The notes under the pieces are model-generated. The model had not been told where the DNA came from. It made no database searches and saw only the letters and a program-made list of their open reading frames with translations. A DNA stretch of 63,999 nt, the filler included, from Dirinaria sp. TL-2023a (lineage: Eukaryota): the NCBI GenBank assembly GCA_051941275.1. It is 21 parts of 21 records of this genome, joined end to end, with 100 filler letters (N's around TTAATTAATTAA, not from the genome) between each part and the next. Parts side by side here need not be neighbours in the genome. Positions count along the whole stretch, not along the records: positions 18,663 to 21,651 come from JAVEBF010002144.1; 20 more parts are not named here. One strand, given 5' to 3'. The position numbers and the translations under genes are program-made. This document shows, piece after piece, positions 1-63,999 of the stretch (position 1 is the stretch's first letter; each line of letters begins with the position of its first letter).

Positions 1-3000
1 CAGAATCTTCGATCCCTGAGATTGAAATCCTCAGATTCGAGATCAAGACAAGACTTGGAAACGTCCATGTTTCTCAATCAAAAAATTCAATTGAGCGCAC
101 AGGAAAAATATTTTTTCTCGATTGCGAATCTGAAGAAAGAAGCAAAAGAGACGAGGGTCTCTCGAGGATCGATATCGTCGACAATAATCATCGAATTGTT
201 CAAGAATTTGGAAGAAGAAAGTTTTGTCAAATTGGGCTTCGCAGAGTCATTGTTTCGTTTCTACATAGCCGTACTCGTTAGAGTCAGGGCTAACTACAGT
301 ATCAATTCCAAACTCAAATTACAATGGATGACAACAAGCACGAATGCAATCAGAGAACTCGCTACTCAGTACTCATCGAAAAAGAGCCGTCTCTTTTGAT
401 GCTATCTAAACTCAAAAAGGATCAAATAAAAACTTCTAAATCTCAGCTCAAGAATTATCTAGCTCACGCAGAGTTAATTCGGGGATAGAATCGTCGCCTT
501 CTCGATGATAATATGATTCCTGACAGAAAACATGGAAAACAGAATGCAATATACTATAGATCTGGGTTTTCAAAGAATTCTCAACTCTAAAATCCTCTTT
601 AAGCTACTGACGAACGAGTCAAATGCAATTATTCGAAAAGAATTTACTTGATATCACTGAGGAAAATCGATTCAAAAGCTCAATGAGTTCTTTTCTTGAT
701 GCATTTTATCATTCTTGAATTTACTAATTTCTCAGAATCAAGATAATCTTCGATTCGTAAAATCGAGATTCTCGAATTCAAGGTCAAGACAAGACTTGAA
801 AACATCCACTGTTTCGCAACTCAATAAATTCAAGCAAATGCACATGGAAAAAGACTTTATTCTCGATCTTGTATCGATTGAAACAAATCAATTTACTCGG
901 ATCATGATCTGAATCTGAAAAGAAACGAGCGTTTTTCGAGACTTGATTTCGTTGACAAAAATTCGTATCAATGCGAAAATCACTAACTTTTCAAGTATCT
1001 TAAAGAAAGAAGAAGTTCTCATCAGATTGAGCTTATTATTCAGAGCAATTGTTTCCTTTCTATCTGACGATACTCTAGAAAGATGGAGTTGCAATCTCAA
1101 TTCCAAAGTCAAATTACAAAGAGTAGCAGAGAGCATGGATGCGATAATAACTTGCTTCTAACATTGGAATCAAAAATCCAGTCACTCAACTCTTTTTGAG
1201 CCCTCGTCGTCACATGCAAAAACTTGACAAGAATCTATCTAACTCAACTCAGAGTAGCGATTCGAAAATCCAAGAAGTTCAATTTCTTATTCCACTGCAT
1301 TCTCAGGATCTCAATGATCTTCGATTCATCAGAGCTCGACTCACAGTTCAAGATCTCAAAAAGAAACATCCTAAAAGACTCGCATTTTACAATTCAAGAA
1401 ATTCAATCGAGTTCGCACGAGAAAAAAACTTTATTCTCGATCTTGTATCTATCAAACACTCAAGAGATTCTTTTAAACTTAAATCAAGAGAGTTAACTCG
1501 GACGATTTAACTGAATCTGAAAAGAAAAACAAAATCACGAGCGTTTGTCAGAAACAGCTTTTATCGACAACACACTCGTCAATGCGAAAATCGAGAATCT
1601 TTCAAAGAAAGAAGAATTTGCAGTCAAATTGGACTTCGTATCTAGAGCAAAGGTTCCGTTCCTATCTGACGATACCCGAGAAAAATTGCATTCCCAACCT
1701 TTTTATTTCTTGCTTTATTGCATCCAAAAGATGTTTCTTATGTTCTGGCTCCAATAAGAGTTGCGAGAAGGTGAGTTCTACTGGGGCTTACGCTGGCTCT
1801 GCTGCATGATTGCCACTGGCTAACTGCTGTACTATAGATTGCGGTAGAATACTTCGAAAGGGGCAAATGTCCTTCTGACTGGGATAAAGAAATTGGGGTA
1901 CGATGATGAAACTCCGGAAGATCCGAGGACAACTAAGAATGAAGAGTACGAAGAGCCGAACGAGTGCTTGCTACTCACCGAAAAAGAGCTGTCTCTTTTA
2001 TGCTATATGGATCCAAAAGGGGACACCAAATAAAAGCTCCTAAATCTCGACATGTGGACGCCCTAGCGCAGAAAGAGTTAATTCGAGAATAGAAGGCGCT
2101 GCCTTCTCGATGATAATATGGCTCCTGACAGGAAACATCAAAAACAGATCGCAATCTGCTATAGGCAGCAGATAGATAAGGTTTAAGAATCTGGGTTCCC
2201 AAAGAATTCTCAACTCTAGAATCCTCTATAATCTACTAACGACGAACGAATGAACAAAAACCGCTCGTTATCACATGCAAAATCTTCGAAAAAATTGGAG
2301 AAAACAACTCGAAAGTTAAATAAGTTCAATTTATCATTTTATTGAACTCTTAAAATTAAGACAACTTTCGATCCGAGATCAAAGCAGGACTTGAAAAGGT
2401 TCATGTCTCACATATTTGATAAATTCAATTATCTGTACAAAAAAAATCTCTATCCTCGATCTTGTATCGATTGGAGACTCGAGGAATTCTTGATTAAATC
2501 AATTGAATACTTAAGAGACTCTTGAACTTAACTCAAACGAATTCGCTCAAACAACTTAACTGAGTTTAAATAAGTCAAAAAACACGATCGATCTCGAGAA
2601 CAATTTTGTCGACGATACACACGTCAATGCGGAAATCGTGAATCTTTTAAAGAAATCAAAAAAATCTCGTTAAAGCGGACTTGAAATTCGAACTTCGAAG
2701 CACGACTTTAATTGGCTGTAGACAATATTCGAGAAAGACGGAGCTGGGATATCAGACTCAAAATCGAACAGGAAAAAACGACAATTTTTTCGAAAAGACT
2801 TTACTTAATAATTAATACAATCGAAATTCGAAAGTCAAAAACGTTCATTTTCTTTACTCAATTCTCAAAATCAAGATAAATTTCGATTCGAGATCAAAGC
2901 AAGACTTGGCAAAGTCTATATCTCGCGATTTAATTAATTCAATCGAATGTACGAAAAAAGAAATCTCTATTCTCGATCTTGTATCAATTGAATACTCAAG

Positions 3001-3018
3001 AGATTTTTGAGCTTAAAT
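1..3018. repeat. Degenerate AT-rich tandem/interspersed repeat with C->T hypermutation
   Basis: The motif tctcag(a/g)atc(a)agataatcttcgattc...agatcaa..caagacttgaaa..gtcca recurs near 1-70, 730-810, 1300-1380, 2350-2410 and 2865-2920; block 470-600 recurs at 2075-2225. CC/GG are scarce and TCGA abundant. Confidence 0.8.
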
Positions 3019-3118
3019 NNNNNNNNNNNNNNNNNNNNNNNNNNNNNNNNNNNNNNNNNNNNTTAATTAATTAANNNNNNNNNNNNNNNNNNNNNNNNNN
3101 NNNNNNNNNNNNNNNNNN
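3019..3118. other. Artificial contig-joining spacer (N44-TTAATTAATTAA-N44), first of 20
   Basis: Identical 100-nt linker with stops in all six frames; repeats at 6136, 9253, 12360, 15467, 18563, 21652, 24739, 27824, 30904, 33981, 37056, 40118, 43179, 46239, 49296, 52346, 55395, 58428, 61461. Contig lengths fall from about 3018 to about 2933. Confidence 0.98.
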
Positions 3119-4441
3119 TGTGAGCACCCTAATGGAGGAACTTCTTCTACCGTGCGGGCGCCGGGTAGCTCATCTGATCAGGGCTGGCTCTTGAAACTGA
3201 TCGGTATCAGGGCTCAGTCAGAGTTCAGCTTTGACTAGTCATGCCGCTAGGCTAACCGCCATATAATTACATGTAATCTGAAATCTCTGCCATACCCTAT
3301 TTTGCGAAAATAATACTCCATGATTGTCACCTATTGCATGTATTCTGACACCGGCTACTCTTCTAGTATGGCAAATTATTCTCGCCACCACTTCATCACG
3401 ATTGTACCGCACAAACCGTCCGTCACGATTTCAGCCAAAATCGCCAATATTCAGCACTAGCAACCACTTGACTGTTTCCTCCCCATTATCCACAATCCAT
3501 CAGATCCAAATGTTCTGAGCATAGTCTGGCTGTTTTGCCAATACATATAAATTATCTGAAATCAGTCTTGTCGCTTTGAAAAGAGTCGCCGAGATCTCAC
3601 GAAAGCAACTTTAGGATCTAGATAAGGGTTTTTCTACCTCCATGATATCGTTGTGGAATTCGTGATGTCTTGAAGAATCTAAGAATAAGTCAAGCTGAAT
3701 ATGGCTGATCGATTCTCTAACTACAAGTAGCAAATACATTGGTCGAGCTTCCACGATCTCACTGAAAAAAGATTACGCAAGTCATGGCTAACAAGAAAGA
3801 GACTTAACCTGAATTTGCCAGAAGCTTTGATTATGCATCTGCTGCCTTGAATGACTGCATTACTCAGTTGACTTTACTTCTCTTCTTGTGATTGAAGCTC
3901 AAATTCAAGGGTTTGAGTTGTATTCCTTGCGTCAAATGCTGATAGATCGTACGCAATAGTAACCCAAATTTCTTACGATATCTTGATGATGATTGTTGGT
4001 TCCTGATGTCGGATTGAATACATGGTGGCACTGATAACACTTGAGAGCCAATGTTGAAGAGCATTGAGGAATCACAGCAATATCGGTTGTTTGAGACATG
4101 ACCGCCTGTTCTGACTGTCAGTGACCATCATGACGCAGCCCACTAATAAATCGAGGTAAGTACTTTGCCGCTATGGTAGAGCTTTGACTTACTCAAGAAC
4201 TTTTCTAAGACAAAGATCGAAAGACAGCGCTGAAAACAACTCAACTTTTCAATCGCGAACGTAATGCCCTCGTATCTCAAGCTGAATCAAAGGTCTAGAA
4301 TCAAGGAAGAAAGCATCACTAAACGTCGTAAATGGAAGCTCTCACAAGCATTCAGAACGTGACATCCGCTCTTCAACACAAAAGAGGACGGAGGCCCACA
4401 GTTTTTCGGGGCAGATCACTTTCTGAACAGTTTGGATCAGA

Positions 4442-5296
4442 ATGAAAACTTCCTATCAGATAATCGCGGTTTGGTCACTAGCGACACTGATAGCCGCAAC
4501 CCCATTAGACTATATATCGGTCGCTGCTCTGACTGTTAGTCTCGGGGAAACGCATTCAATCATATGTGCCTGTTCAGCAACGCATGTTCTAGAAAGCAAA
4601 AATGCCGTTTCTATCATCACAATCACTGTCAGAAAAACGATTTCTGTTCCAGCTTTAAGTAGAGTTTCAATCACAAGCGTTCCAGAACCTGAGAGCGCTG
4701 CGACTACGGATGAGTCAAAGGACTACATGACAATCGTCATATTCAATGCGTACGGTAAATTCTTGTCTCTTTCCTTTGCTTCAAATGCTGGCGGCCCGTC
4801 TCCGATAAATAATCCTTCCGCCACTACAATCCTTGATAATGCCTTCACTCAGTATGCTTTCCCAACTGGTTGGGCAGAAAGGGTATACGTGGGCCCTAAT
4901 TTTAATCCTGAGGGTAGTAAGATTGAAGACAGCTATACTGATCCACCTGATATCGATGTCAGCTATGTCGATGGCTATTTCGTATCAATAACCTGCTCCT
5001 TCGAAGGAATTGCAGTGTTCGGTTGCAACATTGATCTATTTCAGCAATCCAGCATCTCATGTGATGATCAAGTCGAAGGTTCTGTCTGCTTAAATTCGGC
5101 TCAGAATCTTGTCAACGGACCTGCTCCACCCTTCTTCGCGGCCTGCGAGGGGGCAGCATACATCTATTCAAACGACAACGAGGTCAATGTCAGCAATCTC
5201 AAGAGTACTATGATCTCTTGCTGCATCGATACGTTGTGTAATGCACCTTCACGACAACTCAAAAAAGATAGAACACCGCACGATGCAGGTACGTGA
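4442..5296 (+). CDS. Secreted thaumatin/osmotin-like protein, carrying many CpC-type substitutions (possibly non-functional)
   Basis: Signal peptide MKTSYQIIAVWSLATLIAA; thaumatin-like motifs FPTGWA(E)RVYVG, DVSYVDGY(F)V(S)ITC, CEGAAY(I)Y(S)NDN, SCCI(D)T. Confidence 0.75.
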   Translation: MKTSYQIIAVWSLATLIAATPLDYISVAALTVSLGETHSIICACSATHVLESKNAVSIITITVRKTISVPALSRVSITSVPEPESAATTDESKDYMTIVIFNAYGKFLSLSFASNAGGPSPINNPSATTILDNAFTQYAFPTGWAERVYVGPNFNPEGSKIEDSYTDPPDIDVSYVDGYFVSITCSFEGIAVFGCNIDLFQQSSISCDDQVEGSVCLNSAQNLVNGPAPPFFAACEGAAYIYSNDNEVNVSNLKSTMISCCIDTLCNAPSRQLKKDRTPHDAGT

Positions 5297-7996
5297 ATCA
5301 CGAATGTAAAATCACAATTTTGCAGGAGGATCCTGCCATCGTGTAGACAATGGAACAGCTGTCACTCGCGGCGATATACTATAAAGAGATCGGACAAGCT
5401 ATCAGCTTCTGATACGTCGCTGATTGATGCACGCTGAGCGGATCATATTATCTTGTGAAAAGGCTGACTCGTATAGGAAAACAGTTTTGATTTACCTGAA
5501 CAGAGCGACGACCGAAAACGTTGATGGTCACCGAAGTCTTCCAGTGTGAACTAGTTACTGCTTTCAAAACGAAGCAAAAGACGTTTTATCCTGTTAATAA
5601 GCTGCGAAACGTGCTTAATCGCCGGATTTGAATAAATTGATTGATACACATGATGTGCTGGTTCTTGATTCGTTCTATCATCTTGCGCTCGTATCATTTT
5701 CAAAGGACTCACTATTCAGTAATCGACATCTAGCCTCAAACATGACCTAAGTTATACCACGGCATATGATGGTTCAGCCATCGCTGCAGAGCTAGCAGCA
5801 TTTACTCTCGCGGATCTACGTAGCTCATACAATTGGCAAACTAAGATACGCAGTCTGCTAATAAAGTCAAGAGTACTACACCTGTGATAGTGCACTAATC
5901 GATTGAGGATGGATATTGTGACGATTACGATTAGAATCGTATCAATGATGAAGCAATGAACTATTAACACGTTGATCTCACACTCATGATAATCATCATG
6001 AGGATAAAAAGCGCGGTCACCGACGGAAATGTGTAACATTTTCAATCGGCAAAGTGGGTTCATAATGATTTCCTGCGATTGCGTCAATTAGCCTTGAGGG
6101 CCATGACAATTTCAAAAGCTTCACTTGTTCAGGTTNNNNNNNNNNNNNNNNNNNNNNNNNNNNNNNNNNNNNNNNNNNNTTAATTAATTAANNNNNNNNN
6201 NNNNNNNNNNNNNNNNNNNNNNNNNNNNNNNNNNNAAGACGGGAAGGAGAAGCCGAGAGGGCGGTCTGATATGTTGGTGATCAGGTTCGCACTGCAAAGC
6301 TCGGTGGCTTTTGTTGTCTGTCTATTCAACATTTCGCAAAATGTGTTCTCACATTCGTACACCTAATGGACTCTGCTCATTATTAGCAGTAAACCACGAA
6401 ATCTCATCATATGACAATGGCTGAGAGGCTGCAGCCCAGTAAGGGCATCTTGATTGCTGACGACGAGAGCTTTAAACCTGATCTGGATAGGCCCGACTTA
6501 CCTCGGTAGAATTGTTCGGGTTCAACCCCTTCAGGCGAAGGTCCGAAATCAGCCCTACAGGGCTGCCAGTATGTACTCATCGTAGTTGCTTACCTTACTT
6601 AGGCGACCCAACTTCAGCTCGGCACCGTCTATCGCTAGAGAGGAGTGATCGTCTATATCTACTTTATGTTCACAGAACGCAAGATACTAGACTATTATCG
6701 AACGACACTGGCCTCAGATACCACCCTGTATTCAGGCAACTGGAAGTATTTTCGTCCCAAGATATTCATACACTGTTAAAGGCCACGTGTCAATTCTCCG
6801 TGAGATCAGTGGGTCGCTCTTCTCGTTCCCAACCATGTTCATTAAACGGTATACCCTGGACAACCAACCAGTTCATGCGCTGGATCGCCCTTACTAAGCC
6901 TCCGGATGGCATCCACATCTCTGACCGACAGAGCTGAAAGGACCGATTGAGTGGAGCAATAATATGAGTGGGCCACGGAGCTGAGGGATTGGAGTCAGCT
7001 AATAGGAAGCCTCCTTTAAGCGCGCGTGCGCACTCTCGGCGGAGCTGGAGTTGACTCAGCAGCTCTCACTCTCCTTCTAGCTACTACTAGATACCGTCAT
7101 GGTTTTTTGGCCCCAAGGTGAGTACCTGACATCTCACATCTTACCTGAGGCTGCCCAGAACGGGTTTCATTCTCTCGGGCCGCGTTTCGTGCATTATTGC
7201 ATTAGCGCGCATAAGATATTGCATGTCAATGTGTCATGCATGTCTCGTACTGAGCCTCCACGTTCACGTACATCCAACGGTTCCTTGGATGAGCACCAGA
7301 GGAAGCAGCGCCTTTTTACTTGATCATCTGGTATAACTTCTCGCCTCGCAATTATTGATCACATTGAAAGCCATTGAAAGCCACCATAAGCCAAGGCGCA
7401 GGACTTTGACATGTGTTCAGGCTGAAAGCCTCCACTTCATCCGGAGATATGAGGAGACCAGGTGGAGACGGCTGGCAGCGTAGCATCGGCCCTGGATCAA
7501 CTACTGCTACAGACACTTCCAGAACGGTCACTCTCTCGTTCAGCCGTTGTACCACGACGGGATGGAGAAGGAATCTGGAAACTGGAATCAGTAGATTTTA
7601 CGTAAAGTTCGAGTACAGTCAGCGAAGGTGTAACGTTGGCTTGGTGTTCACCAAGGCAGAAAGTGAAGGTGTCGCTCACATGGAGGTCGTAGCGGTGAAT
7701 ATCACTTACTCACTTACTCACTAAGCCCATGGCATGATGATGGCAACCCCACAGTGAAATGAAACCCCTGAAGCCCTGAACCGGAAGCCGAAAGGAGCCG
7801 GACGCCGAGAACATACTTGAATGAAACATATTTAAATGATACAGCAATCCCCAGGAAACAGGAAAGAAAAGAGATAGTAGGCAACGCCGAGCTGCAAATA
7901 CGAGCAGCTCCAGCCCAAGTCACTCACTCACTCAATCTCCCTCAATCTTCAACCACCTCACTCTTTCCATTCCTGATCCCAAACAATCACTTCAAG

Positions 7997-8946
7997 ATGC
8001 TCGCCAACACCGCATTCTGTGTTTTCCTGCTCTCAGCACTATCAAGTATGGTTCCTCCTCCCCCCTCTACAATGAGCACAACAATCTCGTGATTCCACCT
8101 GCTGACCGCACCCCCGCAGATGTCTTAGCATCGCCTCTCTCGTCCCCTCTGACCAATCGCCAAATATCCTGCCCCCCAGGCCTTCAGTGTGGCCACGGCC
8201 CCGTCTGCACCATTGAAACCTGCGATCTTGAAGGGTGTGCCGATGCCGAGGTCTGTCAGGAGAGCCACAAGAAACGACAATTGGGATGCCCTCCTGGCGT
8301 TCCATGTGGACATGGCCCAGTCTGCACCATTGACACCTGCGACCTCGAAGGCTGTGCCGATGCAGAAGTCTGCCAGGACAGTAAAGAGAAGCGCCAAATC
8401 TCCTGTCCCCCCGGCGTCCACTGCGGGCCAGGGCCCGTCTGCACTGCCGCCACGTGCAATCTCGCCGGATGCGCCAACGCCAAAGTCTGCCAGAAGAGCA
8501 ACAGCAAACGGCAATTCGAATGCCCGCCTGGCACCGACTGTGGCCACGGCCCCGTCTGTACGGCAGAGCTGTGCAACCTCCCGGGGTGCGCCAACGCCGA
8601 TGTCTGCACCGGCACAGTTGACAAGCGAAGCGACAGCGTCGCTCCAACGTGCGATATCTGCATCAAAGAACCCGATGGCCAGATCGTCTGCGGCTGCACC
8701 ACGACTCTTCCTCCTCCTGCTCATCCCGCCCCGCAGCAGCTGAAGCAGCGCGAAGCGAAAATCTGCCCCCAGTACTGTATCGTCACCGCCGACGGGGAAT
8801 ACAAATGCGGGTGCGCGGCCGAACCGAAACTGGAGCGCCGTGAGCCGAGGGTTTGTCCGCTGTATTGCATCACGACGGACGAGGGGCAGGAGCTGTGCGG
8901 GTGCGCGGCGCAGGATTATCTCAAGTCTCATCCGGGCTCTGGGTGA
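7997..8946 (+). CDS. Secreted Kex2-processed Cys-rich repeat polyprotein; join(7997..8045,8120..8946)
   Basis: ATG 7997; intron GTATGG(8046)..GCTGAC..CAG(8119) splices in frame, giving MLANTAFCVFLLSALSNVLASP. Then four 6-Cys repeats separated by KR and three 4-Cys modules. Confidence 0.85.
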
Positions 8947-9212
8947 GTTGATATCACACGCCTTGCAAGATAGCAGGGACTGGGTGCATGGGATGGGGAT
9001 ACTTCATAGTATGCGCTGTCGAGACAGAAATGGTAGTCAGTTACATCTACTTGAGTTGCTGGAGCTATGAGGAGTTTTAAGGGGGCTGTCAATATCCTAC
9101 ATTGACATCAACGCTGGCCTTTTAACCCTTTCCTTTCCTTTCCTGCCCCCCTTCTCCCACAATACCACTCGGCACTTGTGGATCAAACACGCCCGTATCT
9201 CCGATCTATGGG

Positions 9213-9250
<38 letters not shown>
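9213..9250 (+). repeat. Poly-A homopolymer at contig end
   Basis: About 38 consecutive A just before the spacer; likely cause of the assembly break. Confidence 0.9.
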
Positions 9251-9252
<2 letters not shown>

Positions 9253-9352
9253 NNNNNNNNNNNNNNNNNNNNNNNNNNNNNNNNNNNNNNNNNNNNTTAA
9301 TTAATTAANNNNNNNNNNNNNNNNNNNNNNNNNNNNNNNNNNNNNNNNNNNN

Positions 9353-10095
9353 CCTCCACCACCGCCTCCAGTACCGGCGCCGAGCCCATCCATTGCACCT
9401 CCACCCTGCCCTTGCATCTCCTGCATCATATCCCTTAGAATATTCTCACTAACACCACCTCCACTCAACGCCGGCGAATGCAGCGGGAGTATAGACCCTA
9501 TTTTCCAACCTCTCGGCACGGCAGGTGGTGGTATTGGCTCTTTCGGCGGCGGCATCCCTTGGATCCTCAATCTCAACGGCGAATCGGCAGTCGTAGGATG
9601 CGCAAGCAAGTGCGACGAAATGAGATTATATAGATGATGTTTATTCTTGATCCTCGCTGCACCACCTCTCCTGTCTTTCAGCCCGACCCTGACCCTTCCC
9701 GGATTCGCCCAGTCCTTGGGATGCATCTTGCCCGGCTCGAACACCGTGTCCAGCCCCAGTCCCTGACACGCATCCACAATCTCCCGAGCTAATGGGTTCT
9801 GGACTGCTTTCTTCATCCCCACGCGCCGGCCCTCTGCTTTTGTTCTCGAGGCATCGAAATATACAGGGTAAATGCATGCGTAGGATTTATGTCGTTCGGT
9901 GTCTGCGGCCGAGGGCGCGCGGAACTGGGGGTTTAGTTGCTCTGGGAGGTTTTGCGGGTTGAATAGGGTTGGGTTTTGAGATGAGGATGGGGGAGGTTGT
10001 CGCTGTGTGAGTTGTGGGATTAGGTCGGATGGGTCTTGCTCCGGGGGATCGGAGTCTGTGTCAGAGAGCTCTTCGATGCGGGCGTGGTGAGACAT
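9353..10095 (-). CDS. SEC65: Signal recognition particle subunit Sec65/SRP19 (3'-truncated by contig end)
   Basis: MSHHARIEE start; CIYPVYFDASRTKAEGRRV, EPGKMHPKDWANPGRVRV and ILPLHSPALSGGGVSEN are typical fungal Sec65 motifs. Confidence 0.92.
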
Positions 10096-10393
10096 TTTAA
10101 TATTGGGTTTCTGGTTCTTGAGAAGTTGGGAGTGTACTTACAACGTACAAATCTTAAGGCAATTCGATGAAGGTGATATGTTATAGGTTCTAGGGTTCGT
10201 CAAGGGCTTGAAGTAAATACATTTCCGGACTTCATTCCCGCATTTCAGTGACGACATCATCAGTCCTCGAAAAAATACATGAAGGTAAGCTAATAATCTT
10301 TCCTTGCGACTTTGATTTCGTATGTAGATCAGAAACTCATCACCAAAATTGTATCTACACTGTCTTCTACGCATCCTTGTCTTCCCATCAACC

Positions 10394-10693
10394 ATGTCCC
10401 GTCTCATCAATAGCTCCGCTCTCCGCGCTCTTCGTTCCTCCCAAACTCCTGCAATTCAAGTCCGACAATCTCGCTATTACCAAGTGCCGCACGAAACCAC
10501 TTTCGATCAAACGAAAAAGGGAAATGACCCCAAAGCAGAGGAAGATAAGAGTGCGAAGCCGCAGAGCAGCGATAAACCCGAATCGCACCCCATGAAGCAG
10601 CCAGATCCCCAGAAACCCCCCAGCAGCTCCACGGGCATTGAGACGGAAGGGCCAGGGGGATCGAAAGCTGGGAAGGGGAAAGGCGGAAGCTGA
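10394..10693 (+). CDS. Small hypothetical protein (99 aa), probably mitochondrially targeted
   Basis: ACC-ATG context; Arg/Ser-rich acid-free presequence MSRLINSSALRALRSSQTPAIQVRQSRYY, then a hydrophilic tail; divergent from SEC65 across about 300 bp. Confidence 0.6.
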   Translation: MSRLINSSALRALRSSQTPAIQVRQSRYYQVPHETTFDQTKKGNDPKAEEDKSAKPQSSDKPESHPMKQPDPQKPPSSSTGIETEGPGGSKAGKGKGGS

Positions 10694-11802
10694 GGCTAAA
10701 TCGAGGAGTAAGTCGAGAAATGTCTTGGGGAAGGGTATGTTGAATAAAGGCTCATGTATTCGAAAGCGAATGGCAGTAAAGCACTTTGCTTGGATTTTCT
10801 TCACGGTGCTGTCTGGTTGTAGAGTAGTCGACAAAGAAATCCGAATTGCTATTAGATGTATTGACTATTTTTCGTTGGATGTATTTGCCTGTCACTGAAG
10901 GGTTGAGTCGTAGCGACTCCTTTTTGAAACCGAGAGCTGTTTCACACGTGGCAGTGAAAGAAATAGAGATCTTGATCAAAGATATATCCTTTAAGCGAGG
11001 AGAATGCTTTGAGAGAAATCCAGATCATCATCATTCAGGGGGTTCAGAGGTAATGTTGGAGCTAGTCCTACCACACGGCGGAGCGGAACACTTCCAACTC
11101 ATAGCACCAATAACTAATTTCACCTTCTGCCAAGCACGGGTACAAGTACTGAAGAGCTCCAAATTTCGGTCAAGTCCCTCAGCAGCTCCAGCTCCAGGTA
11201 CATGGCATGATCCCTATCAAATCCCCGACGTTTTCAATCCAGCCGAGCTAGCGAGAATCTATAGCCATTGCTACGACTCATCACACCACGAATGCAAGTA
11301 CGCCTTCAGTGATCAACCGACTACTCCCGTCTATGAGAGTCAATTTTTAGGCTGGGACCAATCACCTTGATGCCTTTTACATTTCAAGCACCGATACCGG
11401 GCCTGTTGCAGTGTATTACAAGAAGATCCTTGAAGTGAGACGATCACACATGTACTGGCAAAAGAAACCTGAGTACAAAGGAATCTAGACAGCACAAGCT
11501 TTGATGATTATACCATTGATCACCACAATTCCTTCGCAAGAGGACTTGAACACAGGCAAAGTGAGATTTTTGTCATAAAGCAACGCCATCATCGTTCTCC
11601 ACGGGTTCTTGATTCCTGTATTGCCTGTTATTTATCATGAAATAATAGTTTTCACACAAGATGAGGCCCATTGCCACAATCTATGTTTGGTACTCATATA
11701 TCTCCTTCGAATAGAAAACTTTCGGATTAATGTACCCTCTTTGAAGAATCTCCAGTATCGCGTTGTATGCGGCCACGAGTGAAAAGCCACTAAGAAAATA
11801 CA

Positions 11803-12090
11803 ATGAAGACGCATGTACTTCCGCTTTTCCTCTCGAGCGTGGGTGCCAGCGCTCTCCCTCAATCTCTCACGAGGTTGGAAATTCCCGCGCTGGCTACCAT
11901 ATCTATCAACTCCCCAACAACATCAGCCATCCTCGAAAAGCGCTTATACCATTCGTGGATCGGTAATTTCGACAACGACAAAATTCCCGGCAAACATACA
12001 GGCTCTTCCTGACCGAAAGTCCCAAATTACCGCTGCGTTCCGTTCACACCGTCCAGCCGATTCTATGCCAGAGGTCAGATCGCAAGGTGA
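11803..12090 (+). pseudogene. Small secreted Kex2-site protein with premature in-frame stop
   Basis: MKTHVLPLFLSSVGASALP signal-like start, LEKR site, LYHSWIGNFDND; TGA at 12010-12012 followed by in-frame PKVPNYRCVPFTP. End coordinate approximate. Confidence 0.4.
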
Positions 12091-12756
12091 TCATCTATTG
12101 ACTAGGAGAATCACACATACGAGCAAGTTGAGTGACCTCAGTAGTCATTCAAGGTAAAGTCAGAAAGTTCCTCGTGCATGACAGAGATAATTGTGGAAGG
12201 AATATCTATTACGAGCAAAGTCATTTCTTCACAAACGCTTCCTTCATTTAAAAACGTCTTTCTTTTCACAAACACTTGGTTGAGTCATTGATCCCTAAAC
12301 CTATTCCCAAACCCCTTTCCTTCATTCTTATTGTAATAATCAGTCACATTCCTCCCTTTNNNNNNNNNNNNNNNNNNNNNNNNNNNNNNNNNNNNNNNNN
12401 NNNTTAATTAATTAANNNNNNNNNNNNNNNNNNNNNNNNNNNNNNNNNNNNNNNNNNNNTTATTGAACAGTGTAGGCTAGGATTTGGATTTTTTGGGGAG
12501 AGAGGGGAGGGATGTGTTGAGATCTTATTCTTGGGTCAGTCTTGGGGAGAGAGAGGTGGTTGTGTGAATTGACTAAGCGTATGTATGGGTTTTTGCTGTT
12601 TGATATGTGGATTACAATCAATACGCATAATTGTGTGGCACTAGATTCACGTTTCTTCGAGTGAGAGGGTTGATATAGTAGCATTCTGATAAGCAATCGT
12701 TAAAGCTTTGCAATCGCTAAAGATAAAAAGGCACTCTGCAACAACAACAACAAACA

Positions 12757-13602
12757 TCAAGAGCTACTGCCTGGCCCCGCCTGCATGGGCAACTTTTGCG
12801 GCGCGATGATATAACTCGGGTATCCCACATTGACCTGCGAGCCCGTGCCGTTAGCGCTCGGCAGATCCACGATATTCACCGCCACGAGATTCGACACGCC
12901 GTAGAAATCATCGATATCTGGCTGCGTGACGCACAGGCTCATCATGCTGCCGTAGATACCCTGCTCGCACCGCGTCACATCCGGCACGGGCGCGCTCCCG
13001 TTGTACGCCGGGGACCAGTAACCCACTGCGCAGCCCGGCCCGCCGATCGAGGACCAGACCCATTTACCCTTGGGAGAATAGCGGCTGTTGATTTTGCGGC
13101 AGACGTCGACGATGGAGACGTTGCAGCTTTTGGTGTTCAGCGCGCTTTTGTCCTCCGTCGAGTTCATGCACACGGCGCCGTAGTACGCCGGCTCGTCGCT
13201 CTGGTAGACGTAGCTGGGGTCGACGCCGAGTTCCGAGGTCAGGTTCGTGGCCCCCTGGTCGCATGTGGGGAATGTATCTGGACCCTGGACTTTGGGTCCG
13301 CATGGGTCGGTCTCGCGCGGAAGGTCACTGACGTAGGTGCCGCTGCCCAGCACGTCCGCCGGCTCGCTGATCGTCACCACTTCGCCGGTGGTCGCGCCGT
13401 TGCTGTTGATATACTCGACGGAAAACTCGACGATGGTGCCTTTCGCTGATGCGGATTGTTTGGGTGATGGGGGGTCCGAAAGCTTCGCAGCTTGGCGGCG
13501 ATGTAGACCAGTTTCAATGGGCGAAGGAGGCGCGGTGGGTGGTGGGAAGGCACTGGCCAAGCCTGCGATGCATGGCAGCAGTATCCCGAGTATCAGAAGC
13601 AT
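12757..13602 (-). CDS. Secreted Cys-containing hypothetical protein
   Basis: Signal peptide MLLILGILLPCIAGLASA; LHRR-Q dibasic site; GC3-rich codon usage; C-terminal domain with CNVSIVDVC...GKWVWS...GCAVGYWSP. Confidence 0.75.
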   Translation of the reverse strand: MLLILGILLPCIAGLASAFPPPTAPPSPIETGLHRRQAAKLSDPPSPKQSASAKGTIVEFSVEYINSNGATTGEVVTISEPADVLGSGTYVSDLPRETDPCGPKVQGPDTFPTCDQGATNLTSELGVDPSYVYQSDEPAYYGAVCMNSTEDKSALNTKSCNVSIVDVCRKINSRYSPKGKWVWSSIGGPGCAVGYWSPAYNGSAPVPDVTRCEQGIYGSMMSLCVTQPDIDDFYGVSNLVAVNIVDLPSANGTGSQVNVGYPSYIIAPQKLPMQAGPGSSS

Positions 13603-15025
13603 TGCGAGAGTCACACTGCTCGGTGAGCCGATGCTTCAGGTCCTTAACCGATGGATTCGAGGAATGTTCGTGCTTGCGATTGAGACATTGGCAGGAACAG
13701 TCGAAACCGCAGAATATGGAAATACTTTATATCGCTAGAGACTTGGCGCGAATAGTATTCAGCGCAAGTATGAGCATTATTGGAAACGATCCGCCACGAG
13801 TATGCGCCGATGCGCTTAAAGCGCAGTGCCGAACCGTCTTGCTATAACATGTCGCGGCTCCAAATAGAAAATGGGGAACTCATGAGATCTATGAGAGAAG
13901 TTTGCAGAATTGCAAAATGGTCTACGTCTTGTGGAGGTAAACATAGTGAGTGCCGCGAGTATCGCTACAACTCAAAGAGAGAGACACTGGATAAACCTAC
14001 GAAACTCGTCCCATTCCGCTTTCTAGACAGACTGAGCGCTACAAAGAAGACTTGAGATGATTACGCGGCCTCTTTCGCACGGCCGGTCGCATCTGGAAGA
14101 ACTCCCAGCTTAGAAGCAGGCGTCATGAGAATTTTCGCCGTGGGAGCGTCGAAGCCTTGGTCATACATACAGTATATTTCTCCAACTGCGCAACAACGCA
14201 GACGATACTAGACGAGTGAACCTTTGCCTCACCAAGATACCAATCTCAAATTGGACGTACATGAGTCTCGCCTGATCCGTCACCAGATTCAAGTATGGGA
14301 CAAACTCAGAAGACGGTCAAATCCTCTGTATCAGATGTCATTGCACCGCGAACTGTACTCTCAATCGAGAGTTCCGGGGTCCTGGTCACGGTAAGGGCGA
14401 CAGAACTCGTGATGACCATGAAAGCAATAATGCAGATCCGAGCAACAATTGAAGTGGTGCTAGATCAAGTACTCCGTACTCCAACTCTCCCTGATCTTAA
14501 GCGTGAGTGAAAACCTTGGCGCTTCCGCTCTAGCGGCTTGGCGCCTCTCTAAGTCTGGTCAACGGTCTTGTTGAGTCTCTGTGTACTAATCGCACCCATG
14601 CCTTGTTGCTATCGCTATGATGCGTATCGGACTGGGATCTCTTCTGATTTGTTGCCAATCGTTGAATAATATCCCCCTTCAGACTTTCTATTTGTCCGAG
14701 GAAAGCTGTAATGTACAGAGAATGTGAGGTGCAAACCATCATATTCACTCCCAAAGCACAGCCCACAAAGTAACGTTGACTTTGTGCTGAACTCAGTAGT
14801 CCGTTACCATTCAGGCATCCAGCTTGTGGCATGGCTCTAGGTCAGAGCGGTATAGTGTAGTCCTGAGCCATGATACTGATAGGTTACCGCCCTATCGGAC
14901 TTTTACTATTCTTAGAAAGGCTGCACGTCAGGCAACGAGGCTGAAAGACCGACAAGAACAGAACTTGACTTCGCTTTCAATTTCTCCAAGATCAGCAAAG
15001 CAACGCCATCATTTCAAGTCCCAGA

Positions 15026-15466
15026 ATGGAAGGCTTGGCCACTGCAGCCAGTGTCGCCGGAGTCATCCAGCTGGTTGGCAGCGTGAGAAAGCTCTATGAA
15101 TTCTGGGACTCCATCAAGGATGCGCCAGAGGAGATCCGTGCCATTGCGCTCGACTTAAGACTGCTCTTGAGCGTCTTGGCTGAGATTGCTTCCGACGCAC
15201 AACATGCTGAGCCCGACCAGACACTAGAAGCGGTGATGGAGGCATGTCACTTCAAAGTCAAGGCGCTGAACGCCATCGTCAACGAGATAGAGCCCAACCT
15301 CGTGTCTTCTAGTAGTCTCGTAAAGAAATGGGCAGCTGTGAAGGGCGTTTTGAAAGCTAAGAAGATCAACAAATTCCGAGATTCTTTGGGGGAGTTGAAG
15401 ATTACGTTGATGCTAGAGCGGCAAACTCAGAACGAGTAAGTTCCATGCATCACTTCATTATGCTAG
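15026..15466 (+). CDS. HeLo-like/SesA-type N-terminal domain of a fungal NLR/STAND-like protein (partial)
   Basis: MEGLATAASVAGVIQL...KLYEFWDSIKDAPEEI...KKWAAVKGVL; GTAAGT donor near 15436; remainder cut by contig end. Confidence 0.7.
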
Positions 15467-15673
15467 NNNNNNNNNNNNNNNNNNNNNNNNNNNNNNNNNN
15501 NNNNNNNNNNTTAATTAATTAANNNNNNNNNNNNNNNNNNNNNNNNNNNNNNNNNNNNNNNNNNNNATGCGAGCCATTCCAGAGCGCTAGAGCCATAAAG
15601 ACCAAAGATTGAATGTCCCCAATCTTGTCCCTATGAGCTGCGCGCGATCGCAACCTCCATACAGGGTATCCCA

Positions 15674-18562
15674 ATGCCATCGGAGAGCGACAAGCCTCCG
15701 GTAAAACTGTCATTACCTCTAGTAAGAAGCCTTGAACGTACTTGTGCAACACTTATACTGATTACTTTGGCAGGAGTACCAGCAAGGTGAATTCGCGACC
15801 ACATTGCCCTTAGACCACGCGCTGATGATTTAGACCTCTTTTCCGAGCTCCGATCTGAAGATGAGCTCGTCGTACTCGCCCGCGGGTTGGGGCTTATCCG
15901 TGTCGTTACCAACCTTCTCCACTCCTACGATGTTATTGGGAATAATCTGATCGTTTTGGTTGGGGCTGATGACCGGGAAAATGGCTGGATTGGCGAAGGT
16001 TTGTGCTACAATATTCTCGGTGAGGTGCAGAGCTGACATAAATCAGCTCTCGCGGAGCATGCTGCGCTCAGCAGGGCGCCCAAAGCGCGCGGCCTCAGCC
16101 AAGTCAATACGGATGCTATGAGTGTGGCAACAAGGTAGCATTAGAAGCTGGCGGTAGGGCCAAGCGTGCTGATAGTCCTAGGGAGAAGATGTATTCTCAA
16201 GGCGGTATATTTAGTATAACCTCCAGAATTTTGGTTGTGGACCTTCTATCCAGTACGGATACCCTCCTATACCTGGACGTGGGAACTTGGCTGATAAGCT
16301 AGAGCTACTGAACCCGGAGACGGTTACTGGCTTGGTGGTACTTCATTCCGAGAGGTATGTCTTCCCAAACTTTTATTGAGCAAGCTTTAATCGACACTCA
16401 GAATTGTCGCAACCTCTACCGAAGCCTTCATTATACGTATCTTCCGGCAGATGAACAAAGTTGGCTTTCTGAAAGCTTTTTCGGACAATCCTGAACCTTT
16501 CACTTCAGGCTTTGCCCCCTTGTCATCAATGATGCGCAATCTCTTCCTTCGTAAACCGTCCTTGTGGCCTCGATTTCACGTCACTGTAGCGAAGTCGCTG
16601 GAGGGGCGAAAAAAGGCCGAGGTCATCGAGCTTGAGGTACCCATGACCGACAGCATGAAAGATATTCAGAATGCTGTCCTAGAGTGCGTGGAAGTCAGTA
16701 TCAGTGAATTGAGAAAGGCAGGAACAGGAATAGAATTGGATGACTGGACGTTGGATAGTGCGTTACATAAGAGTTTTGATGTCATTGTTCGGAGGCAGCT
16801 CGATCCTATCTGGCATCGGGTGAGCTATAGGACCCGGCAAATCGTCAATGATCTCACAGTTCTGCGCAGTATTCTCCAGTAGGGATTGCTTGAGAGATTA
16901 AGAGACCGTGGCTGATCACCTCCCTAGTGCACTTTTGACTTACGATGCAGTATCATTGAATAAGTATCTCGACACTATCCTGGCTGCGCATCAACCTCCA
17001 CCTGGTTCTAATCGCCAAAATCAATCCCCTTGGCTATTTCTTGATGCAGCAAATACCATCTTTGAGACCGCAAAGCGAAGAGTCTACACCGGGAAACCAA
17101 TGGAAGGCGAAAAACTTACGGCGCCGGAAGCCTTACCGGAGTCGCTACGACCTGTTCTAGAAGAGCAGCCAAAATGGTCTCTTCTTGCGGAGGTCCTGGA
17201 TGAAATCGAACGCGACAGTTACTTCAATCCCGTCCTTCAGGACGACTCCAATGGCACCATCCTGATCATGTGTTCTGACCAAAACACATGCCGACAGCTG
17301 CGAGAGTACGTACAAAACATGCATGTGCATCCGGCGCCTTTAGCTGAGGGGGAAGGTGAAGATGATGGCGAATTGGAGACGAAGCCATCCGCCACATTCA
17401 TGATGCGCAGAAAGCTACGAGAATATTTGGAGTGGAAGAAGAGTTTCGCACGGGTCAGCGCGTCAATTTTCACCGAAAACCAGAAGGCGCTCAATGGCTA
17501 CAAAGACCAGTCTGGTGTTAATGTATATCGTGGCAAAGGCCCTCCAAATAAGCGACGAAGAGTGCGTGGTGGCTCGGCGTCAGCAGCTGGCGGAGGCCGA
17601 CCTGTCAACGGTAATGTGCAGGTGGCGGAAGACAAAGCTTCTGAAATCGCCAGCATGATAGCAGAGATCCAGCCGACCGACTTGGACGGGGCTCACAAGG
17701 CAGAAATAGCCGTCGACTCACTCGATGATATGGAGGATTACTTTGAGCTCTACGAGATGAATGATGTGATAGTCGTTCACCCCTATGACGGAGACATGGA
17801 CGAGCACGTGCTTGAAGAAATCCGACCCCGATACGTTATAATGTATGAACCCGACGCAGCCTTCATACGGCGGATCGAGGTGTATCGGAGTTCGCACGAC
17901 AACCGCAATGTCCGGGTATACTTCATGTACTACGGCGGCTCTGTTGAAGAGCAGCGCTATCTCAGCGCCGTAAGAAAAGAGAAGGATGCCTTTACCAGAT
18001 TAATCAAAGAGAAAGGCGTACGTACATGCGTATCCTTTTATTGGCACTTTTGAATAACGTTCTCCAGAATATGTCCGTAACCATCACATTAGACGGCAAA
18101 GGCGCCGATGACCCGCAAGAGCAATTCCTACGAACGGTCAACACCCGTATCGCCGGCGGCGGCCGCTTAGCAGCCACGGCCGAACCTCCTCGGGTGGTAG
18201 TCGATGTTCGGGAGTTCCGCTCCTCCCTCCCGTCCCTCCTCCACGGGCACTCGATGCAAGTCATCCCCTGCATGCTGACAGTCGGGGACTACGTGCTCAC
18301 ACCACATATATGCATCGAGCGGAAATCGGTGCGCGACCTGATCGCCTCCTTCAAAAACGGCCGCCTGTTCACCCAGGCCGAAACCATGCTCCAGCACTAC
18401 AAAAGCCCAATGCTACTGATCGAATTCGACCAACACAAATCCTTCACCCTGGACCCGTTCGCCGACGCCTCCTCTTCCTCCTCCTCACTCCCTACCGCCG
18501 CGGACCTACAATCCAAAATCGGGCTCCTGACCCGCGCCGTCCCGCGCCTCAAAGTAATCTGG
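15674..18562 (+). CDS. RAD1: DNA repair endonuclease XPF (S. cerevisiae Rad1 / S. pombe Rad16), multi-exon, 3'-truncated
   Basis: Exon 1 MPSESDKPPVKLSLPL, 13-nt micro-exon EYQQ (15774-15786), ELVVLARGLG, GFLKAFSDNP, RVYFMYYGGSVEEQRYL; ERCC4 nuclease VVVDVREFRS...GDYVL...CIERKS. Confidence 0.95.
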
Positions 18563-20450
18563 NNNNNNNNNNNNNNNNNNNNNNNNNNNNNNNNNNNNNN
18601 NNNNNNTTAATTAATTAANNNNNNNNNNNNNNNNNNNNNNNNNNNNNNNNNNNNNNNNNNNNGATACGGGCACTGAGATTGGATACAGCTATGGGGGTCA
18701 AAAGGCGACGGGTGAGGAAGCAGATGCTGATTAGAATCCCAAGTCGAAAGGCGCAGAGATCCTGCCTACTTGTAAGTACAATTTCGAAGCAATTGCGATG
18801 TCAATCCGCGTATCAGCGGGAGCGTCTGTCGGGCCGTTCCGTGACCGCGTAAGGTAGCGCTGGGAAGTCTCACAATGGCATGATCATGGTCGGGATACAG
18901 TTGGAAAAAACTGTGCTTGATTACGATCTGGTAATGGTTCGAATGCTGAGGCTAGGGGTGCAATATGCTCTCTGAGTGGCTGCCGGCTTGTGAAGCCTGA
19001 TCCCACGGAAGAAGCAATGACAAAAGGCAAGGGAATCGCCTTATAAACCTGCCCTTTGCCTTCTACTTCCTACCGTAAATCCGTGTTCCCATCTACATTA
19101 TGAAGTGCAAGGGGCCATCATGCTCTGAACTTCTATCGAGATTCAGCAATTGTAATCAGGCGATCCAGTGCGACTGGTATGAGAGTGGCTGGACGTTGGA
19201 GAATCAGCTAAGTTTATAGAGATTGTCTCACATATGCGAAGTTCCGGTTTGTTGATTGATCTGCAAGGCTTCCCTCCCTTTCACTCTTTGGAACGAGCGA
19301 TGTTTCACCTAAAAATTTGACTCCGGGATCGAATGGCTTTTTCGTGCGGAGTTTGATCTTTATACGATGTGGTGATTCGGATTTGGACTCTGTGGGTTGC
19401 ATCCTCTTTCTTGCCTCTGTGTTGATATCTGTCCGAGTCTTCTTGTTGACGTCTTCGCGAGTCTCGCGCGGATATCTTGTAGTCTATTTCGTTATTAGAT
19501 GTCCATACGAACAGAATGCATGGATCGATCTACATTTGCTTCCTGACGTGGCTGGATCTTTCGTCGTGTATTTCAAGGCTGTTCATCAATGCTTGCGCCC
19601 TCGCTGAGAATGTCCTCTCAGCCATGGATTCAAAGTCTCTGGGAAAAGATAACATGGCTTCGAGACCTCATTGCCTGTCGTAGCTTGGGCTATTCTTGGA
19701 CTCTTACGTGCTCGACGATAGCCTTTTCCCAGCTATGTATCCAAAGTCTGGAAATGGACAAGAAGGCTTCCGAGATCTTATCGCGCATCGAGGCAGACCC
19801 CCAGGCTTCCCCGCCGAAACTGTGAGCTTTAAAGCGGTCATTGTTTCCCCATCAGTCTACATTTAATTCCTGAGGTGCCTGGATCTTTTCGTACTATCTA
19901 ACGCTATTCTCAATGCTTGTGCGCTGGATGATAAGAATAACCTAGCCACGAACCCAGATTCTCTGTAAAGGGGCAAGAAGGATTTCGAGATCTCCCCGCT
20001 TATCGAGGCATAGGCTTTCAGGCTTTCAGGCTTTTCAACACAGTCATCGCTTCCCCGTAACACAAAGCAGCGTAACTCATTGCCCTTTGCATATCAAGAT
20101 CGTGAATAAGGTGTCGGCCGGGTGAGGGATAAAGGCTTTACAGACCTACTTCGCTCTTCGTATTGCGCCTAATCCGAGGGAATGATCCATGATCCTTGAT
20201 CTTCTGGCATGAATCGTTAGGCGCGAGCATCGTAAATTTGATCCAGTCGCATTAGTAGCACGGGGTAGTCGACATTCGAAGTGGTTGGCCGTAAGCGCTT
20301 GAGATAGGGGAGTATCCTGGATGCAGCAAGATGATGAACACCCGCGAGTACATAGCATGATTGAAGCTCCAATCGTTGCGTTTTGATCGAATATCCATCA
20401 AATATTTGTAAATCTTCCATCAAGCGTCTGCTTCCATCCGAAGCCAGAAG

Positions 20451-21651
20451 ATGACGTCCTCTTGGCACGGCCTCAAAATTTTTCTCTCCCACTCCCAGCC
20501 CACTTCAACCTCGAGCCATTGTCACGCATCTTCTTTGAGCATACCAAAGGTGTTCTTGTCGTCTCGTTATCCACAAAATCTTTTAAGCTCACTGAAAATG
20601 TCGATAATAATGTTGGACTGGCGAGAGCGGCCCCCCAAACATCAAATCATCAGCCAGATACACAGCAAGCTGCTCGAACTCGACCACGTTGGTAAAACCG
20701 TGATTGAAATTGCAGAGACGACCAACAACAAAGCGCTCGCGGTTGAGGATTATGATGGCGATAGGATGTGGGCCCGCCGAACGTGTGGATCGACGCGGAA
20801 TATCATGAACCAGGAAGCGCATTTGTGCAAGTTCGTGGCCATAGGCATTGAAGTAGGTGCAATTCCGTCCAGTTTCTGGCCAGAGATCCCATATCATAGC
20901 TGGATTCGTCCATAAGTGTACGGGGAGAATGGTTCAAGTGTCGACTGCCAGTACAATAATAATATGGAGATGATATTGTGTGATAACGTATGATCTAGAT
21001 TGCTACCATTGTCCAGGCGGAGGAGCCTAAAAAAATGCGGAAACTCCAATATCTGTTAGAGTCGAAGGAGCTCTCAGCGAAGCTGATTAAACGCCTATTT
21101 AATGACTGGGCCGTAACTCTGGGTGTTCATCCGTGGGCACTTGGGGTCCATACCCAAGACGGTGGCAACGTTTCGGTGCCGCAAGGGATCAAGATCACTT
21201 GCAATGTTGCTACAAACGTGTTCCGCAGTATGCGATGAGCCAGAAGTCTTCAGACGATGACGCTGATAGAGAATAGACGAGTCGAGGAACCACGGCCTCA
21301 CTGGTCGAGAGGTTATGGTGCTAGCGCTCATCAACTCCATATGCATCAAATTTAGACAGGGTTTCCGCCTACGGGCTGTGGTAGTCACCGAACACCGCAA
21401 TATTGACTTCACGACAGCAGAAGTCGCACAGCATATTGAGGACGTAGTCTTCGTGCAGACGGGGGGGTACCCAACACGGAACGTGAAGGAGTTTTTGAAT
21501 TTGTTGTGCAGTCATCGGATGCTGAAGAAAATTCCTTTCCTCTATTCCTCAGACCACGATCCCCATGGTCACCACATCTTCGCTGGGCTGAAGTACGGAT
21601 CTAAAGCCAGTGCCTGGTGTTCCCAAAGTCAAATATGTCCAAGGCTCGAAT
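20451..21651 (+). CDS. Divergent Spo11/topoisomerase VI-A-like protein (partial; 5' end uncertain, possibly a pseudogene)
   Basis: Introns 20853-20998 and 21228-21276 join three ORFs in frame: winged-helix segment KKMRKLQY...DWAVTLGVHPWALGV and TOPRIM segment VVVTEHR...TGGYPT...DHDPHG...LKYGSKA. Confidence 0.65.
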
Positions 21652-22176
21652 NNNNNNNNNNNNNNNNNNNNNNNNNNNNNNNNNNNNNNNNNNNNTTAAT
21701 TAATTAANNNNNNNNNNNNNNNNNNNNNNNNNNNNNNNNNNNNNNNNNNNNTATATATATATATATATAATTTTCTCAGTACACTGATCCTACCTACTTC
21801 CTTCATAAGTAAGTGCGCAAAACTCCAAGCGTTTTGACATCCCCGTTCGTTACATGTAGCTTGGGCCACTGACAATTATCAACTCTAACAGGATCTGGTA
21901 TTCCACATGAGTTGGAAAAAAAAAAACATTATCATTATTAGATCAGATATTTTAAAATCAGTACTCATATTACATGTTTCGAAAAGATCGAATACTCAGC
22001 TCTTAGTTTTATTACGAAAAATCTACTTGATATATTAGAATAAAATGTGGGTTGGATAAAATGAAAATATACTTTTTTTTTTCTTCTTTTTTTTTTTGGA
22101 TTGGATCTCTGCTGAAAGATCAATGTCGAGGTGCCCGTTGTTGATGAGGGGTATTTATTTGTACTGCATGGAATGC

Positions 22177-22208
22177 CACACACACACACACACACATACA
22201 CACACACA
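22177..22208 (+). repeat. (CA)n microsatellite
   Basis: cacacacacacacacacacatacacacacaca downstream of VPS33. Confidence 0.9.
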
Positions 22209-22447
22209 AAAAAACTACTTGAATGATGCTTGCATGCATGTAGGGGATCTACTTCTCTGAGGGAGCAAAACTTCACGGAGTAGGGAGTAGGTAGGATATG
22301 ATGCATGAAATAAATCAACTCCCGATTTTCGTTGAGCATTAAGATGTAAGATGAGAGAGAAGTTGAAAGCTGGCAGGCAGTTAGGCAGGCAGGCTGGGTT
22401 GGTTGTCGATGAAGCAAGCATAATCTTTAGACAAGTCTCATCTCGCT

Positions 22448-24738
22448 TCAACCCTTCCCAAAATCGCCCTTCTCCACCGCCGCCCCCACCATCTGATTCC
22501 CGTTCAGCACATCGGTGGTACAGATCAAGATGCGCCGCCTCTCCTCCTCCTGCTTGGCCACGAACCTTAGCGCCGCGATCTCCGTGTACGTGACCCCGCC
22601 CACGAACATCACCATCACCGTCTTCTTCTTGTTGCCCGCCCCCTGCTGGTGGCCCGTGAGCATATGCCGCGCCTTGACCGCCTGCTCCGAGGAGGCGGAG
22701 TCTGCTTTCTGCGCTTTGGTGAAGGTGTCGCCTTTGACGTTTTTGAGGACGTCTTCGAAGCCCGACCAGCCGTGCGCCGCCGAGGAAGGGTTGGGCGGCG
22801 GCGCAAGGGAGGAGAGGTATGGTTTTTGCAGCACGCACTGCACGAGCCGGATCGAGAGCGGGGCGTACATGCTGTACACGTACGCGATGTCGTCCGGCTC
22901 CTGCTCGTTCACTTCGTCGAGGATCAGGCGCAGCGGGCGGCGGATGGCCGCGTAGTTGGTTCCAGCGGCTGATGGCGTGGCGGCGGCGGTGCCGAGGAAC
23001 GCGTTACCCGTTCGGGATTGCAGGAGTTGCATCTTTTCGAGGGCGGATAGGGTCAGGAGGTGTTGGTAGCCGTAGGCGTGCAGGATCTGACGCTTGAAAT
23101 TGTCGAGGTCCTTTTGGCGCAGGCCTCCGGAGACGCATGATTCAAGGCATAGGAGCCGAAGGACGGTGAGGAGAGGCGCGTCTCGCGAGATGAGTTCCTC
23201 TATAGCGTCGTGCTGGGAGGAGGGGTCTGCTCCTGCAACCAAGTTCTGCTGGACTTCTAGCACGCGGCTGAAGATGTCGGAGTGCAAGGTTTGCTTTTCG
23301 ATGTCTTGGGCAAGGCCGACTTGAATCTTGAGGCTCTGTTGCTCGGATTGGTATGCTGGAAGTTTGTTGACAAAGTCACGTAGTTCAGAGGTGCTTTTGG
23401 CAACATGCCGGCTTTCATAGTCGCTTTGCAACCGTTTTGCGAATTTGTTGAGAAGCCGACTTCCTGTGGCGAAATTCGTGTCGCGGAGCTGAGCATACAA
23501 TTTATCGGAAGAGTCGAGCTGGATCTTACGCTTGCGGCTTTGCTGTGCATCAGGCGTCGTGTTCTGCTGGGACCCAGGCACAGGACCGACGATGGACGTG
23601 TTAATGTCCGCTTGGTTATACTGGATCCCGAAGAGCTCGTCTATCAGCCCCTCGTATGTCAACTGTGTGAGCAGTGGTGTGGAAAGGTCGACGTCTCGAT
23701 CAATGATGATTAAGCTCTCAATAGAGGCGCTTGGGATCATTCCTAACTGCGAGCGGCTGACATCGGTCGCCTCATCTGCAGAGGCCTCCGATCGCATGCG
23801 GAACAGCAAATCCATAAGACGACGAGCATGGTCGCCTTTGCCGATTATACGTGGAAAGAGCCCATACTTTTGCTGAATTTGCATAAGGCCTTGAGCTGCC
23901 AGGAATATCGATGTCGGATCCTTTCGCTATATGATTTTAGAAAGGTACTTCTGTCCTAAAAGATGACAAAGACATACTAGGAGTAAATCTCCGAAGGAGT
24001 CCTCAAGCGCCAAGGACAAGACATCCTGCTCAAGGGGAATGAAGTACAGAGATAGCGCCTCCACGCTGACATCGCCAAGGACTCCTGCTTCTTCGAGAAT
24101 CTTGTTGCAAACCAAGGTCCGCCGAGGGACCCAGATTACAGAGAACTCATGTTCGTTGCTACGATTCTTCTGCAGGCGCTTGATCTGGTCTACGTGAGGT
24201 GATGTCAGCAGGAAATGATGGCGTTGAGACTATAAATTCAAAGAGTAGTACGCTATAGAGCATGCTGTATCCAGTGATTGGATGATCTAGGGATCAAGAC
24301 TGACTCAGTAGAGTAGATGATTTTCTACGTAATCTACTTTTATGTCCCATTTAATGTGTCTGGACAAGATTGAATGCCCCAATCTTTGCAATGCAGGAAG
24401 AAGGTGAAGAAAATTGTTCAAGCTCAAAAATAAATGACAGCCATTGATCGGAAATAATCCTACGTACATACCAGCAACTGCTATGGCTTGACTGGCTTTC
24501 TCTCCACGAGCAAGGAAAATGATATTCTTCTGAGACGAGTCGACATTGTCGTTCTCCAGAAAGAATACTTTGTCAACGCCATATTCTTGGAGAGTGGAGA
24601 ACTTGATGAAGAGGCCGATTGGACCAGCCAATGATTTCTCAATCACTAGATTCTTCTTTCCACGGACCTGCATGGTTTAGCCTTGCGTGGACGGTGAATT
24701 CAGATAATGGAGTTTGCCTTACATACGCCGTGTAACAG
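22448..24738 (-). CDS. VPS33: Vacuolar protein sorting Sec1/Munc18-family protein Vps33 (5'-truncated, multi-exon)
   Basis: VRGKKNLVIEKSLAGPIGLFIKFSTLQEYGVDK; IIIDRDVD...LLTQLTYEGLIDE; DIAYVYSMYAPLSIRLVQ; VMFVGGVTYTEIAALRF. Confidence 0.95.
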
Positions 24739-25239
24739 NNNNNNNNNNNNNNNNNNNNNNNNNNNNNNNNNNNNNNNNNNNNTTAATTAATTAANNNNNN
24801 NNNNNNNNNNNNNNNNNNNNNNNNNNNNNNNNNNNNNNGTAATAGGAGGTGTAGGGGGGGGAGGATGGGAGATGAAGAGATGGGAGTGGAAATTCGGGAA
24901 CGCGATTTGTCGCGATTACATATTGGGCGTTGTGGGGAAGGATATGTATGGCATTGGTGAGGAGTAAGAGGGGTTCTAGGGTTTGATATTCAGGTATGGG
25001 GGTTGAAAGCTCGAGATTGTGCTGTGGAAGCTTTATGGCGCTGATTTATATATTTGGCAGAGAGATGGGAGCGCAAAGCACGGTCGATACTCTTCTAGCT
25101 AGTCTAACAACAAGCAATACCTGTGCAGCTCCGAAAGCACGAAAACAAATATGTCCTTCAAAAATGTGCGATATCAAGCGACGAATGGGAGCCATACGAT
25201 GAGACAAATGGAAAGAGCTGTCATATAGTCGTAGCAATC

Positions 25240-27823
25240 TTATTCGCCGTCTTTTTCCATCTCTTGCGAGAAGTAGCGCGTCATCTTATCAGCTGATAAG
25301 CTGTTAGCTACTCTCTTCGTAACAGGGTGAGAAGCACTCACCCTTCGATTTCGCAGCGGTGGTCTTGGTCGGACGACCTTTTCGGCGCTGGCTCAGTGTC
25401 ACACGTGTTTGTCTCTGAGACTGACTTTGAACCGATCTGGACCCGTAAGACTGGGAGTGGGTCCCTTGACCATGGGAGCGGGCTTGAGAATCAGGGATTG
25501 TTGGGCCTAGATTCTGACTCTTGGGGCGGAGGTCGTTCCCCTTCGAGCTCTCCGAGCCGGAAGCCAAGCCTGCACTATCCGCCTTACGCTTCATCGACCG
25601 AGCACTCTTAAGTATCCCCTTAGTTGGCATAGAGACTTTACTTTGCTGAGAATCACGCTTTGTAGCTACGTCTTCTGCCACGACTAAGTGTCGAGGGCTG
25701 ATGGTCGTGGGTTGGGTGAATTCTTGCGAACCTCGGGGTGTGTGCGGCGTGACCTGCGTTTCTGTATTTGCCGGCTCAGGTAAGTACTCGAGATCAGTCT
25801 CTAAGAAATCCGAAGGTAGATGACCTCTTAATGATGACGTATAACTGCTGTAGTGTTTCGTCGTCACAAGGCTGTCTTCGACGAAATTTACGGTCGGCTT
25901 CAGGGTCTGTGATCCTAGATTTGGCGTTGGCGGGAAAAGGTCCTCAAAATCACTTGAAGTACCAGAGCGACCCTCATTATTTTCATCTGGAGCAAAGCTA
26001 AGACGACCGCGTGAGGGAGTCGCCGTGTGTTGCTCTTGGTTAGAAGTGAGAGGTTCTGGTACGCTTCGAAATTGGGAGTCCTTGACTACAGTATGAGTCG
26101 ATTTATGCTCAAAAGTTTCAGGCTTTCGCTGCGACTGGGAATCGTCGGCCTCGTGACGAGAAGACTGTAGACAACTTCGATCTGCCTTACGCCTATCTTT
26201 CGGTGGAAAACAATTCTCGTGTTGCTGCGCCTCAACGACTGTGTCTGAGCACACTTGAGCGGCGTTTCGGCTTCGCAAAATATCCAATGCTTTACGAGCT
26301 TCATTGGCTTTGCGGGTCTGTATTGCTAAACTATCTTCTGCAGCTTGTCGAGCTTCGCTAGCTTGGCGGGCTTCTGCAACTTTCTCCAAATTCTCGGTTT
26401 CAAGGTTCCTGATCTTAGCTTGCGTGGCTTCCAGTTCGTAGATACACTTTCTAAACGCCAGTTGAACTTTCGATAATTCAGTATCACTTTCCTCAATGCG
26501 AACTTCCAAACCGGCTACTGCAGCTCTCAGACTTTCAGCCTCTGCTGTGACCTCGGCGAGCGACTGCACACGATCTTGAGCTGAAACTTCGGCTTCACTC
26601 TTGCCCTTTTGAAGCTCAACGAGCACGCCGAGTCGTGCCTGTGCCAATTCAACTGCATCCGACTTTTCCTTTCGCAATCTTTCCAACTCTTGTGCTTCTT
26701 TCGCAATGTGACCTTCGAGGGAAGCTAATTTGTCGTTCAATTTGTGAACCTCTGCACGATGTTCAGCTTCGTAAGTACTTTGATCAAGCTGAGCCTTAGT
26801 AAGTAGCTCAGCTCTCTTGCCTTCTTGATCCGCAGTAAGACGCTCGATGAAGGCAGCATGCGCCTCTGCTACGCGGGTTGCTCTAGCGCGCTCTTCTCCC
26901 AATTGACTATTTACCACTTCCAGTTGTAGCTGGACGTGGGAGTAATCTTCAAACTTGGCTTGTAGCAGCTTCGATGCCTCGGTATTTGTTTCATGCAATA
27001 CCTGTATCTCTTGTTGGATGGCTTTGTTCTGCATGTCTATATCTCGAAGCCGATTCAGGGTCTCTGGGGAGTCACGCGGCTGCTTGCGGAGAGTGACGGC
27101 CTCCATCTCCAGAGCATTGACTTTATGCTTTAGGGAAGCTTCCATATCTTGCGCGGTGGCTATTCTTTGGCGAGCTTCCAGCAACGCAGCGTCGGATGTC
27201 TTAACTCTTTCCTCCAGGACAGCCTTCGCTATGCAATGCTCCGTGATTTGGTCACTCAAGGATTGCTCCGATTTGATATTTTCACGCAATAGTTGGAAGT
27301 CCTTCTTGACCTTATTGACCAAGTCTTGAGGATCTATGTTGAGGGAATGGATCTCGTTTCGACAAGATTGCACGGCGTCGGTAATGCTTACCTTGATTAG
27401 CGTTGTGTGATTGGAATTCGATGCACAGGAAAACCTACCCGTCGGCGGATGCCCTGATAGATGTCTCAAGAAGCCGAATATCTTCAGTAGTAACATTTCC
27501 CGAGTCCCGTAGCATGTTGACCGTAGCGGTACATTCGCACATGGTTGCTTTAAGCTCCTCACAGGAGCCGGACTCCTCATTTTGTCGTAGAGCTTCCAGC
27601 TTGCTGAAAATGCTGTTCAGCTTGGCAATGAAATGGTTACCTTGAGCTGCGGATGCTTCTGCGGAGTTCTGATGACCGATGCCAATCTTCTCAATTTCAG
27701 CCAGTATCAGATCATTTCTGTCACGCTCGTGCGAAAGTGAGCGCGCGCTCTCTTGCATCTGGGCCTGCTGAGTTGTAATTGTGTGACGCTGCACATGTAG
27801 CTCATGCTGGGCTTCTTTCAATG
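25240..27823 (-). CDS. Long coiled-coil protein with disordered S/T/Q-rich basic tail (5'-truncated)
   Basis: About 450 aa of heptad-rich E/Q/K/L sequence; probable introns near 27387-27438 and 25294-25341; last exon ...DKMTRYFSQEMEKDGE*. Confidence 0.7.
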
Positions 27824-28223
27824 NNNNNNNNNNNNNNNNNNNNNNNNNNNNNNNNNNNNNNNNNNNNTTAATTAATTAANNNNNNNNNNNNNNNNNNNNN
27901 NNNNNNNNNNNNNNNNNNNNNNNTTTCCTTTTCTTTTTCTTTCTTTGTGTTTTGGATTTTAGGTTTGGGAGTTTTGTTTTTGAAAAGTACGTAGCAGTAG
28001 TATCCCTACTCAGGAAATCATTACCTCGAAGGTAGAAGAGATACAAAAAGATGAATGGATAAACAACCCCTTTTTAATTGTTTTTTTTTGGGTTGGTTTC
28101 TAGGGTGGGGGCGAAAAAGGGGGGAAGAGCAATCGGAGACTCCTGTATTTTCTCCCATTTACTTGGAACGACTTGATCGGACTACATACATATTTACATA
28201 TTCATCAAACCCTATATGGCAAA

Positions 28224-29653
28224 CTACCTATCAACACTAAACAGCCTTCCCGGATGCCACCAGCCCAGAATCCCGATCGCGAGAACGACAGGCGCGAATT
28301 CCAATGCTAATCAATGAACCCCAATCAGTAAAATCCTTCCTAACCCATCCATAACAAAGTGAAAAAAGATGGAAGGGAAAACGGGGATTACACACCCCCG
28401 AACAGCGCCTCATGCGTCTGCGCAAACCCACCTACCCCCTGCGCCGTCTCGGCCAGGCGGAACACGGTCCGGAGATAGACGAGCAGGCTCGCGAGCACGA
28501 GCGCGGCGGTGAAACGCATCATGCCGCCTTCGCCGGAGGAGGTGGAGGATTTGCGGGTCTTGCGGATGAAGATGGAGAGGAGGGTTAGGAAGAGGAGGAA
28601 CTGGATCATTTTAATATTAGATATTCCAGGGGGGGGGGGGAGGTTTCGAAGCGAGATTGAAAGGGGAAAGAAGGGACAATAATCATACGGAAAAAACCTG
28701 AAACGCGAGACCCGCGAGCAGGATATCATTGCCTGTGTCGGGGTTCTTGCGATGGCTCTCGGACACCCCGATCAAGGCCGCGCCGGCCACTTGCACGATC
28801 GTCGAGACCACGTCTGCGGAGACGAAGATCGCGATGATGGATTTCCGGGAGAGGTCCAGAGGGCTGGTGGGTGCGCCGAGGAGGGCAATGAGGGATGTTA
28901 GGGTCGTGTAGATCCCACCGGAGAGGAAGACGGGGGCGACGACGATGAAGAAGTACGAGATTACGAAGTTTATCACGCTGTAGGGGTCGCCGGTGGGAGG
29001 AGGGGAGGAGAGCAGGCGGAATGCGTAGCCTGGATTTTTTTTATTTTGAAAAAAGGACTTTTAGTGTTTGCTCTTAAGATAGGAGAGATTTTTGGGAAGG
29101 CGTCGTAACATGAGTTGTATCGTCACATCCGCCAATGCTAAGAAATGCACACAAGAAAAAAGCAGATGGAGAAGCAGCGACAATAAGGGAGCAACATACC
29201 CACAACCTCAAAAACGGTAGTGGTGACTAGCAATATTGAGAACGCGTAAAGGCGATGAGCATAAAGGCGGTAGAGGTGGAGAATCAGGAGGAGCGCGTAA
29301 AGGACGAGAGCAAGGATTGCGAGCGCCTCATGAGGAGTATACCTGTGCAAGTTGTCAAAGGTAAATTTGGAAAGGCAAAGCATTGGATGGCTCAGTGAAT
29401 GGGTTGGGTAGAGTAGCAGACACATGGAATGGACGAATTTGTCTGATAGGGGAAGATGTAGATGTGCACACTGAAGGAACGGAAGCGCATGGATTAAGAG
29501 ATTGACAATACTCAATTCCGGGAATGAACATACAAGACGAACTCACCCGTAAATGATGATAGGAGCATCGTTCTCCCCATTAGGGTTTGGGATCGCAGGA
29601 TCCACGTAGCCTTCAATGGGCGCTTCGCCCGGCGCACTGTGATAGTCGCTCAT
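28224..29653 (-). CDS. RTA1-like 7-TM protein (multi-exon)
   Basis: N-terminus ...NPNGENDAPIIIYG|YTP; FEVVG|YAFR; FIVVAPVFLSGGIY; QVAGA; LAGLAFQ; LRTVFRLAETAQG; ALEFAPV...WWHPGR. Confidence 0.88.
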
Positions 29654-31432
29654 CCTGAACCGCAGCCTTCGCTGGTCTCAAGAAAATCCGAAGTCGCGCG
29701 TTATTGGGGTTTCTCAATCAAGATCCAAACCTGCAAATTATCGAAAAAATGATGAAAGAAAAATCCGATGATGGCAGGGGTCATTCATGAGAGGAGAACA
29801 TCGCGCGGAGAAATTTATGACTTTCTCCAAAATGATCAATAATGCATCACAGCACAAGCGAAGATGGAACGATGTCAGAGAGTGAGATGGCAGACAGAAA
29901 GAGACAGCGCTTGAAAGCGCATTAATTCTTCCGCTTGCCAAGCGCCCCAAGATACAAACCAGCGTCATAGATCGACATTTCTCTGAATACCATCTCAGTA
30001 GCTGCTTGGCGTCGCTTCGAGCTTCTCTTCGCCGCTGTGCAGCATTAATATTGTTGAAGTCTAAGGCTCAACCGCATCAAAAGCATCCGAGTTCTTTCGA
30101 CGCCTAGGCAAGAGTGTAGTCTCCTGCAATGTATCTTTTGAGTGATGTACTCACTAAAGAAATCTCTTGTCATGCGACTCGAACTATACTCTAAAGATGG
30201 AATAGATTCTGGGAAGAGCATGTCCGTCCTTTCGTGAAAGAAGTGCAGAGTGAACTTGGAGACAGCATCGTATCGAGAAGTTGGATATGTCATTCGAGAA
30301 TAATGGAGAAGAGCTGTTGGTATGTAATAGAGCGCAGCCCTAAGGTATTCGTGTGAACCAGAATTATGTAGAAACTAAACTTTTCTTGGTTAGTCGCTTA
30401 CTGCCCGCTTACCTCAGCAAAACCTCTTCTGTTAACTAAAGGTCAACCGAAAGATCACCTAAAGCCCAACTGACTTGCCCAATGCCCACCTGTAGCGCCC
30501 GTACAGTAGGTATCTAAGTGGGCAGTAATCGGCTAACTCGGCTAGGAAATTCTCATTCTTCTGGGCCGCACGAGTAGCATGCTGAGATGATTTTACTCTC
30601 ATCAAGACGAATTCGTACCAGGGGAGGATTGACCCCTCCATGTGAAACGAGTGAGCACCGCCCTTATCCTCATGGATGGCACAGTCGTTCAATCTACGCC
30701 CTGTCGAAACCAATCAAACTCAGAACATGTCTCGGTCAGCAAGACACAAAAGCCAATTGGCTAAAGACCGGCTCGGAGTCTTCGCGAATCTTCTGGAAAC
30801 CTTGAGTTTGAAGCATTCGCTTTCTTTAGTGATTCCTTTCTCATTTCTTCTCGCTTCTTGCTCATCGAGTTCAGATCTGTCGGCGCTTGCAACAAGATTC
30901 TTTNNNNNNNNNNNNNNNNNNNNNNNNNNNNNNNNNNNNNNNNNNNNTTAATTAATTAANNNNNNNNNNNNNNNNNNNNNNNNNNNNNNNNNNNNNNNNN
31001 NNNGAACGAGCATACGTCTCATTCTCTGTCGTGCGATCACCTCTATTCAGAGCTTCTCAAACTCTTTCGTGCGACGATGTCTATTCGAAGATTGCTCTTT
31101 CGAAGTTGTCGACTTACACTGCGGCGACATGATGAATAAATTGAAGCTCATTTGCAAGAATTTACTGTACTATCTTAGCAACCTGACTCGAGGATTGGCG
31201 AAAGCAATTTCTTCAGAGTACAGTCCGCCGGCTGATTCTGAAGGGATAGCTAGTATTATGGCAGGGGGCTGAGCTGCATAGATAGATATGATATTGACGA
31301 GAATACTAGCTATGCAGATCTAAGATACATGGGGGCGAGGTTTATGTAGAAACCTCGCTCGCTAGCGCTTCCGAGGTTCCTCCGAGGGAGCCAACACTAC
31401 TATCTAATAACACCACGCTAGATCCGTGACAC

Positions 31433-33980
31433 TGAGGTATATCGATGTCAAGAGTCGATTACTTAAGCAGAGAGTCACGTGATAAGTAGACGAAATAGAC
31501 GATCTTGACGAGCATCTATCGGATCTATCGAGCTAGCGATGATAGACGAACTAGACAGATGTCTATCATGTCTATCATGACTAGAAGTAGACGAAATAGA
31601 CGAATTAGACGAGTGTCTATCATGTCTATCATGTCTATCGCAATGTGTATATAAAAACTCAACACGACGCTCTTCTGACATCGTGTTCAACTTCATTTAA
31701 CTTGTCTACTACTGTTACAAGTACTAAGTACCTTGTCTTGTGAAATACTTGCCATATTTCTAAGAGACACCCGTTGTTTCTTGACAGATCTCTTCAACAG
31801 ATCAAATTCTAAGTCTTATATTAGAATCTTATTCTAGATGATAGTAGCGAACGCAACACTTTGAACACTCTTAGAATGTCTATCTCAGAACAACGTAACT
31901 TTGCTTCAAACATCATCGACTCAGCAACATCTCGCATTTCAATGATCAACGCAGATCGTAATCATGACGACAGAGTCAAAATCAACAAATTCGACGTCTA
32001 TAAAGAAGAGCGCGAAGATCTCGACGATTGAATCATTCAGATGAAGTTATACTTTGTATTTCATTCAGTGACTAATAATCAGAAGACGATCTTTGCTTCT
32101 ACGTTTCTTCGAGAAAAAGCTCAACACTGAATCAAATCTAAGCTAAAGAAAAGACTTGAGAATGAAAACGATACTGACGATAATATCTTCGCGTCATTCG
32201 ATAACTTCAAAACAGTCATTAAAAGAATCTTTGAGATCTCTAATGAAAAATTTATCGTCGAACGAGTTGTACAGCACTTTAAACAGACTAAATTAGTCTC
32301 AGATTACGCAGCACGATTTCAAGAATATGTCGAACTTACAAATTGAAATTATAGTGCGTTACAAACTATGTTCAAACGAAAGCTGAAGAATACGATCAAG
32401 AATGAATTGATGCGCGATGAAAGAGAATATGAGTCACTCGAAGAGTTGATAAAAATCGTCATCGATCTTGATGACAAGCTGTATAAACGAGTCATGAAAA
32501 AACGTTTCGACAACGAATCACGAGAAAAAACTATTGTCTCTATGTATAGATTCGTTGAGAACGATCGAAAGAGAAATAACATGAGCAGAAACAGACAACA
32601 ATCTTACTATAAAGCTATGCCTATGAAGTTAGATCTCATCGAACGCAAGAAGAAAAATCTCAGAAATAAGCAAGACAAAATCAACAAAACATGCTATTCG
32701 TGTGACAAATTAGATCACTTCGCAAAAAATTGTCGAACTAGAAACGCGATATCTAGAGAACAATTGAATATAATGTTAAAGAAAGTATTTGACGATTGAG
32801 AAAAAATCTGCGACGATGATGCAAGCTCGACAGAAAGCGCAGAATCAGCGTCGAAGAAAGAGTACTATCATGTGAAGAACTTCACAGTACTTCAACAAGC
32901 TCTGAACGAGACAGCATCAGACGATGCATCTGCCTCGACTCAGAAGATTAACACGATTATCAGAGAGCAACAGCAAGACTTCGACAATGAATTCGAATGA
33001 GATAACGACGTACCTCGAGAATTAGAGATTGAAGAATTCGAACAGCAACTGCGAGCAGCAGAAATCAGTGTGACAGACACGATCGAGCGAATTCTAAACA
33101 GTGATGCAACTCAGAAACGAGAGATTTCGAGACGAACGAACACATCAACGTTAAATCGAGAAAACGCGATTTTAAAAAAACTTCACGACTGAAACATATG
33201 TTGCAAACATCATTGTTGAATGCATCAACAAATGAGATGTGACGAGAAAAACAACGATTTAGTACATGATGCACTCGACGATATGAGATTATCAACTGAA
33301 CAACGATATGAAGATGTCAATTGTCGATTAACATGCATCACATGCGTCTCGAACGAGATACATCGACAAAAGAAATATGAAAGTTAAGTTTCTCGTGAAT
33401 TTATAATCACGATGCAACAAGCAATCAAGAAAGAAAAATCTGAACACTCAAAAATTTCAGCAATTCGATGCATCGAGAGAGAGTGCATAATTCATCGACA
33501 AAAAAAAATCGAACATGCAGAATTGCATTGATCAGATTGCTATGACGACGCGTGCATAATTCATTACGAAGAGAAATCAGAAACAGACTGATTCTCTAGA
33601 GAGCGACAACAGAGAAACTCGAAAAACGACAAGACTCTTCAGTAAAGAGCGTACTAAAGAAGTGCAATGCAATAGTTCAAAAAGTTATTAACGCATCAGA
33701 GCAAGCATGTATTTTCGACACGTTTATATGAATAAACGAAAATCGACTAAGAGCAATAATTGATTCGAGAGCGATCGAAAATTTTATGACACAACATCAG
33801 ACAGAACGATGTAAGTTCGCTGTTCAGACTAAAAATGAAGTGTACGATTTAGTAATCGTCGACGAAAGCTTACTAGAAAGAAACAAAAAAAGAGTGAATC
33901 AAAAAACTATATCACTTATGACAGCTATTCAACATCATCGCGAGAAACTTATTTTTGATATTGTAAACATGATCAGACAC
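31433..33980 (+). mobile_element. Ty3/gypsy LTR retrotransposon, 5' part (putative LTR, gag, protease), inactivated by hypermutation
   Basis: Putative LTR TGAGG(31433)..CAACA(~31798); gag from ATG 31876 with TGA at Trp sites; zinc knuckle CYSCDKLDHFAKNC (32692-32733); HxxLH*xxCYDDxC motif; protease IDS(R)A(I)(E)NF at 33759 in the -1 frame. Confidence 0.88.
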
Positions 33981-34080
33981 NNNNNNNNNNNNNNNNNNNN
34001 NNNNNNNNNNNNNNNNNNNNNNNNTTAATTAATTAANNNNNNNNNNNNNNNNNNNNNNNNNNNNNNNNNNNNNNNNNNNN

Positions 34081-34480
34081 TTTTGCAACAGGATATCTGA
34101 CCGGTATTTTCATGCCATTGGGCACCTATACTTGAGCTTCGACATAAATCTCAACATCATCCTCTCAATCATACGGGATCCGAGTTGGGACGGCGACAGC
34201 GAGGGTTTGAAATTACTTGGACCATGGCGGAGGGTCTGTACAACGGTCGCAGCGATGCAAGGGCTTGAGGTTCTGAAGGTCCATTTGGGCATGACTCATG
34301 GTGGGTTCGATTATATCAATGCTGAAGACGAGCAATTGATTCTAGCACCCTTGCGACGTGTGACGTAGCCGAGAAAATTAGAGGTCAGCGTGGCGTGGTG
34401 TCTAAACAGTCGAGGAGGAAGAAACCAGGTACTACAAGATGCGCCTTATGAAATCGTGGGCCATGGGACAGGAGCACAAA
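34081..34480 (+). pseudogene. C-terminal fragment of an F-box-associated-like fungal protein with internal stop
   Basis: WRRVCTTVAAMQGLEVLKVHL...ILAPLRRVT*PRKLEVSVAW: TAG at 34366-34368 interrupts a plausible continuing frame. Confidence 0.4.
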
Positions 34481-35114
34481 ATTCGCCTACCTCATTGGCT
34501 TGAATGGTTCAAACTTGGGTGGACAAGCCAAGAATTGTGAACGACATCATGACAGAACAAAGGATACAATTCCACAGAATACGCCTCACTAAGAAAAGCA
34601 GGCAAATGAACGAAAATAGCAAGAAGCAGGTCGCTCGAATTCGAGATCCACTTGTATGTGGAGGAGAAGTCTATCCAACGAAGTTCGGACGCCATTGTTG
34701 CCGCCTAGTCGAACAAAGAGTAGTGGAATCAGTTGAAACCTCGATGTTAAACAGACAGCAGTGAGCTGTACAATAATGAAGCAAAGTGCCTCCATTCCTG
34801 GGGGCAACTAAGGTGATCGGCAACGCGAACTCGAGCGAGCTAAGTGGCATTTCGCGAAAATTTCCTAATTGGGTATTGTTATACTATCAAACTATAAGTT
34901 TCAGCCGCATGGCAGAGGCGAACCAGACTCGACCTTAGCCAAACCTTCTTTCAAATATAAAAGACCTCGCTGTTTCCAAAAATGTCCACTTCTAAGCAGC
35001 TGTCATTGTCGAAATCGTCGAGACGAACGAGAGGCTTCCTTCGAACCGTTAAAACTTTTTATCTCTAAAAATCAACTTCTGGTCGATACTGCATCTTATC
35101 ACCCTCCATACATA

Positions 35115-35646
35115 ATGTCGCACGGATGGCATACTGGCCTTTTTGATTGCTTCGCAGCTGGAGAAGCCTGTATGCGCCCGTGGCTTCTCTTCATCAAGCA
35201 CAATACCTAAGTAGTACTAGGTCTTCACGGTTTCAGCGGCAATTGCATCACTTATGGCGAAACCCACTACCGTCTCGCTCACCGTGACGACCCCGAGCTG
35301 GCCAATTTTAACCTACTCTGCAATATCCCAGTCAGTGTCAAACCCTGCTGTGCCATCAATTTGCTCGAAGCCATGCTAAGTCACTCAGTGCTGGGTATTC
35401 ATCCCTGTCGGTATCATACCCGGCGGTGCATGCTTGATGGAGATGCTGCAGCGGACGAAGCTCCGAAAGCAGCTCGGCGTTGAGGGCTCGAAAGCAGACG
35501 ACTTTGCCAAATCTTACCTCTGTCATTGCTGTGGTTTGGTCCAGGAAGATATGGAGGCTAAGGCTTGGCAGGAGAGACGAGGGCCGTATGCTATTGATGT
35601 ACAGCCGCCAGGAAACAAGGAGGGCATGATATATGATAAAGCCTAA
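35115..35646 (+). CDS. PLAC8-family Cys-rich protein (two introns)
   Basis: MSHGWHTGLFDCF; CITYGETHYRL; RTKLRKQLGVEGS...D...CHCCGLVQE. Confidence 0.85.
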
Positions 35647-36321
35647 CGCCATTCCCAGAAGAGAGAAGGTGAAGTAGTATAGTAGGTAGACGGCGCACCT
35701 CCAAGAACTTGCTATTCATAATAGAGATTCGGAAGGATAGAGAGATACTTTTTCTAAGCTCAATGTCATCTTCATCGTTCTTGAGCCCACGTGCAGGGGT
35801 TAGTCTCAGCATGGCGTACAGCCTACAAAGAAGGCAGCTGTCAACCTCGGCCAGCACTTCGGCGCCTCGTGGTTTCGATAAAATCTAGCATGGGAAGGCA
35901 GTCAGACACGTTGATCAATCTTATACTCTACCCATGAATTTTGTGAATTATATTGCAGAGGGCACCCTCAAGTCATAAGCAAGACGCTTCGATGATTTCG
36001 TGTGAGCCACTTGACCGTGTCTCAATATGACGATATCCTGCCCAATTATCACAATACGTTCCTATCGGATCTCCCTCAAGAGCGATGTAGAAAGTAGCTT
36101 TCGCTATTCATTGCCTTTCGTTAGGGTCTAATAGTTGATATAGTTGTTCGCAGTATTTCGCGAGGCAACAAAGGCTGAGTGTTCACGTGACTTGCGAAAA
36201 ACGCTCATTCAGGGGAATACAGCAACTATAACCGATAAGAACAGCTAGTCCAAATGGTCATCTTTCGGAAATTTCCTCTTCGCTGAATCGACTCTTCTCT
36301 AATTGAATACAAGCGCTCAGT

Positions 36322-37055
36322 ATGCCAGCTAACAACGGTGATCACCTCCAATTGGTGTCGTCTTTCTATGGCCCCGGCGCTACAGGCTGCTGGTACCTGA
36401 CAATGTTATCATGCTTCATTTCCTGGACTGTCCATCCCAAGAAAAAGATATCAGGGTCCATTGACAGCGATTTCGTCGCCTTTCTGACTTTTCCGGCTGT
36501 ATCAGCTGGTCATCTCATATTGCAGACAAAAAGCTTCCCCAACACTGATGGCACTGAACAGAGTCCAACAAAAATTCTAGAACTGGCGGCAGCGCTCGAG
36601 GCATCTTTGAACGTCACGGAGAATTTCCTCCCATTAAGCGTCCTTCTAATCCTCGTTGCAGTCTTCCAAAAATGTGTCAGACGGGCCCTCCTTCTCAGTG
36701 TGTTTGCCCTCTTTAGCTTTCTTGCAGAGGTCAATCTTGGCGTGCATCAACCATCATTTCGAAGCAAGCACGGTCTATTGCACAGACTCTTTCTTATTCA
36801 TTACACGTGGCTGATATTGTTAATTTCTATCTTAATTAGCGTATTGGTCATTGTCTCGAGCACTATTATTTCGACCTTCTATTTACAGCGACCTCCTCGG
36901 TCTTGTATTAGAGGGTCTTCGCCGGGAAGATGGATGGTGAATCGTTCTCCAGAGCGTTCCGATGAAAGCGGAACAAACTTGCACGTCCAGCCTCAATACG
37001 ATCATGACTTTCTCTCTAGTCACCAAGCCCTACTTACGTCGATGTTCACGTTTTT
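36322..37055 (+). CDS. Hypothetical multi-pass membrane protein (3'-truncated)
   Basis: SSFYGPGATGCWYLTMLSCFISW...IDSDFVAFLTFPAVSAGHL; several hydrophobic helices. Confidence 0.65.
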
Positions 37056-37367
37056 NNNNNNNNNNNNNNNNNNNNNNNNNNNNNNNNNNNNNNNNNNNNT
37101 TAATTAATTAANNNNNNNNNNNNNNNNNNNNNNNNNNNNNNNNNNNNNNNNNNNNGTCTTCTTCGTCTGGAAAGCGCATTTCCTACCTCAGGTTTTGTCG
37201 GTGTGTCTGCGCTGCTCGTTGACCCATAGCCCAGCCTTGCTGTCAGCCCATGTCTTACATCTTCCAAAAGCAAGTAGGTCGTGACTCCTTATTCTCATAA
37301 ATTTATCTCCTATACACTTCTCCATCGTACACCTTGAAAAAGTTGGAATATACTTCAATACTCTAGC

Positions 37368-39336
37368 ATGCTGTCTAAATTTGTTAACTCAAGATTGACC
37401 GGCGCAATGTACTTACTAGCGCTTCTCCATCTTTTCAGCATTCCTGTCCTTGCTAGGCTCGGCGCTAGCACACAGTGCTGTAATCTGGCCTTACAGAACT
37501 CTGCCTATGTCGACAAAAGCATACCGCAGAGCGAGTACCGATGCGATCAAGTGTATAGTCCACATCTATCCCCAGCTCCAGCACTATCAGTCTCCACCAA
37601 ATGGTGCCTGGATCATTGTGGAGGATATCATTTGTTTTCCCCCAACGAAACTGCCGCTTGGGCAAACCCACTAGCACAGTATATCCTTCCAGCTGTCGTT
37701 TTCAGTATGACCATACCTCGCCGCTTGGCCTTCGAACCCCCAAGATGGTTTTTCGACTTCAGTCCCCATCACGCAAACGGCCTAATTAAGGCCATGTTTT
37801 CTTTGTGCATAGCGGGCTTGGTAGTGACGCTTGATACTGCCATGTGGATATGCACGATCATGACTGCTTCAGGCCCGTTTCTGTTCAGCGGCCTCGTTGA
37901 GGCTGTTTTGGACTATCGGATCATCAAAAACCTTGTTCACAGCCATACGCCGCGCGGCAAGGATCGTCCGGTAGGCTTGAGCAGAAACGCGCGTGTAGAA
38001 TTGTTGACTGCAGTTCTTGCCGGTAACCTGGCTGTCAAAGGCGTGTGGGCTGATCCCCAGAAGGAGTTGAGGAGGGCCTTGGACATCCGCCTACAGCCAG
38101 AGGAAGTGGAAGTACGTTTGCGAGCGATGTTGGCTTGCCAGTACCCTTTCGGGGCTGCGGTAGGCGGCCCAATACTTTTCTACTTAGGCTCATTCGCGTA
38201 TTGCATTGGCACCCTACGGACCACCAAAGGCGACGAGGATACGGCGTTGGGCCTTGCATTCGGCATTTGGTGGATGAACATTGTGCACGCCGCGGCGATA
38301 AGCGGTCTACTGCTAGCCAGCAACAACCCGAGCACAGCGGCAGCGATTGTAGGACGTTACCGAAAGAAGATGGACTTGCAGGATCGACTGGACCTGGCGA
38401 ATGAATCTCTCGAGTTGGAAGATAGGATACAAGCCCGCGTGGAAGCGTGGTCAAGGCTCTCATTAACCTACAAAGCCCGCTATGAACCAGCCTGGATGTG
38501 GAATAGAGGCAAGAGTAAGGTTTTTTGGCTTCAGAGGACTGCAGCCTGGCAGCAGCCCTGGTTTCGTGAAAGGATTGAAATGACAGCCTCAGGCTGGTTG
38601 TTTCTTACTGTGGTTGCTTACTTCTTGGTCTTGCTCCCGTGCAGCCTTGCCATCTGGATCAACTATAGTACTCCTCCAGTTGGCCCAGGATGTCGATCCA
38701 TGACCATTATTGCATATGGCTGTTCTCAATTCACATTTGTTGTTCTCTCGGCATGGAGTCATTTCAAGGCTTCCCAAACGAAGGACTATTGGGAACGACA
38801 CAGATGGCTTGCCCGCTTAAGACAAAAATGGATAGGGATCTTGATCAGTGTTGTCTTCCTACTTCCAGCCTGGATCACTGCTGTCTTCACCACCTTCGCC
38901 GGCACGCTGATGCAAATCAGTGGAATCTACCAGAACTGTTACTGTGAGTCTACTGGGTTCTGGTCCTTCCCTGAAGGCTCAACAGTCACGTTATCTACCG
39001 ATAGCGAGTATGAGAGACACTCTAGCCAATATTGGAACCAAGCAGGTTACGCCGCTCTGTTCTTCCTTGCCGGTGTAAGTGAATTTTGGAATTTCGAGTT
39101 AATTATGTTGGGCTACTTTCCAGCCTTGAGACTGCCATGAGCATCATATGCTTTGACTAAAAGTCCCACACTCAGTTCGGCAAATTTAGTTGTTGATGCT
39201 GATTCAACTGCAGGTCACGTATCTAGGGTGGTGGGGGCAACGCTACCTACGCGAGAAATTCATTGAGCGAGTGAGAGATTTGGTTGACCCCCAGCATCTC
39301 CGAACATCGCATACATACAAGCTCGGACCTGTGTGA
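37368..39336 (+). CDS. Hypothetical multi-pass membrane protein with Cys-rich extracellular N-terminus; join(37368..39073,39214..39336)
   Basis: Long ORF with signal peptide and many TM helices; GTAAGT donor at 39074 and GCTGAT..CAG acceptor at 39213 continue the frame as VTYLGWWGQRYLR. Confidence 0.75.
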
Positions 39337-40397
39337 ATGAGGTCGATTGTCGATCCTCGACGCCTAATTAGCACCAGCTACTCGGCTTGGGCTTGGGTCT
39401 GGACTTGGTTTACGTGCTGAAGCTGCTGTAAGTATATTGCCTTGTAATATAGGTTCCTACCACTTTCTAAATTAGATCGGCCGCCGCCTGCTGCTCATCG
39501 TCTTTTGCTCTTTACACCGTGAAAAAATGTCATCAATCTGTTGGAAAGTTCGCTTGTCCAGTAACTCGGCATGGCTGTATATAGCTAATGCGATATTTCC
39601 ATCCTCGCAACTCTAAATTTTGGTAATCAGAATATTTGCATTTCCAACACAATTCTTTCCGTAGACTCCTCTTCAAACCGAGCCCGTCTGCCGCCCTCCC
39701 CAATCTCAGGCATGCATTTTAAAATGGCCGCTTTAGCTAGCGTACAGCGAACACGACTCACCCTTGTCTTCATGTTTACAGTCATCATTGAACAGCGCTG
39801 CTCGACTCGTAAAGCACGGATCTCATCCAATGCTCTAGTCTCTGTCTCTGGATAGGGAAGGCGCTTATGTTCTAGCCTACACCAATGAGTAAGTCACGAC
39901 ATCAATCCCAAAAGTGTAAGAAAAAGAAAATGAAAAAAAAAAAAAAAAAAAAAAAACACGAAACATTATTTTGATCCTGCCTGCCTACCTACCTAGCTGC
40001 CTCATTTCATCTCCTCCTCCATTGAGCAAATATCCTCTACAGCTTAATATTTCAGAATCGTGCCCCCTTTTTTCTTCCGTTCATATAATGAAAGGGTTCT
40101 TGAATACCCGCCAATATNNNNNNNNNNNNNNNNNNNNNNNNNNNNNNNNNNNNNNNNNNNNTTAATTAATTAANNNNNNNNNNNNNNNNNNNNNNNNNNN
40201 NNNNNNNNNNNNNNNNNGCCAGCACTCTGGACTAGCGGGGTCTTATCCCTACTATCTCGAGCAGCCCTCTGCACCACCATCGGGATTCCTTGAAATGTTA
40301 TAACTAATTATAACATATATTCTTTAAATTTAATTTTTTCTTCTCTTCTTTTTTTGGATCGCGTTTATTTAGCATGATAGGTACAATTAATCAAACA

Positions 40398-42200
40398 CGT
40401 TGGACTACAACCAGATAGGAGTTCTATAAGACAGAAAGTCCACCACCACTAACAATCTGCCAAGGATAGTTTGACAAAAGTAAGATATCTAGACTGTAGA
40501 TTAGTCAGCAGACCCCGGGTATCTACGGCCCACAAAAGTTCTTCTTTTAGTCTTAGGCAATTGAGCACAAATACACATACATAAACCCAATTCGCCTTCA
40601 TAAATTCACCCAAAATCCGACAATAACGAGCCCGGATGACTTACCACTTAGTTCATTAGGGTTAACACAGTACTAAAAGACACAGCAGGTGAAGCATTGA
40701 CTTGCCAGTCACCTAAAAAGCCTACTTTACAAATAAGGTGTTAGACTGAGAAACTCACCACCACTAAGGAAATGCCAAGCATAGTTTGATGAAAGCGGTT
40801 AGACTCTTTTAGACGGCAGTCCCCGGGTCCCCGGGTAGGTGAACCGACTGGCGCCGGGTAACCGACTGATTCCGGATGGTGTTGATTCTGGGTATTTAGT
40901 ACCCACAAATGTACGTTTCTTTCAGATGTTAGGCAATTGATCACACACATACATATACACATACATAGGTTCAATTCACCTCATAAATACCTCCTAAACC
41001 TGACATAAGGGTACTGCGCATTCCAGTACTTACATACCTACACTTCCTACACTTCCTTCCTCCTAAACGTCCTGCATCACTCATTGAAGATGGCCGACAA
41101 TAAGAGGGAGCTCCAATCGATCCAGTCAAAGCATTGGGACTCCTGGCTTGCAGTTGTCAGAGGAAAGGCAACAGCGTACCAAATATGGCCTCTGATCGAC
41201 CCTGCCATAGAAGAAAGGCCATTGGGACCCAAAAACCCATGAAGCCGGTGCTAGACGCCATGGAAGGAGATGACTTTGATGAAAAGAGTACACGGTACAA
41301 ATTTGCCATGTCAGAGTACAAATCAGAGTTGTACGACTACTATAGTGAGCAGAAAGTAATGGTAAATATCATAAGGCATATATACGATACTACAGCTGCC
41401 TCAAACCTATCCTGCATTGAGAAAGTTGAGGTGCACCCTTGGAACCTGCTCCGCGCATTGAAAGCACGCCTTGCACCGTCAGATGCTGCAAGATGCCGAG
41501 ATTTGGAGCAACGATATACACGCATTATCCAAGGCCCATCTAAGCGCCAAAACGCGGAAGCCTGGCTTGATGACTACCAGAGGATTCATGTCTCATGCAA
41601 GAATTACAAAATTGCAGAAGTCGGTAATGGCGAGAGAGCCTACAGAGACTTCCTTGAAGCAGTTAGCACAACGGCACCTTCCTTTTCCAACATACGTTAC
41701 ATTGGCCTATCCAACATACATTACATGGGCCTAGAAAAGATCATAGACTATGATGCAAAGTTGCTTGAAACCATCAAAGAATACGGCGATTACATACACC
41801 TGATGGACGCCCGCCAAACGGCTTTAACGTCCAGCTCCGCCTTTGCTGCAGCCGATTCCATTGACGAAAGCACTTCAAACAACGAAAGCAACAACAAAGG
41901 CTCTTCTTCGCGTACATCGTCTTTTAGAGGTGGAAACCACAATGTCCCTACTTGCATTTGCGGAAGCAAGCATTGGTATTCCGAGTGCAATTACCTTAAC
42001 GAAGAAGAACGGCCTGCAAATTGGAAGCCTGATGAGGAAATCCAAACCAAGGTCAACCAAGCCATAAAAAACAATAAAAAGAAACAGGCGGTTGAACGCA
42101 ACATAGCAAGGACCAAAGGAATCAAAGAAAGGAAATAAAAGAAGGCCGCGTAGAACGCCAAAACCTCGACCTCTGCCCCTACACCTAGTTCCAACAGTAA
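40398..42200 (+). mobile_element. Ty1/copia-like retroelement remnant: LTR, leader and frameshifted gag, no pol seen
   Basis: LTR (C)GTTGGA 40398..TCCGACA 40622, then PBS-like ATAACGAGCCC; gag ATG 41090 MADNK...WDSWLAVVRGKATAYQIWPLIDP; frameshift near 41230; LKARLAPSD; CICGSKHWYSEC knuckle. Confidence 0.75.
40739..41005 (+). mobile_element. Solo LTR with 5-bp target-site duplication
   Basis: TGTTAG...CTGACA termini flanked on both sides by TAAGG; similar to the LTR at 40398-40622. Confidence 0.8.
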
Positions 42201-43380
42201 GTATAGCGCGACGGAATGAGTATGTCAGTGGCCTGACTCTGATGAGGGTGTGTGAGTGTACACCATATGGAAGCCGGTAGTGGTGGAGCATGCAATGTGT
42301 GATATCCGTTGATCCTTATTCACCTAAGGCAATAGTCGTCTTCAATTAATTACATCATATATGATGCGAAAAAACGATTTAGTCGACATTTCTGATTTGT
42401 CAGATTGACCTGAATATCTGATCCTACGTGCTTTTTTGAAAGTGCACATTCTTCATATTTATCTGTATTTTTTTCCTTTTTGGAACTGGCTCCTTATAAT
42501 AGTGAGTTCCACCCACCCTTTCAACTGCTGTCGGCAAAATGCCAAAATAGCTTCATTACCTGCATGTGCGAGAAAAGCCGGTGCCGCCACAGTCATTTGT
42601 AGAGCCAGTTCGTGCGGGCTTTTGATGTTGAGATTAAAAAGTTTAGGGTTATGTCAAACTACCTATCTATGTTTGGAAGTTTGTTAGTGGTGGTGAACTT
42701 TCTGCGTTACAAGATCCTTCCCCTTAAGGCATCATTCCTTGAGATTGGAGATATTTACCAAAGGGTGCAGCGGTGTCTGCCGATCCTCCTTTCCTACCGA
42801 TCCCACCGTCCGAAAATGATCATACCTTACTTACTGACATCCCACCTTTCCCCCAACTTCAATCGAGCGACCACCTTACTAATTACAGCTGGTCTACCTT
42901 ACACTCCAAATTTTTTGCAACTTCTCCTTCCGTTTCCAACTTCTCCTTCCGTTCCAAACCCCCACGCCATGCGCTCTGTTCGCTCCGCTTATCTCCGCTA
43001 ACCCCGAGTACTCCTTCGCCCCCTCTGTTCGTTTATTAGAAATCGCAGATTGCCAGCCTGCCCCGTTCACTCCTCGGACCTATGTATATATAAAAGCATA
43101 TGCTCTTTGCCGTGTAGTAATTAAGCCATTGTTTTGGAAGTAGTAATATTATATTGTAATTTCTGGGACAAGAACGGANNNNNNNNNNNNNNNNNNNNNN
43201 NNNNNNNNNNNNNNNNNNNNNNTTAATTAATTAANNNNNNNNNNNNNNNNNNNNNNNNNNNNNNNNNNNNNNNNNNNNGTGATTGCTGGTGAACGCTACA
43301 TATGCAACGCTAAAACCCCGATGCAAGAATATATATATCTGTGTGACTCGGAACCAACCAAAAAAACTCGAATTTCTTTA

Positions 43381-44774
43381 CTACACCCACTCCACAGGCG
43401 TCTTCAAAACATTCAGCAGCCGCTCCTCCCGACTGCCCTTTTCGGGCTCGTGCATATACATCCACTGCGCCGTCAGCGGCAGACTCATGAGGATACTCTC
43501 GACCCTCGCGCCAGGGGTCTGCAGCCCGAACGCGGTGCCGCGGTCGTGCACGAGGTTGAACTCGACGTACCGCCCGCGGCGCAGCTGCTGCCACTGTTTT
43601 TCTCGCTGGCCGAACTCCATGCCGCGCCGCCTCTCGATGATGGGGAGGTAGCCCGGCAAGAAGGCGTCGAGGCAGTCCTTCACGAACGAGAAAAGTTGTT
43701 CCTGGTCCTTCTCCTCGGCGTCGAGGTCGTCGAAGAAGATGCCGCCCACGCCGCGCGATTCCCGCCGGTGCGGGATGTGGAAGTATCGATCGCACCACGC
43801 TTTGAAGCGCGGGTAGTACCCCCTGTCGTGCCTGTCGCAGGCGGTCTTGATCGTGCGGTGGAAATGGATGGCGTCTTCGTCGAAGAGGTAGGAGGGGGTA
43901 AGGTCCGTCCCGCCGCCGAACCACCACGCGTTGCAGTCCCCCGACTCGCGGTCCATGGTCTCGAAGTAGCGGTAGTTGAGGTGCACGGTCGGCGCCATTG
44001 GGTTCGACGGGTGCAGCACCATGCTCAGGCCCGCGGCGAAGAATTCCAGGCTTTCGACCGACGGGTCCAAGGCTTTGTGGTTTACCCGCATCTTTTCGAT
44101 GGCCGGTCGCGGCAGGGTGCCGTATACGATGCTGGTGTTCACGCCCGCTTTCTCGAACACGGAGCCGTCTTGCAGCACGCATGAGATCCCGCCCCCGCCT
44201 GTGGGCCGCGTCCAGGTGTCTTCGCGGAAGCGGTGCTCTGGGTCGAGTTTTTCGAGCTCCGACACGATGTGCCGTTGTTGCGTTTTGATCAAGTCTTCCA
44301 TGCGCAGGCGCATCGGTGAGGAGGACGTTATGCCGGATTCCCGTTTGCGGAGGGTGTCACGTTCTGCGATTGTTGGGGCGTCGTTGTGCTGGGGTTGGAG
44401 CCTGGTGCTGGTCGTCGTCTGATTGAGGAGAGGTTAGAGAGATGGTATATAAGGTGGGGGTTTGTGGGGGGAAGATACCCTCGTACCATGGAGTAGATGA
44501 TGGAGCCGACCAGGACGATGCCGATGCAGATGCGGGTTTTAGGGTAAGCGACTGTACCGCCTTGTTGGCGCGCGGCTTGAGCAGCTACACTGGCAGAGAT
44601 GGGAGAGGAATTCTGAGGAGAGGCTCTGGTGTAGACGAGGGGTTTTGGAACTTGTGATGCTTTGGTGGGGGTGGATTGGCCATCGGACTGGAGGCGTCGG
44701 ATCATGGAAAGCTTTTGAGTGCGGTGGGTGTTTTGGAGAAACGGCCTGTGTGCCCAGCGACAAGATGCTGCCAT
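43381..44774 (-). CDS. HEM13: Oxygen-dependent coproporphyrinogen III oxidase; intron 44419..44486
   Basis: GGGISCVLQDGSVFEKAGVN, HPSNPMAPTVHLNYRYF, WWFGGGTDLTP, RGVGGIFFDD, QQLRRGRYVEFNLVHDRGT. Confidence 0.96.
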
Positions 44775-45312
44775 GGTACAATTTGGTTTGGCAATTTTGT
44801 ACTTGGTTGCAGAACAATTGCAAAAGAGACGAAATAATGCCCCAAGCTCTGAGGTTGGTGGATGATTTCGATATCCTGATCGGGCCTAGTGGTATATCCC
44901 ATATTCTCACTTACTTAATCAAATATCACATGATCGAACTGGTCATGAGCTGAAGGCCAACGACACAACAAAGATTTCCTGTAAGTGTTGTTCTCACTGC
45001 GATACCTAGTGACACTGTTGCGTGACTTGTGCATCGTCATCATCACTCCCTTGGGCCCCCATAAAAACTCATCCAGTAATCAAGTCACTGAAGGCAGTCA
45101 GTAGTCACACATCCCACCCCGAACCAGCTCCCACTAGCGGCGGTGCTTCTTGGCAACCATTTACTCATCCGCGGGGGCCTGATCCCTCCCAAAGTCCCCA
45201 ACCTCCACCGCCTCATTTCTACTTACCTTCTTCACCTTCGACAAACAACCTACATCGCAGCAGTAAAATCTAACCCGTCAAGGCAAAAGAAACCTAACAC
45301 ATCAAGTTCTAA

Positions 45313-45997
<685 letters not shown>

Positions 45998-47408
45998 TAA
46001 CTTCTGGAATTACTTCTACACTACATGCGGTCATGATGCCTGCCTATCAGGGGTTCGTTAGCTGGGGGAGGGGCGTCAAGAAACCAAACCAAAGGACAGA
46101 GAGAATCGTGAGAGAGTACTTTGGTTCCCAGCGGATTTCCTCGCAGACAAGTAGGTGGTTCCATAGAACAATAAATGCAAACAAGCCACCTTAGCAATAG
46201 GCAATAGGCAATAGCGTGGGCGCTGTATTCCCAATACCNNNNNNNNNNNNNNNNNNNNNNNNNNNNNNNNNNNNNNNNNNNNTTAATTAATTAANNNNNN
46301 NNNNNNNNNNNNNNNNNNNNNNNNNNNNNNNNNNNNNNAGATGCAATCCATAACGGTTGTAGATTTAGAAAGGCAGCCAAACTCATTCTTTCCACCGGTG
46401 GGTGAAAGAGCCCCGAGGTTTGAGGGAATAATGTAACCATAGGTTCTTTTGGGTGTCGTGGTGTGGACAGTGCAAAGGACATGTCATGGAAATCGGTCAT
46501 TTGCAGCAAAACAAGTCCATAGCTATTGTAAAAGCTCTCGCACCAAATCTACAGAATGCGTTCAGATCTGCGTTGTACATTGTACATTTTCGACATCTGG
46601 CGACACCCAGTTGCTGATCTTCAACGAAGTCGACCCGTCTGCATAATAACGAAGAGTGCCCGGCAGCTAGAGCATCGGCTGCACATAGAGAGCCACACGT
46701 TGTTCGAGCGGGTCTCAACTTTCTGGTGGTGGGGCTCGGGGGGGGCACACTCCAGCTGGAATCTTGCAGGTGTGAGGAAGTCGGAACCAATGACAAGGAG
46801 CCACGCTCATCAGGGTTGACAAGCAAGCACACCAGCAGCATGACCCGAGCTGAAGCTTGACGTCGATATGGACCAGGACAGAGAAGGAAGATGAGGCAAA
46901 ATCCAGGTCAGAGAAGAAAGAAGTGGCAGCCAGACCATATTGTATGAGTAAGCTACAGGACCTTAGCAGAGATGAAGGCTAAGGTAGGTAGCGGACGGGA
47001 GGGTTTAGGGTTGGTGGTTTGGGAGGGAGTTGCCAGAGAGTTGCCTGGCAACGGGAAGTCAAAACAACACGCCAAGCCTTCCTCCCTAAGGTAACTGAGC
47101 TCTGTCTCCCTCTGCCCGTCCTCCGGAATAAAGTTCCTGCAAACTGCACCCTCTCACCTTCTCCTCCACTCACCAAACCCCCTTTACCCCCCAGTCAAAA
47201 CACCACCTGCCTTAACCGCTCCATTGCATACTCTTCCTTCTTCCGTATCCGACTCATCATATTACCTTACCTTAGTATCAACAGTACCTAATTACAATTG
47301 ACTACATACAGTATCATTGAGAGTCAGAAGTGTGTTGCTGGGCAACTCGTCAATAATCTTTAGCACCTTCCACCCTCCCTCCCACCTCCCTGAAGCAAGA
47401 GTCTCTTC

Positions 47409-48876
47409 TTGTCTTCCTTTCGAATTGCCGCACGGTTCGAAAGGCATTCGAGAGCGGACTCCTCGAATCCAGGCAATCTGGATTTTGACGCCAAAGTTCC
47501 GATTCCATTTAGCGTCTTCCCCTCCTCCTACAGGAACGAAGACTCCACCGAAACCACCCGCGTCAAGGTAGAAGGCAAAGCCAACCTTCCCCCATCTTCG
47601 CGCGTCGGACGGGAAGGTCACGAATCTCAGTACTCTTCCTTCTCCGCTTCTCTGCCGCACCGGCGAGACCGTACTCGATACGACGAGGAAGAGGTCAAGG
47701 TCTACGAGGAAGATCGTACCCGCCGTCCACGTCGCGAGGAAGAGATCCGAGTCTACGAGGAAGATCGTACCCGCCGTCCACGTCGCGAAGAAGAGATCCG
47801 AGTGCACGAGGACAGCTACCGTGTTCACGAGGACACCCACCGTCGAGACCGCTTCCCAGAAGTCGAGCTTTCCCGAGAGCGGTGAGTAGCCAATCGCTGA
47901 TCTCATACGTAAACACCACCACATCATGAGCAATTGCTCCTCTACAACATCTGTGACGCCCTTTTTGGAGAGCATGAATGACTGACATCTATCTTCGCTT
48001 AGCTACCAAGAGCCAGGCTATCGACGCTCCACCGACACGAAAGTCGAGATCGAGGCTCCTCGCCGTGAAGAAGAAATCGACATCACCGAACGCGATTATC
48101 GGCGACGCGTCCAGCCAACCTACGACGTCGAGTACGAGCGCCGCAGCAACTATCCTCGTGAAGAACGAGAAGTGAAAGTTGAAACCGAAACCGAAACCAA
48201 AACCACTGTTGATCCACCCTCGAAAATGGGCTACTATGACGATGAAGGCCGCTACCACTCCTTCCGTCACGGGCTAGAGAAGGCGGCCGACCGTGTCTTC
48301 CACCCATTCCACCCGCATGGTCATCGTGTTGAGCGGGAGGAAGTAATCATCGATGAAGAAGACCGCGGCCCAACTCGCATCCGCGATGGTGTGCGTGAGA
48401 GTGTCCGCTATATCGAGCGGGGTGGAGGACCTCATACCATCACCATCCCTTGCCACCACATCCGCATCGGCGACCTTTTGGTTCTCCAAGGCCGTCCCTG
48501 CCAGGTTATCCGCATCACCACTTCGGCTCAGACCGGCCAACACCGCTATCTCGGCGTTGACCTCTTCACCAAGCAACTCCACGAAGAGTCCAGTTTCGTG
48601 TCGAACCCGTCTCCTTCGGTCATCGTTCAGAACATGCTCGGCCCCGTCTTCAAGCAGTACCGTGTCCTTGATATCCGCGACGATGGCCGTGTTGTCGCCA
48701 TGACCGAAACCGGAGACGTCAAGCAAGGACTCCCGGTCATTGATCAAGGTGGACTGTGGTCGAGGCTCAACGAGTCTTTCGCCAATGGTCGCGGGAGCGT
48801 GCGGGTATTGGTCATTAATGATGGAGGTCGTGAGCTCGCTGTGGACTACAAAGTCATCCACGGCTCAAGACTCTGA
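47409..48876 (+). CDS. HEX1: Woronin body major protein Hex1; core from ATG 48226, with in-frame R/E-rich extension join(~47409..47881,48003..48876)
   Basis: MGYYDDEG; TITIPCHHIRIGDLLVLQGRPCQVIRI; eIF5A-like fold; C-terminal PTS1 SRL; upstream LDFDAKVPIPFSVFPSSYR motif as in long HexA forms. Confidence 0.93.
47685..47810 (+). repeat. 51-nt coding tandem repeat (EEEIRVYEEDRTRRPRR, about 2.5 copies)
   Basis: gtctacgaggaagatcgtacccgccgtccacgtcgcga occurs twice, 51 nt apart. Confidence 0.9.
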
Positions 48877-50362
48877 TCTACTCAAAAGGGTACGACAACA
48901 GTCCACCCCATGCCCGAAGGTCCCCGAAGTGCTAACCTCGATATTCAAGTCGCCACCCAGCTCGTCCATATCAGGCCTTATTTTGTCCACACATAAGTAT
49001 TGGAAAATCCGACGGGAAAACTATGTACTCCAAATCCCTGTTCCTGTAATTGAACAAGCGGATGTTCCTTGTCCACATGAGATTTCCTTTCTCTTCACAA
49101 AATTGAAAAAAAATGGCAAAAATCAGGGATGGGCAGAACAGGGTATTATTGTGGAGCAAAAATTCCAACAAAAGGTAGTTTAGCAAAGATGTAGGTAACT
49201 TAGCCGATCTGTTCTGCGTGCAAAATCAATAGTACAGTAGGATTTGTCTAAAAACGCTGTTACCTTTTTCCCTTCTCCCCCGCTCCTTGCGCACCNNNNN
49301 NNNNNNNNNNNNNNNNNNNNNNNNNNNNNNNNNNNNNNNTTAATTAATTAANNNNNNNNNNNNNNNNNNNNNNNNNNNNNNNNNNNNNNNNNNNNGAGAG
49401 AGGACCTACCTAAGACGTGAAATAATTTCCATTCCAATTCTAAATGTGTTCGATAAATACAGATGAAGAAAGTGGGGGGAAGAAATCTGTTGGGTTCTGT
49501 ATGATAGCGGGTTTTCTGAAGGTGGGATGGATTGTAGACTGAAACTGAAAATGAAAATGAGATTTGGGTTGGGGTTTTTTCGCCGGTTTTAACATTACTT
49601 TTTTTTGAGGATGTTTGGTTTTAGTTTGGTGGTACTGTAGTAGGTAAGGGATGTACTTTTATTTTTCACCTTTTTTTTTTTTTTTTTAGAGGAAGGAGGG
49701 AAAGGGAAGGGGAATGGAATACCTTGCTTCCAAGCGGCTGGGCTGATTTCGAGATACGATATCATTTCTATGTTATTTATTTACCATTGATCCAAGACTG
49801 CTTTGGGTTCTCGTCATATTAAACTCATGTATACACTATATATCTTTTTTTTTTCTATGAAGAGTGATTTTTACTGTATTATCAATGCCCAGCACCACCA
49901 GCACTATGATCGCTCGCTGCGATATATGAAAGTGGTAGTCGTCGGAATTGGAATCGTAGATTTGACTCGTTGGATGAAATGGGTTTTAGCGTTTCGTTTA
50001 TGGGATGAAAGCTGCTAGGTGTCATTCGCTGGTCCACAGCTGCAGGATCAGAAGGATGCTTGCTTGCTGCTCGGGGTTTTCCTGGCTATGAAAATTATAT
50101 TTTTAGGTTTGTGATAGGTGAGCCCTCGGATGGCAGATTGCGTAGGACATGTAGCGGGTTAGGAGGTCAGTTGATCAGGACTCGTTGAGCCCTTGAGAAG
50201 AGTTGAGGAGCTCTGCAAGAGGGCGATATAGGGAGTTGCGATCGAATGCTAAGCGTAGAGTCAGGACGCCGACCACGCAAATTATTGCCTGGACCAAATG
50301 ACGGTTTCCCAGGAATCGGAACCAGTGGCCCCTGTAGAATTTCTGAGTTACCGGTGGGGTTC

Positions 50363-51431
50363 TCAATCAAAGTCGGCTCTGACAACAACCGGAATGACAG
50401 ATCCAGTAACGAGCTGAAATTCCCGGTGCCCGACGACCCGCAGCATGGATGAGATTGCTCCCGAGTGACTGGTGAGGGATATGAATGTGTTTTTGTCACT
50501 GGTGAAAATATCGTCTAAAAGCGTCTTCATTCGCTCATCCGTCTCAGAATCGGTTTCGCGGACATTCGCATCCCACATTTCGTCTTCTTCGCTGAAGCCA
50601 GGCTCGAAGACGTAGTAAGGGAAATCCTTGTGGATAGAAGTCCTGTTACTTCGCCGATCGCATGTGTGTACGCCGAGCGTTTCACGAAGAAGCTGTTAAA
50701 CAATCAGTATCTAGAGTATTTCATGCACGGAAAAGGTCAATACTTCTTTGATCGTCGGAGTGAAAGCCTGTCTTGAGGGATACAGGCTCGAGAAAGTAAG
50801 CTTTGCCGTCTCGAGACACCGGTGCAGGGGACTCGTGTAATACGTCTGAGGCAGGGAAATGTGCTGTTGAGCTACTTCTCGCTTCCAAAAGCGGTTGACT
50901 CGTAGAGCTTGCGCAGCACCGAGGTCTGTGAGATGAGCATCGGCCCACGTTATCGTTCCATTGCCGTCGAGTTTGGCCCAATGATCCTACATCAGAATTG
51001 CTGTTCTCTCAGCGAAGGTGTTTCTTGAAAGCGAAATCAAACCCAAGCTCGCACGCACCTTCCATTCGGGAAATCCGTAGAAGCCCTGACCAACATTATG
51101 CGTGCCTTGGCCATGCCGACCCATATACAGAACCTTATATATAGTAGAATGTCCGCTTTCTTCATTCATACGTTCGATTTCCCTTTCAAACCGCTGCCAC
51201 TGCGTCTTCTCGGAAGCATTATAGAAACTTGGGTCGGCCAAGTACGGCCGTGCCTTCAGACCAAAATTTTCATCCATCTGGGAAGTTAATTCGAGAGCTG
51301 CGCCTTTGAAAGGACCAGCAGAACCTTACAAATTTGAACCCTTGGGCATCAGTTGTATCTTCATCTTGCATGAAATATCCCGTGACCGTTGAGAAACGCA
51401 CGTGTGGCTTCTTCTCAGCGATGACAGACAT
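50363..51431 (-). CDS. Histidine phosphatase / phosphoglycerate mutase family protein (Pmu1-like), multi-exon
   Basis: FSTVTGYFMQD; KVLYMGRHGQGTHN (RHG motif); LLRETLGVHTCDRRS; FISLTSHSG. Confidence 0.88.
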
Positions 51432-52065
51432 CGTCCACAGAGTCCAACAAATAGCGATGAAAAAGAGTACAGGGCTTTTTGCAAGCGTCAGATCAGGTTC
51501 ATGATCATGGAAGAAGTGCGCGGCAAACACAACGGGATGAGTGAAGTAGTTCTAGCCGTGCAGAAATCACTTCAATTGTGCGCGATTACTCAAGCACAAT
51601 CACACTTCTTTAAAAATGCGAAAGCGGGCGGAAGCACTCGATCCCAAATTGGGGAAATCGGTTCTTAGGTCGATGATTCTGATGATCTAAGAGAGTAGAC
51701 TGTGCTTACACGATGATCTGAAGCCTACATATATTGCTGCGTCGGACAGCCGGGTTCTGAAGACGCCGTAATGACATGCTTGATATCAAGACAGCGCAAT
51801 GTGCCAGCTATGCCGCTTGAGCCTAGCATTTGCACATGACGCTATGAAATTTCCGCCTTAAGATGAGATCGTAAGACAGGCTCGGTGAACGGATCTCAAC
51901 GATCACTGCATTGAGTTGGTATTAATACAGTATGTAAAATATTTTAGCGCCTTTGTTTACGATCTTTAGAGATTTGGACTTCGACTAAGATGGCTTTCAT
52001 CGACACTAATACATATCGATAGCATGCAGAACTCCAATCCCCCCCTAAACGCCTAAGCACTGTCA

Positions 52066-52345
52066 CTACCTCTGCGCGTGTTCCTTCTCTACCTCATACA
52101 GGAAATCGAAGTAGCCTTTATCAAACACATGCACTCGCACATATCCATCTTCCCCCCCGCTCGCATAAGCCCTCCCTCGCGGATCGACAGCAATCGTATT
52201 CAAAGGACCGAAGTGGCCTCTCACTCTGCCAATTTCGTCTTCAAAAATCCTATGGTAGAAGCGCGCTTCGAATTTACCTTGCCGGGACGAGGTAGTGGTG
52301 ACATCCATGGCAGCCTGGCCACCGCCCAGGATGACAAAGTCTTTC
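52066..52345 (-). CDS. TIF34: Translation initiation factor eIF3 subunit i, C-terminal part
   Basis: [27 protein letters not shown]...[15 protein letters not shown]...[11 protein letters not shown]. Confidence 0.95.
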
Positions 52346-52445
52346 NNNNNNNNNNNNNNNNNNNNNNNNNNNNNNNNNNNNNNNNNNNNTTAATTAATTA
52401 ANNNNNNNNNNNNNNNNNNNNNNNNNNNNNNNNNNNNNNNNNNNN

Positions 52446-55216
52446 TCCGATCTTTGGACAACCAAGATAAGCATCAACCACAACAGCATCCGCGATTACA
52501 TTCGGTCAACGAGTAATCCTACAATAGACATAAGTCCCAATGATGCCCATAAGCACATTGCTCTTACCTGTTTGCGCACCCTCTCCAACAAACTGCCACT
52601 GGCGGATGGGATCCCACTCCCGAACCAGAAACGGTTGCAAGAGTATGCCGCATCGAACTATCTCTTTCATGTCGGGCAGCTTGAGCCTTCTAGAATGTCT
52701 CAGATAGACATTGAAACGGTTGCAGACCTGCTCGTAGATACTCTCCACAATAGAGAGTCATTAGCAAGAGTCATCGAAGCCAGGGACCAGAGTGATGTAT
52801 TCCTAGCAACATATTTCTCAAGCGAAATCCAATTGAACATACAGCAGTGGATTGCAAGGGCTTGGACACAAGAAGTGATTCCAGCAGAAATGAATCCGCC
52901 AGCGTTGTCCATGGATTCGTTATTGGCGCCGATGGCTAATACGATAGCAGAGCTCTGGCTGCAAGAGACTCCTTCAAAACTGGGCAGACTATATGTCAAT
53001 TTTTATATTGCGTTTCTCCACGCATATCAGTGTATGCGGGATGTAAGTCATCACTCTTTTGTTTCTGCTTTATCTAGACAACAAATTCAGCATATGCCGT
53101 TCGCTTCATGATAGGATACTGTGCAGGATCCTTCCAAATATGCTTTGGACCCGTTCGGCTTGAACTTGCGGCTAAACCCCAGCAATATGAGCATGTGCTG
53201 TAGAAGCCTTTGCTATACTGACCCTTCAGTGGCGGGACGCTTGATGTTTGCCATTCTCGAGCCTTCTATGCTAACCGGTCTCGTTAGACTCAAGCAATAA
53301 ACGTGAAAGGAGGTGAGAAAATACCCAAAATTATATCCGTATTCGACGTCGACAGGTTCCGTCATGAAGAAATATACCTTGTGGCACTACGCACAGAACT
53401 TCCGCGGAATTCGCAGTGGCATAGCGCCGTTGGTCTTACACTCAGCTGGAACAATTATGACTCTGAGGCTGCTGGTTTGCTCAGCAAAGCGATAGAGTTA
53501 GATCATAATAACTCGGCTGCTCACTATGGTTTGTGTAACTCCTTGTGCTGTTTGCGTGACTACGTCAAATCCATTGAGATGGGTATTGCATTTCTAGCTT
53601 TAGAGCCGATCGAGACGCCCATGACCAACAGCTGTTGGTATTGGATGGAGTTTGCCGCTCAACGACTCGACATCAATGACAGACCGATTCTGGAACTGGC
53701 ACGGAACAAGCTAGGGGCACACACAAAATCCGCGCGAGGCATATCATTCAGCCTCAAAGCATTATGGAGTCAAGATCGCTTCGCCGACATTTTGGCTTTT
53801 GTCGGTGAACTTCGAGAACAAGAGTACAGCCAGCCCAATCATAATCGTTTGTATCAACTATTGCCAGACTTACCGCATAATATCTTCCATTACATTGCAT
53901 TATCAGCAGCGAAGGCTCGTCAGAAACGACAGGTATTGGAAATTATTGATGAGTTGGTCCAATTTGCGGAAAGCGCAAATGATTTCCGCAGAAAGCGTAT
54001 TGCCAAGTACATCCAGGCGCTGATACAATTCAGCGCTGATCGAATGTCGCAAGAGGGATTGACATTATTTGAGGAACTTCGATCTGATCCAGAAAGCGGT
54101 GGTAGGAACATTTCCGGCTTCAGCTTTTTATCCTCGATTAACGAATATTTGGGCTCCCTCTACTTCGAAAAGGCCATGGAGGCAAGAAGGAGTGGCGCAA
54201 ACTCATGGCTTTGGGTTGAGAAATTGGAGGAGACACAAATCAATCCTAGTCCTTCTCTCGCTCGCCAACGCGGTCGAACCACGGAAGCGCCGACCAAAAG
54301 CTCAGTGGATCTGAAATTGGCGCTCTGGTATCGTTTAGAAGGGGAGAACGAGCTTTGTAAGAGGTTGTTGAAACCAATCTTCCAGCAAGCGATCCATATT
54401 CTACGGGATGATAACGTTCACAACGATGCGACAGGATATCGTATTCTCGCGGCTGTTCTTTTTCGAGCAGGCAATACTGAGCAAGCTATAGCTGCATTTA
54501 TACCATTGCTTTTGCCATTCTCTAGGCAACAGTCGCGTAACAGAAATCTAGGAGATGAAGCAGTACCATATTTCACCAGTTCAAACCACGGCAGCTTGGG
54601 ACCAGACCGAATGAAGCAGGCTGCTACAGGAGTAAAAAGCTTGGAAGAGGATCTAAGGCCTCTACACATTGACCAGCGGGAAATCCCGCACGGAGAATCA
54701 AATCAGCACAGTACGAAAGAAGCTTCGGAAGACGACCTGTCGCGCAGTGCCACTGAAAAGACTTTCAGTGACGGACTGCCACCTGTATTGCAAATTGATA
54801 CGGATTACTCGACAGTGGTATGCGCTGCAGGATGCACACGTCGGATCATTCATGAACTATGGGTCTGCGAATACTGTGAACATGATTGGCCACAACTAAT
54901 GTGTGGGGAATGCCTACAAGGTCTCAAAACTGGCCGATTCACTATCTATGGTCGGCTATGCGAACGGTATCATCCCTATCATAGAGTCTATCCGATCGAC
55001 GAACAGTTGAAAGATAGAGCAACGAAGAATGTCCAAGGGAGAACCTTACCTCGAGAAGAGTGGTTGAGGGAATTGGAGGACAATTGGATGTTCCCGTCTT
55101 CAAGTGGTCGTGAATACAGCAATCTGAACGACTCCACCCAAGAAGCCAGCGCTGTGGTAAGTTCTAAAGATGAAGGCGAAGACGAACGCGAAGATGAGAA
55201 GAACGGTAACAAGTGA
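52446..55216 (+). CDS. C-terminal part of an NLR-like protein: TPR-like helical repeats plus ZZ-like zinc finger
   Basis: LQEYAASNYLFH post-NACHT-like helix; TPR-like LSKAIELDHNNSAAHYGL; CAAGC...VCEYCE...MCGECL...CERYHPY; intron from about 53043. Confidence 0.62.
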
Positions 55217-55494
55217 GGAGAACAATGACGAAGACGAAACAGGACGATAGAGACGATGACAACTTAATGCTGCACAGTCGCCGACTAGGACACTACGCAT
55301 GCACGATCTTTTCGACGCGCGAAGTTGCAATGAAACACGATTCTGACCCCTCATCATCCCTAGCGGACGGTGCGGAGGCAGTATGATCGGAAATNNNNNN
55401 NNNNNNNNNNNNNNNNNNNNNNNNNNNNNNNNNNNNNNTTAATTAATTAANNNNNNNNNNNNNNNNNNNNNNNNNNNNNNNNNNNNNNNNNNNN

Positions 55495-56591
55495 GAGTCG
55501 AGATGGAATGGATGGTGGGAATGTGATACTCCATGGTTGAGAAAATAGACGAAATGTGGAAATCACTGCGAACAGAAACTCACCCAAGTGATCAAAAGCG
55601 CGAGGAAGAACAAAAAGCTCGTCCGTGCGTACAGCCAGGCCTCGGCGTTCATCTCGTTCAAGGCGGCAGTCCGCGTCAAACTTCGAATCCTGCTAAGATT
55701 GCCAGGCATCGATGGTCTTCGTTCAGACTCGTGCTCACGCTCTCCAGCTTCCACCTCGACAGTGTAGGGGCCATAGTAATCATCCAAGCCTGGCGCTGGG
55801 ACGCCTCGGATGGCGTCTGGGGCATGCACAGAGTAAGGCGACGAGGTCCGTCGTGGTCGTGATTCTACCTTGATCTCTGTGCATGTAGTGACCATATTCC
55901 TGAACGGGTCTTCGTTCAGGGGGTTGAGGAAACCGGGTAACTCCTGGCGCTTCCGCCACACGGTCCTCCCAGCCATGCAGTAGACTGTAAACGCTAATAT
56001 GATGGCGATCCAAACTATGGCGTACAGTGTGGCCATTCGAAGGGGGTCCCATTCAACGGTGATCCAGCACCAGATCTATTGCATGTCAGCGATTTTTGTG
56101 TTCATATAAGGAGCAACGTGTAGACCCACGACGGCAGGGCCATAGATCTTGCCTCGCGCATGCGTCTCGATGAAGAGGTAAATGAAAGCCGGGAGAAAAG
56201 AAGCACCGTAGCATCCTAGTAAATACTTCCAATCCAGAACCCGCAATTGCTCAACGGTATAATTGTGAAAGAAAATCAGGTAAACATTGAAAGCCATGCT
56301 GCAGGACCAGAGCGCATCGACGCCCAGGAACATTTGTACGACGAACGCTTGAAAATGGCAGAGCGCAGAGGTTGGACCAGCCTTGATTCCATCTTCTGAT
56401 ATCAAGCTCGCTATGTTGACGCAGAGATTGGCTATCGAAGCGTAGAATATTTGACGGTTTATCGCTTTATTGAAGTAAGGTGACAGGGTGAAAGTTGCAA
56501 AGATGAAGAAAATTCCAACCAAGGAGAAGCAGGAGGTGACTCGCTCCGTAATAGACAATGCATTCAACTGTCCATTTGACAGGTTCGACAT
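55495..56591 (-). CDS. cAMP-receptor-like 7-TM G-protein-coupled receptor (3'-truncated)
   Basis: ERVTSCFSLVG...FNKAINRQIFYAS...CHFQAFVVQMF...MAFNVYL...IYGPAV|IWCWI; YARTSFLFFLALLITW. Confidence 0.88.
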
Positions 56592-58069
56592 GGTGGGTGC
56601 TGCTTGTCTGAGAGATGTATGGAGAGGGTGTCAAGTTGTGTGACATGTATTCGTATCTTTCTCCCTCCTCACCCTGATAAGACCCCGCAATGAAGGCAAC
56701 CAAAAGCCTTCAAGTGCGAACGCACAATTGCATCAACATGGTCACTGCAGAGCGTTTGGCATGTCCGAGCTGCGATTCGAGATTGTTTGGTTGCCTGCTT
56801 TGATCGCCTCCTGGGCGTGATTGGAGTATTGACGGTTGCACAGAGCGCCTGAATGCCATGTTTCGCAGGGAGGATCCCCATGATATCAACGTTCCACTCT
56901 CCTGGGAGTCCTGGGCCGCTGGTCTAGCTCAAAGTCATCCCTCCTGGCCGCATAATGAACCCACAGATTCCCACGATGACAAAGGCGTAAGCCCAGCTGC
57001 GGCACACACGCTTGAGCCATGACCTACAGCCAGTCACGGAGCTTCGGCGATGTCGGCAGACCACCACGTTGTCCATGTTGCGGCGGTTCCTGGCGCTATT
57101 GACGCATCCTCCTTGGTGCTCTAGCTGAAACAGTCTGGTTTGGCCCGACCACTGGAGGGACTTTCCCTAATCCAGAATGCTACTACGAAAAAAAGGAAGT
57201 CTAGATTCGTCTCATTGGACGAGCAGCTTGAAAGCGATTCCAGGCGCACGACTCCGATTCGCGAAATTGTGAAGCCGATGACTTAAGAACCCTCAAATTC
57301 GGTTTTCCACAACCCGCAGTGGAGCCTCAGTCCATATATTTCGTAAAAAGATCATTTCGTCGAGCGCTTTCCAAGTGGAACAAGGGGGGCCTTGCAATGA
57401 CATACTGTACTGCTGAGGGGGGTGTGGGTTGCACTACAGTACACCGGTGTTGAAACCGTGCCATATCGCAACCTGCATATTGATTGCAGTGCAGTGCAGT
57501 GCATTGCGTCGGTCCTCGTGGTCATCGATGAAAGATCCCTGAAGACACAGATAGATCTGCAATAATGAATGCAACCTCAACGAAGTCAGAACATCCAAGT
57601 CCAATAGTCCATGGAGATTTATGCAGGGCAAGCCAAGTTGGACCGAACAGTGAAGCATGTGGCACGAGTCCTCCCCAAACTCTACCCAGAATGCCAGAAG
57701 GCTAGTTTCGAGGCTTGAGTGCGGCACAGACTCGCAACAGTAGTAGTACGTGGTGAAGCAAAACTCGCAAGTAAGAAGGCAGGCCGAGCTTCTCCTCTGG
57801 ATCAAGCTAGATCAGACACCCACCACTAAGCAAGCTCGGAGGCCAAGGTACAGCAAGGTACTAAGGTAAGGTAATAATGTAGGTAAGGTTGGCAAGGTAC
57901 GAGACCGGAACAGCAGTGAAGGAACACGAATACATGATGCGGTAAAGTGTGTGCCAGCCATCACGGCGGCCCCTCCGGACGCAACCTAATCAAACCTTCG
58001 CCAATCGATCATCACTTCCCTTTCTAGGCTGGCTGCCTCCCTAACTCGGTCATCTAAAACGAAATCCAA

Positions 58070-58262
58070 ATGTCTTCCGCCAGCATCCTCCAGCAGCGGG
58101 TGCGGGCCAACAAACAGAGCAGCGATGACGAGGACATATTGGAGTCTGATCCTCAGTCCGGGTCATTCTCGGAAGACGAGAGCTCCTCCAACGGTGCTCA
58201 TAATAATGCAATACAAGCAGCTCCAACACATGTGACAGCCAAGTCATCCAACAACTCATCAC

Positions 58263-58308
<46 letters not shown>

Positions 58309-58427
58309 CTCAGCCTCAGTCTCAGAACCAGATTCAGACAATAATAATAATGAACCATCCACGCTCTCCTTCGGCGCGCTGGCCCGTGCCCAAGAAAGCC
58401 TCGGAAAGCGCAAACGCCCCTCCTCCC
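58070..58427 (+). CDS. RRP36: rRNA biogenesis protein Rrp36, N-terminal part
   Basis: Acidic/Ser-rich N-terminus followed by STLSFGALARAQESLGKRKR; includes a (TCA)n poly-Ser tract at about 58265-58304. Confidence 0.75.
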
Positions 58428-59129
58428 NNNNNNNNNNNNNNNNNNNNNNNNNNNNNNNNNNNNNNNNNNNNTTAATTAATTAANNNNNNNNNNNNNNNNN
58501 NNNNNNNNNNNNNNNNNNNNNNNNNNNGAGAGCTTACTAAGCTCGGGGCGACTACTTAACCGTTTCCACTAAGGCGAACCTCCTATCGCACCCTGAGCGC
58601 TGAGCTTCGGGACGAAGCTCAGAGAGGGACCCGGATAGTGTTACGACCCTGGAAACAAAACCAAGTAGTAAGATAGGCACCAAGTCCTTTGACTTGGTTT
58701 AGTTAGTCTTTTGGCGCTGCCGGGACTTTTACCATTGGGAAACCTATCTAACCAAGGTTGGGTCTTTGACACAGAGAGGCCGTTTTGATGGGATATTAAT
58801 TTCTTTTGCTTATCTGATGGAGTAAAACGTACGATTTTCTCTCCTTGAGGATTTCGGCAAGACAACGTACGAACCATAAGTCAACGCTTTGACGTGGTTG
58901 GCTGTCTGCCTGGAAACTCCTCTTCAATTGAGCATTGACTAGCAACCTTCGAACTTTAATTCTCTTTATCGATTCAGAATCCTCTAAATCGACCATATAC
59001 CTCATAGACTTGTTTTTGGTTCAAGTCGAACGACCTTGAAATCGCACAGATATACCTTCAGATTCCTCCCTTACCTCTTCGTTCCGTTCATCGGTCTCGC
59101 TCCATTTGAAATCTCATATTTTCGCAGAC

Positions 59130-60728
59130 CAACTGCCTCACGGAGATTCTCTTCGAGCAGGCCATCGAACGAGCAACGTCCCTCGACGAGCATCTAGAGC
59201 GAACCGGAAATGTCGTTGGGCCATTCCACGGGCTCCCGATCTCTCTCAAGGACTGCTTCGTGACTCCTCCTCATCCGTCATCAATCGGTATGGCACGCTA
59301 CGCCAACGAGCCAACGACACCAGAGCAAGAGAGTCTGCTACCACAGATTCTGAGAGAGCTGGGCGCAGTCTTCTACTGCAAGACCAACACGCCGGTTGCT
59401 ATGGTAAGTTGAAATGTAGCTGTGGCTCTTTCCGGACGTCGGCCATATTTACGCTATGCACAGATGATGATGGAGACCAATAACAACGTCTGGGGCGAAA
59501 CGAGAAGCCCAATCCACACAGGTACATCGGCTGGTGGTTCTTCGGGCGGAGAAGCCGCTCTTTTGGCTATGAAAGGCTCGCCTCTAGGTGTCGGGAGTGA
59601 TATTGCAGGTTCAATCCGCATCCCCTCCGCATGGACCCATTTGTATGGCCTAAGACCCTCTGCGGGCAGATTTCCGACCTGGAATATACGTACGGGAATC
59701 CCAGGCCAGGAATATGTCCTGGCAACAAATGGACCAATGTCAAGACATTGGGAAAGCTTACAGCTTTATTGCTCTGCTATGTTATCAGAGGGAAGTAAAG
59801 TATGGCATTTGGATCCCAAGTGCCTACCGATGCCATGGCGTAAGAATGTCATACAGCCACCCAACCGGAAATTAAGACTGGGAATTATGGGCAACCATGA
59901 TTTTTCTGTGACCTGCCATCCACCGGTAGAGCGAGCTCTCGAGGAGACGAAGAGAGCGCTGATGGATGCAGGTCATGAAGTTTTTGAGTGGTGAGTACAT
60001 CAGGAGAATTTTCCAGTATTGGGAAGTCTAGACATATGGCTGTGTTAGGGTTCCAAACGATCATCCAAAGCTTGCGGAAGCACTTATGACGGCGTTTCAA
60101 ACATTTGGTGGCTCAGTGGTCGCGGACGCACTAAGTATTACCGGTGAACCTTTCTTCAATTCTATGAAAGGCTATGAAAAAGCTTCGAAGGAGGGAGAGA
60201 GTATACTAGGGCCCTCCGCGTTCAGAGAAATGAACTTAAGGCGAAACAAGCTGCAAAAAGATTACCTTGATCGATGGCAAGCCACAGGAACCCAGGGAAA
60301 GAAGCCCATGGATGGGCTAGTAATGCCGGTGACGCCTTGGGCGGCTGCTAGGTTGAGGGTAACGGAGGAATTGTCATATGTCGGATATACTGGCGTCTTC
60401 AATATTCTGGGTAAGTCGGTACTGAATACCTAATGTCGTCTGGCGCAAAGGCCGACGAGCTAGCAGATAAGAGGTTTCCCTTTGCTTACGGTAGTCAGAT
60501 CTTCCTAGCTGCACCTTCCCGGCCACCTTCGCGGACAGGAACCTCGACCGAGCGCGCGAGGACTCGCAGTGGAATGCCTTGAACCCCTTTGATGCCAAGA
60601 TCCAAGCCGACTATGACCCAGTATTCTACCATGGGGCGCCGGTCTCGCTTCAGCTTGTTGGCCAACGTTTAGAAGAAGAGAAAGTCCTGGAAATGGTCAG
60701 TGTCGTCTCCTCGATACTCAGAAGGTAG
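59130..60728 (+). CDS. Amidase-signature family (acetamidase-like) enzyme; 5' exon(s) not found
   Basis: TNCLTE...HGLPISLKD; KTNTP; GGSSGGEAALL...GSDIAGSIRIP (Ser-Ser-Lys triad); GAPVSLQLVGQRLEEEKVL. Confidence 0.88.
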
Positions 60729-61003
60729 GCTTCAGGAGTTCTTGAGCTCCCTGAAACCTGTTGCAGTCGCGATGACGCTGTTCGCTTGCCTCTAATCAGC
60801 GTGCATCGACTGCAAGCCGGGCGAGCAGACTCTGAATGCTGCAATTGCAGATTAGTGCAGAGCTTGTAAGGTCCCTTGTCCTCTAACAAAGGCATCGTAA
60901 AATGTATCGTGTTCCTCGCCGTGAATAAGTAGTTCGACTCGATCACCGCACCGTTGAACCCAAAGCTCACAATTCACCTAATACTCTCCATGCCATCAGT
61001 AAT

Positions 61004-61460
61004 TCAGCCACCCTGTAACCACTCAACAGCTTCTTCCGCCGTCCCTCTGACGGCCAATATCCCCCTCGCCTCCTCCCTGACAAACTTCTTCTCAATAGCC
61101 AAATCGATCCAAGTGAGCACCGGGTCCCAAAACCCCTCCACATTCAACAAACATATCCTACCCATATGAACCCCATACTGCCGTAAAGTAACCATCTCCA
61201 TCACTTCATCCATGGTCCCAAACCCACCACTAAGCGCAATGAACCCAGATCCGGCCCCACCCTCACTCACCTCCTGACACATGCGTTTCTTGCGAGCTTG
61301 CAGATCCGGCACTACCGTAATGCGGCCGTAGACCTCCTCTTCTGAAAGCAGCGCCCCCACCGCAGTAGATCCCTTATCCCGTCTCTGACCAGGCCTTCTT
61401 CTAAACCAATTTTTTCTCCTCTTCTCCTCCCCGACTGCAGCCCTCTCAAACCGCAAAACA
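61004..61460 (-). CDS. LOG / lysine-decarboxylase-like nucleotide phosphoribohydrolase (5'-truncated)
   Basis: RKKRM...GFIALSGGFGTMDEVMEM...GVH...ICLLNVEGFWDP matches the LOG xGGxGTxE motif region. Confidence 0.85.
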
Positions 61461-61560
61461 NNNNNNNNNNNNNNNNNNNNNNNNNNNNNNNNNNNNNNNN
61501 NNNNTTAATTAATTAANNNNNNNNNNNNNNNNNNNNNNNNNNNNNNNNNNNNNNNNNNNN

Positions 61561-62107
61561 CCCGCAGTAGGCTCCTTGGGGTGAGGAGCGACCGGAGTAG
61601 GCACTTTGGGGTGGTGGAAGCCTGCAGTAGGACCCTCGGGGTAAGGAATGACCGTAAAAGGCACTTTTGGATGGTGAACTCCCGCAGTAGGCCCCTCAGG
61701 GTGTGGAACGACCGGAGTGGGCACTTTAGGGGGGGGAACAAGTGAAGTAGGCGCCTCAGGGTGTGAAACGACCGGAGTGGATGCTACATCGTGGGCAATT
61801 GCTGCAGAGGGAACAACTGGAGGTTCTTCACCAACTGTCAAGAGGCGTTAGGACGAAAGCTTGGCCCACAGCAGAGAATCCTTTCAAGGAGTATTGGGGC
61901 ATGGATAAGCTTACCTGGAGGACAGTCGATACCAGGAGAACAATGGATGGGCGGCGTTGGAGCAGCGAAAACAGCTGCATCGATATGTCAGTGGCGATGC
62001 TACGGATGTGGTATAACATAGCCATGTCAGAGAAGAGGAGAATGATCGAGCTGCTTACCTGAGTTTGCTGATAGCACGAGTGCCACCGCAACACCGAAAA
62101 CGTGCAT
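61561..62107 (-). CDS. Secreted Pro/His/Val-rich tandem-repeat protein (3'-truncated, two introns)
   Basis: Spliced start MHVFGVAVALVLSANS|AVFAAPTPPIHCSPGIDCPP|VGEEPPVV; then 20-aa repeats HPKVPTPVVPHPEGPTAGVH (60-nt period). Confidence 0.7.
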
Positions 62108-63499
62108 CGTGATTGTTGGAACTCTGACGATGTCCGTTTCTATCTACAGAAATTGGAAATGGGTTGTAACGCTGTACAAACATTGGCATCAGTACAGAGT
62201 ACACAAGTAGGACGCACAGATTGAGGAGCTACATACAATGGAAGTGATCGAAGATTGATCTCAGTGGTTGGTATGGAGCCGGTGCGATAGGTGGAAGGAG
62301 AGAAGGAGGAAAAGGAGGAGGAAAAGGAGGAGGAAAAGGAGGGGGAGAAGGAGATATAAGTATCCGGCACCCGAGACCAAAGCAGTGTTCACGAGTGAAG
62401 GTGGCGATTCAATTCTCTCAACATCTCCACCACCCGGGCAAAGTAAGGTCAATTAAAGGACCTCCACCGAAAGAAATGAGTCATGGGCACATGCATCGCT
62501 CCGATTTTCCTTCATCGCATGATCAACCGATTTCCCATCGTTGCACCACCTCAACCATCCCTTGAATCTCCAACTCAACGCGGATATCCAGATCCTAGGA
62601 GATCAACCGAGAGATCTTGATGTCAGTTTTTGCATGGATCTTGGTTCCCCGGAAAATCTCTAGAACACTTCTTGCCATTTCCTCCCATGCTCAGAGTACT
62701 ATCGTCTGCTAGAAGATCGATCCCTGGGGATCTTGGCTTCCCAGACTGCAACCCAGAGGCTCCGGCGTCATTGACCACATTAGAAGAGCCTGTGGAGCCA
62801 TATGTCCGTCGTTGCACTCGCTCTCAACGACAGAATGTCAACGACAGAATGTCAACGACAGAGTGTCTTAAGAAGTGATCCACAAAACTGCAGCCCACCA
62901 ACAACGGTGTTACAAAGATCTGATCAGAGGGTAAGGTAGCTCCGAGCATTGCCCGTACTTTGCAGTTCTCAGCAGCGCTCTCTACGGACTCGGACCTGAT
63001 TTGAACACCGCTCCGTGCCTATGGTGGAGCCCTGATGGATGACGAGATAAGGTACTTTAGATACTGGACCATAAATGTTAGATCGGCCCGATAGCTCGCG
63101 GCTCGGCGATTGGAGGAGGCAAAAATCAACGCGGAAAATTTGGCTGAGCTCATTCTGGTCTAGCGCCTCAGGGTGTAGAATTTGGACTTGAGCGAAGATC
63201 TTTACACATCCTGAGATGCTACAGCAAGCGTAACATTCATACTCTCCGTCCTGATCTGATCTCCAGCCAAGACATATTCATCTTGATATTTCCATTTTGC
63301 TGATCTCGCCAACGCAGCGTTGGGTGGATCTACAGCAGGTTGCGAACTTATCATACACTGCTTGGCACTTACGTTTTATGGTATCACCAGCTCGTTTGAA
63401 GGAAGAAAGCACACCCGCTGCTTCCAAAGGTAGCTCTCAATTTATCCCTCGCGATTCCCAAAGGTATCCACTAGGCTTATCCAGTTCGGTATTCGGAGG

Positions 63500-63999
63500 A
63501 TGAGCGTCCCGAGGATGACCCAGTTGTACAACGGCGCCTTCGTCAACATCATCCTCAAAGCAGATCAAACTACTGGCAAACTCACTCAAGGTCGCATTGC
63601 CAATTTTTTGACCCGAGGTGATCATCCGCGGGGCATCAAAGTCCGACTCACGGATGGACGAATAGGCCGAGTGCAATCTCTTGCTCCGTTGTCTGGTAGT
63701 ACAACAGGCACATCGGCCGGATTTTCGGAAGAGGCTTCAACTACGTCAAGTCAAAACAGTTATCAGCCGAGTCCGCGAGAAGGAGGTCGTTGGGGAATGG
63801 CTCAAGATATGCGCTACGATGGCTACGATCCTGATTCGAGAACTGAGTCGCCTAGTCTAGCAGATTACATCAAGCCGCAAAAGCAAAAACGTTCCAAAAA
63901 GCCGCCTGCGGCTGTAGGGGACAGCGACAGAGCTGAAGATCGGTCTCAGCAAGAAGTATTAGAGGCGGAGTTCCCAAAGGTTGACAATGCTCTGATCGC
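63500..63999 (+). CDS. YwbE/DUF2196-family protein with possible C-terminal CUE-like segment (runs off window)
   Basis: Not in the ORF track because no stop lies in the window: MSVPRMTQLYNGAFVNIILKADQTTGKLTQGRIANFLTRGDHPRGIKVRLTDGRIGRVQ...EAEFPKVDNALI. Confidence 0.85.
   Translation, partial: MSVPRMTQLYNGAFVNIILKADQTTGKLTQGRIANFLTRGDHPRGIKVRLTDGRIGRVQSLAPLSGSTTGTSAGFSEEASTTSSQNSYQPSPREGGRWGMAQDMRYDGYDPDSRTESPSLADYIKPQKQKRSKKPPAAVGDSDRAEDRSQQEVLEAEFPKVDNALI

Follow-up and report, generated by a model that had tools for sequence, protein, structure and literature searches.

The described systems that come closest to the gene analyzed here are the fungal KEPs (Le Marquer, 2019, PMC6339444; Umemura, 2020, PMC7329392), with which it shares a signal peptide, tandem units separated by KR or RR, and a unit copy number that varies between species. 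According to the main text of these two surveys, the products of KEPs are for the most part short peptides, either linear or cyclised (pheromones and ustiloxin-type cores), whereas each unit of the present protein is 28-40 residues long and contains either 4 or 6 Cys; furthermore, two unrelated unit classes are combined in a single precursor, unlike in the KEPs described there. A term search of the main text of both surveys retrieved no 'lichen', no 'Lecanoromycetes' and no disulfide-rich unit, and the word 'cysteine' occurs in one of the two main texts only for pheromones with two Cys and is absent from the other. Kex2 sites also part the repeats, of 31-55 amino acids, in Rep1 and Hum3 of Ustilago maydis: Rep1 is reported to be proteolytically processed to peptides of 35-53 amino acids, and the repeats of both proteins are characterized as amphipathic and as assembling into amyloid-like fibrils at the wall of the hypha (PMC4617103). 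Accordingly, the view taken in a preliminary description of the locus, that known precursors of this kind mostly yield short peptides, holds for the surveyed KEPs but cannot be extended to length as such, which is not unusual by itself given the Rep1 products. The peptides predicted here belong to the same size class as those of Rep1; the repeats of Rep1 and Hum3 are not described as cysteine-rich in that source, and our family searches returned no sequence relationship between the two groups.

Another point of comparison is provided by the K2PP effectors (SnTox3, ToxA, SIX1/4/6). According to the SnTox3 preprint, Kex2 removes pro-domains in vitro, and the Kex2 motifs tested and then searched for in that study were LxxR, KR and RR. 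The precursor described here has the same type of short disordered pro-region, ending in one of these motifs, in front of a Cys-rich part (L-T-N-R, with pLDDT below 50 at residues 1-14 of the modelled protein). The K2PP effectors as described there consist of one pro-domain and one folded domain, in contrast to the present precursor, which has many modules and would be cut seven times.

Single secreted precursors from which several disulfide-rich products are released at linker sites exist in plants (the Ib-AMP, cyclotide and NaPI precursors, which involve different proteases) and in fungi (the Ustilago KP6 and yeast K1 preprotoxins). The underlying logic is the same, although our searches detected no similarity of the present protein, in sequence or fold, to anything solved. 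The open-access main texts searched contain no description of this family or of a cysteine-rich Kex2 polyprotein in lichens; in the accessible text of a preprint on the Xanthoria secretome, novel lichen-specific secreted families are reported and the terms Kex2 and cysteine are absent. Given these comparisons, we rate the gene as a KEP-type precursor that combines two new types of disulfide-rich module and comes from a lineage for which no such precursors have been described.

The window, that is, the whole stretch of DNA that was analyzed (63,999 nucleotides including filler, from Dirinaria sp. TL-2023a, GCA_051941275.1), is a chain of contigs of approximately 3 kb, with N44-TTAATTAATTAA-N44 spacers every ~3.1 kb at 20 junctions between 3019 and 61560 (e.g., 9253-9352). 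Because the contigs were joined, genes across a spacer are not genomic neighbors, and the true neighborhood of the gene is limited to 6236-9252. This contig of 3,017 bp holds, in the 1.7 kb upstream of the gene, one sizeable ORF (6491-6934) without a Pfam match. Approximately 270 nt 3' of the stop codon and two bases before the contig end, there is a run of 38 A (9213-9250), which could be either a genomic homopolymer at an assembly break or poly(A)-like. Other contigs of the window carry a coproporphyrinogen III oxidase gene (43384-44433, minus strand) as well as genes for a SesA/NACHT N-terminal domain (14969-15436), an RTA1-like protein (28391-29060) and a Sec1-family protein (22451-24676), the latter three being consistent with an ascomycete source. 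The coproporphyrinogen III oxidase is 99% identical to its counterpart in a metagenome-assembled genome of Dirinaria sp., followed among the named matches by proteins of other lichen fungi, which places the source among the lichen mycobionts (Lecanoromycetes), in the Caliciaceae or very near to them.

Translation of the window reveals a long open frame on the plus strand that contains the interval 8155-8630, and the gene was delineated at 7997-8946 on this strand, with two exons and a 74-nt phase-1 intron. Exon 1 (7997-8045) starts with the ATG at 7997 and encodes 16 hydrophobic signal-peptide codons followed by the first base of a split codon. The intron (8046-8119) has the form GTATGG...CAG, splits an AAT codon (Asn) and contains a branch-like CTGAC at 8102, 14 nt 5' of the 3' splice site; if retained, it leads to a stop after 31 codons. 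Exon 2 (8120-8946) encodes the end of the signal peptide, a propeptide, four units of type A, three units of type B and the stop codon. The translation of 8122-8946 in frame +1 comprises 274 residues, beginning with VLASPLSSPLTNR, and there is no Met upstream in the exon's own frame. By eye, applying the -3/-1 rule, a putative signal-peptidase site can be placed at V-L-A (8122-8130), with the cut after A and before S-P; the motif (V/A)LASP at this position is conserved throughout the family. The propeptide that follows (8131-8160) has 10 residues and ends with L-T-N-R, an LxxR kexin motif.

Several features support the spliced signal peptide that was proposed in the preliminary description. 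Along with the hydrophobic exon 1 and the canonical splice signals, the place and phase of the intron are conserved: an exon 1 of 16 codons plus 1 nt, a phase-1 intron and an exon 2 that opens with (A/V)LASP are common to two distant metagenome loci (L002 and L003), and the layout of two full-length database gene models (P0035 and P0002), including the 16-codon plus 1-nt exon 1, matches that of the window gene. The homologue alignment spans the whole length of the exon 2 protein. An N-terminal signal peptide, as in KEPs, is recognizable both by eye and by homology. In four RNA runs from one lichen-metagenome sample, approximately 8-9% of the sampled words are present; none of the RNA-library contigs map in three of these runs, and in the fourth, a single contig of 157 nt maps to 8365-8521 with 11 mismatches (~93% identity), without overlapping the intron; this contig could represent DNA carry-over and does not count as evidence that the gene is spliced or expressed. 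A GTGAGT hexamer (8943-8948) overlaps the TGA stop codon, and an alternative 3' splice donor at this position is conceivable; given that the homologues end at about the same place, the stop at 8944-8946 is probably genuine.

The four A units, all on the plus strand, are consecutive and consist of 39 residues each. They conform to the consensus and to the spacing C-5-C-5-C-4-C-4-C-5-C claimed in the preliminary description: in the frame +1 translation, each unit contains 6 Cys and has as its first residue a Gln that immediately follows an Arg (TNR, KKR, EKR and SKR precede units 1 to 4, respectively). Unit 1 (8161-8277) ends with KKR, unit 2 (8278-8394) with EKR, unit 3 (8395-8511) with SKR and unit 4 (8512-8628) with DKR; the net charges, which for both unit classes were computed on sequences stripped of their C-terminal basic residues, are -6, -6, +2 and -5, so that the first two units are acidic and the third basic, as was originally noticed, and the fourth is acidic as well. 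The open frame does not end with these units and runs on to 8946 through three additional units with 4 Cys each, so the four released peptides originally envisaged become seven peptides in two classes. B unit 1 (8629-8751; Cys spacing 2,9,1) has a Pro-rich tail that ends with L-K-Q-R, an LxxR motif, B unit 2 (8752-8841; spacing 3,9,1) ends with L-E-R-R, and the C-terminal B unit 3 (8842-8943; spacing 3,9,1) is followed by TGA at 8944-8946. All seven junctions of the protein (LTNR, KKR, EKR, SKR, DKR, LKQR and LERR) are of the LxxR, KR or RR type; the KR sites are those previously recognized, and for LTNR|Q, the first site, an LxxR kexin motif is a better reading than 'NR'. With four A and three B units at seven such junctions, the protein has the series of similar repeats bounded by KR/RR or LxxR that characterizes KEPs.

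Tandem Repeats Finder detects a 117-bp period at 8158-8444. The pairwise nucleotide identity between the A units is 62-77%, with 9-16 synonymous-only codon differences per pair, which indicates that these units are old copies under constraint at the peptide level. When all six frames of the 64-kb window are translated, the Cys patterns of the units do not recur outside this gene; given this uniqueness and the strength of the homologue matches (down to E = 2.8e-60), the unit array cannot be attributed to chance.

The word-indexed search yielded 34 relatives (E-values from 2.8e-60 to 1.7e-5, 37-55% identity), without a Pfam domain. A profile built from the relatives was then compared to 1.84 billion representative proteins, the check that had been suggested for the unit, and matched 39 clusters at E <= 0.001, 36 of them at E <= 1e-10, which delineate a small family without a consistent Pfam domain. 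The 39 profile matches are 41-393 residues long and are composed of A-type and B-type modules, and none of them is fused to another domain. No cluster at least 90% identical to the window protein was returned. All three named members belong to the Lecanoromycetes (Dirinaria sp., Stereocaulon virgatum and 'Lecanoromycetidae sp.'); the Dirinaria sp. member is 51% identical to the window protein and is probably a paralogue in the same genome. Ten metagenome loci with family members were recovered (L001-L010), and for the homogentisate dioxygenase encoded next to the family member in one of these (L003), the best named relatives, with more than 77% identity, all come from Lecanoromycetes. No named non-lichen fungus was found among the family matches, three of which carry names, and on these sequence data the family is likely to be restricted to lichen fungi.

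The module mix varies between family members (AAAABBB in the window protein; AABB, ABB, AAA, bbbb and others elsewhere), with the Cys spacing of each unit preserved. One subfamily (L003-L010, P0036 and P0053; 9959-10627 in L003) combines five short, nearly identical B-like repeats of 4 Cys with a single A-like module whose C-terminal half is altered; the first four repeats end with KDKR or KEKR, so that the sequence looks like that of a textbook Kex2 repeat protein. A divergent subgroup of five proteins (P0028, P0030, P0040, P0050 and P0058) is made of half-A modules with 4 Cys each (spacing 4,4,5), and the linkers between these modules contain no Arg; judging by these modules, the C-terminal half of the A unit would evidently be able to stand alone. 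At the position after the second Cys-Gly of the A units (e.g., 8200-8202), Pro is found in 57% and His in 34% of 87 units, with H, H, P and H in the four units of the window protein. L001 (7495-7749) and L002 (9992-10351) encode nearly identical small members with one A unit followed by B units; in the L001 copy, Arg replaces the first Cys of B1 and the open frame ends early, so that this copy may be decaying or affected by a sequencing error.

The apparent damage to the L001 homologue, the lack of any cluster at 90% or higher identity to the window protein, and the location of the gene on a 3,017-bp contig that ends in a run of 38 A would all fit a non-functional gene, i.e., a repeat that is decaying or was assembled wrongly on a short contig of metagenomic origin. 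Given that the ORF of 275 codons is intact, with all 36 Cys in register and with canonical splice signals, that synonymous differences are common between the units and that the homologues share the architecture, we consider this explanation extremely improbable.

Evidence of processing comes from the distribution of basic sites across the family. In 63 family proteins (P0001-P0063), modules were located by their Cys spacing and basic pairs were mapped to cores and linkers. The pattern [KR]R does not occur in 5,214 core residues, compared to 197 occurrences in 4,031 linker residues (4.9 per 100). Altogether, 160 of the 194 linkers contain KR or RR, another 19 contain a lone Arg, and the 15 linkers without Arg all belong to the five divergent proteins mentioned above, which, from their sequences, may be unprocessed. 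Among 87 distinct A units, Arg occupies the position four residues before the first Cys (P1) in 82% and Leu occupies P4 in 62%; the residue at P1' is mostly Gln (61%) and less often Gly (22%). Many relatives possess two sites per linker, namely KR and, after a spacer of 6-9 residues, L-x-x-R|Q, which implies that the spacer is excised; this spacer is absent in the window protein and in the Dirinaria paralogue, where KR abuts Gln.

The alternative with which these data have to be reconciled is an unprocessed modular protein, secreted or located in the cell wall, whose seven modules would be beads on flexible basic linkers, with a role in the thallus matrix, adhesion or the surface. The Arg-free linkers of the divergent relatives (15 of 194) indicate that joined modules are viable, and A-type modules precede B-type modules in every family member (63 proteins), an order that would be unneeded if the peptides act separately. 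Against such a protein stand the complete exclusion of dibasic sites from the cores and their presence in 160 of the 194 linkers, the paired sites that imply an excised spacer, and the conservation of Gln directly after Arg; hence we regard it as unlikely. The sequence evidence supports a secreted, spliced precursor with Cys-rich units parted by kexin-type sites. The original proposal of a Kex2-processed polyprotein is strengthened by the family-wide conservation of these sites and by the conserved intron, and in part by predicted disorder at the junctions (see below), with the correction that seven peptides rather than four would be released.

Structure prediction with AlphaFold2 for one A unit (39-row alignment) gave a model of moderate confidence (pLDDT 70.7), with little regular structure besides a helix at residues 30-37. 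For the whole exon 2 protein (59-row alignment), the mean pLDDT is 69.6 and the pTM is 0.27; the latter value implies that there is no fixed arrangement between the modules, i.e., beads on a string. The segments with pLDDT below 50 (residues 1-14, 52-58, 168-174 and 197-212) correspond to the propeptide/A1, A1/A2, A4/B1 and B1/B2 junctions, that is, four of the seven; the A2/A3, A3/A4 and B2/B3 junctions are outside such segments. A beta-hairpin is predicted in B1 (180-190), followed by the low-confidence tail at 197-212, and in B2 a hairpin with a short helix, with the reservation that alignment cover is near zero over A2 and B2, so that the model rests on little in these units. In B3, there are blocks with pLDDT of 88-96, with strands at 249-251 and 257-259 and a helix at 261-269 (a hairpin, then a helix).

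The unit scaffold, which was not recognized in the preliminary description, has no match in Pfam, among PDB sequences or among solved folds. A Foldseek search of PDB, which had been suggested along with the structure prediction, returned no match at E <= 0.001 (best E = 9.2 for the A-unit model and 2.3 for the whole model); local matches of approximately 30 residues to Hsp70/BiP had E-values above 4 and were taken as noise. Likewise, VIA-align against 48,161 chains yielded no Z >= 2 for either model, and neither phmmer nor a profile search detected a significant match among the PDB sequences. Given that the fold searches used small and moderately confident models, they indicate that nothing known is recognized and do not by themselves show a new fold. 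In Pfam, the window protein has no match above the threshold, the nearest entry being FOLN (follistatin/osteonectin EGF-like), whose score of 10.3 bits (E = 0.86) lies below its cut-off of 21.1, and 59 family members give only four different weak matches, each in a single member. In the ESM Atlas, the cluster nearest to the whole protein is 'Pheromone 1' of Ascomycota, at 0.78, a value too low to count as more than a lead, and a single A unit yielded no usable match.

Two classes of small Cys-rich proteins deserve specific comparison. The CS-alpha/beta defensins have six Cys, with a CxxxC in the helix that is bridged to a CxC in the last strand, and the order is helix, then hairpin. The B units share the CxxxC ... 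CxC arrangement with these defensins (plectasin type) but contain 4 Cys and are predicted to adopt a strand-strand-helix order, with CxxxC ahead of the first strand; no Foldseek or VIA-align match was obtained with the whole-protein model, the one model that covers the B units, so that this comparison is a weak one. Hydrophobins have eight Cys with two CC doublets; the units described here have 6 or 4 Cys, and in the window protein there is neither a CC doublet nor a Pfam hydrophobin match.

The signal peptide combined with Kex2-separated repeats is also the logic of RiPP-type precursors, of which the ustiloxin/dikaritin KEPs are examples, so that the units could in principle be cross-linked, methylated or cyclised by dedicated enzymes. 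A gene for a DUF3328 (UstYa-like) protein is found near 22% of the KEP genes in one of the surveys (Umemura, 2020, PMC7329392). Given the size of the contig in the window, tailoring genes were sought at the homologous loci L002 and L003, where ORFs of at least 65 amino acids were compared to Pfam (those shorter than 120 amino acids within ~8 kb for L002 and ~6 kb for L003, those of at least 120 amino acids across both loci). None of the scanned ORFs matches DUF3328, a tyrosinase or a methyltransferase; the DUF3328 gene that marks ust-RiPS/dikaritin precursors, often together with a tyrosinase gene, was thus not found among these ORFs at either locus. The neighbors include a PX-domain protein, an amine oxidase, a kinase, an LRR protein and a glycosyl hydrolase at L002, and an FMO-like protein, a fungal transcription factor, CK2 beta, the homogentisate dioxygenase and an MFS transporter at L003, with no neighbor in common. 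The lack of DUF3328, tyrosinase and shared neighbors among the ORFs scanned at the two loci renders an ustiloxin-type RiPP pathway unlikely. Furthermore, the length of the units (28-40 residues) and their even Cys counts are typical of disulfide mini-proteins and not of RiPP cores, which have 4-10 residues. Taken with the gene neighborhoods, this makes a RiPP-type precursor a very unlikely explanation.

The cysteine content of the protein (36 Cys in 274 residues, with 6 in each A and 4 in each B module) raises the question of secreted metallothionein-like peptides, in which thiolates and the His of CGHGP would bind metals. Lichens accumulate metals, the peptides are acidic, and His alternates with Pro at one conserved position (34% His), all of which would be compatible with metal binding. 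Nevertheless, disulfides are favored in the oxidising ER and the Cys count is even in all modules; in addition, CxC/CxxC clusters of the metallothionein type are few and there is no Pfam metallothionein match. Metal binding of this kind appears highly improbable.

Given the architecture of the precursor and the family-wide conservation of the sites, we consider it likely that the window gene encodes a kexin-processed polyprotein that releases disulfide-rich mini-proteins. Secretion, cleavage, disulfide formation and pyroglutamate formation are inferred from the established knowledge of the fungal secretory pathway. The signal peptide would take the precursor into the ER and would be cut off after V-L-A, and disulfides would form within each module (6 Cys in A, 4 Cys in B). 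In the Golgi, kexin (a Kex2-type protease) would cut after LTNR, KKR, EKR, SKR, DKR, LKQR and LERR, and trimming of the C-terminal basic residues by a carboxypeptidase would yield four A peptides (approximately 36-37 residues, with computed masses of ~3.6-3.7 kDa) and three B peptides (28-40 residues, ~3.0-4.2 kDa). N-terminal Gln can cyclise to pyroglutamate, and the four A peptides would be expected to undergo this modification.

The action of the products is the least certain step. Most likely, they would act outside the hypha on the photobiont or on associated microbes, as signals, toxins or inhibitors; the next best guess, with the Ustilago repellents as the analogy, would be a role in structure or at the surface. 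Of the seven predicted peptides, six are acidic, which speaks against antimicrobials of the classical cationic type and most membrane-active peptides; this character would suit ligands, inhibitors, toxins or cation binders better. Given the apparent restriction to lichen fungi, it would be attractive to place the peptides in thallus interactions. Legumes control bacteroids by means of nodule-specific cysteine-rich peptides, and a fungal counterpart would be a family of symbiosis peptides in which one precursor delivers a tunable mix of A and B products that act on the algal photobiont or on the thallus microbiota, with A and B representing two mini-protein folds not seen before. We consider this more specific version unlikely.

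Little is understood in molecular terms of how a lichen fungus communicates with and controls its alga and the associated microbes; the foremost candidates are secreted proteins of an 'effector-like' kind. The family described here is small, so far confined to Lecanoromycetes, lacks any known domain and appears to be built to deliver several stable mini-proteins per transcript. It would add modules with multiple disulfides to the known range of fungal Kex2 precursors, which so far covers short peptides (linear or cyclic) and amphipathic repellents, and the two compact scaffolds, A and B, may interest peptide engineers. For the biology of lichens, the family provides concrete candidate peptides of 3-4 kDa for work on the photobiont and on bacteria.

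Follow-up and report, generated by a model that had tools for sequence, protein, structure and literature searches.

Spo11, a DNA-cutting enzyme, is the universal initiator of meiotic recombination. A stretch of 63,999 bases from the assembly of Dirinaria sp. TL-2023a (hereafter the window, meaning the whole stretch of DNA that was analysed) carries a Spo11-like gene whose motifs are unlike those of canonical fungal Spo11, and this raises the question of whether the locus holds the meiotic SPO11 of the organism, a further enzyme of the same kind, the cargo of a mobile element, or a gene in decay. In the available text of two earlier accounts, fungi and opisthokonts, animals included, are given one SPO11 (PMC4071758, PMC9665070). 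The original prediction described a highly divergent Spo11/Top6A-like gene that keeps the catalytic Tyr, the Toprim Glu and DxD, a description that the Pfam Toprim match and the family alignment presented below bear out. It is probable that the stretch under study is the first two thirds of a filamentous ascomycete gene belonging to a distinct, fast-evolving Top6A/Spo11-like family, which among its named members is restricted to Pezizomycotina (Lecanoromycetes, Chaetothyriomycetidae, Sareomycetes and Xylobotryomycetes). The family is apparently an undescribed branch, and a divergent one, of enzymes that are themselves well known. No second fungal Spo11-like family was found described in the literature covered, a coverage outside which the supplements of PMC9665070 on taxa with two paralogs lie; no paper on a Spo11-like protein of Pezizomycotina was found, the Spo11-lichen and Spo11-paralog papers examined contain no such fungal family, and the words fungi, fungal and Ascomycota are absent from PMC11302465.

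The gene and its assembly piece

The window consists of 21 unrelated assembly pieces of 2439–3018 bases each, set apart by 20 artificial N44-TTAATTAATTAA-N44 linkers. The Spo11-like gene lies on piece 7 (18663–21651; 2989 bases), and position 21651, which had been taken as the end of the gene, is instead the end of this piece and falls inside the gene; the artificial joint that follows (21652..21751, unstranded, again N44-TTAATTAATTAA-N44) leads into unrelated DNA. Ordinary genes in other pieces of the window (for a Sec1-family protein, eIF-5A and an amidase) are likewise truncated where their pieces end, which indicates that the assembly is fragmented and that a piece of about 3 kb is no sign of repeats.

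Positions 20598–21651 are a real protein-coding gene on the plus strand, intact-looking over the available part and truncated by the contig end. All the peptides quoted in the original prediction were found in plus-strand frames, and both of its introns have standard GT-AG signals; once they are removed, the spliced frame comprises 286 codons with 0 stops. Exon 1 (20598..20852, plus strand; 85 codons) encodes the N-terminal region with the family L-x-W-R motif, and the family profile A3 aligns to it from 20601 (profile positions 6–93; 46.7 bits). Intron 1 (20853–20998, plus strand; 146 nt, GTAGGT...TAG, phase 0) contains stops on read-through. Exon 2 (20999..21227, plus strand; profile positions 94–171; 84.7 bits) encodes the 5Y-CAP (winged-helix) part with Arg-x-x-x-Tyr and the family motif WAVTLGVHPWALGV; the codon of the catalytic Tyr is at 21050–21052 (plus strand), with Arg four residues earlier, so that the window reads R-K-L-Q-Y. 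Intron 2 (21228–21276, plus strand; 49 nt, GTATGC...(CTGAT)...TAG, phase 1) includes CTGAT as a branch-like site. Exon 3 (21277..21651, plus strand; profile positions 184–301; 162.6 bits), which ends with the assembly piece, encodes the Toprim domain, with the Toprim Glu codon at 21390–21392 in VVVTEHRN, the motif TGGYP, and the DxD codons at 21552–21554 and 21558–21560 in SDHDPHG, all on the plus strand. Since the family profile matches the three exons in order, the splice junctions are independently supported: profile positions 93 and 94 abut across intron 1, and BLASTP alignments of the spliced product with the relatives P0016 and P0012 are continuous across the intron 2 junction.

The ATG at 20598 (MSIIMLDW...) is the likely start, judging from homology, and in the BLASTP comparison with P0012 the spliced product aligns from its residue 3. 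The ATG at 20451, originally proposed as the start, is indeed in frame; it would add 49 residues without a match to relatives, as homology begins only from the ATG at 20598. The TGA codons reported upstream in this frame are represented by a TGA at 20358, but the nearest in-frame stop is a TAA at 20409. Full-length relatives measure 390–520 aa, and approximately the last third of the window protein is missing.

Upstream of the gene, between 18663 and 20597, there is no ORF of more than 115 aa and no transposase-like ORF. A degenerate direct repeat in two copies occupies 19524..20010 (plus strand), with a period of about 325 nt and 80–84% identity in matched blocks, and the non-coding DNA at this position may be a promoter region. 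No inverted repeats were found in the piece 18663–21651, whose RIP indices are 0.59 for TpA/ApT and 1.37 for (CpA+TpG)/(ApC+GpT), values that are not RIP-like by the usual thresholds. The other 20 pieces of the window contain no second copy of the family gene, and canonical Spo11 is absent from the window.

Domain, fold and active site

Exon 3 matches the Pfam model PF21180 (TOP6A-Spo11_Toprim) with an E-value of 1.1e-8 and a score of 35.8 bits (cut-off 24.1), and the same model scores above its cut-off in all 19 family members scanned. The profile search that had been proposed as a check therefore succeeded for the Spo11 Toprim domain and failed for TP6A_N, which is matched by none of the three window exons and reaches its cut-off in 0 of the 19 members (P0018, for example, scores 16.9 bits against a cut-off of 26); in the canonical Spo11 set, PF04406 is present in 39 of 43 rows. 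Nevertheless, comparisons that extend beyond single Pfam models cover more of the protein. Among PDB sequences, the family profile matches the Top6A of M. jannaschii (1d3y; E 1.5e-7) from before the catalytic Tyr through Toprim, and hhalign of the family against eight canonical Spo11 sequences gives a probability of 99.7 and an E-value of 3e-27 over 270 columns, reaching the C-terminal end of Toprim. An AlphaFold model of the Sarea relative P0012, built on a 27-member alignment, has a pLDDT of 88.3 and a pTM of 0.85, and its best match is the Top6A of M. mazei (9o0g_A; Foldseek E 3.5e-12; VIA Z 28.3, rmsd 3.2), with model residues 17–435 aligned to 338 of 359 residues and model residue 17 corresponding to Top6A residue 10. 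Yeast Spo11 is matched with a Z of 21.2 over 305 residues, and the neighbours in the ESM Atlas are Top6A/Spo11 clusters only. Alignments and predicted structure thus agree in assigning to the family a complete Top6A/Spo11 core, made up of the N-terminal segment, 5Y-CAP and Toprim.

The residues expected of an active site are almost invariant. When the listed family proteins were aligned to the profile, with members lacking a residue at a column left out of the count for that column, the catalytic Tyr was present in 76 of 79 members and the Arg four residues before it in 73 of 79; the Toprim Glu was found in 116 of 117, the first and second Asp of DxD in 103 and 104 of 106, and the His following the Toprim Glu in 109 of 117, while the His and Pro of an H-P motif in the CAP domain occurred in 99 and 95 of 101, respectively. 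The window copy carries all eight of these residues, and the Tyr of its R-x-x-x-Y aligns with the catalytic Tyr of both Top6A and Spo11. The forms E-H, T-G-G-Y-P and Q-Y, which the original prediction rightly considered unlike canonical fungal Spo11, are accordingly family signatures rather than decay. In yeast Spo11 the nucleophile occupies the second aromatic position alone, and for this reason too Q-Y is unremarkable.

Compared with canonical eukaryotic Spo11 (the SPO11-1 type and fungal Spo11/Rec12), the family shares the two-domain core and keeps the order of the motifs, from Arg-x-x-x-Tyr in 5Y-CAP through the Toprim Glu and G-Y-P to DxDxxG and K-Y-G-S. It differs in that E-K-D is replaced by E-H-R and G/A-K-G-Y-P-D by T-x-G-Y-P, in a V-H-P motif in the CAP domain, in the lack of TP6A_N at the Pfam cut-off, and in about 80 extra inserted residues (model residues 17–435 over 338 aligned positions). 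It further differs at the T2BI box, (R/K)xExxA/S, the Glu of which, in Top6A dimers of the apo form, is in contact with the catalytic Tyr and Arg and, when mutated, gives reduced break formation by yeast Spo11, according to the accessible text of PMC7671362. At these columns, which lie beyond the end of the window copy, the sequence alignments give a family motif K-F-x-L-x-x-L with Lys in 37 of 57 members and Glu in 0 of 57, so that the T2BI Glu appears to be absent family-wide, in every member covering the column.

Archaeal Top6A gives the closest sequence match in the solved structures (1d3y) and also the closest fold (9o0g_A), and the N-terminal segment with which it contacts Top6B in topo VI appears to be structurally matched in the family. 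The family is eukaryotic, has spliceosomal introns and lacks the T2BI Glu. Mini-A and the Wadjet proteins JetD/MksG, like the family, have a stand-alone Top6A-like fold of CAP and Toprim; those systems are prokaryotic or viral, and the family keeps the catalytic Tyr. Weak matches to Pfam JetD_C or DUF2399 were obtained for the window exon and for 10 of 19 family members. Identity with Wadjet JetD/MksG was rejected because the window scores 16.5 bits on JetD_C, below the cut-off of 22, and because the fold is far nearer to Top6A: the P0012 model gives a Z of only 10.4 with JetD and 10.9 with the C. glutamicum nuclease 8b7f, against 28.3 with Top6A. Identity with Mini-A was likewise rejected, as the family has spliceosomal introns and fungal relatives only, and its Glu-free K-F-x-L-x-x-L is not the xWELDAL that the available text of PMC7671362 gives as the T2BI signature of Mini-A.

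The family and its phylogenetic position

The first relative, a single protein from a Gyalolechia genome, was found by a word-based search with exon 3, and a search with this protein retrieved seven more. A profile of these eight proteins was run against 1.84 billion cluster representatives (clusters at 50% identity), giving 592 matches at E<=1e-3, 167 at <=1e-10 and 52 at <=1e-30, of which the best 150, many of them fragments, were listed. The family thereby comprises more than 150 clusters at 50% identity, and the weaker listed matches include canonical Spo11, such as P0104, in which TP6A_N is present and which scores 122.9 bits on the Toprim model. Mean column identity among family members is about 21%. 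The protein closest to the spliced window product is P0016 (43% over residues 32–286); Sarea P0012 aligns end to end (35% over residues 3–285), and the nearest relatives of the window copy are P0016, P0023/P0155, P0014, P0052 and others. Scanning prokaryote genomes for patterns of the family motifs, a weak test, returned 51 pattern matches and no relative.

Look-ups of 30 listed proteins by exact sequence, taken together with the eight first-found relatives, yielded 22 family proteins with organism names from 20 species, all of them Pezizomycotina and comprising lichen fungi, black yeasts and their relatives. The lichen family Teloschistaceae is represented by Gyalolechia, Seirophora, Variospora, Teloschistes, Pyrenodesmia and Caloplaca, and the other named genera are Bacidia, Ramalina, Pyrenula, Capronia, Lithohypha, Phaeomoniella, Sarea and Cirrosporium. 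The lineage was checked for six species, which fall into Lecanoromycetes, Eurotiomycetes (Chaetothyriomycetidae), Sareomycetes and Xylobotryomycetes; the named genera beyond these six species we take to be Pezizomycotina as well. Within this set of 20 species, Gyalolechia sp. 2 and Pyrenula ochraceoflavens have two copies each. Most source annotations read 'hypothetical', and UniRef applies an automatic TOPRIM-domain name; one member, that of Phaeomoniella, has already received an SPO11-type annotation from its source, 'putative meiosis-specific topoisomerase spo11'.

A search with a four-sequence alignment recovered four metagenome loci. Three of them (L002–L004; 99.8% identity) are the same locus, so that the evidence on genomic context comes effectively from one relative. 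It is flanked by a DUF7730/2EXR gene and by one for a glycosyltransferase, and neither a transposase nor a recombinase is among its neighbours. The relative itself is interrupted by a TAG in frame and, probably, by a frameshift. It is thus a pseudogene, and not every copy of the family is under constraint.

A maximum-likelihood tree (LG+C20+F+G4, quick search, 371 columns) was built from 59 rows, consisting of the window protein, 27 of 156 family proteins chosen by length, 21 of 43 canonical Spo11 sequences and 10 of 80 archaeal Top6A loci. All 28 family rows fall into a single clade (SH-aLRT 100), whose stem measures 2.31 changes per site. The rows of canonical fungal Spo11 group apart from it (99), those of Pezizomycotina clustering within this group (99), and the archaeal Top6A rows make up a third clade (100). 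In this tree the family is distinct from canonical fungal Spo11, and the canonical proteins of Eurotiomycetes, Dothideomycetes and Sordariomycetes are a tight group elsewhere. The long stem makes the attachment of the family among eukaryotic Spo11 unreliable, and an AU test did not reject a tree in which it is joined, as sister or nested, with canonical Pezizomycotina Spo11 (delta lnL 11.9, p 0.169). The phylogenetic check proposed for the locus consequently had a divided outcome, with the family in a clade of its own outside fungal Spo11 and a joint Pezizomycotina clade still tolerated by the AU test (p 0.169). The family may have originated by duplication of fungal Spo11, an origin that the AU test does not reject, or it may be older. 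Within the family, sequences of Teloschistaceae occur in at least three separate subclades, which implies old duplications. The multi-copy state, the long branches and the pseudogene at L002–L004 fit gene birth and death, a pattern compatible with a dispensable or conflict-related role.

Competing explanations and probable role

A mobile or selfish origin of the gene had been suggested from the beginning, and we consider it unlikely that the gene is carried by, or serves, such an element, be it a transposon, a Starship with the gene as cargo, or a system of the homing or killer type. The patchy, multi-copy and fast-evolving pattern of birth and death, with one pseudogenised relative, would suit such an origin, as would the occurrence of prokaryotic Mini-A proteins, which are stand-alone relatives of the A subunit, in viruses and mobile elements in the available text of PMC7671362; the Capronia locus tag A1O1_00005, to go by the tag only, suggests a scaffold end. 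Set against this, inverted repeats are absent from the piece, its dinucleotide indices do not resemble those of RIP, and the remaining 20 pieces have no second copy, observations that in 3 kb of context amount to a weak test. The one relative locus with flanks (L002–L004) adjoins ordinary fungal genes, the DUF7730/2EXR gene and the glycosyltransferase, without a transposase or recombinase; other pieces of about 3 kb carry housekeeping genes, so that the small size of a piece need not point to a repeat; and no literature was found that joins Spo11 with Starship cargo. A more conservative explanation holds that the family gene is the only true meiotic SPO11 of the organism, evolving very fast in these lineages, and this we consider very unlikely, despite the annotation of the Phaeomoniella member as 'putative meiosis-specific topoisomerase spo11' and the failure of the AU test to reject a joint grouping with canonical Spo11 of Pezizomycotina (p 0.169). 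Two deeply diverged copies are present in each of two named genomes, Teloschistaceae fall into at least three family subclades, and the canonical Spo11 of Eurotiomycetes, Dothideomycetes and Sordariomycetes is a tight clade elsewhere; the TP6A_N cut-off, reached by canonical sequences, is reached by 0 of 19 family members, and the T2BI Glu occurs in 0 of 57. Moreover, a lichen study (PMC11515122) reports for Lepraria and Stereocaulon nine genes of the meiosis toolkit, one of them a spo11 that may be of either type. The separate clade, together with the two copies in each of the two named genomes, lends indirect support to the view that the window gene is not an ortholog of canonical SPO11.

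Least probable of the three, in our judgement, is a decaying or catalytically dead paralog which, if retained, would serve a function other than catalysis. The relative at L002–L004, with its in-frame TAG and probable frameshift, speaks for decay in the family, and the T2BI Glu that is missing family-wide is a residue whose mutation lowers the number of breaks made by yeast Spo11 in the available text of PMC7671362; the 3' third of the window copy lies beyond the end of the piece. The window copy itself, which the original prediction had thought might be degenerating, has no stop or frameshift in its 286 available codons and retains intact splice signals. In addition, the catalytic residues of the family are nearly invariant despite a mean column identity of about 21%, which is the pattern expected from purifying selection on catalysis.

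We therefore return to the preferred reading of a distinct, fast-evolving Top6A/Spo11-like family. The complete 5Y-CAP and Toprim core, with its almost invariant Arg, Tyr, Glu and DxD, makes chemistry of the Top6A/Spo11 type the likeliest, and the protein would be expected to cleave DNA by type-IIB chemistry. Two protomers would act on the duplex, each Tyr standing next to the Mg2+ site of its partner, where the metal would be held by the Glu/DxD pocket, and attacking one strand; the predicted product is a double-strand break with protein-linked 5' ends (5'-phosphotyrosyl). Since no GHKL ATPase is fused to the protein, strand passage is unlikely, and it would presumably break DNA as Spo11 does. 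We know of no Top6B-like partner for the family, and a partner is possible in view of the N-terminal segment, which appears to match structurally the one that binds the B subunit in topo VI. The loss of the T2BI Glu in the alignments suggests a changed dimer interface or control, for example by a different partner.

The role that we think likeliest is a lineage-specific, dispensable DNA-breaking function beside canonical meiotic Spo11. There is precedent for at least two catalytically intact genes of the Spo11 type per genome in the SPO11-1/SPO11-2 pair of plants and protists, going by the available text of PMC9665070 and PMC12203943, the latter a 2025 review whose paralog section, as available, treats plants only. 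SPO11-1 and SPO11-2 are ancient paralogs with ordinary motifs and TP6A_N matches, whereas the present family is far more divergent, is limited to certain classes of ascomycetes and branches apart from SPO11-2 in the tree; relative to canonical Spo11, it stands as a separate clade on a very long stem and with more than one copy in some genomes. More tentatively, and with greater doubt than belief, we propose that some ascomycete classes have an extra clade of catalytically competent Spo11/Top6A-like enzymes beside meiotic SPO11, a clade which turns over by gene birth and loss, no longer has the T2BI glutamate, and hence perhaps makes programmed or conflict-driven breaks outside canonical meiosis. 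Possible roles for such a clade include those of a second recombination initiator, a heterodimer partner of Spo11, or a self/non-self or genome-defence nuclease. If true, a second fungal family with an intact active site would be a natural experiment in the re-use of a break-maker of the Top6A type, and the family-wide loss of the T2BI glutamate would offer a direct handle on the regulatory role proposed for this motif. The family also matters for 'meiosis toolkit' surveys of sex in lichen fungi and black yeasts, because a match to Toprim only can be mistaken for SPO11.

Divergent and disrupted members of the Spo11-like family

One metagenomic member of the family of divergent Spo11-like proteins of ascomycetes (L003, positions 9962-10885; L002 and L004 are the same locus) is probably a pseudogene, as it carries an in-frame TAG between positions 194 and 197 of the family profile, and its reading frame changes near profile position 306-308 without any DNA in between. 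P0015, a family member of 815 aa from Teloschistes flavicans, carries about 350 additional residues at its C-terminus, which include a stretch rich in Cys and His as well as low-complexity sequence rich in Lys and Glu; this extension may be a gene-model fusion. P0008 (368 aa) is an uninterrupted family ORF that spans nearly all of a 1182-base Logan contig. While introns are present in both the window gene and L003, none interrupts the P0008 ORF, and the contig could represent either a spliced transcript or an intronless copy; if the former, it would provide a hint of expression.

Composition of the window and surroundings of the gene

In the window (1-63999), 21 assembly pieces with no relation to one another, each about 3 kb long, follow in descending order of size and are separated by linkers of the form N44-TTAATTAATTAA-N44 (3019-3118, 6136-6235 and so on to 61461-61560), and reading features across any of these joints is not valid. 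Non-coding DNA upstream of the Spo11-like gene contains a degenerate direct repeat in two copies (19524-20010), with a period of about 325 nt and blocks that are 80-84% identical.

Genes in the other pieces

Long ORFs of 770 aa (25307-27616, minus strand), 642 aa (53288-55213, plus strand) and 600 aa (37338-39137, plus strand) match no Pfam family at E<=1e-5. Loci of the Sec1 family (22451-23926, minus strand; 331 bits), eIF-5A (47986-48873), amidase (59413-59991) and DUF2196 (63434-63997), the last three on the plus strand, are ordinary genes. Shortly past the joint at 21652-21751, long T runs (22065-22095) and a (CA)n microsatellite (22170-22215) lie in the promoter-side DNA of the piece bearing the Sec1-family gene.

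Follow-up and report, generated by a model that had tools for sequence, protein, structure and literature searches.

RIP is the textbook genome defence of fungi, and the indices and tools for its detection presuppose that it prefers CpA. In Neurospora, CpC is the least used context of RIP, and a survey of RIP in ascomycetes has reportedly been made by Clutterbuck (2011). The preference of canonical RIP for CpA is stated in the available text of two papers (PMC12543289; PMC2621366), and, according to the accessible part of the former, a kingdom-wide pattern-agnostic screen from 2025, RIP-like defences share this preference and occur in few clades. The Ty3/gypsy element described here resembles RIP of Neurospora crassa and other Pezizomycotina in that the C:G to T:A transitions are nearly exclusive and fall on both strands, and in that the changes appear to end sharply at the borders of transposons and repeats, sparing genes and leaving graded copies of which the old relics are AT-rich. 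It departs from canonical RIP in the order of contexts, CpC coming first, then CpA and CpT, and CpG least, and in being negative at its present stage by the standard RIP indices.

Lineage-specific C-to-T hypermutation of repeats outside CpA has been described in basidiomycetes, where a TpCpG or CpG bias is reported, in the text available, for Microbotryum, other Pucciniomycotina and Rhizoctonia solani AG8 (PMC4014442; PMC3318451). A non-CpA, lineage-specific context is common to those cases and the present one, but here CpG is the most protected dinucleotide (per-site rates of 0.08 for TCG and 0.05 for CpG) and the host looks ascomycete. APOBEC3G edits the 3′ C of CC before integration and in minus-strand cDNA only, turning GG into AG and TGG into TAG. 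The element shares with its targets the dinucleotide CC and the killing of a retroelement by stops at Trp, whereas here the 5′ C is changed (TGG to TGA), both strands are hit and, in related elements, the changes follow integration.

Among lichen-forming fungi (Cladonia rangiformis, Xanthoria and Endocarpon), RIP is described in the accessible text of PMC12542154 as a TE-confined loss of GC with sharp borders and with later insertions less affected. TE-confined GC loss, sharp borders and milder younger insertions recur in the present case, but those accounts, as far as their available text goes, score GC content or standard indices and report no dinucleotide context; neither "dinucleotide" nor "CpC" occurs in the accessible text of PMC12542154. 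In the available portions of RIP-related full texts, "CpC" was either absent or stood for a strain code, author initials, a table row or the colour key of a figure legend, and topical searches of open full-text literature found no report of CpC-dominant RIP.

Structure of the element

The analysed DNA, hereafter the window, is a stretch of 63,999 nucleotides made up of 21 short contigs separated by N spacers. One contig carries the 5′ half of a degenerate Ty3/gypsy element, comprising the 5′ LTR, gag and the start of the protease, with RT and integrase beyond the contig end. The following features are present:

31004 to 31445, no strand: flank outside the element, with near-normal CC and GG and no fall-off toward the boundary
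31446 to 31862, plus strand: probable 5′ LTR, with a presumed start and a supported end
31876 to 33384, plus strand: gag pseudogene of 503 codons, open only with 7 TGA codons read as Trp
32686 to 32736, plus strand: mutated CCHC zinc knuckle CYSCDKLDHFAKNC (PF00098, E 0.0011, 19.4 bits, below the 20.8-bit cut-off)
33648 to 33980, plus strand: start of the pol protease (..IIDSRAIENF..), in a frame different from gag and truncated by the contig end (weak match to PF09668, Asp_protease, E 0.037, 14.6 bits against a 26-bit cut-off)

Within the LTR lie a TATAAAA, near 31651, and two direct copies of a short sequence (31484–31529 and 31585–31630, 82.6% identical). Its end, ...GCAACA followed by CTTTGAACAC..AGAATG, aligns by eye with ...GTAACA CTTTGAACACCCTAAGAATG of the intact relatives L002 and L029, while its start was set at the TG adjoining the step in CC and GG and is not proven, since the contig holds a single LTR. 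The gag frame, closed by TAA at 33385 and followed by stops in all three frames, matches Retrotrans_gag (PF03732) with an E of 8.8e-9 over residues 73–170 (32092–32385) and has 36 homologues at E<=1e-3, the best at 1.1e-103. Besides PF03732, the copy is placed in Ty3/gypsy by its resemblance to full 6.4-kb elements that carry two LTRs, which amounts to about 65% in DNA over parts of their length and to about 40% identity in protein. The knuckle and protease matches fall below threshold because these regions are mutated. Self-comparison of the window turned up the element only once in the 21 contigs; an Rfam search of the window gave 0 matches, and Tandem Repeats Finder gave 0 rows for positions 1–6135.

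Dinucleotide composition and its boundary

The initial annotation had singled out 31876–33980 as nearly devoid of CC and GG but rich in CA/TG and CG, and the counts bear this out. The 2105 bases of this interval (A 852, T 491, G 386, C 376) contain 3 CC (observed/expected 0.04) and 0 GG (0.00), so little on either strand that both are evidently affected, as had been claimed. Enriched are TC (145; 1.65), GA (242; 1.55) and CG (119; 1.73), with CT (87; 0.99), AG (160; 1.02), CA (166; 1.09) and TG (107; 1.19) near normal. Richness in AT alone was rejected as an explanation by a shuffle test, which was also one of the two checks by which the annotation could have been refuted: in 2000 mononucleotide shuffles the mean of CC+GG was 137.7 (sd 9.9) and never fell below 109, against the 3 observed. 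The depleted stretch extends further than proposed: it sets in at about 31446 and reaches as far as the end of the contig (33980), with 7 CC and 1 GG in its whole length.

The prediction that standard RIP indices would be blind to such an element also proved right, with TpA/ApT at 0.54, (CpA+TpG)/(ApC+GpT) at 1.21 and the composite at -0.66, values that all count as "no RIP". The CpA preference of canonical RIP was found neither in the window, with CA and TG at 1.09 and 1.19, nor in related elements, with 0.48–0.56 changes per site at CpC versus 0.14–0.24 at CpA. Likewise, no CpG loss (TCG to TTG, of the Pucciniomycotina type or from decay of CpG methylation) was seen in the window, where CpG stands at 1.73, and with CpG enriched both the basidiomycete TpCpG process and CpG-methylation decay were rejected.

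The depletion begins abruptly. The 442 bases of the flank (31004–31445) contain 11 CC and 20 GG, and CC+GG per 50 bp runs 1, 0, 1, 3, 5, 5, 6, 7 and 3 before dropping to 0–2 within the element. The step lies at about 31446, no more than about 10 bp from where the LTR probably starts, the last GG of the flank being at 31436. The element's contig has a CC/GG observed/expected of 0.17/0.19, while both ratios are 0.80–1.17 in 17 of the 21 contigs; besides the contig at 1–3018, described below, two further contigs have CC at 0.69.

Target base and coding damage

Each of the seven stops that interrupt the gag frame is a TGA in the place of a Trp, and none is TAG; TGA stands in four of the four conserved Trp columns. 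None of the six conserved Gly columns is kept (GAA twice, GAC twice, AAG and CAT), four having become GAN and none AGN, and neither of the two conserved Pro columns survives. The change of Trp to TGA and of conserved Gly to Asp or Glu identifies the 5′ C of CpC as the mutated base, in agreement with the original proposal. Every residue change that the initial annotation had listed is found in the sequence: W52 and W85 are the TGA codons of LDD*IIQ and AQH*, the knuckle is CYSCDKLDHFAKNC where relatives have CGKxxHFA (in full CYSCGKxxHFA(R/K)(D/N)C), NKFD stands against NKPD or NKLD, LRE against LRG and PMKLD against PMELD, and the protease starts with DSRAIENF. The codon changes are all of the GG to GA or CC to TC type. 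The gag frame contains 0 Gly and 2 Pro. The share of Gly declines from 5.9% among intact relatives through 2.2% in those closest to the window copy to 0.0% in that copy itself, and the share of Pro from 5.0% through 1.6% to 0.4%. The direction of mutation, its target base, its presence on both strands, its saturation and its sharp boundary are all observed in the window copy itself.

A second repeat family

Another repeat family in the window is biased in the same way:

1 to 3018, no strand: unrelated, non-coding repeat region on another contig, with the same mutational bias and a strand asymmetry

This contig did not match the Ty3 loci at E 1e-10. Its observed/expected values are 0.43 for CC, 0.81 for GG, 1.76 for TC and 1.45 for GA, and its internal repeats are diverged (67–79% identity). 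Among eight aligned repeat pairs, which overlap and are not independent, CpC differs at 20 of 27 sites and GpG at 24 of 33, against 0.19–0.42 in other contexts, with a transition:transversion ratio of only 172:83 in these overlapping pairs.

Related elements in other fungi

Related loci were gathered from public rock-community metagenomes, where 612 pattern matches gave 512 confirmed relatives, of which the best 80 were kept; they come from eight independent assemblies. These loci belong to other organisms and share about 65% DNA identity with the window element, which is itself a single copy with one LTR. The signature is graded among the 80, from kilobase stretches with CC/GG observed/expected of 0.0–0.1 through others at 0.3–0.6 to others near 1, and an alignment of 43 copies likewise runs from a GC of 0.49 with CC/GG near 1 to a GC of 0.29 with CC/GG at 0.1–0.2. 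Relative to two unmutated copies, the per-site rates in this alignment are 0.277 for C>T and 0.310 for G>A, versus 0.062 for T>C and 0.051 for A>G. By context, C>T reaches 0.558 at CpC, 0.237 at CpA, 0.192 at CpT and 0.127 at CpG, and G>A at GpG reaches 0.594.

Comparison of the two LTRs within each of 40 single elements gave 1347 transitions and 55 transversions (1136 and 26 without two doubtful pairs). The per-site rates are 0.48 at CpC, 0.49 at GpG, 0.14 at CpA, 0.05 at CpG and 0.19 at CpT, the last of which may be inflated by hidden CpC sites mutated in both LTRs; by trinucleotide they are 0.58 for ACC, 0.56 for TCC, 0.44 for CCC, 0.31 for GCC and 0.08 for TCG. The LTRs of one related element differ by 5–16%, nearly all by transitions, and the mutations therefore arose after integration, on both strands and almost only as transitions; the window copy, having one LTR, shows the action on both strands only. 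Close copies agree, with transitions making up 359 of 359 differences between L010 and L065 and 335 of 335 between L003 and L007, 210 of the latter at CpC or GpG. The directional C:G to T:A change is thus found both in the relatives and in the codon changes of the window. Family alignments dominated by CpA or CpG transitions would have spoken against the initial annotation, and in the related elements it is CpC that dominates (0.558 and 0.48 per site); the claimed specificity for CpC, however, has to be softened to a preference, as CpA and CpT follow in the relatives.

Where less-mutated copies nest in saturated relics, CC and GG step exactly at the LTR ends. The graded severity and the younger copies within saturated relics are, like the timing, directly observed in these fungi. 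The old relics, described by composition only, have 13–28% GC with losses in all non-CpG contexts and a CpG observed/expected of 1.9–3.3, and with TGA read as W one ORF of at least 200 aa was found in 14 regions of saturated relics. By the threshold set, flanks were normal in 2 of 40 related elements, boundary behaviour in the relatives being judged from per-locus profiles.

Origin of the depletion

The window copy appears to be a Ty3/gypsy element inactivated after integration by RIP-type hypermutation with a preference of CpC >> CpA/CpT > CpG, a reading to which we assign a probability of roughly 0.7. In such a process, cytosines of repeated DNA would be converted to thymine on both strands, most strongly at CpC (CpC to TpC, or GpG to GpA on the opposite strand) and most weakly at CpG. 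The window copy would represent a stage at which the CpC class is saturated with CpA and CpT still largely intact, and would therefore lack CC and GG and carry an excess of TC/GA and of CpG. Repeats would presumably be recognised by homology, the process would be active in the sexual cycle, and the enzyme may be a RID/DIM-2-type cytosine methyltransferase-like protein with an altered flanking-base preference. Two unrelated repeat families are affected, 17 of 21 contigs are normal and sharp steps occur at LTR ends; a repeat-directed process would fit the sharp element borders, the unaffected genes and the two unrelated families. Against this, near-intact multi-copy relatives exist (L001 and L002, 95.2% identical), copies that an efficient repeat-triggered process ought to have struck; of their 267 differences, however, 256 are already transitions.

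Transitions on both strands, confinement to TEs, age-graded severity and spared genes would likewise result from heterochromatin-linked deamination without homology sensing, in which CpC-biased non-CG methylation of silent TEs, for example by a DIM-2-type enzyme, is followed by slow decay of 5-methylcytosine as a by-product of silencing. The near-intact young copies adjoining saturated relics (L002) and the decay of old relics in all non-CpG contexts suit this explanation, which we nevertheless consider unlikely, as 335–359 transitions with 0 transversions in close pairs lie far above background and are hard to reach by spontaneous deamination, and as the steps fall exactly at LTR ends with no spreading gradients. 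In mechanism it overlaps with the DIM-2 branch of RIP. Strict dinucleotide specificity and saturation also recall deaminase hotspots, and an AID/APOBEC-like cytidine deaminase might act on genomic TE DNA as a defence, preferring the 5′ C of CC; however, such enzymes require single-stranded DNA and usually leave strand-biased tracks, whereas here the strands are equally saturated, the window yields no gene evidence for one, and RID-dependent RIP is, in the accessible text of PMC12543289, the known route in the probable host group, making this origin quite improbable.

Editing of the cDNA during reverse transcription, in the manner of APOBEC3G, followed by integration of the hypermutated copy would explain the sharp stop at the boundary of what is a retroelement with a single copy in the window. 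The initial annotation had argued against it from the target base, and the data go further in the same direction: TGG became TGA in 7 of 7 cases and GGN became GAN, which points to the 5′ and not the 3′ C, plus-strand CC is depleted as much as GG, the LTR pairs of relatives diverged after integration, and a non-coding repeat on the contig at 1–3018 has the same bias, so that we hold such editing to be very improbable. Finally, a native composition, selection against CC and GG, or an assembly or sequencing artefact would dispense with mutation altogether, but the gene is broken (7 Trp turned into stops, knuckle and protease motifs destroyed, no Gly left), the adjoining flank is of normal composition and the signature recurs in contigs of eight independent public metagenome assemblies, which leaves this explanation a negligible chance.

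Host

The window encodes Vps33 (575 bits to PDB 4jc8, 291 bits to the VPS33A chain 4bx9 and 118 bits to the Vps33 chain 7zu0) and a SesA domain, which together indicate that the host probably belongs to Pezizomycotina, a group with known RIP. For the contig carrying the element the assignment is indirect, because the contigs of the window may stem from more than one organism. An intact gag relative in a protein atlas offers only a weak "Basidiomycota" lead, which counts for little beside host genes of ascomycete appearance; Vps33 has no usable taxonomy there. No RID, DIM-2 or deaminase gene was found in the window, nor any methyltransferase domain among its 42 ORFs. In the available text of a rock-community announcement, a cited title names lecanoromycetes and dothideomycetes as the dominant groups of the fungal communities (PMC7171226).

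Implications

It is in our estimate an even question whether there is a clade of filamentous ascomycetes, perhaps living on rock or forming lichens, whose RIP has an inverted flanking-base specificity, striking CpC first and almost exclusively while CpG is protected. With such a specificity, its TEs would pass through a long stage without CC or GG and rich in CpG, and would therefore appear unaffected in every survey based on TpA/ApT. CC+GG observed/expected and (TpC+GpA)/(CpT+ApG) offer a simple signature for screening. A process that exhausts CpC first contradicts the generalisation of a shared CpA preference as worded in the accessible text of PMC12543289. The outcome of the process is CpG-rich DNA without Gly and Pro codons and not TpA-rich DNA, which alters the stops and amino-acid changes brought about in neighbouring or duplicated genes. 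If such a clade exists, the context preference of RID-type enzymes would be evolvable and the taxonomic spread of RIP would have been underestimated. The system also lends itself to a comparison by which the part of a RID/DIM-2-type enzyme that governs the choice of the flanking base could be sought.

A Ty3/gypsy element almost devoid of CC and GG

The window of 63,999 bases is made up of 21 contigs of 2.4–3.0 kb each in falling length order, with spacers of 44 N, a 12-base AT motif and 44 N (e.g. 3019-3118 and 33981-34080); genes across spacers are unlinked. On the contig 31004-33980, the plus strand from about 31446 to 33980 reads as the 5′ half of a Ty3/gypsy element, with the following features:

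31876-33384, plus strand: gag frame, open for 503 codons if TGA is read as Trp; seven TGA, otherwise stop-free
Within the gag frame 31876-33384, plus strand: Retrotrans_gag (PF03732, E 8.8e-9)
In the gag region, plus strand: CCHC knuckle, sub-threshold (E 0.0011)
Downstream of gag in another frame, plus strand: weak aspartic-protease start (E 0.037), broken off by the contig end

The gag has 36 homologues (best E 1.1e-103, identity 29–57%), and in a by-eye alignment the 5′ LTR end and gag start read ...GCAACA CTTTGAACAC..AGAATG versus ...GTAACA CTTTGAACACCCTAAGAATG in intact relatives. The probable LTR carries a short direct repeat (31484-31529 / 31585-31630, 82.6% identity) adjoined by runs of a GTCTATCAT unit, and a repeated block lies in the same region of the LTR in two related loci, L003 and L007.

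The near-absence of CC and GG described in the initial annotation is borne out: the 2105 bases of 31876-33980 hold three CC (obs/exp 0.04) and no GG (0.00), with TC (1.65) and GA (1.55) raised, CA (1.09) and TG (1.19) near normal and CG at 1.73; CT (0.99) and AG (1.02), the mirror images of TC and GA, stay level. The loss cannot be put down to low GC: in 2000 shuffles of the same bases, CC+GG averaged 137.7 ± 9.9 and never fell below 109. The true onset lies near 31446; from there to 33980 we find 7 CC and 1 GG, and the 442 bases upstream contain 11 CC and 20 GG without fall-off toward the border. In 17 of the 21 contigs CC and GG both stand at 0.80–1.17; mild CC depletion is seen at 3119-6135 and 24839-27823 (0.69 in both, GG 0.81 and 0.87, respectively). 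The standard RIP indices (TpA/ApT, (CpA+TpG)/(ApC+GpT) and the composite) over the element are 0.54, 1.21 and -0.66, all on the "not RIP" side.

The contig 1-3018 holds a second repeat family of the window, non-coding, internally repeated (segments 67–79% alike) and unrelated to the Ty3 loci, with CC (0.43) more depleted than GG (0.81), and TC at 1.76 and GA at 1.45. Eight overlapping repeat pairs, which offer few sites, show 172 transitions to 83 transversions, and differ at 20/27 restored CpC and 24/33 GpG sites; the other counts are 17/60 for CpA, 11/59 for CpG and 19/73 for CpT, and on the G side 22/57 for ApG, 25/60 for CpG and 9/38 for TpG. Within this contig, mutation is much lighter in 1740-2240 than in the corresponding copy at 370-617.

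The altered base

Where Trp is shared by at least 70% of homologues, all four alignment columns read TGA in the window and none reads TAG. Conserved Gly is retained in 0 of 6 positions of the window gag (four GAA or GAC, one AAG, one CAT) and conserved Pro in 0 of 2, and the 15 Gly columns invariant among five intact relatives have become E (4), D (4), K (3) and four others, with no G left. Since in TGG→TGA and GGN→GAN the altered G follows a G, the target on the opposite strand is a C preceding a C, and the rise of TC/GA without one of CT/AG indicates the same 5′ C of CpC; this rule, proposed initially, is correct. APOBEC3G edits the 3′ C, a rule that does not fit the 5′ C altered in the window codons.

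Gly makes up 0.0% and Pro 0.4% of the window gag protein, whereas intact relatives have 5.9% and 5.0%; values in its closest database relatives lie in between (2.2% and 1.6%), which implies graded damage nearer this lineage too. In these closest relatives (P0002-P0009, P0011 and P0027) the frames are open and Trp is kept, but the proteins are Gly/Pro-poor, with many Gly→Glu/Asp and Pro→Ser/Leu/Phe changes; they are partly mutated copies which gene callers report as proteins.

Context preference in related elements

When metagenome contigs were scanned using the gag alignment, 612 stretches matched the pattern and 512 of them were confirmed as relatives; the best 80, which were kept, lie on contigs from eight assemblies of one public rock-community metagenome set. 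Their approximately 65% DNA identity to the window element places them in other organisms; a fused HisHF gene flanking one locus (558 bits to PDB 1jvn) fits a fungus. Among these best 80 of 512, CC/GG obs/exp ranges from kilobases at 0.0–0.1 through 0.3–0.6 to near 1.

For the alignment, 43 non-redundant copies were used, each spanning 5.5 kb or more of a 6.4-kb reference; 10 duplicate and 27 shorter loci were omitted. The copies form a continuum from GC 0.46–0.49 with CC/GG 0.92–1.03 (L001, L002, L006) to GC 0.29–0.33 with CC/GG 0.11–0.25, along which CpG obs/exp climbs from 0.8 to 1.9. With two unmutated copies as ancestor stand-in, per-site rates in the other 40 were 0.277 for C>T and 0.310 for G>A, and 0.062 and 0.051 for T>C and A>G. 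By context, C>T was 0.558 at CpC, 0.237 at CpA, 0.192 at CpT and 0.127 at CpG, and G>A was 0.594 at GpG, 0.26 at ApG, 0.23 at TpG and 0.166 at CpG. The relatives' alignment is dominated by CpC transitions rather than by those at CpA or CpG, which would have refuted the initial reading.

Timing, borders and order of attack

Both LTRs of an element are identical at integration. Between the LTRs of 40 elements there are 780 C/T and 567 A/G differences, i.e. 1347 transitions, and 55 transversions (1136 and 26 without two probably untrue pairs). In restored contexts the rates are 249/518 (0.48) for CpC and 139/285 (0.49) for GpG, then 0.19 for CpT, 0.14 for CpA and 0.05 for CpG, and by trinucleotide 0.58 for ACC, 0.56 for TCC, 0.44 for CCC, 0.31 for GCC and 0.30 for TCA. 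Of the three CC surviving in 31876-33980, all in CCT, two are in GCC, which agrees with GCC being the least mutable of the CpC trinucleotides in LTR pairs. Close copies differ by transitions in 359/359 (L010/L065), 335/335 (L003/L007, 210 at CpC/GpG) and 575/578 (L023/L029) cases. Together with the LTR spectra, this indicates a process that hits both strands of DNA already integrated and produces transitions almost exclusively. L001 and L002 are 95.2% identical with 256 of 267 differences being transitions, so even "intact" copies are already being hit.

At element ends (L071, L076, L045) CC+GG per 100 bp falls from 10–15 to 0 in one step; in L010 it rises from 0 to 8–13 where a less-mutated copy lies within a saturated relic, and L021 has the opposite step. 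In L002, a near-unmutated full element (5611-11549; GC 0.46, CC/GG near 1) directly adjoins a saturated relic (1-5000; GC 0.21, 6 CC+GG per 5 kb). The oldest relics have GC 0.13–0.28, 0–14 CC+GG per 1.5–5.9 kb, CpG at 1.9–3.3 and GpC at 1.6–2.5, and only at this stage does the standard RIP composite become weakly positive (0.10–0.42). Leftover C/G in L065:1-5400, L013:500-5400, L059:1000-5400 and 11 similar relics is almost confined to CpG and GpC, and at 13–28% GC this means that CpG is apparently spared; the sparing seems to be active, the reverse of methylation-driven CpG decay. CpC is attacked first, CpA and CpT follow, and CpG is the last to go; the window element has reached the point of CpC exhaustion, with other contexts mostly intact.

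Host group

The Vps33 fragment of the window matches PDB chain 4jc8, which we take to be the Chaetomium thermophilum protein, at 575 bits, against 291 for VPS33A (4bx9, presumably mammalian) and 118 for Vps33 (7zu0, presumably yeast). Ordinary housekeeping genes also occur, as does SesA, a domain typical of NLR proteins in filamentous ascomycetes. Individual features are:

14969-15436, plus strand: SesA / PigL_N N-terminal domain, of the type borne by fungal NACHT NTPases; possibly an NLR-type gene broken off by the contig end
25307-27616, minus strand: open frame of 770 codons, Pfam-negative (contig 24839-27823)

The plus-strand frames 37338-39137 (600 codons), 53288-55213 (642), 16902-18050 (383) and 7840-8943 (368) match no Pfam family at E 1e-4. 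The window genes point to Pezizomycotina; the element's contig has no host gene of its own.

A probable RIP-type process with an inverted context preference

Decay of CpC-methylated heterochromatin, independent of homology, is hard to square with close copies that differ by hundreds of transitions and zero transversions. A true deaminase active on genomic DNA is a rival, but both strands are hit equally and the window carries no deaminase gene, while editing of retroelement cDNA would alter another base and is opposed by the damage to both strands and the divergence of LTRs. Artefact or selection, in turn, is at odds with the wrecked coding sequence.

RIP with an inverted context preference is the best-fitting explanation. 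The likeness to RIP includes directional C:G→T:A change on both strands of integrated DNA, an apparent restriction to repeats, sharp borders, copies damaged to differing degrees, an AT-rich end state and a host apparently in a fungal group where RIP is known. The RIP-like, CpC-targeting reading of the initial annotation is thus supported, with the host assignment of the element's contig being indirect. Repeats would be recognised by homology and mutated before meiosis, and a RID/DIM-2-type protein with an altered flanking-base preference may be the enzyme.

Canonical RIP prefers CpA, according to a 2025 kingdom-wide k-mer screen, which concludes that CpA preference is common to RIP-like defences (PMC12543289), whereas the relatives here are hit at CpC first; basidiomycete variants prefer CpG or TpCpG according to another report (PMC4014442). 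In the passages covered, RIP papers on lichen fungi score GC content or standard indices without context analysis, and those of an Ascomycota-wide RIP survey and a Cryomyces paper contain no CpC report. No report of CpC-dominant RIP was found by topical full-text searches of literature lying mostly outside subscription journals. A CpC-first hypermutation is of real interest to students of fungal genome defence.
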